A stretch of DNA of 64,000 bases from assembly GCA_973895155.1 (NCBI GenBank), contig OZ316892.1, positions 22,483,168 through 22,547,167 of the forward strand, written 5' to 3'. Positions within the stretch are counted from its first letter, which is position 1. Every line of letters begins with the position of its first letter. The translations under genes and the position numbers were made by a program. Below, one piece after another: positions 1 to 64,000 of this stretch. A model generated the notes under the pieces. That model was not told the DNA's origin. It saw only the letters and a program-made list of their open reading frames with translations, and made no database searches. The stretch is from Marsupella aquatica (lineage: Eukaryota > Plantae > Marchantiophyta).

Positions 1-415
1 TGAGATGATACTTATATGAGATCACCTCGAGTGTGTATTTAAGCTAGTATGAAAGGACACAAGTTTGGAAGTACAATATTTTGGGGCATGAGAATATTTT
101 TGGATTTTTCACAATAAGAGGTTAGTGTGAGACTGTAGAAGGAAGAAAAATGGGTTAATTATTCTTTTTAAGTCTACTCCTTCTTCTATGTATTTTTCTG
201 TTTATTTAATGATGCCAAGAAAGAAAGGGGGGAGGAATGGAGTGGCCTAGGAGTCAAGAAAGAGGAAAAAATAGGAAAAATGTTCTCCTCCCAATAGAAT
301 TGTGCCCCACACCTTGACCTGGCAAAGGACCGGGGATTCTCACCTCTCTTGAGCTCTCTCTCACCCTTCCACGTACATTCTTGCTCTCATCAACAACATA
401 GCTTTCACAACAATA
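1..415. mobile_element. Degenerate dispersed repeat (probable TE fragment); inverted copy at ~32650-33090
   Basis: Collinear reverse-complement blocks, e.g. atttaatgatgccaag / cttggcatcattaaat, caacaacatagctttcacaaca / tgttgtgaaagctatgttgttg, ttttggggcatga / tcatgccccaaaa. Confidence 0.7.
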
Positions 416-3400
416 ACATTCAATATCTTTTCCAAAATAAAATAGAAGTGCAAAAGTGAGGGCATTATTTCATGTGCTATTTTGAACAAGATATGCACAT
501 TGAAAACACTTTTATCATGAAATTTGCAAGAAAGAATTATGGCAAATCCAAAATTTTCAGTTTGATTCACCTAACACTAGTACATATTTAGCTGATTTCC
601 CATGTTCAATTTTTGCAAACAATTGATGTCCTATTCTTTTTTTAAGAACTGGAAACTCCCATTATCACAAAATGTCAATATGTCATACTCTATGTCATAC
701 TCTCGGGGCTTCAGATATCTTCATTTCCAATTTAATTAAATGCCTAGAGCTTCTTCAGTTCTATGTGCCAAAGTATTTGGTCAGGTCCTGACGCACTTTG
801 TCTAGGCAGTGCCGTAAGTATAGTCGATATGGCATAGGCATACCGCAGGATCCCACTTTGCGTTTTGTGATGGATACCTATGCCACCTGGTATAGAAAAC
901 TTGGCGGGCTACATCAATAGCCCTAAAGGGCATATGTGGCGATGGATTCAGCCAGTGGGTAGGGTACAACAGTTGTTGCCCACTCTCAATACACTCATTA
1001 CATTATGACGCATGCATGCCACTTGGAGTATTATATTAGAGGTGGAGAGGAGATCTTTGTTCGATCACTATCCAAGATCCTCAAGTTAGTTTTGGGAGTT
1101 TCATTGATATACGCAGCCAACTTAACATTCAATAGTTGCTAACACTGCGTAAGAAAATGATGACTTGAAAATAGCCCAGGGCAAAGTTAGACCAGTCTTA
1201 GCAGGTGGCAGTGAAGATTTCTAGCTGGTAAATTGTTGTAGCTTGTGGACTGGGGAAGGTTTCTTGTGCGGATAATCAGCTCCTGCCATCCTTCATGGTT
1301 CTGGAAGCAATTAATGCTTAGAAGCCCTTTGTTTAGGGTACGTTTTGTCGTCTGAGGGGTCTGACGTTGCAGACTAGGGCCACGTTTCTACTCATGCTCA
1401 TACACCACCAGAAGCTCTGGTTATTCTACTATAATTAATATCATACAATTCAAAACTCTACACACAAGCAAAACTGTCAAGTCCCCAGGTAAAAAATCAA
1501 ATGAAACTGTCTTACTGTAACATGTGGGACTTTGACCCAATTTGTTGTTTGGAGTTATTTCTCGGAATGGTTTTTACTTTATATATTTGCCAGTGGCAAA
1601 AAAACCCCCACGCCAAGGGGGAGCAAGCAGCCACAAGAAGCGCAGATGTGCACAACTTTATCAGCATGAATGAACAGTAGCTCACAAATAGCCAAAGGCC
1701 ATAAAAGAGTACAAGAGACCATGCACTCCCATGCTAGAACAACCTTGAGCACAGCCCGGGAACAAAAAGAGCCAGACCACTAGCCCTACCAACAGCCAGT
1801 TAATGGAGAAGTGCCAAAGGGACCAATGAGAGAGGACCAGATGAGATGCAGTCACATCCATGCCTGAGACAGTTCCTACCCTGGTCACCAATCCAGGTTT
1901 TGGCTCTGAGTTATTAGGCACTACTTACTAAAACGACAGTTCTAGGGAAATTGTACTCCAGAGGTAAGAACCAAGGTTGGCCAGATCTCTAGTGTTCAAA
2001 ATTATAGGAGTTTTAGATTTACCCACAACAATAAAATGTACACATGAACCTTCCACAAGCGTATCAATTTGGGCTACCAAATAGTGTCAATGAGTTCTAA
2101 CTGGGTCATTAATGATGCATGAGACACATGCATGCATGCAATATATTGAATGAAGTTGAACACACAAAACAAATCAAAATCAACCTTTGAAAGAATATAA
2201 TTATTATCTTCATGAGCTTTTTTCTTAAGTAGTTCTTCTCACTTGGTTAGATTCTTACAATTGCATTGACTCCCTACATGAAAATTAAGTAATATTGGGG
2301 TGGGTCAATTTTGGCTTGAGCCTACTCAAGAAGCCTAGGAGTGCAAAGTATCATTTGAGGCAAGATGACATAAACCTGATACAAGGAGCTAGATATCTTG
2401 GACCATTCGTGGAACCAAACCCAAAAGACCCCTCTTGCAGAGCAAGAAACTGAGAGAAGACCAAGAATACCGGTACCAGTTAGGGTTAGGGTTTGCAAAG
2501 TGAACCCCATGACTCAGATGTGTTGCACGTCTTAGTATATGTGGCATAGGCCCGATAAAGAGACAAAAATCTGTAAACTTGGTATCTAATGGGGGCCAAT
2601 GCAAGATACAGAGGAGACCAAACTCCATCCTACGAGGCAATTAGATAGGACCATCTCGCAACTATGCCTCAAGGCCAAGGTGGCAGGGACGGTTACCCAC
2701 TGTTTGAGTAAAGCGGGTGAAAGTTCAAGTCCTTCTATATGAACGGCACCTTTTTCTTGCCGACGTACCTGATCCTTGCTAATGCTATAATTACGAATCA
2801 TGTCCAACAGATGTTTAGAGGTTAGTCTTGATGTCCGATGCCACTGAAGTTTGTGACAAAGGAAAGAAACTAGCATAATTAGTTCCAAGTATCAGCCTCT
2901 ACTCAAGCAATGACTCAACAGCAGCACGTACAAGAATTGGACCATTCTGTACTAGTCACATGCTTGGACTGTCAATGATCATATTAGGTTGGGCATAACT
3001 TCTAGCTCGCATCCATTGGGAGGCATCTATTGGGAGATTCCATCATAAGTTTGTCTTCAATCTTCCCATACCTATAGTGTCACGAGAAAGACCTGGCCAA
3101 TCAAAGGTTAGATGGACAAGCTAGTTCTGGGCTTAGGTCAGGGCCAATTAAAAGCAAAGGATCGACCCAGCTGGTCTTGGGTGGGGGGCATGCTCCTAGG
3201 AGCAGATATTTCTGGGGTCTCGCTTAAGGAGCAATCTTGTCATGCGCAACTTATGAGCAAGGATATTTTATTGTTGTTTGGAGTACAGTTAATAGAAATC
3301 ATTTTGATGTAATTAAGGGCTCAAAATTCAGAAATGCCACATCATCTAGCACCTCCTTGCTTAGTTGGAATGACCTGTTCTTAAGTTTCTAAGGATATCA

Positions 3401-3882
3401 TAAAAGCCCAAACAGCCCCTCCGAATATTGAGCCATCAGGTATACATGCTCAAAGTACTGTTGAGGTCCCGGCATTGCAAATGAGTGACAAGTGATAGGG
3501 GTGCCTCCAAATAGTAAGCCCCCGGGCATAATTGAGGAAAGCAATGTTGAGATCCAAAGGGTTCATTGCAAACTAGTGACTGTGACCAGATTTGTCTATA
3601 TGCGATTAAGCCCTAGCTTCCTGCTTAAACTCCACCCTGGCTGGGTCTATATATCCCTATACACCATACCCCAAACAGTTAGTGCAGAAACCGGCCAGAT
3701 GCACTTGGCAGGCCATGTTAAATCCATTTACACTGCTTCCTACTTAGGTGGTCACCATGTCATCTTCTTATGATCATATTGAAGTACATCCTTCAACCAC
3801 ACAAAAAAAGTCATGTTTGTAACAAAGAAAAGGAAATTAACGGTCAGAAAATTTTATTCCTGGAGTCCGCCTATGTTTTTGT

Positions 3883-5034
3883 TCAAAGTTCAATAGTACA
3901 CAAGAAATTTAGAGGATTAAAGTAACCCGCGAAAAGACTCTCAAATATGGTGGGGCACTCTCCAATTGACCACACAACTTGTTGGTCGTTGCTACTGAAT
4001 CCGCTGCTTTGAAGTATATACCATCCGTTGGTTCCATTGTCTCTCCTCTTCCACCTCACCATTGCTAACAGTTCATTATTCACTGGTAAAATGGATCGTG
4101 GCTCAAGAATGACAGAGTCACTGGGTCCCAGTCCATCCCATGCTATTGAACACCAGTGTGCCCATGAGTTGCTGTCACTGTTGTAAACATGGAATCCATC
4201 CGAGTTGGCCGAGTAAAACTTTTCTTGCATTATGAATACGCTTCTAATATCTGAAAATCTGTCAACCGGACCCATTCTTGATTCCACCACTCTCCACTCA
4301 TCCTTGAGTGGGTGATAAACCTGCCATGATGATGCATGCCCATTTTGACAGGCCACAATGAGCTCCTCACCCATACATGTAACTCGAAGGGGGAATTGCT
4401 TTTGTACCATGGGCATTATTGGTGACCAGGCATCCAGCTTGGGATCATACAACTCTGATGCACAAGTACAGGATGTCCCATCTGGAGAAGTACCACCAAA
4501 TACATACAACTTGCCATCCATGATACCACACTGAAAGGAGATTCTTGGTTCGAGCATAGCTGTACACTGCTTCCACTGGGTATCCCCAGCTGCCAGATCC
4601 AACACATGCATTGTCTGGTGGCTCCGCTTATTCATGCTGTGGCTCCGCTTATTCAAGCTGATCCCTCCCAGGGAATATAATTTACCGTTCAATGCTATGA
4701 AATTGGAGTTCCGATATACAGCGTGTGGGACTTGCGGAAGTTGGTGCAAAGTTCTTCCCTTGGGGGAATAAAGATAAATCCTATAGTGTCTTTGAGAAAA
4801 AGCAGTGCGAACCCGCATCTGAACGACTACACAAGTTTCTAGTGAATGGCGGCGAACTCTGGCATTGTAGACAAGTTGGCTTTCAATCACTTGCCGCGAA
4901 CTTTGATTTAGTGAAGACAGGAGAGCAGCATCTCTCCTCAGCAATTTTGTAGCAATCTCGTCCAACGCAACATCGTTGGGTATCCCTGGAAGAAGTTCTT
5001 GGGATAAAGATGAGATGATGTCTTGAGCCTCCAT
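3883..5034 (-). CDS. F-box/Kelch-repeat protein, single exon, 383 aa
   Basis: N-terminal plant F-box-like start (ELLPGIPNDVALDEIATKL) followed by Kelch repeats (LNGKLYSLGG, WKQCTAMLEPR, MDGKLYVFGG, ELYDPKLDAWSPIMPM). Confidence 0.88.
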   Translation of the reverse strand: MEAQDIISSLSQELLPGIPNDVALDEIATKLLRRDAALLSSLNQSSRQVIESQLVYNARVRRHSLETCVVVQMRVRTAFSQRHYRIYLYSPKGRTLHQLPQVPHAVYRNSNFIALNGKLYSLGGISLNKRSHSMNKRSHQTMHVLDLAAGDTQWKQCTAMLEPRISFQCGIMDGKLYVFGGTSPDGTSCTCASELYDPKLDAWSPIMPMVQKQFPLRVTCMGEELIVACQNGHASSWQVYHPLKDEWRVVESRMGPVDRFSDIRSVFIMQEKFYSANSDGFHVYNSDSNSWAHWCSIAWDGLGPSDSVILEPRSILPVNNELLAMVRWKRRDNGTNGWYILQSSGFSSNDQQVVWSIGECPTIFESLFAGYFNPLNFLCTIEL

Positions 5035-6048
5035 GAGGTTGATTTGAAGTTATCTATCTGGAAATCACAACAAGCCAAAATAGTCTCCATATCAGCAGTC
5101 AGATACTACTAGTAAGATCTCCCACAAGCACATGCAAGTCTTTTCTGCTATGAAATTTCTTCAACAAAGGTAGGTCCTAGCTTAGCCAAATCTATTCTAG
5201 AAATTCAAAAATATTCTAATATATTACAGCCACTGCATCAAAGTACGTCTCAATTCATATGGGTTCCATTAAATGAGATTTCATAAAACTAGAAGCTAGT
5301 AAAGAGAGAAACTTCACGTAGGTTTTTAGGTTTTTAAAAGTATGTACAGAGAATGCAATGAAGATGAAAGAAACAGCAAGAACCTTGTGTGTGGTGTAGT
5401 ACCCGCAAGTGCTCAGGAATAAGAATTATGAATAGGTCAAGACTGTACGTCGATCTACAGCTGGACTATAGAGTTGTCGATCAAACACAAAAAGGGAACT
5501 GAAATGCGATAAAGGTCCAAAGGATTAAACCTTCAACGAGCTTTCACATTAGAGGCAACTTGTTGAATAGCTATAGTCTCATTGCCATGGACCCAGAAAA
5601 GGTGAACACAGGGAGAAAGTGACAAGAATAAAGTAGATCGGAGGCTGAGTGCTTCTTATAACCCTTGCAGCAGCTGAAGTACATGGATTGTTGAAAGATG
5701 ATCGAATGGATGTGGCATTGACAACCGACAAGACTCCTAATCTCCCGAATTAGAGAGTTTGACAGACTGTTGACTTGATTGATGAGATAGTATTGACAAG
5801 AGATATACCCTTCCCTAGAGCTACACTTACTTACAGCCTAAATTGATATTCCCCTCATATAATCTACAGTATAGATTCTTAATTTTGGGGATATAAAGAA
5901 TTTAGTATTTCACAAATGACAATTCTTTTTATTATGAGTTTGCGGTTTTGGGGAAACTGACCAGAGTCCCTTTATTTCTTATTGAGTTGACTATATTGTG
6001 TCACAAAGTTTTCGTTTACAAATTTCACATCAAACTCAATAAGACATA

Positions 6049-6156
6049 TTCTCGGCAACTCCCATCTAAATAATTAAATTTCATCAAAAGTCATCTTGTT
6101 CTAGTAAGATGGACCCTTTGATGAAATTTAATTATTTAGATGGGAGTTGCCGAGAA
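6049..6156. repeat. Perfect 40-bp inverted repeat with 28-nt spacer
   Basis: 6049-6088 ttctcggcaactcccatctaaataattaaatttcatcaaa is the exact reverse complement of 6117-6156. Confidence 0.95.
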
Positions 6157-6941
6157 GATTACTGACTGGCAATTATGTCACAGCTAGGAAGATATGACGA
6201 ACATTTGGACAGTGACAAGGTTTCTATGATATTTGGTAAAATTAAAGCATACCTGGCTAATGACAGACAATGTGACCTCCGAATTGAAAGGATGATATTT
6301 GACAGTTGTAAAATTTTCAGTAGGCTTTCAGATCAACCTACCTTACTTTTGGAAGGTGGCGTGTACGTATTGCTGTTACCGGTCAGTAGAGCTCTCGCTA
6401 TTCCTGATCGACTGGGAAATGACTTGAAATCCTTCCGAATATCATTTAGAGGGTTGCATGAGGTTTCCTCTGTCACAAGTTATTTCGATTTAGTCAGTCT
6501 TTGTTCGTTGTGACTAGATTGGAGACATCTGTTGCATTTTGTTTTAGTCTATAGTTGAAAAATCGGACCTCATCTGTCTTGTGACTCTCGCGTAGCATCC
6601 ATCCCATTTCAGCTCCACTCTGAAAATCTTCGTCGTCACTGTGTATTCGAGTACACGAGGAGCTCATTCTGTGACATTTTGAGTAAACATTTTGTGACAT
6701 CGCCGAAAACTCGTTTAGGGGTTCGTTCGTCCATTTGGCACTGGCTGTCTTCGACGACCTAGCCTAGCAGACTACTTTCGCTTCCTCCTTTCACCTCGTC
6801 TGATTGTTTGCGCGACTGATTGACTGATTGTTTGATTGGGTGATCAAAGATCGTGACATATGTTATGATTAGGATCAGGATCTGATTGATCGATCAGGAT
6901 CTGATTGATCGATCCTGATCGATTGATTCGAAGGAACCACC

Positions 6942-7569
6942 ATGGCCACCACGGACGTTGCCCCTGTCACAGAACCTGTCAGCGCTATTGTCCAGGTGGT
7001 GGAACTTATAGAGCCTGCTGATACGGAGCCCGCCGAGAAGCCTGAAAAAGTGGTGAAGGAGAAGAAGCACAGACTCCCGACTGCTCTCACTGGGCATCCA
7101 GTTTACTTGCGGATGATCAAGGAAGCCCTTGTTTCTCTCAAGGAGAGAACAACCTCGAGTCAACACGCGATTGCGAAGTACCTGGAGGACAAGTATGAGA
7201 GCCGCCTTCCTCCCAACTTCATGAAGACTTTGACGGTTCAGCTAAAGAGTTTGACGCAGAGTGGGAAGGTGACGAAGGTGAAGCACTCCTTCAAGTTGTC
7301 GGAAGAGCCAAAGAAGGCACCGAAGAACGTGAAAGCAACCAAGGCCCCTGCAGGCGCATCGAAGGAGGTGAAGAAGAGTGCCGGCCGGCCAAAGACAAGA
7401 CGAAGGTAACCTCTCTCAAGGTTGTGGAAGGGAAGCAACCCTGACGAAGCCTGCAAATGCAAAGAAGAACGTGAAGCCTGCCAAGACTCCAGGTAAGAGG
7501 AAGATCTCAAGAATGACGCCTGCAAAGGAGTCTGCTAAGGCTCCACCTACGGAGAAGGTCTCAAATTGA
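6942..7569 (+). pseudogene. Histone H1 (linker histone) copy, intronless, with frameshifts in the lysine-rich tail
   Basis: H1 globular domain HPVYLRMIKEALVSLKERTTSSQHAIAKYLEDKYESRLPPNFMKTLTVQLKSLTQSGKVTKVKHSFKL; ORF stops at 7409 while H1-like K/P/A-rich tail sequence continues in the other two frames (KTKVTSLKVVEGK; KPANAKKNVKPAKTPGKRK to 7569). Confidence 0.75.
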
Positions 7570-10484
7570 AAGAGTAAAGATACAGCCCAAAAACAACTGT
7601 ACTACCCTGAGTTATCCTAAGAAATAAATTAATAAGTCAATTAAGTCAGCCAGGTAGGTCCTAAGGCTACTACCTCAACAACTAGGCTCGGTCATAAGGT
7701 TCCTATTACACTATAGGGGTTTACTGTAGACGGTAGATCAATTAATTTCCAGAGGTGTGGGCCACCAGAGGCTTCATCGAGTCTCATGTGCAGTAACTAA
7801 GTATTGAGAATTTTCCTCGAAAGATATTGTTTTCAAAACATACTATATCTTACAGTATCAATATTTGGCGAACTTGTAAGGTCTGATTGTGTCTTGTTCT
7901 CTTCACAACGTCAACGGACTCATTAAGTGTCTGGTCAGGAACACAGGTCTTAGCGTCATGACTCATGACCACAATTATAGCGTGTCAGCACGTACAGAAT
8001 TAGACTCAAGCATTAAAATTTGTGGGCTTCCAGTGTGAATTGTTACTGACGTACGTGGCTTTAAAGTAACCCCAAAAGTACCTTTGACCTGTTGGGCCCA
8101 TTGAACTCTAATCCGTTTGTTGATCATGTTGGCATTGATTTGGTAGCGCTTTCAGCTGAGAGGCTCCACTCCATCGTGACGTACATGTTTCTATGATTTG
8201 TTTAAAAATATCTGCAATGATCGGAATCATGGTTTGCAGACAGGAATCACTAACAGCCTCCAATCCTCCTGACACAAAAGCTGTGTGTAAATCAGGAATC
8301 GGGTGCAAACGTAAACTCCAGGCAGACAGCATTTCTAGCCCGTACGTTCATTTGTTTGTAGAATTTGGGCTGGGCAATAGCCCTTCAGGAATCAGCTGAA
8401 CACCCGGAATTTCTCGTTTACCCTGTTTGATCCTCTTTTTTGAAACAATCGGCCCCCTTTGGCCGTTTTGGGCCTCGAGTTAGATATACCCGTCATGTTA
8501 CTTCACTCACTCTGTGTCCTAATCATGTTAACAGAATCCCACATTGCTCGTATTCGGCCAGGAATCAAGTGCCGTTCGTCAACTTCACCAGTCACACACC
8601 CTTTCCAAATTCTTTGTTTAAGGATTTGGGTAGTGAATCCCTACGCTTCAACAATCTGAGTCTTCTTTAGTGACGCGTTGTTTCCCTAGCCTAGAATCAA
8701 TGCTTAAGTGTGATTTTTGCATTGATGAAGAGCCAAGTCAAGAGCTAGCACTCAACAGAACAATCCGTTGGTCCAAATGTTTGGATCGCTCATTTTCAGC
8801 CAGGAAATTAACGAGAGCAACTGCCGGTCAATTCATTTGGCTTGGTGATCACACTTGACTTAGCAGCAGCAACAGACCCCAATAGTGTTCTCGTTTCGTA
8901 ACAGATTTCCCTTTCAATCCGGAAGCAATCCCTCTTTTGAAGGACTTCATGCAGTTTCACGTTGTGATCAGGAAAAGTTCTGGAAAGTAGTGATGTACTC
9001 TCATGCTTTGACCGGGGCTTTGACTGTGCCGGGAAGAATTGTAAGAGCCGGGCGAAGAATGATCGAGGCAGAGTATGCATCAGATCGGTGAAATTTTCAA
9101 TGCATTATTCCTGTGGTCGCATGCAATCAATCATTGTGGTTGAGAGCTAACGTAGGCATCAGGGATTTGAAGTCAACACCAGAAGGATTAGACACAAACA
9201 GAACCTGGAAGAAAAGCTACCTTTACGAATTTTCAGATTGGGTGGGGCTCTTACAATGCTGTCAGCTTTGACTGCAAATTTGTAACTTTCAAATGCTTTG
9301 AGCCATGACTAAAAGTTTTCTCATGGTAGTTGCAAGTCAAAGGTCTATAGTAATCAAGTTTTCTAACATGAGTTTCAAGTTAAAGGTGTTATTATTGAAG
9401 TTTCCTAATATTAGTTTCAAGTCAAAGGTATGTAGTAAAGCCTTCTCAGGAGTGCATTGTCCCAGACAAAGCCCACTTTTAGGGGGGCAGTGCCCTGGTG
9501 AGAAGGCTTTAGGGTTTTTGCAGCCCAACTTGGATGTTTCTTACTTTACTATGTTTGTCTGTAGGTAAGAGGATCTTCACACGACTTACACATGTGTCCA
9601 GGTCTTCTTTGGTGTTTTTTCCATTTGAATTCCCTTTATTGGTTGCTGTGCCTTTGGGATCTTGTCCCCCTTTAGGTGTTTTTGTTTTTTTGCACTAGAA
9701 AAACTTATAACAAAATATGAGTCATTTAAATTGACATGATATTTTGATTGAAAAAAATGGGAAATTGGAAGGAATAAGCCAAAAATTATTGTCATCTAAA
9801 ATTTGACATAATATTTTTAGTAAAAATATTTGAAAGTGGAATTAATAAGCCAAAAGTGAATTATGTTTGGTGTGGACGGTTTACCAAAGCAAGAAGAAAA
9901 AGCAGTAACCAATCATAACCCTTCATTCAAATATTATTTCTTATTCCATCAGATTTATCCTTAAATTTCATCTTAAATAAATGTCTACCCAAAGTGCCCT
10001 TTAGCCGGCCATCACTTGCCCAAGATAAAATTAAATAAAAATTCAATTACATCTCAGTCATATAAATTTAAACAATTGAAAAACAAACTTTTAATTTTGT
10101 ACAAATATTTAATGTAAATAAATATATAAACTATTTATTTCTCTAAATACTTAAAATTAAAGAGACATTAATTTTGTTCGTCACTCACCTTGGGGAATCA
10201 CTCGTTGGATTATTAGAATGGGATGCGAACAAATGAAATTTATTTTTAATCATGTCGGGCTAATAATTATAATCAAAAACTTATACTAAAGGCATTTAGA
10301 AATTTAGATTTGGTAAAAATATTATTTTTTAAATTCAGCTAAGTATTTAAAAAAAATTCAAAAGTTTTATAATAAATGTTACAAGTATTTTTATTTTAGT
10401 TTATTTTGAATTTATTACGGGTCCAGTTAGAGACTTCTGTAAATCTGAAAATTCTGTCAAAATTCCACGTCACCTTGTAAATAT

Positions 10485-10732
10485 CCAGCCATTAGATGAT
10501 TTGAATCCAACCATCTACATCCATTTTGTGTGTGAAGACTCGCGTGAAGGCTCGTGTGGCCTCTCAACTGCAAATGAGCTTTCCTACCATTAGATGTTAT
10601 GAATCCAACTATCCAGATTCATTTTGTGTGTGAATACTCGTGTGGTCTCTTAGCTCAAAAAGAACTTTTACACCATTAGATGTTTTGAATCCAATGATCT
10701 ATGTTGCTTTTGTGTGTGAAACCTCGTGTGAA
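10485..10732. repeat. Three degenerate tandem units of ~85-100 bp
   Basis: Recurrent ccattagatg...gaatccaa...ttttgtgtgtgaa..ctcg at ~10489, 10587 and 10673. Confidence 0.75.
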
Positions 10733-11227
10733 GAGTAATGTCACTTCTCGACACAAACAACTTTATTTAACTAAACCTATCCATGCTTGGATGTTGACAT
10801 AACTAGATTATGACGTTTATGGTGCCTAAGGAATAAGAAGAACTTGGGGAGTAGGTCGGCTTTGAAAAAAATCAATATTTGAGAAATCTCCAGCTTGGGT
10901 ATTAGGTATATTTTAAAAGGCAATTTAATTGCAATAAAATAAACTAAATAAAGCTTTGTAAGAAACATATAAAGCATTCTCTCAACCTCTTGACGCCATA
11001 CAAGTAAAATGGGAAAGAATATTAGAAATATAAATAGGGGTGAAAAATCATGAGGAAGGTGGGGTGAATAAGTGAGGGTTTGGTCATGGGAAACTTACAT
11101 TGAAGTTTAATGCAAGGATTATTACAATGTTAACATGTGGAAGGGTCTAGCTATGAAAATATTGTTTTGAAGTGGTATTGAATGTTAGATTTTTGGAATG
11201 TAAACTCTAGAGTATTATAACCTTTTT

Positions 11228-11922
11228 TTTAAGTTACAACTTCAATTGACAAACAATACTCAAACCCTTGAATATATGTGTACCAATTGCTTTAACTTAT
11301 GACCTTATTGATTTTGAAGTTACAAATGGGATCAAACATTATAAAGACCCTTGTAGATGTGTGTACCAAAATGCCTTGACTTGTCACCTTCCCGGATAAC
11401 CTAATTTTGATTTTGAAGTTACAACTAGGGTCAAGCAGTACACTAACCCTTGTAGATGTGTGTACCATAATGTCTTAACTTGTAGTTACCTTATATTCAT
11501 TTTATAAGTTACAACTGGGGTCAAACAGTACACCGACCCTTGTAGATGTGTGTACCAGGATGCCTTAACTTGTAACTTTATATTGATTTTGAAGTTACAA
11601 ATGGGGTCACACAATACACCGACCCTTGCGGATGTGTGTATCAGAATGCCTTAACTTGTAACCTTATATTGATTTTATAAGTTATAGTTGGGGTCAAACA
11701 GTACACCGACCCTTGCAGATATGTGTACCATGATGCCTTAACTTGTAACTTTATATTGATTTTGAAGTTACAACTGGGGTCAAACAATATACCGACCCTT
11801 GCGGATGTGTGTACCAGAATGCCTTAACTTGTAACCTTATATTGATTTTGAAGTTACAATTAGTGTAGAACATTACACCAACCTTTGGATATGTGTGTAC
11901 TATAGTTTATTGCCTTAACTTG
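11228..11922. repeat. Tandem array of ~8 copies of an ~86-bp unit
   Basis: gttaca/gttata anchors at 11508, 11594, 11681, 11767 and 11853 (period 86-87), with older copies at ~11233, 11318 and 11418; consensus ttgattttgaagttacaactggggtcaaacagtacaccgacccttgtagatgtgtgtaccag.atgccttaacttgtaaccttata. Confidence 0.95.
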
Positions 11923-14894
11923 AATAATACGATATGGACCTTATAATTATAGTACCCGATTGATAATAAACCTAAGTGAATAATTTTAGGTACAAAAAGC
12001 TAACTTCTTCATTTTTGAAATCCAACAAAGGGTAGATTTCACTTTCTTAATATGTAATGCTCTGATAAGATAACCATAACAATATGAAACAAGATTACAA
12101 AAGACTCATCTACCTACCAAGAGCATTGCTTTCTACAAATAAATTGCAAATTACAATTACTTATAGTTTTGTTAAGATTACATAAATCTATTGTGTTGAT
12201 TCAAATAAAAGCTCTAAGTGTTGTGGCAAATAATTAATATACTAATATTTGCACATCCATATATGATAATGCTACAAATTTTTAGCTAATCTGATAATTT
12301 ATTTGAAAATAAACACTATTATGATAAATATTACATAAGCAAAAATTAGATTTTAAAGTATAGATAGATTCCATGCTTGATTTAGCTTTATGAGTTAACA
12401 ACTTTAGCAATCACATTTATTCAACGAGGAACAAAGAGAGAAACAAACCTCTATTTCAAGCTTAGATGATAGCTTGGGTTTGTTTCTTAGTGATGCCAAA
12501 ATTTGTCTACAAACTCACACAAAATTGCTCATGTCAATTGAATGGACAAAATATCAAGTCACTTCACAAATAACAAATAAACACAAATTCTAGTCATAAA
12601 AAACATGCACTGATATAAACATTTACCTTGATGGTCGTCACCATGAGAAATCTTAAAAAAATATCTTGTATGCCACTTGAGTGTAGCTCTCCTAGGTAGG
12701 CCTTATTCAAACATATTCCTTGAATACACACCAAAAAAATCATAACTATAATGTCAAAACTCACTTGCACATTCAAGACTAATAAACTATTCTCAAAAAA
12801 TTAAACTATTCTATTATTATAAAATCTCTTCAAAAATAAGGCTATGACTTTCTATTGATTAGTAAAACATACATTTAAAATACAGAAATGAAATTAGTAT
12901 GTTTCTTCTCTCATGAAGGTGCCTGTATATAAAGTTACTCTCTTCCCAACATGATCATTATGATTCTACACTTATGGGTTTTTTCTTTGTTTCCATTTGC
13001 CATTAAAATTGATGAGAATTTTATTTTTGTCATTACTAGACAAATCATGATGAATAAATTACACTTTCCAAACAAAAAGTATACTTGTCTCCCCACAAAA
13101 CAATTAAAAAACTAATGCTATAAATAGTGTTTGAGTTTATGAATTTGTTTGTTAGTGATGTCAACTTTTATTATGCAAACTTCAAATACTTTTAAAAACA
13201 TCTCATAATTTTATAGACAAGTCCAATGCATAATTATCCATTGCACCAAAACATTGCAAGACAATGAAGTGTAGGTGATTGCCTAGCTCCTTGCCTCCAA
13301 GATAGTTTGTTGCTCACCCTTGTGATGAATAATTTGTCACTCGAACAAGCCAGGTGATTGCTACAGTGAGGAGTTGCAATGTGAATTACATAGAGAGGTG
13401 AAAAGAACATGAGAGAGGTGGAGACAAACAAAGGATGACAACATTAAGTAGCACACTAAAAGCTCCTTCCAAATTCTTGGCACTGTATTTGGACACATCA
13501 TAGAGTTTTGGCAGACTTGATAACCAGGAAAGACCAGAAAAGAGAATTAGTAAAACAAAAAATACAATATTACCAATGTGTTAAAAAAATTGAGTTGGAC
13601 CCACATACTAGTTTTTCCAAATTTCATTGGTTTGTTTTTACATCTTTTAGGGGTTGTATGCTAAAAGATTCCCCAAGGGTCACTCTGTTGTGTTTGGACT
13701 CTATGATGTGGTGGCCACTATTTTGCGTCTTCTTCAATCTTCTTCTTCTTCTTAATTTTAACTTTATTTCACGTGAACACCATGGATAGGAACCAGCAGG
13801 CCAAATGGCAGACACACCAAAAAGGCAATGGGGAATACAATCATATTAAAAGCTAGGCACTGAAAATCCAATTTTGGCAACAACAAAAAAATAATTCACA
13901 ATTATTCAACAATATTTTTAAAAAATTGTCTTAGACATATCTTGGGTAGTCAACTCCCCCTTTCTATAAGACAGATTTTTATAACTGGAATTTACTAGAA
14001 TACCACTCTTTTGTGGCTTAATATTTACTACCTTGCCACCCTTTTTCTTCTATTTATCAGAATGCCACTCTTTTCCATCACGGGTCAAGAAATGTTACTC
14101 GAGTTAACCCCTGAGAATCCTACCCCTCAGACTTCCTTCACGACCCGCATTGGATGGTTGATGCCCCGGTTGATGCTTCCCTCGCGGTTACTTCCTTCAA
14201 CCCTCAGTTTTCTCCACACAGGGGTGGATCGGCTGCCACCACTCTTTGCCCGGGCTCTTTGCATTTTGGTTTCCCTCCCCGACTGCCCTTTTACTCACTC
14301 TCACACCCCCAACTACTGTGCTTGACGCGATGACTGTGTCGCTGCTTCAAGCTACAGGCCCAACCATGCGGGCTCCCCGATTGTAGAAATCTTAAAATTC
14401 TTAAAATTCTTAAAATAATTAAACACAAATTGTAGCAAGTTTAGGAATTTTTGATAATGGTATGTGGAAAAGAAGAAAATAAATCTTATACATGACTCAG
14501 AACTTTTTCAAAGTGTACAACCCAGGTTATTTCAAATTGTATTCTTTTTAGCCAACCTTTTAGTCCATAATAAATGTAAACCCCTACCTAATATATATAC
14601 AAGAGTTGAGTGGGTGGGAGATATATAATAAAGAATACAAGGTTTTCTATTTTTTCATTTATATTTTTTTTACATTTATTTTGGGGGTTTTACACTAGGT
14701 GATTCCCAAGGGGCTTTGGCTTACTTAGTGGTAGACCAGCTGAGGAGAGGGAGGACTGCAGGTGCCGGGTTCATCTCATAATTGCACCCTTGACTGTTTT
14801 GACACAAATCTCACCCAAAAATGTGATTCATGCAAAGCTCTTAAATGACACTAAAAAAAACAATGGTTCAAACTCAATTTTGCAGGCAACTTGA

Positions 14895-15730
14895 CATAGC
14901 ATTAATACCCGCGTTGCACAAAAGATGTTGTTAAGAAAAAAGATGTCAGTATGTGAAAAATGTCATGAAGTACAAAGATGTCATTAAGAAAAAATTTAAT
15001 TAGTTTCGCCAAACATGTTGTTAAGTGAAAGATGTCGTGAAGTAAAAAGAGGTCATTTTGCCAAAGATGCCATTATGTGAAAGATGTAGTTAAAAAAATG
15101 TGTTGTTTGGCCAAAGATATTGTGAAGTAAAAGATGGTGTAAGAAAAAAGGTGTTGGTTCACGCACCCCAAGATGTTGTGAAGTAAAAAGTCTAGGAGGG
15201 AATGAGCAAGTCGACCAAGAGTCAGGGTTGTCGTGGCTTGATGCTGTCGACACAGCCTGCATCCAAGGGATGTCATGGTTTTTTTTGGTTGTATTCCTTT
15301 GTCTTTGTTATTCTCCTTCTCTTTTTTTGTTTTGTTTTGTTTTTTTAGCCCAAAATGCCAGTGCATCCAAATGACAACTACTCTATAAATTGATGCAACA
15401 TTATATTATAGGTTTCGGGTTTAGGGTTTAACAAAGATGACCATTCTATCATTGTTGTCCTTTCAATCCTTGTGCGTTGCATAAAAGATGTTGTTGGTTA
15501 AAGATATCATTATGCTAAAGATGTTGTTGAGAAATAGATCATGGTGCAAAAGATATCGTTGAATCATAAAAATTATTTGTTAGAATATATTACTGCACAA
15601 AAACTTTTGTTGAGTGAAAGATATCATTGTGCAATGTACGGGCTACAGGTAGCCACAAAATTTCCCTTTTTTTCTCCTGGCACAAAAAATATTCTTGAAT
15701 AAAAGATGTCATTGCACAAAAGACTGACCA
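14895..15730 (-). mobile_element. Degenerate non-autonomous Helitron-like remnants (two 3'-end-like motifs plus aaagatg-rich body)
   Basis: cccgcgttgcaca (14908) and ttgtgcgttgcata (~15470) match the 31728 motif; each is followed by many aaagatgt repeats, as at 31745-31965. Confidence 0.5.
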
Positions 15731-16267
15731 TGACCACCACAAAAGTATAACATTGAAATGAGATGTGTTTTAAAATTTTACCTCTTTTCTCTCCTGTTCC
15801 TTTTAAACCTTAATCCCCCCTTTTCCCAGGCCCCATTTTCACTACTTTTGGTCTTCTCTTTTCTCAATCACTCCACTCGCTTGCTGCCCCCACTTCCCCC
15901 TCCACTCCCATGCAAGGATGGAGCCCTTTGAGGGGCTGCCCTACAGTGCAAGTGTGTCCCTCGCCCAACACCTTGCCATCAACGCCCATGCCACGCTCTT
16001 TACTATGTCTTTGGGCCTTTTTTTCCTTGGCATTGGAAATGACAATACAAATCACTGTACAAATCACCACAAATGTTAGGAGAATAGTATTTTGATTGAT
16101 TAGTGTATGCAATACTCTATTGATACTATTTGCAATTAAACTCCTCCTACCAGTATTACACCAAACTGTGCTGCAACACAATATTGAATATGTAGAATAC
16201 GTATTTGCATGTGAATATACAGTACTTCCTTGCATGTATCATGGAAGGAGGATACTCCTTAATCCTC

Positions 16268-16342
16268 GTGCATTGTGTTAGAGTCTTTCTCTTTTGTGTT
16301 GTTGTGCATTGTGTTAGAGTCTTTCTCTTTTGTGTTGTTGTC
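16268..16342. repeat. 36-bp tandem duplication
   Basis: gtgcattgtgttagagtctttctcttttgtgttgtt occurs twice in tandem. Confidence 0.9.
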
Positions 16343-17849
16343 AAGTGTGATTATGGACAATGGTGCAACTTTTTGTGAGTCACACTCAACTAAATTCACA
16401 TTTTGGTTTCATTCCTTATCTATGACCAGATTTTTTTAATTTTTGTGCCCTGCAAATTTGAATGACAACCACAACATTTTTTGGCGCAACTTTGTATTAT
16501 AATTCTTGATTATACCCAACTTTTTAGTCCGTGTAAAAACATAGATCTATGCGCAAGCCTAAGTGTACTTATCTTGCTGAATTTTGTCTTGTTTGCTCTG
16601 CATTGTTGAATTGTAGCACAAGATTTTCACTATTCAAATATGATAATGACAGAGTAAAAAAAATACAAACTACATCATTCTTAGTCATTCTTAATTCAAA
16701 ACAACTAGCAATATTCTTACTGCTAGTACGTCCTTGTGATCAAGGCATGGAAACCCATTTTGACCCCGTCAAGCTTGCAATCCACCAAATCCACACATAG
16801 AAAGGAAAATCTCCATTGAAAGCAATTTGTTCATAAACATATATTGTGATTGTTAGCCAACGACAAACTAATTCAATAGGCTAGGAGTAAAAGCATCAAA
16901 CGATAGAAAATTTAGTCATTTAAAGGAGGAAAAAATGTCTTTTGTAAAAATAGTAAATAATTGAAGGAGAAATGAGGGGAAATTATGTAAATGAGAACAA
17001 AGAAAAAGACAATGACAAAAAATTAGTTATTCTTACCTATTAATATTAAATTAATAAAGAAAACAATGCAATGACACTCTAATACATGCAAGATTCAAGT
17101 AAAAACAAAGATTATATTCTATGTGCAAAGAGTGATATAACCCACAGAACTAATTCTTACCTATATTTAATGCTCGATTTTTCATTCTTGAAGTGAAGCT
17201 AGGTCCCGTAGTGCAAGCCAATTCACATACTTTGTTGTTGTTAAAAATATTAAGTTACAGTGAAAGTTACATCCAATTAGAGAAATGTTTATAGCTATTA
17301 TAGGGACCTGAGTGAAGTGACAAAAACCTCCAGAATATATGCTCAAATTGTAAATCTAAACAGCACTCTGTTCTTATGCATTTAGAAAGACTTAGTGCAC
17401 AAAACAGTGAAGCCACCAAAACATATTGCTCCTGAAGACAAACATAAACTATAATCCTTAGTTATGCACATTGAGGAGATGCACATTCAAAACAATGAGA
17501 AAAACTATTACATGTCACAATTTGAAAAATATGCCATGTCTTCAGATACCACTTTGTCAACATAAGCAAAAATCCAAACCTATCTATTTATACATCCTTG
17601 TCACAGTTGGCGCTACCTAAGACAGCCCCCAAGGGTACTTTGCGTGAATTGTGTTGTGCTGTTTCTATGTTTTGCTCAAAATAGAGATGATTGTGCACAA
17701 GTGCCCCAAAATTACATTCAATGATGACTAAAGATTGAGGAAAAACCTGGCAAATGTGCCTTAGTTAGGCCATGATCACAAAATTTGGATTCTTTGCTTA
17801 CAGTGACATTCAGGGCGCTATCCCAAGCACTATCCTTGATATATATGGC

Positions 17850-17854
<5 letters not shown>

Positions 17855-17886
<32 letters not shown>
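17855..17886. repeat. (TA)n microsatellite
   Basis: Direct reading. Confidence 0.95.
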
Positions 17887-17890
<4 letters not shown>

Positions 17891-18494
17891 CTATTCATGT
17901 CACATCGTGATGACTTATGGTAGAGAGGAAAGAACAACATTATGGCACAAAAGGAGATGAGAGGGGACAATTAATTACTTAGTTTGTTTTTCCTATAGAA
18001 ATTGTTTTTTTCTTCTTGTGAGAAGGGGTGGGCAGTGGTTTTAATGAAGAATCCATTGTTATAGGGCAAGTATAATGTGTTGTGGCTGCATGTGCTAATT
18101 TTTATTACTTTAGGAATTTATATGAAAATATACAAAAATACAAACCTGGGTTTCAGCTGCCTACCAGGCACTTGCATGAGCAAGGTAGATTCCCCAGGCC
18201 TTAAAAATTTAGAAAGTTCCTGGCTTCAAGGGTGGGGAACCAAGATAGCAAGCAAACAACAACAAATTAATTAAACCACACCATGCTGCCCCTAAAAAAC
18301 CCTCGTTCAGGCCTCTATCATAGCTGTTTAGTGGTGAACAATGTCTCACTGTAAAAGACGGAGCACTTGCTCCAGGTTTTCACTGTTGGACATGGTGTCT
18401 ACTTGTCGGACACGACAAATGACAACTTGTCTGCTCAAAAATGGGTCATTGGTTGGATATTCCTCTATATTCCCCGGCCGGGATGGGGGCCGGG

Positions 18495-18718
18495 ACTGAC
18501 CCCCCGACTGACCCCCCAACCCGACCCAACCAGACCAACACCCCAACCCCTTGACCGACCCCCTGACCCCCTACCCCCAACCCCCCTGACCCGACCCCCC
18601 CCCCCCGACCGACCCCTTCTGACCCTACCCCCCGACCCGACCTCCCGACCTCCCGACCCAACCCGACCAACACCCCGACCCCCCCACTGACCCCCCACTC
18701 GACCCGACCCGACCCCCT
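18495..18718. repeat. C-rich (CCGAC/CTGAC/CCAAC)n low-complexity tract; G-quadruplex-prone on the minus strand
   Basis: Dense runs of cccc separated by ga/tga/aa. Confidence 0.85.
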
Positions 18719-20443
18719 TTACCTGACTGGGATCGATCAGGGTGACATCTGTCGGATGTTGGACCCCAATGCCCCTATTTGTCGGACAAGTTCAAACCGC
18801 GCACTTGCTGCACTCACCACCTTTTGTGGAGCTCAAGCCCATTCGTGCATCTGTGCGTTTTATAATGAGAGCTAAGTGTAACCTGTAACTTTTTATAGGT
18901 GCCATTGTGGTTTACTGTGTACAGCCGTTAGTGCTCAACATTTGAAAGTTGAAAAAAAAGTATTTTTCAAAAGGATAGGAATGTTCTATTCAGAACACTG
19001 AAGTCCAATGAATTGATTGTGCAGCCAGCCAGAAAGTCTAGCGGCATGTCCCCACCAGCCCCCATCCCCCAAAGCACAGGCCAATTAAAGAGGAGTGGCC
19101 CAATGCCCAATTTTGTGTACGGTTATATATTACATATGGCCTTAAGGTGGGCCTTATAATAACTTACTTGAGGGCACAACTAGTAACTCTTCACCCAATC
19201 ATAATTGCAAATATAAGGTCACCTGCATAGACTAGTTTAATGCGTGAGGCAGATGAGACAGGTCCAGAGAAAATAAATGCAAGATATTGTATAAAAATGT
19301 ACTAAGATGCAGATTTTAGACCACCGAGGTGATCTAAGATTTAGATTTAATATTAAAAAAAAAACATGGCCACTTCAGCAAAAGGACTAGGAGGTGGCTA
19401 AGATTTGTATTGGTCTTGCCCAGGTTTTGCCATCTCGTATTGTGCCCCCAAGTTCATGTAAAGTGAAGGCTGGAAAGGTCTGTTCCCACATTGAATGACT
19501 GATAGAGAAAGAAAGAAAGAAAGAAAGAAAGCTTCCTGCATCCAAGCTCTTGTATTGCCTCCCTAGTGGGATGACAAGCTAGAATCCCTGAGAGTGGTTA
19601 GCTTGATGGGTTTACAACTCATAGGCCCCAAGAGGCCATAGATTATTGGGCTTAGCTCCTGAGGATATTTTTGCTCTATTTTCAGCAGACAGACAACTGC
19701 CGCGTGAGTCTCATAATCCCTCAGCAATGAGCAAAACTACAAACAAAGAATGCACTCAGGCAAAAAATATATCTAGGCAAGAATATGTCCGAGATTTATT
19801 CAAAGCCCTTAGCAAACAATTTGCCCAATAAAATTGAAGTAAACCCTTCAGACACACCAGCTATGAACTCAAGATGAATGCCTGAGTGGGTTTACACGCC
19901 TTCGCCCTCCTTTAAACCACAGCTGCACTCCCCTTCAAGAGCTATACATAGGATCCCAATTTCAGTATTCACGTACAGTCAATTCTTCGGGAAGTAGGGA
20001 AGCCCCATTAGAGTAAAAAAGTGAGTGGAATCTGTAAAAAGGGAGAAATCATGGACTGTTTATTGTTTCATCTCCTGGGACACTACCTTGTAAAGGCACG
20101 GACTGAAAGGTACAGTAGGTCTCCCGCTTACTCTAGTCCTCTACGAGTCTGTGGTCTACTGTAGATCAGTACTAGGTTCTCCAGAGGCGGCTTCGTTTTT
20201 GCCACGAAACATTCACTTGAATCGATTAAGAGAAACAGAACACAAGTCGACGGAAGCTCACAAAAGTGAGAGGAGGCGGCTGCTTGTTGTGAGGAATTGA
20301 GAATTAGGAAACTGAGTCTAGGAGTACTGTATGTAATTCATTCCTCAGTCAACGATCCCGTTCAGGATTCAATTCAAGATTCAATTCAAGCGGCAGCTAC
20401 TGTAGATGAGATTGGTCAGCAGCCCCACCCTCTCGGCTCGCAC

Positions 20444-20450
20444 TATAAAT
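20444..20450 (+). promoter_or_regulatory. Candidate TATA box for micropeptide gene A
   Basis: TATAAAT with a reverse CCAAT (attgg) at 20411 and a pyrimidine-rich leader downstream, ~430 nt before the ATG at 20873. Confidence 0.4.
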
Positions 20451-20872
20451 CTATGGAACGACCATCTGCTCAACGTACCTTTCAGTCATCGATCTCCAGT
20501 AGCTCTCTCAAAATCCAATCAGATTCTCAATCTCATATGATTCAAAATTCACACTCAGACAACTTACCACCTATCAGCTGACAAGCTTATATTCAACTCT
20601 CTGCCAAGGATAATTCGTCTCAGAGAGCGGAGAAGTAGACTGTCTACCAGGCTCGCAGAATCTTGTCAGTCTCTGTCTCAATTCACATCTGCTACAAGTT
20701 TGAATTAGCCTCGAGCTTGATTTGAATCGCTTAGAGGAGTTAGATTCGTCCCTCAACTGAGAAGATCCAGAAAACTGAAGTGCGCATTGACAGCTGACGT
20801 GACCAGTACTACTGTTCAATTGTCTACGGAGGCTTACATAGAATTATGGTTAACTCAGAAGTCGCGAGGGAA

Positions 20873-20947
20873 ATGGATCCCAACGATTTGTTCACAGATG
20901 ATGATTCTCCAGCGTGGCTCACGGCCTCACAAGGCGACGACTGTTGA
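20873..20947 (+). CDS. Putative 24-aa acidic micropeptide A: MDPNDLFTDDDSPAWLTASQGDDC
   Basis: ATG in good context (gaaATGG) to TGA; paralog at 29137-29217 is 18/24 identical with synonymous differences. Confidence 0.7.
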   Translation: MDPNDLFTDDDSPAWLTASQGDDC

Positions 20948-23699
20948 AGGCGAATTATGTGTTGTGCAGACAAATTTTCCTGTCATCACGTCTCGCGCGC
21001 CAACACATACATCTAGAATGCCGTCTGTTGTGCTGAATTCGGATGGAAGAGTTGGAGATTTTCAATGGAGGTTTGTAGGAGCGATGGGACGGAGGTGCCA
21101 TTCAAGATGTTGGGAAGCTCTAATTGTCCCGGGTGAAGATTTGGGGTGTCGACCGCTGAAGCGTTCAAAAATTCGACGCTGCATTTCGCCTACGACCTCA
21201 ATTAATGGCATGACTTCAGCAGTTACGGAATGGATCGATCATACAGAGGAATCATACTCACATTGAGGTGTAAATAGAATTTAGGTTTATATGCATGGGA
21301 GAGTCGTACTCACATTGAGTCAGTCTTACCTAACAGACACATTCATAAACATTTTGTGTGAAGAAAACCTCAATCAGATCATCATTATCACATTTTTGGC
21401 CCACTCCTAGGGTAGACTCATTAGGTTAAATTCCATTGCATCTCTAGAAGGACAATATGTACAGATTCTTTACATTTAAAATGATTTTGAGAAGCCCCAC
21501 CATTCTGAGGCTTCGATTACATTAACTACGTCTCAACATTGTAATTGGACACAGCACTTAAGTTTTAAATTTGAATCAGTTAGGATACTGGAATTGCAAC
21601 TTGTGTCACTTTGGGAGTTTTGCCTTGTCAATCTGTACAATGTCCATAACTAGACACAATCTGCAGAGTCTTGAACAGGATCTCAATGCCTCATTTCGGG
21701 AATGCACAATTTTGAGAAGCCCCACCATGAGAATCAACAGAGCCGGGCCGAATGAAAGGGGCCAAATCTGACTGACGTATCCGTTAGAACATTATGCAAA
21801 GGGAATTCGATTCAAGGCGATTGTCGCGAGGAGTCAGTAATCAACTCCTCAAGACTCCCATCGAAGAACAACGTCCTTAACCCTATCCTACGATGAGAGG
21901 TGCACCGGCAGTGCATCCGTCAGGGAAAAAGGAAATTTCTAGGCTGGCCCTAGGTGGAAGCGGGGGTGGGACCAGCCTAGCCGAGATACTTTTCCAGTTT
22001 TCCTGTACGTCGAGAGTGCAAGTCAGAAGATAGAATGGGCCCCATAAGCCGCCATTCTGTCAACATCTGCCGTGTCAGCAATCTTACGCCATTCAGTACG
22101 TAAATGAAGTTTGAGCATATGCCCACATTTTAGCAAATCAGTTCGAGTCATGCTATTGGTTCAATATAGAGAGAGACCGGTCTGGAAGGTCTTTCCAGAT
22201 TTGCCGACATCAAACTCACTGATGAGAGGTTTGTCGTTGGCAATATCTACACTGCATAATCAGCCTTTTGCTAATACCCAAAACTTTCTCAATTTGGATT
22301 CCTAAGCTGAGCCAAACGTGTCAAGTGGGGAAGTTAAGATCGGGTTTAAGACACTTTAAGGAGAGCACTAAACTTTTTTTTAAAGAAGGAGAGGAAATTT
22401 GGAGCATGCTGCTCATCTTATCTTACCCTAATGTTAGAGCATTTCCAACCCTTACCCAAAAGCTTTATGCTAGCTGGACCTTGACTCAACCCAGTAACTA
22501 AATTTCAAGAAGTCATATCCAATCCATTCATTGCAATGCTATCTGATTCGAAGCCATTGGGTTTAATTTTGTTACTGGACCTTTAGTGGAAGAAAATATA
22601 CACTTTTGAGTTCTTAGTTGTTGGGATTTCAAGATTGTAATTTACCTTTGCTGTGGAGCTGAGCTTTACTGTGAAAGGAAATAATCCAATGAGGGCGGAG
22701 TTTAATTGATTTATTACTGGTACCGAGCAAGCTTAAAAGGATGTTGTCAGATTGGGTGTAGCTGATTTCTAGTGTGAAGGAAATTAATCTGAGAAATGTG
22801 GAGGCCGAATTTATTTTGACCATAAACAAGCTAAAAAATGGTGTTGTGAGCAAGGGTGTGAGCCTGCGTATATATTCTTCACAATAACCAAACCGAACAA
22901 CATTCACATGGAGATGGAGATAAACAAAACTTTATGGTTTCAGCAATCTTCAGGGGACATTGCAATCCGTCAACTGGAGTCCATTTGCAAAGAAACAGTG
23001 GCTGGGCCCCATCAATGAGACAACACATTTTAAACTCTTCAAGAAACTGTTCACAACGATGACTGGTTTCGGACCTTTAATTTGATGGAGCGGACCCCAC
23101 AATCTCTTTGCAGACATAGCCCTATTATCCCGACCTATTATAGGCACTTCTGGTCTCTCCATTCTCGTTCAAGGGTCCCGCAGATATGGCCTGTCGAGTG
23201 GCTGTTTGACGTTGAATGTCTGGTGAAATTGCACGAGGCGTCAAAGACTACAGCTCAGCCCTGAGAAAATAATAAGCATCTTCCCTACGAAGTGTTGATG
23301 AGAACGAGAACGTACATAGTAAGTCACCAGTCAGGATCGAGAGAAGGCTAACGAATCCCTTGACGTTCCCCCCATCTCCCGTTTGTTCATGCATTGGTAA
23401 TTAGTCCGTTCAGAGTGATTCCGCGAATAGCGGCCAGGTCGACGGATCAGCTCGCAGCCAGCAATTGGTCCACTCATCTACAGTACCTGAATTTTTTGGT
23501 CATTGTCAAATTCTGTATGAAGACCCTTGACATGACGGCAAGAAGTTTCTCACGAACGGCGAATTCCCAGACATACCTGAAGACTCGGAGATTTTTCGTC
23601 AAGCGCTCATGCCCCTGCATCGTTGAATCTCAAGTTAGAGCGTCCTTTTCGAATTGATTTCAGATGAGAAGGACCCTGACGCAAATTGTTTACTGCGTA

Positions 23700-23844
23700 T
23701 GAACTCTAGGCAAAATCGCCGCTAACCCAGACGTATTATTCATGGAAGTTGTCTCAGAGGTTGACCTTGAACTCTAAGAAAAATCGCGGCTAACCCAGAT
23801 GTATTAATCATTGAAGTTGTCTCAGAGGTTGACCTTGAACTCTA
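23700..23844. repeat. ~68-bp tandem duplication
   Basis: tgaactcta...gctaacccaga.gtatta.tcat.gaagttgtctcagaggttgacct occurs twice. Confidence 0.85.
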
Positions 23845-25382
23845 GATGTCCAGCTAGCTAGAAATGAATAAAAGAAGGTCATAGTTTTAAGATAGACTAG
23901 AAATACTCATTTTATCCAAATTTCTCGAAGGAATCTAATTAGTTTTCACGGAGAAACATCATGATTCCTTGAACTGAGAAGATCCAAATGAGTCGCAGGC
24001 CAGTCCGCAAAACGCAATAAATCTAAGCTCAAATGACTCATGAATCAAATTTCAGGCGATTTTCAGAGCATCAATGAGGGCCGGAATCGCCAACAATCAT
24101 AATCGTCTCTCACAAGGGATCGCAACTTCAAATGCAACTTCACATTATCTCCTTCGACAGGCCAGCAGATCGGATTACTGTTTCGAAACCTGTAAGTTCT
24201 TTAGATCGGAATCAGCCCATCTTAAAGTAGACAAAGAGGAGATTCAGCTCTGAGTGCTGCAAGAATCGAGAATTCCCAATCAAAGAGGAATCTATTAAGT
24301 GGATAAACAAGAGGTTCAGTACTGCAAGAAACAGAGAATTTCACAATTAGGAAAGTCATCTGTGCAAATCATCTTTTGGAGCTCGCCAGTCCAGATCCTT
24401 TGGTGTAATATGAATTCTTTGTGGGAGATATCAAAATCCAGGAAGAGATAGGCCGCTCAATCTGAGACTCTTTCATTTGATTACGTAGTCTGTGGCAGAA
24501 AACTTCAATAGCAGAGTTTATCTTTGACATTTTGAAAAGAAGAATGATTTAATTGGATCCAGCTAAGTAGCAGTAGACAATATTCTGATTTCATCACGGT
24601 GTCCATTGAACCCACTCAGTGGCTGTGTCAATTGACCCACTTGATCACGTGATTACGTGGTCGTTGTGGAGATCTTCCGTACCGTTGATCTGAATAGTAA
24701 CGAGGATGGAAGGGTTGAAAGCCCTTCCTTAATTTGGTAAATGGAGAGACTCAGTTGCACGGCAAACTGATGTTTTGGGGGTTTCGCTTCGGCTTTCTCC
24801 ACACATAGAAAAAAAAACACATTAGAAGGGACGGGTATGACCAGCGATTCTTGTCATACATTTCTAGGTGGCAAGGTGACAAGTGTTCCCCTTGTGTCTA
24901 ACCAATTTCTTGGGAGTCGAATTGAGCCAATTTATGGGAATTAGAATTGGTGTCACCAGGTCTTAGTGCCTGTTTACATATTAAACGTAACCCCACAGCT
25001 CCACCCCACTAAATTTGTCTAAGATATAATCTGGGCCATTGGAAAAGCAAAAAGGAAAAAGTTCACTTTACATGGTCTGAGACCCATCGTGGTTTGATAA
25101 TTCCCAATCCTCAGCTTGGGTAGATATTGTCTGGCTTTTCAAAGTTGTCTGGGTTGTTTAAGTCACAATATACGAGGGCTCATGAGTCTAGCGCCCAAAA
25201 ACGAAGATCACCTCGTAGATGGGATTGGGGTTCAATTCATTCACTTTATTTGGAAAGCCAATGGGAAAACTTTTAGGCCAAAAGGATGGAACTAAAAAGT
25301 GGGGCTGAGGTCATGTCAAGTGGCCCTTAGATTCTGACACCCTCTTGTAGAGGACTGGTGGGTGTGTGCTTTTTGGCCAAGT

Positions 25383-25630
25383 GTGTCACACGGATCTCCT
25401 TTTGATGGAAAGTGTTCATCTCGTAAATTATAATTTATAGAGGAGAAAAGGGGAGATAAAGGACTGCTATGATGGAAGAAAGGGCTTCCGCTAAGTACAA
25501 TTGCCATATCGGGTGTCACACGGATCTCCTTCCGATGGAAAGTATTCATATCGTAAATTCTAATTTATAGAGGAGAAAAGGGGAGATAAAGGACTCTGCT
25601 ATGATGGAATAAGGGCTTCCACTAAGTAAA
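25383..25630. repeat. ~130-bp tandem duplication
   Basis: gtgtcacacggatctcctt...ttatagaggagaaaaggggagataaaggact...ctaagta at 25383 and 25513. Confidence 0.9.
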
Positions 25631-26828
25631 AAAAATACTTTAGTCAGTGTCTTGACATTGCCATATGGTCAATCCACCTCTCAGTGTTTTGTTTATTTCA
25701 ATATGCAAGAACAACTGAAGGTGCATCATTTGTATTATCTACATTTTAGAGTATTTTGACACCCTTCTAAGTATATTTAATCTTCTTGTGCTAGAGTTCT
25801 TCTTCCCCTCTACATATAGTTTTCAATTCAATGCATTCCAACCATTTAGCAGATTTTATGGAATTTCTTGCAATTGTAGTGAATGAGAGAGATTTGATAC
25901 TTTGAGAACTGGACTCCTCCTGCTCTAAGTCCTCCTCAAACTTTTATTTGCCTAGCTTATGTTTTGATTGTCATTACTTAAGGTAATTAGAGGATCTTTT
26001 GTACCTTATGTTGCACAATTTATGACTGGTTTGAGTATCATTAAAACAAGTTTGAACCTGTACCTTATGTGCTCAGCTTTTCGGGAATTGTGCACTTGTA
26101 TTTTTCCCTAGGTCCTCATTTCTTTTCTTTCTACCCATCACGCGTTAATAAATATAGTGTTTTTTAATTGGGTTTAGTGAAATATTTTTACAATTTTTTT
26201 AAGAACATTAGGGTTATTTTAATTCTAACTTTGAGAATTATAAGAATCATATGGTTTCTTTAATCAGATTTAGGAATATTCTTGGAATATTCCATGAAAT
26301 TAGGGTAATGATTATTGCATAGTGTTAGCTAGGGTCGAATAGTAAAAATGCAACACATGCCAAATAAATATACATGTTAGATTATGAGCAGGAAACGTTG
26401 TGGAGACTTCAATCCAAGGGGTGTCCCATATCACGAGCCAAGTTTTGGGGAAATAAATACCCTAAAACTTAAGTCAATAAAGTTTTTTTTAGTAATTTTT
26501 TCACCCCTAACTTACACATTGGAGTCAAGGGGTTTGTGTGCAACTTGGTTAACTTATGAAGTTTGGACTTCCACCCTCACTTGCCACATTGAAAATTGGT
26601 ATGCTTGTTGGAATAATTAATGTCAAGTAAATTTTCTAGTTATGTGGATCTGGACACCAGGTAACATTCAGACCTGTGAAATCAATACATACTCCCTAAA
26701 CATGTCTTCACGTTGTGTGGATAACTGGCAACTTTGAATCATGAGACCCAAGACAACAATATAGCATATTAGTTCTAAGACATAGCTATTTTAACTTATT
26801 GACAATATATGAGTTTCCATGTCACTTC

Positions 26829-27100
26829 TAGAGTTACCCTAGAGGTGTTTCTTGGTTGGGTCCCGGGAAAACTCTTTTTCCAGAATTGCTCTAGTGGTGT
26901 TTTCCGGGTTGGCTCCCAGGATTGCTCTAGATGTGTCTTTCCGGGTTGGGTCCCGGGAAAACCCTTTTTCCAGAATTGCTCTAGAGGTGTTTTCCGGGTT
27001 GGCTCCCAGAATTGCTCTAGAGGTGTCTTTCCGGGTTGGGTCCAGGGAAAACCCGTTTTCTAGAATTGCTTTAGAGGTAATTTCTGGGTTGGTTCCATGG
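26829..27100. repeat. Minisatellite of ~38-52-bp units
   Basis: About 6 copies of agaattgctctagaggtgt.tttccgggttgg.tccc, some extended by gggaaaaccc.tttt. Confidence 0.9.
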
Positions 27101-29136
27101 AGGGAATGTTCCCCTGAGGTGGGCTTCCCGGTGTCTTACACGATGCCTTTCTTTGACTGAACTTTCTGGGACCGTATTTTCAGAAGTATTACATGTCCTC
27201 CGACAATAGGAATGTCAGAAACAGTAGTGTTCAGATTTATTGGAGCACAAAAGAATCTCACAAACAGTGATGTGCAGACTCTTGTGACACAAATCTTTCG
27301 TCACGGGCCTGGTTAGGCTATTTTACAATACAGGACTGTATGTCTGTTTGCAATCACGTAACTTTCTGGTCGCTGGAAGTGGTACGCCGCCACCGCGGGT
27401 CAAACAGACCTGGTCAATACGTGCACACTAAGTTGCGGATCTATTGGGAAAAGTGCTGACTCGATGATTGTGTTGGCATCTGGGTCCACATTTTGCCGGT
27501 CACTGCACATAGTTTTGACCTTTTTCCGGGTCTTAATGGGCACTGAAGGCCAGTGAGCTATCCACTGTAGCTGTGAAAGAAATGATCTCGAGTTCACCAC
27601 AACAGGTTTCGATTGATTTCCGTTTTGAGCTCTTGTGTGACGGGGATGGCTGGGAAAATTCAGAAATGTAGCTGAATTTACTGTACTTTAGTTCCATGTG
27701 GGCCAGATTGACATTAGACACGGTTTCGCTATAGGCTGGCATCTCGTTAGTGCTACGCAAATGACAAATTCAAGCAGGTTACGTCTTAATGGACCGGTCT
27801 CTGAATTGTCGCGAGTGGTGACCATCTATAGGTTTCAAGTAGAGGCGAAGCAAAAACGACCGTCTGGGCCATCCGCATTGCCAGTCGCCATCAATTTCTT
27901 CATCCTTCCTTTTAGTAGCCAGAGTTTCCCGGTGATTATTTTGTTCCGCATCAATCCAAACATCGTGGTGAGGGCGTGTACAATTGGGTTTTAATGTACA
28001 GCTGAACCGAAGAGATCCTCCAAACTCCTAATCACTTAGAAGGTCGTGAGGACTGAGGTCAAATGACATTTTACAGAAGGTGAAAAGGCCACCTCTATCT
28101 CTATCCTGTACTTAATTGGTAAAGCCTTTTTATTCCGGCTTCAAAGTGGACCTTCTCTGCAGTGACATAGAATGGCGGCACAATTTGAAGTCCCTAGCTA
28201 CTCGATTCATATATTACCTCATAGTCTCATACGCTTCGACGAGCTCTTCAAAACAACATAATATGCCAAATTGAATTCAAAGGCAAGACTCAGAGTGAGA
28301 CGTGAATAGTCAGGCGAGACTGACGAAAATGTAGAAATCATGGTAAAGATTCGAGGCCATTATGTGCAAGTAGATGCCAGATTAACTTGCCAAATACCCA
28401 GCACACATTCAATGAATCACAAAATCTAGATTTTGCAAATATAAACCAGCCTGGAAACAGGAACACTTGGGTGTGATGGACGTGGACACCCTTCAATCAT
28501 GGGAGTCTCACGGAGAATTCACTGATGTTAAGATATATCTGTACATGGAAGCTTTCGTAGGAACTTCAAAGAATGTAGGGGGCGTTCCCCTCAGGGAACA
28601 CCAAAGAATTGTGAGTCGTTGTCTAAAGCTATTCGTGAGGATGAGGTCCAATGAATGTCAAGGGCATCCTTCCTCTACAGTGAGAGTAAAATTTGGCGAG
28701 CTCCAATGAAGCGATTGTTGGGCGCGCTTGTGAAGAAGGATCCCCGTGATTTTGTCACGGTCCTCCATTACTTCAGGAATGGCCATTTAATAGAAACGCT
28801 ACTTGACCCGTAACCGGATCCAGCGGTGCCGAATTTTGAATGCGGAAGCTGAATTGCTTTGAAGAATGCTGCGACGTATCCTGAAACCATGCACTTCCGG
28901 TCTTGAAGCTGGCATCTTGACCAAACTGCTCAATTCAAAAGCTCAATTCTTCGTCTCTACAATTCACTAGCGCCAAATTCGTTCTGCGATCTCCCGATGC
29001 CACTCTATGGCAACTCCGGCTGCCCTGACTCCGGCTCGAGCTCTCTGGCCCGTGGTTCGATCGAGAAGTCGAATTGATCCTCCACAAAAAATGTGTGTCA
29101 CACACTGCCTAGTAGCGCCCCAGAGCAATGAGACTC

Positions 29137-29217
29137 TCAGCAGTCGTCGTCGTCGCCATTGGAGGCGGTGAGCCAAGCTGGAGCGTCGTCGGCGTAGAAC
29201 ACACTGTTGGGATCCAT
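29137..29217 (-). CDS. Putative 26-aa acidic micropeptide B: MDPNSVFYADDAPAWLTASNGDDDDC
   Basis: Minus-strand ATG at 29217 (atcATGG) to TGA at 29137; paralogous to 20873-20947; CT-rich leader and TATA-like tattttaa near 29573-29580 upstream. Confidence 0.7.
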   Translation of the reverse strand: MDPNSVFYADDAPAWLTASNGDDDDC

Positions 29218-30593
29218 GATTTCTGAACTGCCCGCGATGAAGCGACCCTCAGCGATTGTTGAACTATTTGCTGAGTGATCCTGTAAGTCTTCTGATTGAG
29301 GATTGAAGAGATATTCAGGGACGGTTGAACTATTCCCGATCCTGTGAGAAAGTTGCTGAAACTAATAAATTATGAAATTAACACCTGAGATTTGTTTTCG
29401 ACACCACTGTTTCGCCTTTTCCTCAGAAAGTGGAACACACCTGAATTTGAGAATTGAGCAAGAAAGTGAGAGTCGAGAGACACAAGGAGAGGTGCGAATG
29501 TGAAGTAGCGAGCACTCGAAGAGTTTGTTGGTGATGTCTGTTGAATGAGATGGGAAGCAGACCAGCCGGTCCTTAAAATACAACGGCCCCAAGGCAGGGA
29601 CGAGGAATACGCGTCGCCAAAACGTTGGTAAGAAGCCGCGCATTTGGGGGGGGAGGGATCTCGTTGACCGATGTAAAGAGGACGACCTTTTCGTCAGTTT
29701 TGAATGGTTATGGCGTCATTTCATCAATCTTTAACACCACCACTACCACCACCGATTAAATAAGGGGGAAATGTCCAAGACGGACTTCCCGTTTAGCCAG
29801 AATTTTTTTCCCTTTTATTTTCCACATTCCACTCCTTTTTTTCCCTCTACTATGCCTATTTTCTCTTTGCTCCACAATTTCAAGAAAAGGACACTACTAA
29901 TGATAAAACTGGTGTATCTAGGTTTTGTTTTGGCTAGTGGTGGTTTAAGACTGGCTTCACAAGAATGGGCCTAATGGCAGACAAGTCCGTTCATCTGGAA
30001 GCCAAAGTGCAAAAAATTGCACATAAAGGAAACATTGGTCTCCACGTGGAATGGCCCTTGTTCTCTGCACGCCTCCATAGCTACCCCATAAGTGCAATTC
30101 TTTATCTATTAAAAAAGGTAAGTATAATTTGATAGGGTTGTGCGTTTAGTTACCAATAAGTGCTCATTTACACTTATCAATGTTTTGTGCTTGAAAAGAT
30201 TTAATTTATTTAGCAAGAGTTTCAGGCTGTTTTGTACTTACAAAAGCTGCCAAAAATGTGCAAATTCCGTGAGCAAAAGGCCCTGGGAAAAGGGAAGAGC
30301 TTGACACCTTGCAATTATCCAGGTTTGGTAGTTATGGCATGCACTTAGAGAGAGAAAACCGTACAAGGCACGGATTTGGACAGTGAAGGTCCTATGAGCC
30401 TAAATGTTTAGCAAAGTGCTCAGATGGACCAGCGCAACCTATAGGACTCATATAACAATTTTCCTTTGTAGATCAATTCATACTTTTCTGGTCAAGAGTG
30501 GCCTGGTCCATCCTGGCTGCAAGGTTCATGGGAGTGGTCTATCCAAGCATTACTTCCTTTAGACTGTGTTATTCATTACCGCTGGAGTACTCT

Positions 30594-30730
30594 CCATGGA
30601 TCACCAGCATGTTTGACCAAATGCTGGGATGCTGGGACCAAATTTGGTGACCATAGTTCCCATGTTCCCATAAATCACTAGCATGTTCCCATGGATCACT
30701 AGCTATGTTTGACCAAATGCTGGGATGGAC
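30594..30730. repeat. Short degenerate tandem duplication
   Basis: ccatggatcac.agc.atgtttgaccaaatgctgggatg occurs twice with a partial copy between. Confidence 0.75.
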
Positions 30731-31717
30731 CAAGGTAACCGAGCCTCTAAAGTAGCAACTTTTTCTTGAATAAGTGATCGTTGTTTTGATCCATCAGAGT
30801 GCCAAGGAAAATTTTATGGTCATCTGAGCATCAACTTCGGAGCACTCATGATTGTATGGGAGTTCGGGTACAGTATGTAAAATTGTAGATGCCCAAGTAT
30901 ATCATAGGTGCCAAAGTATAACTTGTCTGAAGGAGAAACTGTATTAAGATCAGTCAGACCTTCACAACTGACGGTCAATTATTATTGTTGGAAACCAAAG
31001 CTACAGTATGCATGAGATCCATATTAGGTTTATTCCTCAGAATATTAATTTATTTTGGGTCTCATTTTGAGAGGAGAAGGGAGGGAAACCGAGCCTGAAT
31101 TGGCAGTCTATTACATTTAAAACAAAAGCTCACATGTACTAAATTTATTTTGTTTTGAAAGAGAGCAAAGGAATTGAACCAAATTGCATGGTTGAGGGCC
31201 AGGTCGAGGGGAAAGGTCCATCATGGCTTCAAATTCACATCCTTGATGTAGCAAGTCGACAGGAACAAATTCCTGGTCTTTGTAAGCTCAATTAATAACT
31301 AATAGATATTTTTATTAGCTGCCAGACCTTGACTTTTGTAGGGTACTCAGAAATCTTGGGTCCTAGCTACAGTAGAGATGTTGGTGATCACCCACCTCTA
31401 TGCCAAAGAGTGAAAGAAATACCAAAATTTTACTTAAAATTGCCACTGTCCATGACAAAAAAAACTTGGATCCACCAAGTTTCACCATATTTAGTATCTT
31501 TTTCTTGAAACTGTGGAGCAAAGTTTCACTTTAGAGGAGAAGAATTATGTGAAAAAAAGAGATGTCTTGGACACTTCTCCTTTTATAGAGTTTTTTATAC
31601 AATGGTGGTTTAAAATAAAAGACCAAACTATGGGTTCAAAGTTACTCACAAGTCAGGTGAGGTGCCGGTACTGTTACCACAGACCACACTCAAATTTACC
31701 TCAGTGGTATTATAGTA

Positions 31718-31990
31718 ATAGTAGTCCAATGCCCGTGCGTTGCACAGAAGATGTTGAGGTGAGAAATAGATTTCAAGATGAAAAGAAAATGTTGAGGTGA
31801 CTCAAGGAAAAATGTGAAGGAAAAAAAGGATGTCAAGGTAAGGAAAAGATGTTGAGGAAAGAAAAAAAAACTTCAAGGCAAGGCAAAGTATTGATCAGGG
31901 CAAGAAATGATACGGAAAAAGATGTTCAAGCAAGAAAAGATGTTCAGACCAAAAAAGATGTCAATGGAGGGCAAAGACATTGCGGCTACG
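31718..31990 (-). mobile_element. Helitron-like 3' terminus (degenerate)
   Basis: Minus strand reads ctgtgcaacgcacgggcattggactac, resembling the plant Helitron 3' hairpin gtgcaacgcacgggca followed by a CTAG-like end (here CTAC). Confidence 0.6.
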
Positions 31991-32649
31991 TGGTTATTGC
32001 GACCATGTTGCTGCCAAGCCCAATGCCAAAGCATTGCATAGAAACATTGACACTGTAAGGTAAAGAAGTGTCGATTGAAGGCTGGGGATTTTAGGTGAAT
32101 CCTTTGAAACTGAAAACATTGGATTTGCCATAAATCTTTTTTGCTCATTTCATGTGGAAATTGTTGTCAATGTGCAGATCTTGTTCAAAATAGCACATTA
32201 AGTTATGTAATTCAAGTCGACACAAAAAATATGGGCTCAAATGGGTAGTGAGAGTACATGATTGGGCAAGAGAAGGCCAAGAAATCTTAATAGTTGATGA
32301 GACAAAAGTTGGAACAAAAGTGGGGACAAAAGATGCAAATGGGGGCAAAGAGTTGGGCTCCCCACTGGGGCAAAAATTTGGGCAAAAGCGAGACTAATAG
32401 GGATGACGGGCATGCCAAGCAAGCCACGTATTGTGGAGAAAAGATGTTGGGGGCCTGATCTTATTGGCATTTACTGAAGGAGCATTCTTTATCAAGTTTT
32501 CTAAAAAGACTGTTTGAGGTTTAAATGGATTATAAAAATTTGGGACCATTTTTCTACAAAAGCTAAACACAAATAAAAAGAATCAAAAAATGTAAATACT
32601 TTCACTTTCACTTTCACTTTTGCATTTTTATTTTTATTTTGGAACCCAA

Positions 32650-33090
32650 AAAAATGTTGTGAAAGCTATGTTGTTGGGGAGAGCAAGGATGTGGGAGGGT
32701 GAGAAGGAGTGCAAGAGGTGATTTTTCCCTTGGGGCTTTGCGGGGTCAAGGTGTGGTAGCACAATGCTATTGGGAGGGGGAACATTTTAATTTTTCTCTC
32801 CCCCTTTTTCCTATTTCTTCACTCCCTTGTCACTCCATTCCTCCCCCTTACCTTGGCATCATTAAATAAACAGAAAAAAATGCACAATTAAATAGAGAGA
32901 AGAAAAAAGTGAGTGAAAAGCAAAATTAATCCATTTTGTGTCCTTCTAAACTCTAAAGTCTCATAATCATACTCTATGCAAAATCCAAAATTTTGTCATG
33001 CCCCAAAAGATTCTCTTTCCAAGTATGTACTTTAATACTTAAAGAAAAAACAAATTTTAGTTGAAGTCATATAAGAATCAACTCATGTAC
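32650..33090. mobile_element. Second, inverted copy of the 1-415 dispersed repeat
   Basis: Reverse-complement similarity to 1-415. Confidence 0.7.
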
Positions 33091-35444
33091 TTTGTATTTT
33101 ACTATAAAATTAGTTCGTGGACCCCTATCTGTTTTGATTGTATGTGAGGTATGTGTTGGACAATATATGTGAAATAGATAAATGTGTTATAAAATGTGTG
33201 ACAATGAACAAATCTTTATTGAGACTACATGGTGGATTGAATCTGGAGACTAGGCCAGCTGAAAATAGTGACCCAGCTGAATATATGAGCAAACCTCAAC
33301 TAGTTCTGAAGCTGCAGCGTGGTGCTCTGAGCTTGAGGCAATCCCAATTGCTTGGGAGTTCAGCTCTGGAGCCAGCAAAGGTATTTCAATTAGGAATCAT
33401 GAGCACAGTTGAAGATCTAATTGCAGGTTGGAATGGAAATGGAGCTCACCCGAGGACGTAAAATACAGTTCTCGTTTGGATCATCTAGAACACCTTTGAA
33501 CAAGGACCGGACAAACTACAGTTCAACAATTTCCTTGCCAGAATAGTTTTTCGACTCATCCAAAGCCAGCTATATATTTCAACAATGGATTTTAGAAAGT
33601 AATGCAACACATTTCTCCACGGTATTGCTTAGAGTGAGTAAACCTATGTGTCAAGCTTAGAGCCATCTACATTAATTCTTGCTTGTCTCAAGTGATTGTT
33701 GTCTGGTATGTAGCGGTGGTGGCCAGAGTTGGTTCGCAATTACCTTGTACGCATCTAGTGCAAGGCACTGTGGAACCCACGATGCCATCACAATTTAAAC
33801 CATCGAATTGTCTAGGTTATCACTTTATCTCAATATGGTTAGTTCACAAAACTTTGTTCACTGGAAGTCTAGTGTTTAGCATAGTTGTCAAGGTTTGGTC
33901 ACGACAGATTCACGATGGAGACTTTCTAGTAGTCACAGCAGCTTTGACTACTGGGAACTGTACCGTGGTACTCTGCCACCAGGACACCGACGTTACCACA
34001 TAATGGGCATTTGTTGTACGCCTAGAAGGCTTCATTTTTTTCAAGCAGCGGTAGGCAGAGTTGATTGAGAGGCGTTTAATTCCGCGCCGAGTCAGGGGAT
34101 TTCAAGTCCTCATGAATTATTCTTATCTGAGTAGCTAGATTGCGCGATTGATCATACTTCCGGATGAATGGAGCCTATGTAAGGGGAGGATCGCAGCATG
34201 GCCATTGAAATTGTGTCATCTCGGAGCCTTCCTGTACTTGTCTGATCTTGGGCACGGTGAAGACTAGGATGCCCATTTATTAAGTTTTTAGATAGCCATA
34301 CTCTTGCATCTCTCAACAGAGCTCGCTGCCAAAAAACTCATGAGTGTATCATCGATAAATTTCTAGCCGAGATGCAAATTGTTACCCTTGAATTGTTTCT
34401 TTACCAGAAGTCCAGGAGAGACTCAAAGCATAAAGCCGGGTCAGCAATGAGAGAGAGAGCAAGGGGCGGCAGGCAAAGCAAGGAAGATTCTAACCAGAGC
34501 GTTTAATAGTCTCAGCGCACTCCCTGTTCTCCCACTCGGCTGTGAAAGTGGAGTGGTTGAAGTATTTGCTTTAGCAGTGACTTAGTCCCGTGAACTTGGT
34601 GACCATTGGGTCTGTCCTGTCACTTTGAGATTGAAACACATTGTTGGTCACCTCGGACACTCATTTTGTCATTTCATCGATTATTGCTGTTCGAGACTTC
34701 GGTGTCTCATGACTTCATTGGACCCCTTCACATTCAATTCTTCCGTTTATTCAATCATTCTTTCCACCTGTTGCGGATTTCAGGTATAAATCGCGGATCA
34801 CATAGTCTCGTTGGAATCCTTGGAGATCAATTGCTCTCATCCTTTCACCTTCGCAATCACATCCTGGCTAGTTTTGGTGTTTCCCTCCCCTCCTCTCTTT
34901 TGTTCAATCCAAAGTCGTCTCTCTATCATTAGTTGCCTTGCTTCTCATGCATCGTTGTGGAGCAAGAGTACTCAACCTCTTCATGGTCCAGTCAATGCCT
35001 CCATCTTAGGTGAGGAGCAATGACGTCTTCCTGAATTCCCTTACTCTCAAAAATTTTTGATTCGATATTCATTTGCAGATTGAAGCAATTTCCGAAATTC
35101 AATTCCGAGCAGCAATTTCAGAGCTCTCACTGAGGACTACAGTGATTTCCTCAAGAGAGACTATCGTTTGTTAGCCATGACTGAGAATTGCTCTTCTGAC
35201 TGCCTCTCGTGTGCGGATGAACTTGACCTTCCGCTAAAGAAAGAGAAAAAGAGAGAGTCAATCTTGCTTTGCACTCTCTGCACTTGTTCGGAAGGTTAGA
35301 TGAGTATTCCATTACCTCATCGCCACTTCTTCTGTCCTCGAGCACGACACGAGGAAATGAGGAAACATGAGGTTACCTTCTGCCCCCGTGGGATTCTTCT
35401 TAACTGCCATGCTATGTTGCTTCATTTAATTACTTATTTATTCT

Positions 35445-35731
35445 GGAATTGAAACCACAATTCACAAAAAAGGGTGGGCAGTTGGTTATTTGCGGTAGAT
35501 AAAACTGAGTTGCGGGCCTACTCAGGGTAAATAAAACAGTTATTTTTGATTACTTTTTACATGAAGATTTACGGCATGGCGTCCCCAATTTTACCAAAAT
35601 CCTGTCGCAAACACGAATGTCAAAGTCATTTTATTTTGTAAACCAATTCGTACCTGTTTGCAGCGCGTCATGATGACATGGCGCACTGTGGAGCCAGGAA
35701 TTTTGGAAGGGACCTCTAGTGGGGTCCGTAA
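35445..35731. mobile_element. Dispersed repeat / TE terminus; inverted copy at ~48697-49010
   Basis: ggaagggacctctagtggggtc vs gaccccactagaggtcccttcc; cgtacctgtttg vs caaacaggtacg; ccaaaatcctg vs caggattttgg. Confidence 0.8.
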
Positions 35732-38700
35732 ATAAGTAAATCAGTTGACACTCCTAGTCAATCAATCCAACAGTACACAAATATCTTTAAAACAATTTGA
35801 CCTAGGGTTCAGGTTTGTTCCCTCCATTTCCAATTTTGTACGCAACTTTTTGGCTCCATTGCATATTATAGAAGAAGTACTGTGATTTTGGTCTCTAAAT
35901 GAACCTACTAGCTGGACCCGCCCCCCCCTCCCCCAAAAAAAAACACACACACACACACAAAACTCACTCTCAAACGAGTTGATAAGAAAAAATATTATAT
36001 ATATATCAAAAGTCAAAAGTCAACATTCTAGACCCCTATTCGAGACCCCTACCTCGATCACCACCGATCACACTACCATACAAGTTCTGGAATAAAGGAC
36101 AATGGAGTGACTTTTTGCTCACTTGTTTACTTTGTTAACGATGTTTTTGACTAGTAATGGTGAACTGGACCCACCAGGTTTTGGAAGTGTAGTGTAAATT
36201 TAACTAAGAGACTGGACCGAATTTATTAAAGTCGACGCAATATGTACATTCATTTATTTTCTCTGTAAGACTCAAAGGTCTAGCTGCAGCAGCACGAGGA
36301 TTAGAGATAAGAGTTCTCCGCAGCCATGCATCGTGCCATGAAATACCTTGAGTACTTCGAATCACAAGCTTTGTTTGCACTGCCATGTGTTTTTGGAGCA
36401 TGATGGCAGGAACCTGATCACGCTCATCCTTTTCTTCTCTCCCTTGTAAAAACTCAGCGACGAAGGAGATCCGGGTTTCGCTAACAGGTTCATACAGATG
36501 GTGTACATTCTCAACCAGGGCAAGTGAAGGTAGTTTCAAGGTGTAGCTTCACAGGACTCCATGTACGTTGGACGCGTCAGTTGACAGTTCCTTCCTGACT
36601 ACAGTATGAAGTGGGACTCGTTCCAATCTGCTTCAGGTGATTCTGTGTGGGGGAAGCGAACAACGTACAGTTCCAGTTCTAGAGTGAGAAATTTCGGAGA
36701 GATTCTAGAGAATTTCTAGAGATGATCAAGTTCGGAGAAATGAGATGGCAGGGGCTCATTCTATCCGTCCTCAAGACTGGTACGTGAAGGAATCAATCAA
36801 CAATAGAGTCAGTCCTTTTTGTGGCAAAATTTTGTCAAACTCCACCCGTCATATATAATTCTTGGATCGCCACAATTCAAGGCATGTTTTTTATTTAAAT
36901 TCATTAACTAGTTTCTCAGCAAGCCACAGGGCCCATTAGTCACAATCTAATGGCTTCCTCACATCTAAGGAGATCTAACGTCAGAATTAAAAATAAAACG
37001 CAGTAAATATTCTTAGCATCTCCTCCTTGACATAAGGTAAGAAGGGCCACCTAGCATTTTAAAATTACTTTCAAACTACCGTGGACCAAACTGATGTATT
37101 GGGACCGTAGCCAATAAGCTTAGCATCTCATCCCCATCTACAAGGTAAGGTTGACCACTTGGCATTTAAAAATCCTTAAAACTCTATTGGGACTGTAGCC
37201 CAAACAGCCAAAAGCACCGACATAATTACCAAATGACCGAATCCAGGAATGTTGATTTCTATTTGATAATGATTGATATTAATGAAGATCGACAACTAGA
37301 TAAGTCTATTTTTGAGGGCAAGTTGCCGAGTTGTCTAAGAATGCCGTTGACTTTCTTGAAGTGTGCTAACAGCTACAGTAAAGTGGACAATATGGAACCT
37401 TACAAGGGAACAGCATGGCTCCTTCTGGGAAATTGGTTCGCTTGTATTATGCACATATTATAACATAATTTGTGGTTGGGGTTCTCCAAGGGTTCAGAAA
37501 ATTAAAACTACAGTAAGAAACTGTTCGGTAGTCTTCGGTTCTCCTCGAAACTTCTCTTCTCCAAACTCATCCTAATACAACCACCTTTGATTCCAGATCG
37601 AGTTCGACAGGTATTCTGGAGGAGAACTCGAGCCACAGTCGAATCAGACTAAGGAGCGTACCTGATGTTCTTTCTGTATTAGACCTGAAGTCGATTGTTC
37701 CATTGGCTGAATTCAGACAGGCAATCGTAGGGAATGCTACCTAGATCATCGTTTAACTAATTTCCAGTCTCAAAAATTTTCCTCAATTTCAAGCATGATA
37801 ATGCTCGGTTTAGTGGGTGAAATATTTCCGCGCGGTGATTTTCTAAACGATCTGGGGAAAAGAAATTGGGGAGCTAGGCCCACTCTTAAAATGATGCACT
37901 TCGTGTTCAGACCGTTTATTGCAAGACTCACGTCGGACAATTCTGTGTAGCACCACTTAACCACGAAGAAAAACCTTGATGAGCAAACGCTTTGGACATG
38001 AACTGATCGAGGACGATGAAATAGAATTCTGGAATATCTTCCATTGAACAAATCTACAGAACAAACATTTCCGTAGCGGGGTGAGACGTGTGAACTAAAT
38101 CTTCCAGAACAGAGCACCAATTGCAATATTACGGTGCCAAATCACATAGAGGTTCGTTGTTCTTGGCCCCTTGTTTGGGGTTTCGGCTTGTCTCATACAC
38201 TGGTCTTTGGCTTATGCATCCTTGAATTGTTTCTATGATGTGGTGCATTTATTTTCTCAATAAATCAAAGCAACTGCAGTTTCATAGGTATCCACGTATT
38301 ATGCGAGAGACATCTACTGAAGCAAAGAGTTCCCAACCCATGCGGCGATTTTGCACTGGAATCAGATCATAAATGCTTTCACTAAGTGACTTCTTCAAGT
38401 CTTCCCAATGTCTTTGACGCCTCCATATGCAATCCTGCAGTCCAATCCTGTACGAGGTTGACTAATCTCACATTGTATAGATGTTTAATTTAATACTGAA
38501 CGACATGCTTCTTCTTTTTTAGCTCCAGGGTGTAATTCTTAATTTACCTCAATTGCCTCAGATTCTACGCTGAAGTGGAAAAAAGAAGAGAAGAAAGGTA
38601 TGCTTTGAGAGAAAGGTAATATCCCTCACATTCAAAAGTTCGATGTTTTTCTCAGTTCATGTGAGTTTGATCAATAAATTTCTTCCCTCAAAGGATCCCT

Positions 38701-39169
38701 TCCAAATCTTGTGGCTATATACAGGAGCCAAATGAACTCCTCCAATAAATCTTCACGTGGTGGAACGTTTCTCATAACTATCTTGAGAGTACAAATTTTA
38801 TCGAGCCTAGTAACCTATAAATATGTTTTCCCTTCTGTGGGTTTGTTGTGTCCCTGTTATTTCCTTTAGCAATGCACATAATAGTGAGAAATAAGAAAGA
38901 GACACACCTCGTTCTGGATGAGCCATCTCAGAAATAAAAACATTATGTCACCATATCAGACATGAGGCTAAACAGCCAGATAAAAGCCTCGGTAAATGCC
39001 AATTCCAGGTCGTTTATGAAGGATGCAAACACCATATTTTAATGCTTCCTTTTATCTTCGTTGGTCAAGGTAGGAGACCAGTTGTCACCTCAACGCTCTA
39101 CCACTACAAGTTCGAAAGCTCTGATTAGTAGAGAACCTAAAATGAACAGATGACTCACCAATAGCCAGA

Positions 39170-39172
<3 letters not shown>

Positions 39173-39223
<51 letters not shown>
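39173..39223. repeat. (TC)n microsatellite
   Basis: Direct reading. Confidence 0.95.
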
Positions 39224-39225
<2 letters not shown>

Positions 39226-40714
39226 GTTCGTTTGCTCTGATTGAATTGGAGGAAAAAATAGTAAGTTCCCAGTAGCTAGGCAAATTGATGGTACTAATTT
39301 CTCATCAGTACAAGATCATTATGTTTCAAGATTTCCTTCGAATTCAATTATGTCTCTAATTAAGTCAAATGAAGTATGCACGGAAGTTAGCCGAATTGAT
39401 GAAATAGTCAAAGCAGCACTGACTTATCGTTAAGAACCAAAAACGTACTGTACTTCGAACAGAAAGTGTCTCATGGTAATTTTTCAAACCCTTTTTCTGA
39501 AAAGCTCAATTTTGACCATCGACATTGGAAAGACATACTTTCATGTTGCCTTTGGTGCGAGTCTAGTACTATTTCACGTATTGCATGTCACAAAGTTACA
39601 TAAAAATTCAGCTAATTAAGTGTTTCAGAGATCAGGTAGACCTTATTTTGTAAGCCATGGCAGGGCAAGTTATCAGTGGCTAGCTTTATATCATGGGACA
39701 ATTTACGTGGATGGGCTCTCAGTACTGGTATTTGAAAAGGTGTGTCTTTCCGGAAGGCATACATGAGCTTCTTTGTGGCTTCTTTCTGTATGAAGGAGCG
39801 TTAATGGATGATGAATTACATTCCATCCATGGGCGCTTAGAAAAATATGAACCTCAGGTTCTAGATCAAAAGTCTTTGTCTAAGCTTGCTGTTTCTCGAA
39901 GGCACACAGCTCTTTGAAACAGTCTTGAATGCTCGATCTGAAGTCCAACGCTTCAAACAACACAGCTATAGTCGTGTTGTACGGGGCAACGGCTCGCTTA
40001 TTGATCAGGCAATTATACTCTCACATGTAGAATAGAATTACAACACCTTACACGACGTTCCAATGTGAATCGTGGGATGAGATCGTTTCCTATTTCTTTT
40101 ACTCGTAACGATCTACACTTAACATTTCAATTCTCTAATCACTTTCAAGCCTTGCAATGTGTGAAGGCCGAAAAAGATTACACTAGCTGAATTGGAATGT
40201 TCATCTGGCTAGGAAACTTTACTATGAAATTATCAAATTTGAAGAGGTGTGTCTCCTTCCAAGAGACACATTGGATATTATCGTTCTAGTAACTTAAACA
40301 ATGAACGTCACGTGAATCAACGAACTTGGTCTCATAGTTAGCTTCACGTTAAGCCCATTTAAAGATGATCATATTTGAAAGACATGTTTCCCAACCGTAA
40401 CCAATGTATCATGAGAAATTTTCCATGGACTCGATAATTGGGCTTCAATTGATAGCCTGTGAGTGTGTCAACTTTCGTTGAAGGTCAAAGTTAAATCAGG
40501 TGTCACTGACCAATCATGGTCCCACTTTCAGCTGAAAAATTTTATCTTCTTTCGGTTGAAAATTGGACGGCCTCAACACTATAAGGCCGTCTAGCCGACG
40601 TCAAGTTCCAATACTCTAACAAATAATGACGTAAACGGTGTTATTGTGAATCATTCAAAATCACATTAGCTAGTTTGGAAACTCCACGACATCAAGGTGA
40701 AGGTCTAGGTCAAG

Positions 40715-41071
40715 ATGTCAGATGTTCCTCCAACTACACCACAGGCGGAGAGTGTGTTTGCGAAGTACCTCAAAGTGATTATTTTTTGCAAGTCTGCAAC
40801 GCCACCAGCGAGTTCTAGCACAGGAGAAACCCCTGCACGAGAGGGGACAAGGGCCGCGAGATTCAAAAAGAAAGTCAGAAATAGTGTAATGTTAGTCAGA
40901 GGAAGTGTACAAAAACGTATAGATGAAACATGGAAACACATGGATGCAGTCAGCAAACGCAAATGTTGTGGATTGGGCCCTCAACCGCCACCGCTTCCAG
41001 ACACCCCCACTACTCCCTCCAGCAACTGGGTGCCTTCAGGAGAGAGTCAAGCGAGCCCACCCCCGACATAA
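40715..41071 (+). CDS. Hypothetical 118-aa protein (possible orphan gene)
   Basis: ATG-initiated ORF with Ser/Pro/Thr-rich ends and a basic core; TATAA at ~40580; no recognised family. Confidence 0.3.
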   Translation: MSDVPPTTPQAESVFAKYLKVIIFCKSATPPASSSTGETPAREGTRAARFKKKVRNSVMLVRGSVQKRIDETWKHMDAVSKRKCCGLGPQPPPLPDTPTTPSSNWVPSGESQASPPPT

Positions 41072-43123
41072 GGATCGTTGGTGTTCATGAGCCCAAAAAT
41101 ATTGGTCTTCATGGACTCCGATCCATTCCATGTTTTTGCCTTCTGGGGACATTAATTAGCATACTAGCAGAGATTGGGTCAAATTTTTTAACAAGCTTCG
41201 TCTGCTCAAGATTTACCTTGAGCGTTTGCCAAAATTTCAGAGCATTACCGGTTTTAGATCCAGCCGGTTGCTGAAAGGAAAGAGCTTGCAATTGTTGCAA
41301 GAAGCCACCCAAAACAATGTCTCCACAGTAAAATTATATGAAAATTGATACCAAATGAGGTAAATCTCATGAAACATTCTCAAAATCCATGACACAACTG
41401 TATAACATCGAAGTAGTTATTTGTACAGCTTTAGACCATGAGAATGAAAACTATGGACGAAGATCTTTGCTTAAAAATATTGTATCGAAATGCCTGATCT
41501 ACTTTGCCGTTAATGATTACGAAGTAGTGTAGCAGCATTTTCTCTCCGGGCAAAATCTATCGGTTGCTCATAAACCCTCACGATCCATGTTGCTATAGTA
41601 CATTGTGCTATACAATATGATGGCCAACATCGACATTCAACGCTACCATGAAAAGAGTTGCAAATTCCATTGTGCGAAAACAGAAACCAAACATTACTCA
41701 TTCGTTTGGCACAAAGCTGTCGTCACAAGACCTCGTTTTAATTCGACGCTGCCCACTTGACCGATCTGTAGAACTCTCTTTGGAAAATTGAAGGCTTTTA
41801 TAGGAATTTAGTAATCAAACAGATACCTGGTGGACTGGGTATGACAAGGTTCAGATTCAAGGTACGACGCCAGGGCGAAAGGTTTAACCGCACCGTAAAC
41901 TTCGATCTTACCATACTGGCCAAAACAAAATTTCCTAAGTTTTCGGTTTTACATAACTAAACAGATCACCTGATGAGGCATGTGAGCATTCATTTTGTTT
42001 GGCCAAAACTTGGCTTGGATGCGTTCAGTTCGGAGTACGAGCAGTTCAATTCATCTCCTCGAATGTTTAATAAGTCACCATGGAAACGAAGAAAGGATCT
42101 TTTGACACGTGTTGCAATGTGGCACAACTTGGAGTGCAAAGGAGTTTACTAAAGATACCTTCAAGACGAAAATTTCCAAAGATCACCTTCGTCTCTCAAA
42201 ACCTCCATAAAAATGCCCCAATAACGATTTCGTGCTTGGAATGAATGAAACACAGGAAAGCACAAAATCTCAAGAATACTTTTCCAATAGACTCCTCGAG
42301 TTCGACGAAACATCAGTGGCATTTGTTAGAACAAAGCGAAAATGAAAGAACTCCATTGCGATACTTTTAGGACAGTAACCTCTTCTGCCTCATATGAAGC
42401 TCTTACAATGTGTTAACGCTATCAGGAACGGAATGAAAAGATCAGATCAAGAAGACTGTCTCTATGACGGTCATGGCGGGAGGGCCTAGCCTAGAAAGCT
42501 ATCATGCATATGGATTAGACTCCTCTCCAAGAGCCAGCTCTCTAAGGGGAAGCAAATCACAGGACCAGTAAAATGATTTTTCTAGAAACTTGAGTCTTCA
42601 GCGGTTGTGCCATGGGCAATGACCAGTATCCAATTGAACAATTCAGCATTAATTGAAAAAGTTCAGCATGGCTTCCTCTAGCCATCAAAATTAATTGGCA
42701 TTAATCCCCTCCACGCAACGGCTCTTTGCTGCGCTTGCAAGAGAGTGTCCCCAAGGATACAAAATCCTCATCAACATAAAGTGGACGAGGCTTCGTTTCA
42801 AAAAGACGTGGAGGGCTTACGATGTGCTGTGGATCAATGTCTGGCACATCTTCCTCCTGTAAATGCTCTGGTGGCCCATGGCACTCCAGTAAACTATCGT
42901 CAGTATCATTATCAGAGGTGAAAACTATTAATTCTGGCTTTTTAAATCCTTGTGCCCAATTGAGGAACCGCTATTAAAAAGCTGGCTTCAATACAGAAAA
43001 CCCATTCAGATCTTTACGCAGAAAGGACTACACTGAGTCTGATCTCTTGCAACAGAAATCATGGCACTACCTATTACCACACTTATCAAGAAAACATTCG
43101 ACTCAAGTGGCACATCGTAATCC

Positions 43124-46100
43124 CTACAACCTGTCAGTTCTCCCAAGGTCGTCAACCTCATTTGTGATTGATAGACCATGAATTGCAGCAACGTCCTTCG
43201 GGCTTTTTGTAAGTTCCAGAGTTATTGGAGTATGGTCACTTCCATAAAACCCTGTCAACATCAAGGTATTAATTACTTTAGGAGACAATACTTCTTCACC
43301 ATAACCGAGGCTTTGCAAACTCAGAGAACAGAAGACAAATGATAGCTGAGAGAGTTGACTGATATTCCGCGTTTTGCTCTGGTCATTCAAATTTGACGCC
43401 CAAAAGAGGCATACCTTCCAACTCAATACCAGAACCAAGGATATCACAACGGAGTAGCCTCCCTACTAGCTGTCGTGGTATCAAGAAATAATCAATCCTC
43501 ATACGCTTTCCACGATACCTGCGGCGTTAAAAAAGGGTCCATAATTTTCTCAGTAAGCAAGCCAAAGGAGAGCCGACAAAGCAGCACGAAGCAGCACGAA
43601 GCAGCAGAATTGACGATGGTGCCAGTTCTACCGGAACTTACATGCCAACTGGATTTCCAGACCATGTAAAGCCACTATCAAATTCTTGCTCCTTGTGCAG
43701 CCAGCGGTAGGAATCAACCAAGTCACCCCTGCACAGACGATGCAAAGGCTGAAATTTAATAACTGCTTGAAGTAATGGAAGACTCACAACAGGTCCTGGA
43801 TGGCGCCAGATATACAGCCTTTGCTTGGGATACTAGAAGAACAGGAGGCACGACAGTATACTAAATGAAGGTGGCTTCAAAATAGCACGTAAGTCATAAA
43901 GTTGGATTACAAACTCGTCTAGAACCTTGGAGAAGCGTTGCCTCTCAGCTTGGGTAAAGCCAGGTTGACCAACATCCTGAGAATGGTATGTCAGCAAAAA
44001 GGCGTGGTACGGTCAGCATCCTCTTGCCCTACTCCCGACCCAGACAGAAAGGGGGGACAAAAGAGGACTTGAATGGGGAACGCCATGATAATAATAACCA
44101 GTAAAATTACGACTGAACGGGAAGAGGTAATCTTTGCAGTTTTTGCAAGTTCGATCGTGAGAACTTGGAACTTTAATCTTCGGCCTGCCAAAGTGATTTC
44201 CGTCCATCCAAAATCACTACCTTCGTCTTTTCCATATTATAAAGAGCATCCAGTGTCTCTATATCTGTTTTAACTGCAACGATGGGCCAAGTAAGAGCTA
44301 AGTACCTCTTTGTTAGGTGGTATATAACCTTTTTGTTTGGCATTTTGAAAAAAGTCAGGGTCGGTTACATCAACGTCTTGATGACTGCAAGCACATCATA
44401 CCAAACATATCCATTAGATAGCCGAAACCCCATCCTGCTTTTGTTCATGGACCGTCAAGCTGGTTCATGAAAAAATTCAGCACATCATACCAAACATATC
44501 CCTTAGATAGCCAAAACCCCATCCTGCTGTTGTTCATAGAACGTCAAGCTGGTTCATGAAAAAAATTCCAAAGTGAGTTCCGGCTGCATTAAGTCACTTA
44601 CGCAGATACCTTTTCTTTTAGTTCACCCTGCCAGACCAGTCTTAAGAGGAAAACCCAAACGTACTTGGGAAAGATTATGCATGCAAAACGCTCAGAATTC
44701 ATCATCTTCCTGGGTTGTTGGAACTTCTTACTCATCTATGAGACTCTTTACTGCAAAAGAATTGCCTTATAAACCGGTGACAAGAGGCTGTCGATCTTGA
44801 AGTAGTGTCACCAGGCCTAGTACCTTACGTTGAGATCGCCACACCAAATAATGGCTTTTTGCAAGGCTGGGTGACAAAGTTGTACACTCGCTTGTCCCAT
44901 TGCCTGCGTCTTTTGAATCCAAGTTCTTCATCCTTCCAACCGTTGTTTGGAACATATGTATTCAGGAGCCTAAAGGTTTTGAATTCTGCAACTACTACCC
45001 TTCCATCCGACTCATGTACTCCTGTACACAGCCCAACCCCGTTTCCACCAATTTCAACTTTTCATGAACCTGCTCGTCTCCTCGTCTGGGCTTCGAAAGT
45101 GTATGTATTTATTAATGTAGGCATTAAATAGAAACACAGAACAGTCTCATGCCGAGCTTTCTACCTTTGTAAATTTGAAGAGCTTTGTTAGTCTGAACCC
45201 ATACTTACTACCTAACTAGACCAATGAAATAAGTACTTAGACTAAACTCGAGAACGCTTGTAATTGCAATTAAGAACAACGCGCATGGACTGATTTCTTC
45301 ACAAAATTCTTGATCTGCAAAATCTTCAATTGTGACACCAATGGAGATACGTGTGAGCTGTGGCAATGACTAGACTACCAAATACCACTTAAAAATCACC
45401 TGGGGCAGAGATTGTATCGAGAGAAAATGTCACAGAGACCGGTTTGAAGCATTTTTTAATAAGGAGAGCTGTGCCACTGTACTTGCTACCCGCCAGCGAC
45501 CACCAAGCTTGATACTCTGATAAAGGCTCTTCTGAAAGAGAACGCAGTATTGTCTGCCAAATCATACAAATCATCCCGCAAAATGATTGAATGATCTCAC
45601 GAGAAACACATGCTAGACTTGTTCCAACCGTTGTTGGAAGTTTGCTAGCATGAAACCGATGGTAAAAAAATACATCATTTGTTGTCTAAAGCACCTTTCC
45701 GAGAGCACCTCACGCTGAGCTAGTTCAAATTAGAGGCTCAAACAGACCAGTACAATTCATACGATCATGCCAGGAGAGAGAATTCAACCTTCAACCGCCC
45801 TGACATTTTCATCTAATCCGTCATGTAATACGGTAAGAGAACACTACCTGTTTGTCGACTCGAGCTGCACTGGTATCATCCTTCATTGCAGAAGGATTGC
45901 GTCCAGCTGCAGGCACTCGGATCTCCTGCATACGTACATAAGAGGCAGTGTAACCATTAGAAACCCTTTAACAAAGTCTCTTCGGTTGGCTCAAGTTAAT
46001 GAAGCCTCAAGGACAGAAGAAAGCCACGAAGTTCCTCCCTTCAAGGGGAATAATAAACTTTGAGATTGAAAATATGTCATCGAAAAGGATATTAAATCTT

Positions 46101-47125
46101 TAAACTGAGCTATCCATGAAAGGGCCATGTCACGCTTTGACAGAAGGTTGTTTTTGTGGAGTGCGATATGCTCAACCTTTTTCACCATGCCACGTTCCCA
46201 GAAAGAACAGAGAAGCCCTGAACACTACAGTGTAATAACAAGAACTGCAAGACATATGGAAATGTCAACGTCTCTAATCCTTCCCGTTACCGCAGTTTGT
46301 ACATTTATGATCAAGTTTTCGTTCCATTTTTCCGAGGGGGACACGTTCACTAGTTTCAAGTGAAAAAATTTGAGCGCGTTGTTAAAGGCCAAATTGACGT
46401 TCCCACCTGATCAAATCGAATCAGAATTTAGACCCTACCCACAAAATAAAGGAAACACTTCTCCAAGATTTCTCAGTCATATCAGAAATCTTTTAATCCC
46501 CCTTGTGCAGATTAGGTAATTCTTGATACTTCGTCCCCTGTTCGTTTTGATGACCTCTTGGTGTTGCTTCCAACCCTGGATTCGGGGTAGGTACTGTACG
46601 TTGCTAGTCCCAGAGCCCAAATGACCATTAAGGTCATATTGAGTTGAAGAAATCGTAGATTTCATTTCATTCTTGTCAAAATTTGGTGGGACAAGATCGC
46701 ATATAGACAAAGATGTTTCTAACAAACATTGCAAAATTTAGTTAAAGTGAGATATCCATCTGTGGATGTTCAAGTCATCCATTCGCTCATTCTTGTGCAA
46801 ACTGGGTTTCAAAATGAGAGTTCAGAAATAAACCTGCCTGCAATGCGATGACATCGGGATTGCACCGCCGTACGAGCTCGAAAAGTTCGGCTCGATTATT
46901 CTTCACCCGGAGCAAGAAACTGTTGGCATTCCAGGAAAGAAACTTTGTCGGATCTTCTCGTCCCCCTCCTGCTGCTGCTGCTCCCTCTCTCGCGCCATTC
47001 CCTAAATTCTCTTCTTTCTCTTCGTTCTCTTCTTTCTCTTCTTTCTCTCCATTCCCATCCACAAGAACTCCATTCCGCTTTTTGATGGACCCATCTTTCT
47101 GCAATGGCTGGAAAAATCGTTTCAT
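43124..47125 (-). CDS. APE1L: AP endonuclease APE1L (ExoIII/EEP family), 9 exons, with a 1-nt frameshift in exon 4. Exons 47125-46838, 45925-45848, 45553-45400, 45021-44824, 44384-44306, 43976-43915, 43728-43642, 43518-43415, 43251-43124
   Basis: MKRFFQP start, KFLSWNANSFLLRVKN, PDVIALQE, WWSLAGSKYSGTALL, LNTYVPNNGWK, WCGDLNVSH, GQPGFT, YRGKRMRIDYF and GSDHTP match Arabidopsis APE1L; splice phases are consistent. Confidence 0.92.
44391..44568. repeat. ~89-bp tandem duplication in APE1L intron 4
   Basis: gcacatcataccaaacatatcc.ttagatagcc.aaaccccatcctgct...gtcaagctggttcatgaaaaaattc at 44391 and 44480. Confidence 0.9.
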
Positions 47126-48364
47126 GAACTCCAAATGAATGGATGAAAAAAGGTTGAATCTGGAAGCTGAGTGACCAGACGGAAAAATACTGCAGGCAAA
47201 TAAGGTGGGTTTGGAGAAGTCCTGGCATTCCTGTCTTTTCACTCCATCTTTCGAACAGCGGAAATCCTCTGGTACAGCTCAAGCACGAGATCTCTCGACA
47301 GAAGGCAAGGCAAGACCAGAGCCCAAGAGCTAAGCTAAGCTGAGCTGAATGTACGTCGAATGTTCTTTCACAAATTGAGCAAATCCAATTCACTTTGGTA
47401 GACTCTGGTGAGTGATTTGAAGTCCAAGCGTGGGTTCCATAGAGCCCACTTCCATGTTCCCCCACCCTAAGATAACCCCCTCACCAGCCTAGCCTGGGGT
47501 TCCCAAGTCTCATAGTCCTCAACCAAACTGGCAGTCTCTAAATTTCGAAATTTTAATGTTAAGGGTTACGGTTGCTAACCCATGGCCTGTTGGGGCCATG
47601 GCTGGAACCCCCTCGGGCTCACCACCCTCAGGGACTACAGCCCGTAAACCCTCTGAGCCATGGGTTACCATACACCATAATTTTTGAGATCTCTATTTGT
47701 TGTTAAAGTCACCTTGTGTGACGGTGGAAATGCTATGAACATTTATTATCTAATTTTCTTAGATTAATTTCTGACTGCCAGATCTCTATAGATAAACTGA
47801 TCACTGTTAAATTATGGCTAATGGGGTCTGTGGCTAGGTCGGAAATTGGCTAATGGACAACAAAAAACCTGATGATTCTTTTGCCAAGAGTGGCTTAGAC
47901 TTTTTAAAGAGCTGGTATCTAGAGAATTTTTGCCACTAAAAGAAATGCTGGCCCCTCCCACCCAACATTCCTGTCCAGGATCCAGGCAAAGATTTAGGGC
48001 CAATTCCCATGATTGTGAACACACTTGAAGAACCTGGGTTTTGCATGGAACCCAAATTCTCCCATGGAAGGCTCCCAAAAGCTTCAGGCTTCCAAGTGTT
48101 TCCCGTACATTTCAAAAGAATTATGTGAAGAATGTCAGGTGTTTTGCTTCCAGCCCATAACCCTCTCCAGGCCATGCCTTGCCCTACACTTAAACCCTCC
48201 TTGTGAATCTTAGTTTGCATGTACATTGGAGGTTATGGGTCACATAACTCATACAAAGGACTGCAGCCTGGCCATGGATCAGGGACATGGCCCTAAGTAT
48301 TTCCAACATTCACTTGTTGGGTTACTCTCACTAACCTATAAGAAAATATAGTGTTTTAACAATT

Positions 48365-48696
48365 TATATAAATAAAGGTAATTGTACAAAGTATTCTGAT
48401 AATTGCACATCAACATGTGACAATGTACTGAGTACTATGTCACTCCATCTCATGATAAAGTCATTTGTTCTAGAGAGAAATAAAGGTAGCTGTACAAAGT
48501 AATGTGATAATTGCACATCAAAATGTGACAATATAAATGAAGATAATTGTACAAAGCACAGTGATAAACTGCACATATGTCAATCCATACCATAATAAAC
48601 TCATTTGTTCTATGGAGTACTATGTCAGTCCATACCCTGATAAACTCATTTGTTAGAGGGAGTACTATGTCACTCCATACCCTGATGAACTCTCAT
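48365..48696. repeat. Degenerate tandem repeats (gagtactatgtcactccat.ccctgataaactcatttgtt family), resuming at 49385-49442
   Basis: Unit seen at ~48430, 48615 and 48660, and again at ~49402 after an insertion. Confidence 0.8.
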
Positions 48697-49384
48697 TACA
48701 GACCCCACTAGAGGTCCCTTCCAAAATTCGAGACTCCACAGCGCGCCACATCATCATGATGCGCTACAAACAGGTACGGATTGTTTTAGAAAATAAAATT
48801 ACTTCAATATTCGTGTTTGTGGCAGGATTTTGGCAAAATTGAGGGACGCCATACCGTAAACCTTGATGTAAAAATATTTCAAAAGTAACCATTTTATTTA
48901 CCCTAGGTAACAAATTGTTCAATTAGTAGGAGGCACACCTTCCGTGTTTTTTACCCTGAGTAACCGCTGCCCACTTGCATTCTGAATTGTGTTTCAATTG
49001 AATAATAACTAAATCTCTCTCAGCAAGTTGATCCGATGACAAAGTAATCGTGACAATTTTCTCGACCTTCTGCTGCCACGAAGGAAGAAGTGGACATGAT
49101 TCTATGTTGGATCACTCAACACTCCTTTCCATGGCGTCATCATTGCAGTTCCTAACTCGGTGATGCCTCTCGCTACTTTTAGATTGTCCAACGCGTGAGG
49201 CACGAGCGAACGAAAGAGAAGCAAGTTTAGCAGGGTTCAGTTAGGGCCTCGTCTACATGTAGATGGTGTTGAAGAGCCTGGGTATGAAAGAAGGACATAG
49301 TTATAAAAAGTGTCAGCAGATGATCAAGGGAGTCATGCAGACGGTAATGGGAAGGTGGACTTTCAGGAGTTCAAGGGGTCCACG
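48697..49384. mobile_element. ~690-bp insertion interrupting a tandem array; TE-like left end plus captured gene fragment
   Basis: Left ~310 bp is the inverted copy of 35445-35731; ends gacccc (48701) / ggggtc (49375) are inverted; the tandem unit resumes directly after. Confidence 0.55.
49263..49378 (+). pseudogene. Fragment of a calmodulin-like (CML) gene, last EF-hand, with 1-nt frameshift
   Basis: MVLKSLGMKEGHSYKKCQQMIKGV, then after a 1-nt loss at ~49335 (D)ADGNGKVDFQEFKG: a DxDGNGxVDFxEF EF-hand preceded by the VLxSLGxxxG..C..MI linker typical of plant CMLs. Confidence 0.75.
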
Positions 49385-49544
49385 AACTAATTTGTTTTAG
49401 GGAGTACTATGTCACTCCATACCCTGATAAACTCATTTGTTTTGTTTAAATCACAACTGCCCCTATAAAGGGTTACAGGTAACCAATAGCTCTCATTGAT
49501 TATAGGTAATCAATAGCTCTCATTGTAAAGAACACACATTCAAA

Positions 49545-49720
49545 AATGGACTTTGAGCTCCACAAAAGGTGTTGAGTGCAAAACTTTTTTTTGACAAGTA
49601 CTCCACAAAAAGTGCTAGTGTTACACCATTAAATGGACTTTGAACTCCACAAAAGGTGTTGAGTGCAAAATTTTTTTTTTACAAGTATTCCACAAAAAAT
49701 ACTAGTGTTACACCTTTTAT
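49545..49720. repeat. ~87-bp tandem duplication; core also present inverted at ~18809-18843
   Basis: aaatggactttga.ctccacaaaaggtgttgagtgcaaaa at 49545 and 49631; tgcactcaccaccttttgtggagctcaagcccatt at 18809. Confidence 0.85.
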
Positions 49721-50399
49721 GGTGAGTAGTGAGACATGGAATGAGGCTTTTAGTGTGATTTAAATCATTTCAGTGTTATTTTAAAATACATATCTACACA
49801 AGGTGTCAGATTTTTATGTGCAATTACGGGGACCAATTCAAGTATCAACAAAACAGGAAGTGTAATCCTCGGCAAAATTAAAGAGCCAGCATGCATGAAA
49901 TCCTTGCCGAGAGAGTGGATTGAATTGGAACCACTGCCTTTGTTCGGAAGCATGCTAGTTCGAAAGCATGCCAGTACCCGGTACAGTCGCCCTGCACTTA
50001 TTCATTAACCACGGGACGAGAATGTGGCATTTCAAAGATCGAATGCATTCTCAATGAGTGCTGATAATTCTTCATCTTCAGGTCTGCATAAACACTGGGC
50101 CACATTCTCGTCCTGTTGTTAATGAATGATGGTGCAGCTGGAACTTCACACTTACTGAAAAAGACATCAAGCAATGGATTGCAGAGCTCAATGTACGCTG
50201 GGCCACATTCTCGTTCTGTGGTTGATGAACGATGGTGCAGAATCGAACAATTGGAAAAACTCTAACGTCAGAAGGAGTACTAGAAACTAAATTACCTCTC
50301 TTACGTCTCTTGCTGACTGACTGCCGCTCAGCATGCAAGTAAATCTACTAGCCCAAGCTGCCACATCTGCCAACATTCTGTGGTGCAATTGCACTTCCG

Positions 50400-51142
50400 T
50401 GGGGACAACCAACACCAGTGAGGAAATCTTTTCTGTACACTGGAAAGATAAATTGATGGACAACCGACACCAGTGAGGAAATCTTTTCTGTACACTGGAA
50501 AGATAAATTGATCCAATTGCCCTTCGGTGGGGATAAACGGACAGAATCGACGCCAATCTTGTTTTCAGGAAAACTCTTCTGTAAATTGAAAAGAAAAACT
50601 GGCAGATTCATAGATTGGCCAGCATGCTGGAAATGACAAAGAGAGTTGATCCAAGTGCCTTTCAGTAGGGCTAAACGAACAGAACCGACGCCAATCTTGG
50701 CTTTGAGGATATTTTCTGTACATTGAAACGAAAAATTAACAGATTCCTATCTTTGCCAGCAAACTGGAAATGACGCAAAGAGAATAAAACAGAGTATGGT
50801 CCAGTTGCCCTTCACAGGGACTACCGAAGAATCCACGCCGATCTTGTAATTTGACGATAGAGAATCTCTGTACATTTGGAAAGAAAAACTGATAGAATCA
50901 TATCTATGCCACGAAACTGATAATGACGCAAAGGGATATACCAATGCAAGAGAGTATAGTCCGATTGCCCTTCAATGGGACTGAACGAACAAAAATTGAT
51001 GCCAATCTTATTTCGAGGAAATTTTCCTGTACATTTGAAAAGAAAAACTGACAGGATCATATCTTTGCCAGCAAGCCGGAAATGACGCAAAGAGAATTAC
51101 CGATACACGCGAGTATCGTCCAATCGCCCTTTAGTGGAACTC
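50400..51142. repeat. Degenerate tandem array, ~4.5 units of 140-160 bp plus a ~54-bp duplication
   Basis: Units start at ~50510, 50649, 50799, 50959 and 51118 (tcc..ttgcccttc ... gccaatctt ... ctgtacatt ... aatgacgcaaag). Confidence 0.85.
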
Positions 51143-51418
51143 AATCTGAAACAGGGGGCTCTACATTATCAACGGAGTCCGCAACATGGCAGGGGACCCG
51201 TTCTCCCTATGCTTGAGGACGCATTACCATTGAGGATGGTCATAGGTGCAGCCTTTAGCTTACTTTCAGTCATACGAAGCTACCCTTCACTTGATTTGCC
51301 TAAAAATTTTCGAATCCCCAGGAGTCGGGTGATCAACCTGCTGACGATGTGGAAACCACCAAGGGAGACAGAGAGAGCGAGAGAGAAAGAAACACTAGAA
51401 GTCCTTGATTGTCGCTCA

Positions 51419-52402
51419 TTAGCTTTTCTTGTTGTTCGCACCGCTCACTCCTGCGTAGTAGAGGTTTGTTGGACCTGTTCCCCTCTCACCTCGACCCCGC
51501 TCGCCACCCAAAGCTCTCTGCCGGGCTCTGGTCATGTAGCCATTCGGGCCGGCCGGTTCCTCAGGAAAGTTTGCGTTCTTGTCCACCAGCTCAAACTCAT
51601 CATCCTCTTCGGACATCGAAGCTCTCGACCGTGGGGCGCCAGGATATCCAGGAGGAGGTGGAGGAGGTTGTGCAGTGGACCGCAGATCATTCGGTCCTCC
51701 TGAAGGGCCTGAGCGGGCTAGCACTGACGGATAACCTGGCGGAGGAGCTGGATAAGTTCCTGAGGGAGGAGCTTGTGTGTAGCCCGAGAGATCTAGGTCG
51801 GGATAGCCCGGCGGAGGAGCAGGATAGCCCGGGGGAGGAGCTGGAGCAGAAGGTTGACGAGCCCCAGACCCAGCAGCTGCTTGCAAACGAGGAGCAGGAG
51901 GCAACCGAGGCGGGTAACCGTTGTTGGCCCGAGGAGGAGTGGGATAATTGACCCTTCCAGAAGATTGAGAAGCGAGAAACTGGAACAGCTCTAAGAACCT
52001 GGCCTGGAAAAAGGTAGAGCCGCGCTGCCAATACACAGCCAGAATTTCCCCAGCCCTCGTTCTCAAGTCGCCCAAATTCCCATCAATTTCATGCTCATAC
52101 TGGGCCACAAAGGGCCTCACGAACGTAGCGTACACGTAAGTTGTCCCCCTCGTCTTGGGGTACCAAAGATACACGATGAAGGCCAGCTTTGCCTCGCTGT
52201 AGAGAGGGAGCCATGAGATGAGTGCATCCCCCCCAACCCTTTCCAGAACTGTCACTATTGATATTATCATCCAGTACTCACACCAAAATCGAAGACTATC
52301 CGGATCCGGGCGGTTCTTCTCCACGCACTTGAAGCATTCATAGGCAGGGTAGAGGTACCCTAACACCAGGGTCATGCCCCGGGTGAGAAGTGACCCAATC
52401 AT
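51419..52402 (-). CDS. HVA22-like protein (TB2/DP1 family) with Pro-rich C-terminal tail; coding region intronless
   Basis: MIGSLLTRG..LVLGYLYPAYECFKCVEKN, LRFWCEYWMI, SWLPLYSEAKLAFIVYLWYPKTRGTTYVY match the HVA22-like g/h/i/j subgroup; PPPGYP repeats follow. Confidence 0.93.
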   Translation of the reverse strand: MIGSLLTRGMTLVLGYLYPAYECFKCVEKNRPDPDSLRFWCEYWMIISIVTVLERVGGDALISWLPLYSEAKLAFIVYLWYPKTRGTTYVYATFVRPFVAQYEHEIDGNLGDLRTRAGEILAVYWQRGSTFFQARFLELFQFLASQSSGRVNYPTPPRANNGYPPRLPPAPRLQAAAGSGARQPSAPAPPPGYPAPPPGYPDLDLSGYTQAPPSGTYPAPPPGYPSVLARSGPSGGPNDLRSTAQPPPPPPGYPGAPRSRASMSEEDDEFELVDKNANFPEEPAGPNGYMTRARQRALGGERGRGERGTGPTNLYYAGVSGANNKKS

Positions 52403-53739
52403 CCTGAATTAGTGACGATAACTATCGATCCTCCTCTGTGTGCTGATTTGATTGTCTCTCTCTCGCTCTGAGAGGAGAGCAAATCAGATTTACTTCTCCA
52501 CAAACCTTCTGAAGTTGCATTTGCATGCACTGTGCTCACAACCTGCTATTGCCAATATCGTGCACCGATTGCTAAAAGACTCAACGACCATCATCACATC
52601 TCCAATTGCAACATGTCCCCCACTCCGCTACAGCTCTTCAGTTTTCTAGCTCGAGAAGTAATTCACAATTCACAAATACCCTGCTTTGTCTAATCTCGCA
52701 GAAACCCACGAGAAAGACTCTCCAGTCTGATCCATTATCCTTCTTGACCCACGCCCAGCGGGCACTCAATGAAAGCTATCAATTCCCTGCCCAAGTGCGC
52801 AAAACAGAGCAGCATCGGACTTTCAAGCCCCAAACATGCACGAAACACCTGGCCAGAACAACCACTAACTCGTTCATCTGCCCAAAGTACTACAGTAGCG
52901 GCCTGCCGATGCTGATACTCTTCAAGACAGTGTTTTCCTTGCCCCTCCTCTCCGAAGTCTGATCAAATGTTATTATTAGTCAGTCACTCCCTCCTCTCCT
53001 CCTCTCCACCTCCGCCGCCTTTTAAACGGTCATGTGTACAGTCGGCACGCGCGACCGCACTTCCGCACAGAAAACCCGCCTTCGCTAACGGTCTTCCTGG
53101 CCTAGTAGTGAGATACGTGCACTGCTACTACTACTACGGTAGTTCCGAGCGACCCTGTAAAGAAAAGTCTGTCTCTCACCAAGTGAACCTCCCGTGGAAT
53201 CCGCCGTCGCTTCCCCGGTCTGTTTCGATTAGGGGGGAATGGGTAGGCAGGCGACGAAGAAGAGAGGGAAAGGGGGCGATTTCTCAAGGGATTGGGCCGA
53301 CACGAAGAATTGGTCAGGGAGTTGTTGTCTCTCCTGGTGAGCTAAAAGCTACGGTATAGTGCTACGGTATTGATTAACAAATTGCTGTATGCTGCGATTG
53401 CTCTACATGGATGTTGTTCATGGAATTTTCAAAGCGGAAAACAAGAATTAGTCAGGTCAGTCTGGACATACTTGCACATTAGGCGAGAAGAATTTGACCA
53501 ATGCAAGGGCCAACGAAGAAGAAACACGAATGCCTCAGTCTACACGCGCTCTATGGCCCTTCTGACACAGCAAAAACACGTGAGAAACAGTTCTCTACGC
53601 GCCTCATTCTCATTCTCCCTTTTGTCTTTTTCAATGAAAACTCCCAATCAAACGGCACAACATGGCGTGAGTAGCTCGCATTCCTCCGTTCGGACTAGCC
53701 TGATTAGGAACCGTGAACCCAATCACCTTCCTCATTCTA

Positions 53740-53980
53740 CTTATTCTTTGGATCACCCAAAACTGAGATTCCCGTTGTCCTTTTCTGGAAATGGGTGAGT
53801 GAGAGTGAGGAACACCTTTCTTCTTATTCTTTCGAGCATCCAAATTGAGGTTCCCGTTGTAAGTCCTGGGAAATGGGTGAGTGAGATAGACCTTTCTTCT
53901 TGACCTTTCTTCTTATTCTTTCGGGCATCCAGATTGAGATTCCCCTTGTAAGTCCTGGGAACAGGGTGAGTGAGTGAGGG
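53740..53980. repeat. Three degenerate ~80-90-bp tandem units
   Basis: ttattcttt...catcca.attgag.ttccc.ttgt..tcctggga..gggtgagtgag occurs three times. Confidence 0.8.
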
Positions 53981-55429
53981 AGTCAGGAAGTTCAGATCCC
54001 CCAGCGTTCTTCTCTTGTTTGCCAAAGTGGAAAGTGATTGCTGGAACGTGAGGTGAGGTCCACAATCCAAAAGCCCAGTGTCAATATCGTTCAGGACGGT
54101 CCGACTCTGTAAAGGTCAACGACACCAGTCCCCAGAAGCGGTCAATGTTCCCAATATCCATCGTGCTGTCGTCAAAGCAGTGACGATACAAGCTATTCTG
54201 AGACATACGAAGCTTGGTACTAGTTCCTTATAGATTTAATTTTCTTTTGCTGCCTGTCAATCTATTTCTAAAAAGACGGTGTTGCATTCAAGCAGGAAAT
54301 TTGGGAGAGAAGATTCTTAAAATCAAGAAGAATTTTTTTTCTCAGATCTGTTAGCAAGTGTGGCAACATGAACAAGGGAGTGACACTCTGCCGCCAAATT
54401 AAAAATCTGACCAAACCATGCTAACCAAAATTTCAGCCTTTCACCCCAGTGAATGTGATTAGTGCAGGGATCCTTCGTGATTTCCTCCTAACACTGTAGA
54501 GACAGACCAGGAAAGTTCTCAGTCCTTTCTCATTTCGCAAAACGGAGAAACTGTTGGGCAAAATTGTTGTCAAGGGTTCTCAAAAGCCTTCTGAATGTGA
54601 GCAAGTGGATCTCTTAAAAAATGGTCATTGTCCCTATCATCGTTTGCGTTTACACTGAACCATAACAATGGCGAAAGCACATCACTTTCAAAACCACCCA
54701 CTAGAAGCAAATGTGAAATTAACTGTGCGCGAAAAGCAAGGGAGTAACGATTCCACGCCAACTTCTGGCCAAACGACGGCAACCAAACATTTGTCCTAAG
54801 ATAAAAATTTGTGGAGCAATTCATGGTGATTTCCTCCTGGTGGGCCCGGACTAGGTATGGCTCGCAATCTGTTCTCATCTTTCTAACGCGTTGTTATCAA
54901 GGTCTTCTGCATTGTCTTGCAAAGTAATTCCAACTTGACCAAGAAAGAGAGGCTCAGCGGTCCCGACCGCCCAGTTAGAGTGGTGGGCAATCCTCGGAGG
55001 ATTTTCGAACGAATAATTGAAGACATTCATTTAGGGCACGAATTTCTACTCACCGGGGAAATGGGCAAAGGGCGGAGCAAAGAGGGATGTCTTTGGTTAG
55101 GATTCCGTAAGAGATTCGAGTAAGAACGTATGAAAACAAACTACACAGGCATGCCTGAAGTGCTTCAAACAAAGACTTCACCTCGTTAGATGGGTACCTT
55201 GCAAATGACTGTTCCACTATGGGAAATTTGTACATTCCTGTGTGCCCGTTACAATCAAGGAAGAAACTCGGAGGACCGGAAAAGTTTCCCCTGAACTAAT
55301 GATGACTCTTGTGCATGAGCAACCTGGCAATGTTCTGAACATCGTCTGCCACGATCCTTTCCATTTAGCTTCTCTTCTCTACAGAAGCAGCGCGAAAGGT
55401 GAAATTCTCTTTCAAGCGGAGAATATGGC

Positions 55430-59494
<4,065 letters not shown>

Positions 59495-59729
59495 TACCAC
59501 AACATCAAATCAATCCACCTTCACAATTCTCACACAGAGCCACGCCAGCTCCCTAGAACCTCCCTAGAAGCTCCTTCCACTCTGTGAATTCTCTCCTGTT
59601 GCAATCTCTCCTAAAACCCCACCAACGACAGAATCACAATTATGTTCTTCTGTCTATCGAAAACCTTTCAGTCGACGGCAACTCACTGATCCACACCAAT
59701 CTTTGTAATACCAGTACAAATGTCCTATC

Positions 59730-59734
<5 letters not shown>

Positions 59735-59782
<48 letters not shown>
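59735..59782. repeat. (TC)n/(GA)n microsatellite upstream of GET3B
   Basis: Direct reading. Confidence 0.95.
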
Positions 59783-59785
<3 letters not shown>

Positions 59786-61698
59786 CGAGCCCTTTCTGCC
59801 ACCACCACAGCGAGGATGACAATTATCCTCCGTTGTATGCTGAAATCCTTGACAGAAAACGTCCAGTGTATCCGTGCCGAGCCCCACCTATCTTAATCTT
59901 CGAAATATCCTCAGCCTCTCTGTCTCTCTCGCTCGCCCACATCATCACAACTCCCAACTCTCAAGCGAGTCCTTTCTTCCACGAACGGCAACTCCAAAAC
60001 AGTGTTGTAGCATCCCGCCCACCTTTTCGTATAAGGACCGCTTTGGCGCGGAGAGCATGGCTTTCGTTCTTGTAATGAGGGCAGAGGTTCTTGTGCAGAG
60101 TCGTAAAGTTCTTTGATTGAGAGTGGAGTTACTGTAACGAGGTTCAATTGTATGGTCCACGTGTTCGCTTCTTTGGTTACGGTGCTTGTAACTGAAGCTG
60201 ACGTTTACTCTTGTGGGTCTGGCAGTGTAGTACTCACTTGGTTAGAGATTTGTTTTTGCCTTGAAACCAAAAGATAGACTTAGTTTCTATTTTGGAGCAT
60301 GCACCACTGTAAGGTAGCCCCTAGCCCATAAGGGGGCACCATATTTAGGAATCTGATAGGGACCCGGACCAGGAAGGAGAGAGGGTTGGACTAGGGCCTC
60401 AAAGTGACCAGCCAGAGGCTGAGGAGAAACCAATACTCTCACCATTGCACCACACATATACACTCATACCCTCCACACCCCTTGCGTGTGGAGGGGGCAT
60501 TGAACCTTGGACCTCTCGGTTCTATGTTACTCCCCAGGCCAATGACCAAAGCCAGATGCTTACTTGGTAGGGATTTCAAATTGCAAAACGTAAACACCTC
60601 AAATTGCACTTCTTCCAAGTATGGACATTGGGTTTATTTATCTCAGTTGCAAGAGGAAAATTTTCTTGTTGATGATGAGACTGGTGCGTTAATTTTGGAA
60701 TAAGAAGAATTTTCTTCATTTCATGAGACAAGTGCTTCAAAGGAGTAGCATGAGTGGAATGCTGCAAAAAGAGATCCAATCACTAAAGGACAATAAAACT
60801 TGAGAGGTTGTTGAGCTGTCTGAGGGTAAGCAAGTGTATTTAAGAGCTGAAGGATTAGTCCACTTATGATTTGTGATTTAAGGTTTGAGGGCATAACCCC
60901 ACGGCTCACCCCACGGGTGAGGCCACGAAACCCTGTGCCAGCTTGGCTTGGGGAACCCAAATTTGAATGTTTCAAAAATTCACTTGGGGGCTTATGTTCA
61001 TATCCCATCCCCAAGATGGGTTACCCTGCTTGTAAACCCCAATTGGGAATTTTTGTTTGTTATTCTATAAGGTTTTGAGGTATCACTCAGTGGGTGAGTC
61101 ATTGGAACCCTTAGTATGGTAGCCTGGCCAAGGGATTTTCAAATTTGAATAAGAATACAGGACACAATATCTGGTAAGGCACAAGTAGCAAACACTAGGA
61201 GACAACTTTTCACTTCACTTGGGGCTTGCCCTTGGTAGCTCATCCCCACTTGGGACTAATGGACTCCTAACCTCATGGGGCTCACTTTCAAGGATTACAT
61301 CCCATCCTCTTGGGGATGTGTTCTACATGAAAACCCTTGTTTGGAGTGACATGTAACCCATCCCCAAGAGTGGGTAATGGGATGTAAACCTAGAGGTTGC
61401 TGAGCCCGAGGATGTTACAGCCATTATCCCCATGTGGAATGAATTACCAAACGTAAAGCCCAAGTGCATTTTTGAACCATTCACTTCATTTTTACATTGC
61501 AAAACTATCATCTATCAGAGTCTACGACTTGCACTTTATTCTGTTTGACATTCAAATTTTAGAATCTCCAGGCCAGGCTGACATAGGGGTTCCATGGCCT
61601 CACCCCGGGGGTTTCATTCAAATTTGAGAGTCCCAGGCCAGGCAGGCAGAGGGGTCCCGTGGCCTTACCCAAGAAAAAAATTCACATGGGGTTTATGG

Positions 61699-61922
61699 TT
61701 GGCCAATGAACCCACCCTGAACCCCTCCAAGCCCCTAAACCCCAAGAGTGAGGATTGGCCAATGAACTCACCCTGACATGAACACCTCCAAGCCCCTAAA
61801 CCCCAGAGTGAGGAGGATTGGCCAATGAACCCAAACTGAACCCATCCCAGCCCCTAAACCCCAGAGTGAGGAGGATTGGCCAATGAACCCAAACTGAACC
61901 CATCCCAGCCCCTAAACCCCCC
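61699..61922. repeat. Four ~56-63-bp tandem units immediately upstream of SmD2
   Basis: ttggccaatgaac...agcccctaaacccc at 61699, 61755, 61818 and 61876. Confidence 0.92.
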
Positions 61923-62141
61923 ACTGGACCGTGAAATTGTTTGCAAACGAAGTTCGAGTGAAGAAGGAAAAGGATCAGAAAGAGATATTACAGTAGTGCA
62001 GTGCAGTAATAATTTTAGGAGGACGGCGTTCGAGAGTCCGAGTTCGAGTTCGAGTGTATTGTCTACGGGACCCATTGGCACACCCACCACATTGGCGACC
62101 ACATCTCCGGAGGCAGGAAGGAAAGAATTCTGTTGGCCACG

Positions 62142-63380
62142 ATGAGGTCAGTAGCACCCTCTTCATGTTCTAGAGTCCGAATTGCCTGTCGAGTGCTTCG
62201 TTTTTGGAGAATAATTCATTGTGGGGACTTTTCGCTGTGGAGGTTTCTGTGCATTTCTTGCTTTCTTCTTCTTCGTCTTCTCGTTGCGGCTCTCTGACTT
62301 TTTGGTGGGTTTTGCTGTTGTTGTCCTTCTTCTTGCAGCGCCAGACCTATGGACGTCGAGGAGACAGTACGTGGTTCGGAACTTGCGCCTGCTCGTGCTG
62401 TGTTTTGGGGTTTTGATGTTGGTTCCGTTCCGTTTAGGATTATGCGTCTTTTTAGGGTTGGAGGAGGTTGTGGCTTGTGTTTCGCCCGACTGGATAGCTG
62501 CTTTTTGGCTTCACTTTGTTCGAATTGGAATGCTTTTATGAGGGTGCACGGATTGCTTTATCAGTGCCGAGATAGTGCAACGATAGCTGTAAAGTGAGAG
62601 TTCCAACTCGAAGGAAGTGGAAGCCAAAAAGCAACTCTTCTCCTGTTGTGGTGGACTTGTCAAATGCTCTGCGGCCTTGTAACGAATGTTTCTGTACATG
62701 AAACATGAAGGTTTTTGATGTAATGGTTTGACTGATCTCATCTTATGCGTGCATCAGGAGAAGACAGAGGAGGAGGAGTTCTCCACTGGACCCCTCTCGG
62801 TATTGACGATGTCCGTCAAGAACAATACGCAGGTAACCCTTGCTTGTCTATCTTTGCAATGGATTATCTCTGCAATTAATGTGTTGAAAGCGGGAGAAAT
62901 GATGCTTTTGCTAGATTGCGAACGTACATTGTTGGTTTATTTCTCTCTTTCGTGAAGTAGCTGCACACATTTGTGTACTATTCCTGATTCGCCACCGTTT
63001 GGACAGGTTCTCATTAATTGTAGGAACAACAAGAAACTGCTAGGCCGAGTAAAAGCTTTTGATCGGCATTGCAACATGGTCTTGGAGAACGTCAAAGAAA
63101 TGTGGACTGAGGTAAGTATTTGTCTCGTCTTCGTATCACATCTGAGTGGCAAATCCATCTCCATTTACTTTTGACTCAGCGATATGTTTGATTTGATTAA
63201 GTGTTTAAACTTCTTGAGCTGGGGTTGCATTATGTATCATTAAGCTTTTTTTCTTCTGTGCAGGTTCCTAAGACGGGGAAGGGGAAGAAGAAAGCCAAGC
63301 CTGTCAACAAAGATCGGTTTATCAGCAAGATGTTTCTCAGAGGCGATTCAGTCATCATTGTGCTCAGAAATCCTAAGTGA
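62142..63380 (+). CDS. SmD2: Small nuclear ribonucleoprotein Sm D2, 5 exons: 62142-62146, 62339-62366, 62758-62832, 63007-63111, 63264-63380
   Basis: Spliced product [109 protein letters not shown]; canonical GT-AG introns. Confidence 0.96.
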
Positions 63381-64000
63381 TGGTTCCAAGTTGGTAGACG
63401 GTTTTGGGAGAGCAGTTCTCTACCTGGGAAAATTTGATCTAGAGAATACGAAGCTCAAAAGGAAGCTACATTGCAGAGCTGAGACACATCCCACATGGTT
63501 TGTTCTTGTCACGATTCTCCGAATCCTAATTTTGTAGGAAATGTACTTCGCTTACTATGTGCAAAGTCTTTACAATACGGTTGTTGTGCTCTACTTAGTG
63601 AGGTATCTGACCGCTTGTAGCGAAGAAGCTGGATGAGTGCGTGTCGACACCAAGTGTGAATTGGCTTTCTTACAATGTACAGATGCAACGGTAGGGAGAT
63701 GAATAGTTTTTTCCCATCCATCAAAGCATCCATGGTTCACCTCCGTTTTACGAAGGTATGGAAATCAATCTTGTATTTGTACTTGAATTTTGCGGGTACC
63801 ACAGTATTGATCAAATTGGATTTTGTGATGATATTCTAAAAACTCATTTGTACTAGCAGAGCCTTGAAATAAGTTTTTGGAAACTTCAGCCTGGTCTCAA
63901 CAATTGAGAAAGCATCTGCGTGAAGGTTCTCGAATACGCGTATATCATGTACACCTCTGCCTTGCTATGGAGCATGATCTCAGGGAATGGATCAACGTAG

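What the first reader, a model, noticed from the sequence alone, without database searches (positions are those of the whole stretch)
20873..29217. Pair of paralogous, convergent micro-ORFs encoding an unrecognised acidic peptide family (MDPNxxFxxDDxPAWLTASxGDD(DD)C)
Seen: 20873-20947 (+) encodes MDPNDLFTDDDSPAWLTASQGDDC and 29137-29217 (-) encodes MDPNSVFYADDAPAWLTASNGDDDDC. 18 of 24 aligned residues are identical, start and stop are in register, and the only indel is an in-frame Asp-Asp. Six identical residues use different codons (GAT/GAC twice, GCG/GCT, ACG/ACC, TCA/TCC, TGT/TGC), while the flanks show at most weak similarity. Inference: an old duplication kept by purifying selection on the peptide, so these are real micropeptide genes that ORF cutoffs would miss. 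There is no signal peptide. The acidic DD/GDDDD tracts and DDAPA echo IRON MAN/FEP peptides but in a different order and with a terminal Cys. Possible roles (metal binding or signalling, a protein-interaction decoy, a modified-peptide precursor) are all speculative.
Basis: partly seen in the sequence, partly recalled or inferred. Interest (0 to 1): 0.9.

Follow-up and report, generated by a model that had tools for sequence, protein, structure and literature searches.

The report
Undescribed acidic liverwort micropeptide family
Two tiny paralogous reading frames in a liverwort-like genome encode 24- and 26-residue acidic peptides whose sequence is conserved at the amino-acid level and recurs in a third, independently sequenced record, so they likely define an undescribed family of unsecreted plant micropeptides, predicted to act by docking a short Asp/Pro/Trp motif onto a partner protein.

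Summary
Both ORFs are present, with 18 of 24 residues identical and six synonymous codon changes; dN/dS is about 0.21 (p 0.005), and the flanks align barely or not at all above shuffles. New evidence: (1) the host looks like a leafy liverwort (a neighbouring HVA22 gene is 78% identical to Calypogeia fissa); (2) a third family member, P0121, turned up among 1.84 billion proteins and keeps MDPNxxFxxDD[SA]PAWLTA followed by an acidic tail; (3) a second haplotype in relatives' DNA runs differs at 37 places around copy 2 but at none inside it, while the in-frame stretch upstream of its ATG changes mostly non-synonymously (6 of 8 codons). I found no downstream main ORF, RNA structure, pre-miRNA, Pfam family or literature match. 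The IRON MAN motif is not met. The terminal Cys is missing from P0121 as recorded. Transcription and translation are untested. Best reading: stand-alone, unsecreted, disordered micropeptides that bind a partner through a short linear motif (about 0.85 that they are coding; about 0.45 for this mechanism). Boldest open reading: a precursor from which the variable stretch between the two invariant prolines is excised and cyclised.

The parts
20873..20947 (+). Micro-ORF copy 1, 24 aa, 7 Asp, no basic residue; start context purine at -3, G at +4
20846..20872 (+). In-frame upstream ATG (also purine -3 / G +4) that would add 9 residues to copy 1; not shared as an ATG with copy 2
20537..20581 (+). 14-codon upstream ORF in the predicted leader of copy 1 (weak start context)
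20444..20450 (+). TATA-box match about 430 nt upstream of copy 1 (predicted core promoter; the only match in 19450-21700)
29137..29217 (-). Micro-ORF copy 2, 26 aa, 7 Asp, no basic residue; start context purine at -3, G at +4
29218..29580 (-). Predicted 5' leader of copy 2, 363 nt with no ATG, so the micro-ORF start would be the first AUG; holds a possible 99-nt GT-AG intron (29342-29440, predicted only)
   Evidence: (15 of 2000 shuffles and 12 of 2546 real windows are ATG-free)
29572..29580 (-). TATA-like element upstream of copy 2 (predicted; non-canonical)
29096..29219 (.). Block with no difference between the two haplotypes of run X3; the longest difference-free gap in 28800-29700; contains all of copy 2

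Best explanation
The two ORFs are paralogous, selectively constrained reading frames that likely encode stand-alone, unsecreted micropeptides of a liverwort family, predicted to be disordered and to work by docking the conserved MDPNxxFxxDD[SA]PAWLTA motif onto a partner protein. Shown: the ORFs, the synonymous-biased divergence, the third family member, the lack of change in copy 2 between haplotypes, and the lack of any recognised downstream main ORF. Inferred: each copy is transcribed from its own TATA-type promoter and translated from the conserved Met. The Met-Asp start would be N-acetylated by NatB (general knowledge, recalled). The Phe, Pro-Ala-Trp-Leu and Asp-Asp residues would form the binding surface, with the variable Asp/Gly tail adding charge. 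The peptide would tune its partner by competition, working like IRON MAN peptides do on BTS without belonging to that family. About 0.85 that these are real peptide genes; the confidence figure below is for the whole mechanism.
For: Sd 7.75 of 15 sites against Nd 9.25 of 57, dN/dS 0.21, Fisher p 0.005. The stated frame is the best conserved: 74% against 56% in the second frame and 48-62% on the reverse strand. P0121 (Logan, one 1269-nt contig, E 5.5e-7 in 1.84e9 proteins) shares 15 and 14 of the first 18 residues with the two copies, with the same Met in register. Haplotype comparison: 0 of 37 differences in the 81 nt of copy 2 (Fisher p 0.028), while 6 of 8 changed codons in the open frame upstream of its ATG are non-synonymous. 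The copy 2 leader is ATG-free. No signal peptide is possible in 24-26 acidic residues (sequence). The AlphaFold2 model of the family alignment has no helix of 4 or more residues, mean pLDDT 56 (low confidence). Invariant aromatic, Pro and Asp anchors in a disordered acidic chain are the usual anatomy of a short linear motif (general knowledge).
Against: No transcript, ribosome or peptide evidence was obtained. No partner is identified, and the motif matched no larger protein (a weak search). Only three sequences are known, and the source organism of P0121 is unknown, so it may be a third paralogue from the same group. NG86 inflates dS when transitions dominate, and the pair was picked for its similarity. 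For copy 1 the haplotype table was cut: 15 of 16 substitutions of X3 piece 17 are located, all outside the ORF, but one substitution and 11 gap letters are unlocated, and an X4 piece stops aligning at 20879, inside the ORF, with 4 letters left over. A lesion in copy 1 in a relative is therefore not excluded. Copy 1 has two upstream ATGs that could reduce or alter its translation. The copy 2 invariant block extends 41 nt past the stop, so part of the depletion may be non-coding constraint or chance (45 of 820 windows of 81 nt are difference-free, nearly all in this one block).
Confidence: 0.45

Rival explanations
1. Precursor of a processed or cyclised peptide (RiPP): a prolyl-oligopeptidase-type enzyme would cut after Pro3 and close the ring at Pro13, releasing the variable 10-residue stretch, with AWLTA plus the tail as the recognition follower.
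For: All three members have exactly two Pro, at 3 and 13. All five variable positions among the first 18 residues (5, 6, 8, 9, 12) lie between them. Short unsecreted precursors with a variable core between conserved flanks, cut at Pro, define MSDIN peptides and annomuricatins (passages read). Both window copies end in Cys, as MSDIN precursors do.
Against: Length 23-26 against 33-37 aa, leader 3 against 10 aa, follower 10-13 against 17 aa. The core would be strongly acidic with half its positions invariant, whereas known cores are hypervariable and hydrophobic. No peptidase or BURP domain among the window ORFs scanned (short exons could be missed). The pattern was noticed after the fact on three sequences.
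Confidence: 0.1
2. Asp-rich metal-binding or metal-sensing peptide, acting like the Asp stretch of IRON MAN peptides.
For: 7 Asp and no basic residue in each member. The IMA Asp stretch binds Fe2+, Cu, Zn2+ and Mn2+ in vitro (passage). Six GTAC cores lie in 19973-20806 upstream of copy 1 against 3.1 per kb in the window.
Against: The invariant residues are the DPN/F/PAWLTA core, while the Asp tail varies and P0121 lacks the Cys as recorded. There is no His. The GTAC excess is small and not shared by copy 2. The IMA motif is not met.
Confidence: 0.12
3. Leaderless signalling peptide that is released from cells or acts at a membrane receptor.
For: Size and paralogue retention are typical of plant signalling peptides; leaderless examples are known (recalled, not tested here).
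Against: No signal peptide or prodomain. The conserved part is N-terminal and the C-terminus varies in length and sequence. No Pfam match.
Confidence: 0.12
4. Conserved-peptide uORF, miPEP or ribosome-stalling peptide acting in cis on its own transcript.
For: Size range and long leaders fit; the start context is strong.
Against: No homologous downstream ORF between the two loci (translated search finds only the peptide). No Pfam hit above the curated cut-off in 62 ORFs of 19625-30793. No Rfam match. Best MFEI 0.67 in sliding windows over both loci. The Trp-to-stop distance differs among members (sequence).
Confidence: 0.08
5. Not a stand-alone peptide gene: an exon or relic of a larger gene (for example one blade of a lectin repeat), a transposon fragment, or a conserved non-coding element.
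For: A weak match to PDB 4oit_A (whole-chain E 0.0047, single stretches E 15-79), whose D-x-N-x-V-x-Y...W spacing I recall as that of bulb-type lectins. Copy 2 has 48 open codons upstream and a possible splice acceptor at 29342.
Against: Homology starts at the ATG in all three members. The upstream open stretch changes mostly non-synonymously. Depth over the ORFs is single-copy-like, unlike the repeat at 25700-26800. No RNA structure (z 0.1 to 1.3). Synonymous bias argues for constraint on the peptide.
Confidence: 0.1

Closest known systems
IRON MAN / FEP peptides (bioRxiv 10.1101/351635 and PMC10167411, passages read)
   Same: Very short (IMA ORFs run from 23 to 86 aa), unsecreted, Asp-rich peptides missed by annotation; multi-copy; proposed analogy of acting by competing for a partner protein.
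   Different: The IMA motif is C-terminal and ends in A-P-A-A after the Asp run, with a variable N-terminus. Here the conserved part is N-terminal with an invariant Trp-Leu and the Asp tail is variable. IMA was reported only in angiosperms (not found in gymnosperms, ferns, algae or fungi; bryophytes are not named in the passage read).
MSDIN cyclic-peptide precursors of Amanita/Galerina (PMC5159998, passages read)
   Same: Tiny unsecreted precursor, two conserved Pro, terminal Cys (in the two window copies), and Ala-Trp-Leu right after a Pro, as at the start of the phalloidin core.
   Different: Much shorter leader and follower. No Pro after the AWL stretch, so it cannot be an MSDIN-type core. 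No Leu-x6-Leu follower. Plant host. No sequence homology shown.
Plant orbitide precursors (annomuricatins, segetalins; bioRxiv 10.1101/647552, passages read)
   Same: Short transcripts or ORFs with conserved flanks and Pro at a possible core end.
   Different: No Glu/Gln-Gly core start; acidic rather than hydrophobic core; not shown to be processed.
Bryophyte sORF-encoded peptides (moss PSEPs and FAMOSS; Marchantia SGF candidates; PMC6724668 and PMC9901580: supplements searched, abstract of the latter; FAMOSS seen as a search listing only)
   Same: Same broad kind: peptides from short ORFs on otherwise non-coding-looking transcripts.
   Different: The motif strings were not found in the supplements searched.

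Membership tests
IRON MAN/FEP | C-terminal G-D-D-D-D-x(1,3)-D-x-A-P-A-A consensus | tested here: not met
   Motif; none of the three members ends in APAA, and the DDAPA-like stretch precedes the Asp run
IRON MAN/FEP | Induced by iron deficiency; disturbs BTS-bHLH interaction | not testable with these tools
   Feature; no expression or binding data available
MSDIN | 33-37 aa with 10-aa leader and 17-aa follower | tested here: not met
   23-26 aa from the conserved Met
MSDIN | Two Pro flanking a 6-10 aa core | tested here: inconclusive
   Met only if the core is residues 4-13 (Pro3, Pro13); not met for a core starting at AWL
MSDIN | Hypervariable, hydrophobic core | tested here: not met
   5 of 10 positions invariant and the stretch is acidic
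MSDIN | Terminal Cys | tested here: inconclusive
   Present in both window copies, absent in P0121 as recorded, which may be truncated
Plant orbitide precursors (annomuricatin/segetalin type) | Core begins with Gly after a conserved Glu/Gln and ends in Pro/Ala | tested here: not met
   No such arrangement is conserved in the three members
Conserved-peptide uORF | Homologous main ORF downstream of each homologous uORF | tested here: not met
   No second homology between the loci and no Pfam ORF above cut-off downstream; very short exons could be missed
miPEP / pri-miRNA | Pre-miRNA hairpin in the transcript | tested here: not met
   No Rfam match; best MFEI 0.67 in 20400-22600 and 27400-29620
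Secreted post-translationally modified peptide hormones | N-terminal signal peptide and C-terminal conserved mature domain | tested here: not met
   No hydrophobic N-terminus (GRAVY -0.7 to -1.0); conservation is N-terminal
Bulb-type lectin repeat | Three-blade domain with Q-x-D-x-N-x-V-x-Y sites (motif recalled) | tested here: not met
   Single 24-26 aa unit with no Gln; no Pfam match at E up to 1; PDB single-stretch E 15-79
sORF-encoded micropeptide (general kind) | Purifying selection on the reading frame | tested here: met
sORF-encoded micropeptide (general kind) | Transcribed and translated | not testable with these tools
   Only contig runs not on record as RNA were available

The most novel reading that the evidence does not exclude
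The family is a minimal ribosomal peptide precursor of liverworts: a three-residue leader, a variable acidic 10-residue core bounded by two invariant prolines, and a conserved AWLTA follower, matured by a prolyl oligopeptidase into an acidic cyclic decapeptide. It would be a bryophyte RiPP class convergent on fungal MSDIN logic.
Probability: 0.1. Interest if true: 0.85.

Novelty: new variant of a known kind. Interest (0 to 1): 0.6.

Why it matters
Peptides under 30 residues fall below gene-calling cut-offs, so whole families can be invisible. This one has three lines of sequence evidence for constraint (paralogue divergence, a third member, haplotype invariance of copy 2) and a sharp motif that makes it directly searchable in bryophyte genomes and transcriptomes. 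If it is also present in Marchantia it can be knocked out and its partner found. It would add an unsecreted regulatory peptide family outside flowering plants. If the Pro-to-Pro reading held, it would open a new natural-product class in liverworts.

Tried and rejected
No whole genome is held for this window, so further paralogues could not be counted; the window holds only two copies (profile search). No RNA holder listed; this is no evidence on expression. The word-indexed protein search found nothing at 22-72 aa or 73-2000 aa; it also missed P0121, which is in that collection, so these blanks are weak. Two of the three hits were rejected: P0122 (10 stretches in a long repeat protein) and P0123 (4 repeats in a Plasmodiophora protein) score by summing repeats. 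All 6 metagenome loci are chance matches inside longer GC-rich, bacterial-looking ORFs, without MDPN. Viral contigs: none. Prokaryotic genomes: 0 matches to a degenerate pattern. Exact look-up of the window peptides: not in the collection. ESM Atlas: no usable hit for either query. Earlier findings of the scan: nothing in five look-ups. Literature: six motif strings gave 0 papers; Marchantia+BRUTUS+IMA+iron gave 0; listings held nothing relevant by title and abstract start. Supplements: PMC9901580, 4 files, 0 hits; PMC6724668, 0 family hits, with file 1 and files 25-28 not searched and the moss sORF file cut when stored. The 2021 moss microprotein catalogue (gkab816) was not held; it and bioRxiv supplements could bear on novelty. 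The AlphaFold2 model was too poor for a fold search. No complex prediction was run because no partner is indicated. No P1BS, heat-shock or other scanned promoter motif stood out as shared between the copies.
Full report
Observation. Eighteen of 24 aligned residues are identical and the single indel is two Asp codons. Within 19000-32000 the two ORFs are the only significant shared sequence (76.8% over 69 nt, E 3e-9; next hit E 0.12). The 473-nt flanks align at or near shuffle level (46 and 10 of 200 shuffles reach the score). A profile search of the six-frame window finds no third copy.

Host and neighbourhood. The HVA22-like ORF at 51419-52408 is 78% identical over its whole length to a Calypogeia fissa protein, with Riccia and Marchantia next among named hits. 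The window therefore looks like a leafy liverwort (lineage of the best hit; inference). Other recognisable genes are a kelch protein, histone H1, an exonuclease/endonuclease, an ArsA/GET3 ATPase and an LSM protein. No Pfam domain above cut-off was found between about 7.5 and 46 kb among the ORFs scanned: 62 ORFs near the finding and 224 of the filtered ORFs elsewhere (239 of 403 passed my length, GC and complexity filter). The two micro-ORFs thus sit alone, convergent and 8.2 kb apart, with no recognised modifying enzyme beside them.

Selection on the peptide. Nei-Gojobori counting gives 7.75 synonymous differences at 15 sites and 9.25 non-synonymous at 57: dS 0.88, dN 0.18, ratio 0.21, one-sided Fisher p 0.005. 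This is a small, post-hoc sample and transition bias inflates dS. The stated frame is the best conserved of those that matched. Independent evidence comes from DNA contigs of a related organism (runs X3 and X4). X3 carries two haplotypes, one matching the window. Over 28800-29700 there are 37 substitutions, none in copy 2; in X3 the haplotypes collapse into one piece over 29096-29219 whose depth (70) is about the sum of the two (29 + 44). Fisher p is 0.028. In the open frame directly upstream of the ATG, 6 of 8 changed codons are non-synonymous, so coding constraint begins at the conserved Met. For copy 1 the evidence is incomplete: 15 of 16 substitutions on X3 piece 17 are located and lie outside the ORF, but one substitution and 11 gap letters are not located, and an X4 piece stops aligning at 20879 with four letters left. 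Run X1 matches the window exactly and may be its source.

A third member. An exhaustive HMMER search of 1.84 billion representatives returned three proteins. Two are repeat artefacts. The third, P0121 (44 aa, Logan, one contig of 1269 nt, no name), carries the same core from its second Met, with 15 and 14 of the first 18 residues identical to copies 1 and 2. Invariant across all three are M1 D2 P3 N4 F7 D10 D11 P13 A14 W15 L16 T17 A18. The tail is Asp/Gly-rich and varies in length, and P0121 has no terminal Cys as recorded; whether that record is complete, and which organism it comes from, I could not determine. Each member has seven Asp, no basic residue, and Pro only at 3 and 13.

Gene anatomy (predicted). 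A TATA match lies at 20444, and a TATA-like element at 29580. The 363 nt between the latter and the ATG of copy 2 contain no ATG; 15 of 2000 shuffles and 12 of 2546 real windows are ATG-free. Both conserved starts have a purine at -3 and G at +4. A 99-nt GT-AG intron in the copy 2 leader is possible. No RNA data could be examined.

What it is not. It is not a structured RNA or pre-miRNA. It is not a conserved-peptide uORF, since no homologous main ORF follows. It is not a high-copy element: depth over the ORFs is ordinary, unlike the repeat at 25700-26800. It is not IRON MAN, because the defining C-terminal motif is absent. No true microbial or viral relative was found. Pfam has no match. The PDB gives only a weak repeat-summed match to 4oit_A. 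The motif strings are not in the searchable literature or in the bryophyte sORF supplements I could search; one major catalogue was unavailable.

Mechanism. The most likely reading is an unsecreted, disordered micropeptide whose conserved N-terminal 18 residues act as a short linear motif: aromatic and Pro anchors in an acidic chain that dock on a partner and tune it by competition. The low-confidence AlphaFold2 model shows no stable fold. This works like IMA on BTS but is a different family, and no partner is known. I put coding status at about 0.85 and this mechanism at 0.45. The boldest rival rests on one pattern: all five variable positions among the first 18 lie between the only two prolines, recalling precursors cut and cyclised at Pro. 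Length, leader, follower and core chemistry do not fit MSDIN or orbitide definitions, so I give it 0.1. Metal binding, leaderless signalling, cis-acting stalling and gene-fragment readings share the rest.

Verdict. A real, constrained and apparently undescribed micropeptide family, seen in three sequences, with function inferred and expression untested. New variant of a known kind (sORF-encoded unsecreted peptides); interest 0.6.

Noticed in passing
P0121 residues 10-15: A second D-P-N-x-x-F stretch lies 13 residues upstream of the conserved core, suggesting a partial duplication of the gene's 5' end or a two-motif form.
   Followed up: no
window 28800-29700, runs X3/X4: Run X3 holds two haplotypes about 4% apart, one matching the window (X4 in part); unusual for a haploid-dominant plant, so an allopolyploid or mixed sample is possible.
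   Followed up: partly
window 29161-29198, runs X3/X4: One contig in each run matches only these 38 nt of copy 2 and continues into unrelated GC-rich sequence on both sides; the flanks show neither MDPN nor the acidic tail, so probably chance or another organism.
   Followed up: partly
window 25700-26800 and about 29800-30100: Very high-copy repeats (summed contig depth up to about 100,000 in X4), likely non-autonomous transposon or satellite sequence between and beside the two genes.
   Followed up: no
window 6037-6168: Near-perfect hairpin, 52-nt arms 90% complementary with a 28-nt loop, between the kelch and histone H1 ORFs; no Rfam match. MITE or unknown small-RNA precursor.
   Followed up: no
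window 51419-52408 (-): HVA22-like gene whose whole 326-aa coding region is one uninterrupted ORF, with a Pro/Tyr-rich tail.
   Followed up: partly
window 3883-5049 (-), 6927-7409 (+), 46787-47278 (-), 55594-58546 (-), 62956-63171 (+): Kelch-repeat protein, linker histone H1, exonuclease/endonuclease exon, ArsA/GET3 ATPase exons, LSM-domain exon.
   Followed up: partly
window 19973-20806: Six GTAC cores upstream of copy 1 against 3.1 per kb on average; not mirrored upstream of copy 2.
   Followed up: partly
window 11250-11924, 26845-27114, 50577-51144: Tandem arrays with periods of about 86, 90 and 137-159 nt.
   Followed up: no
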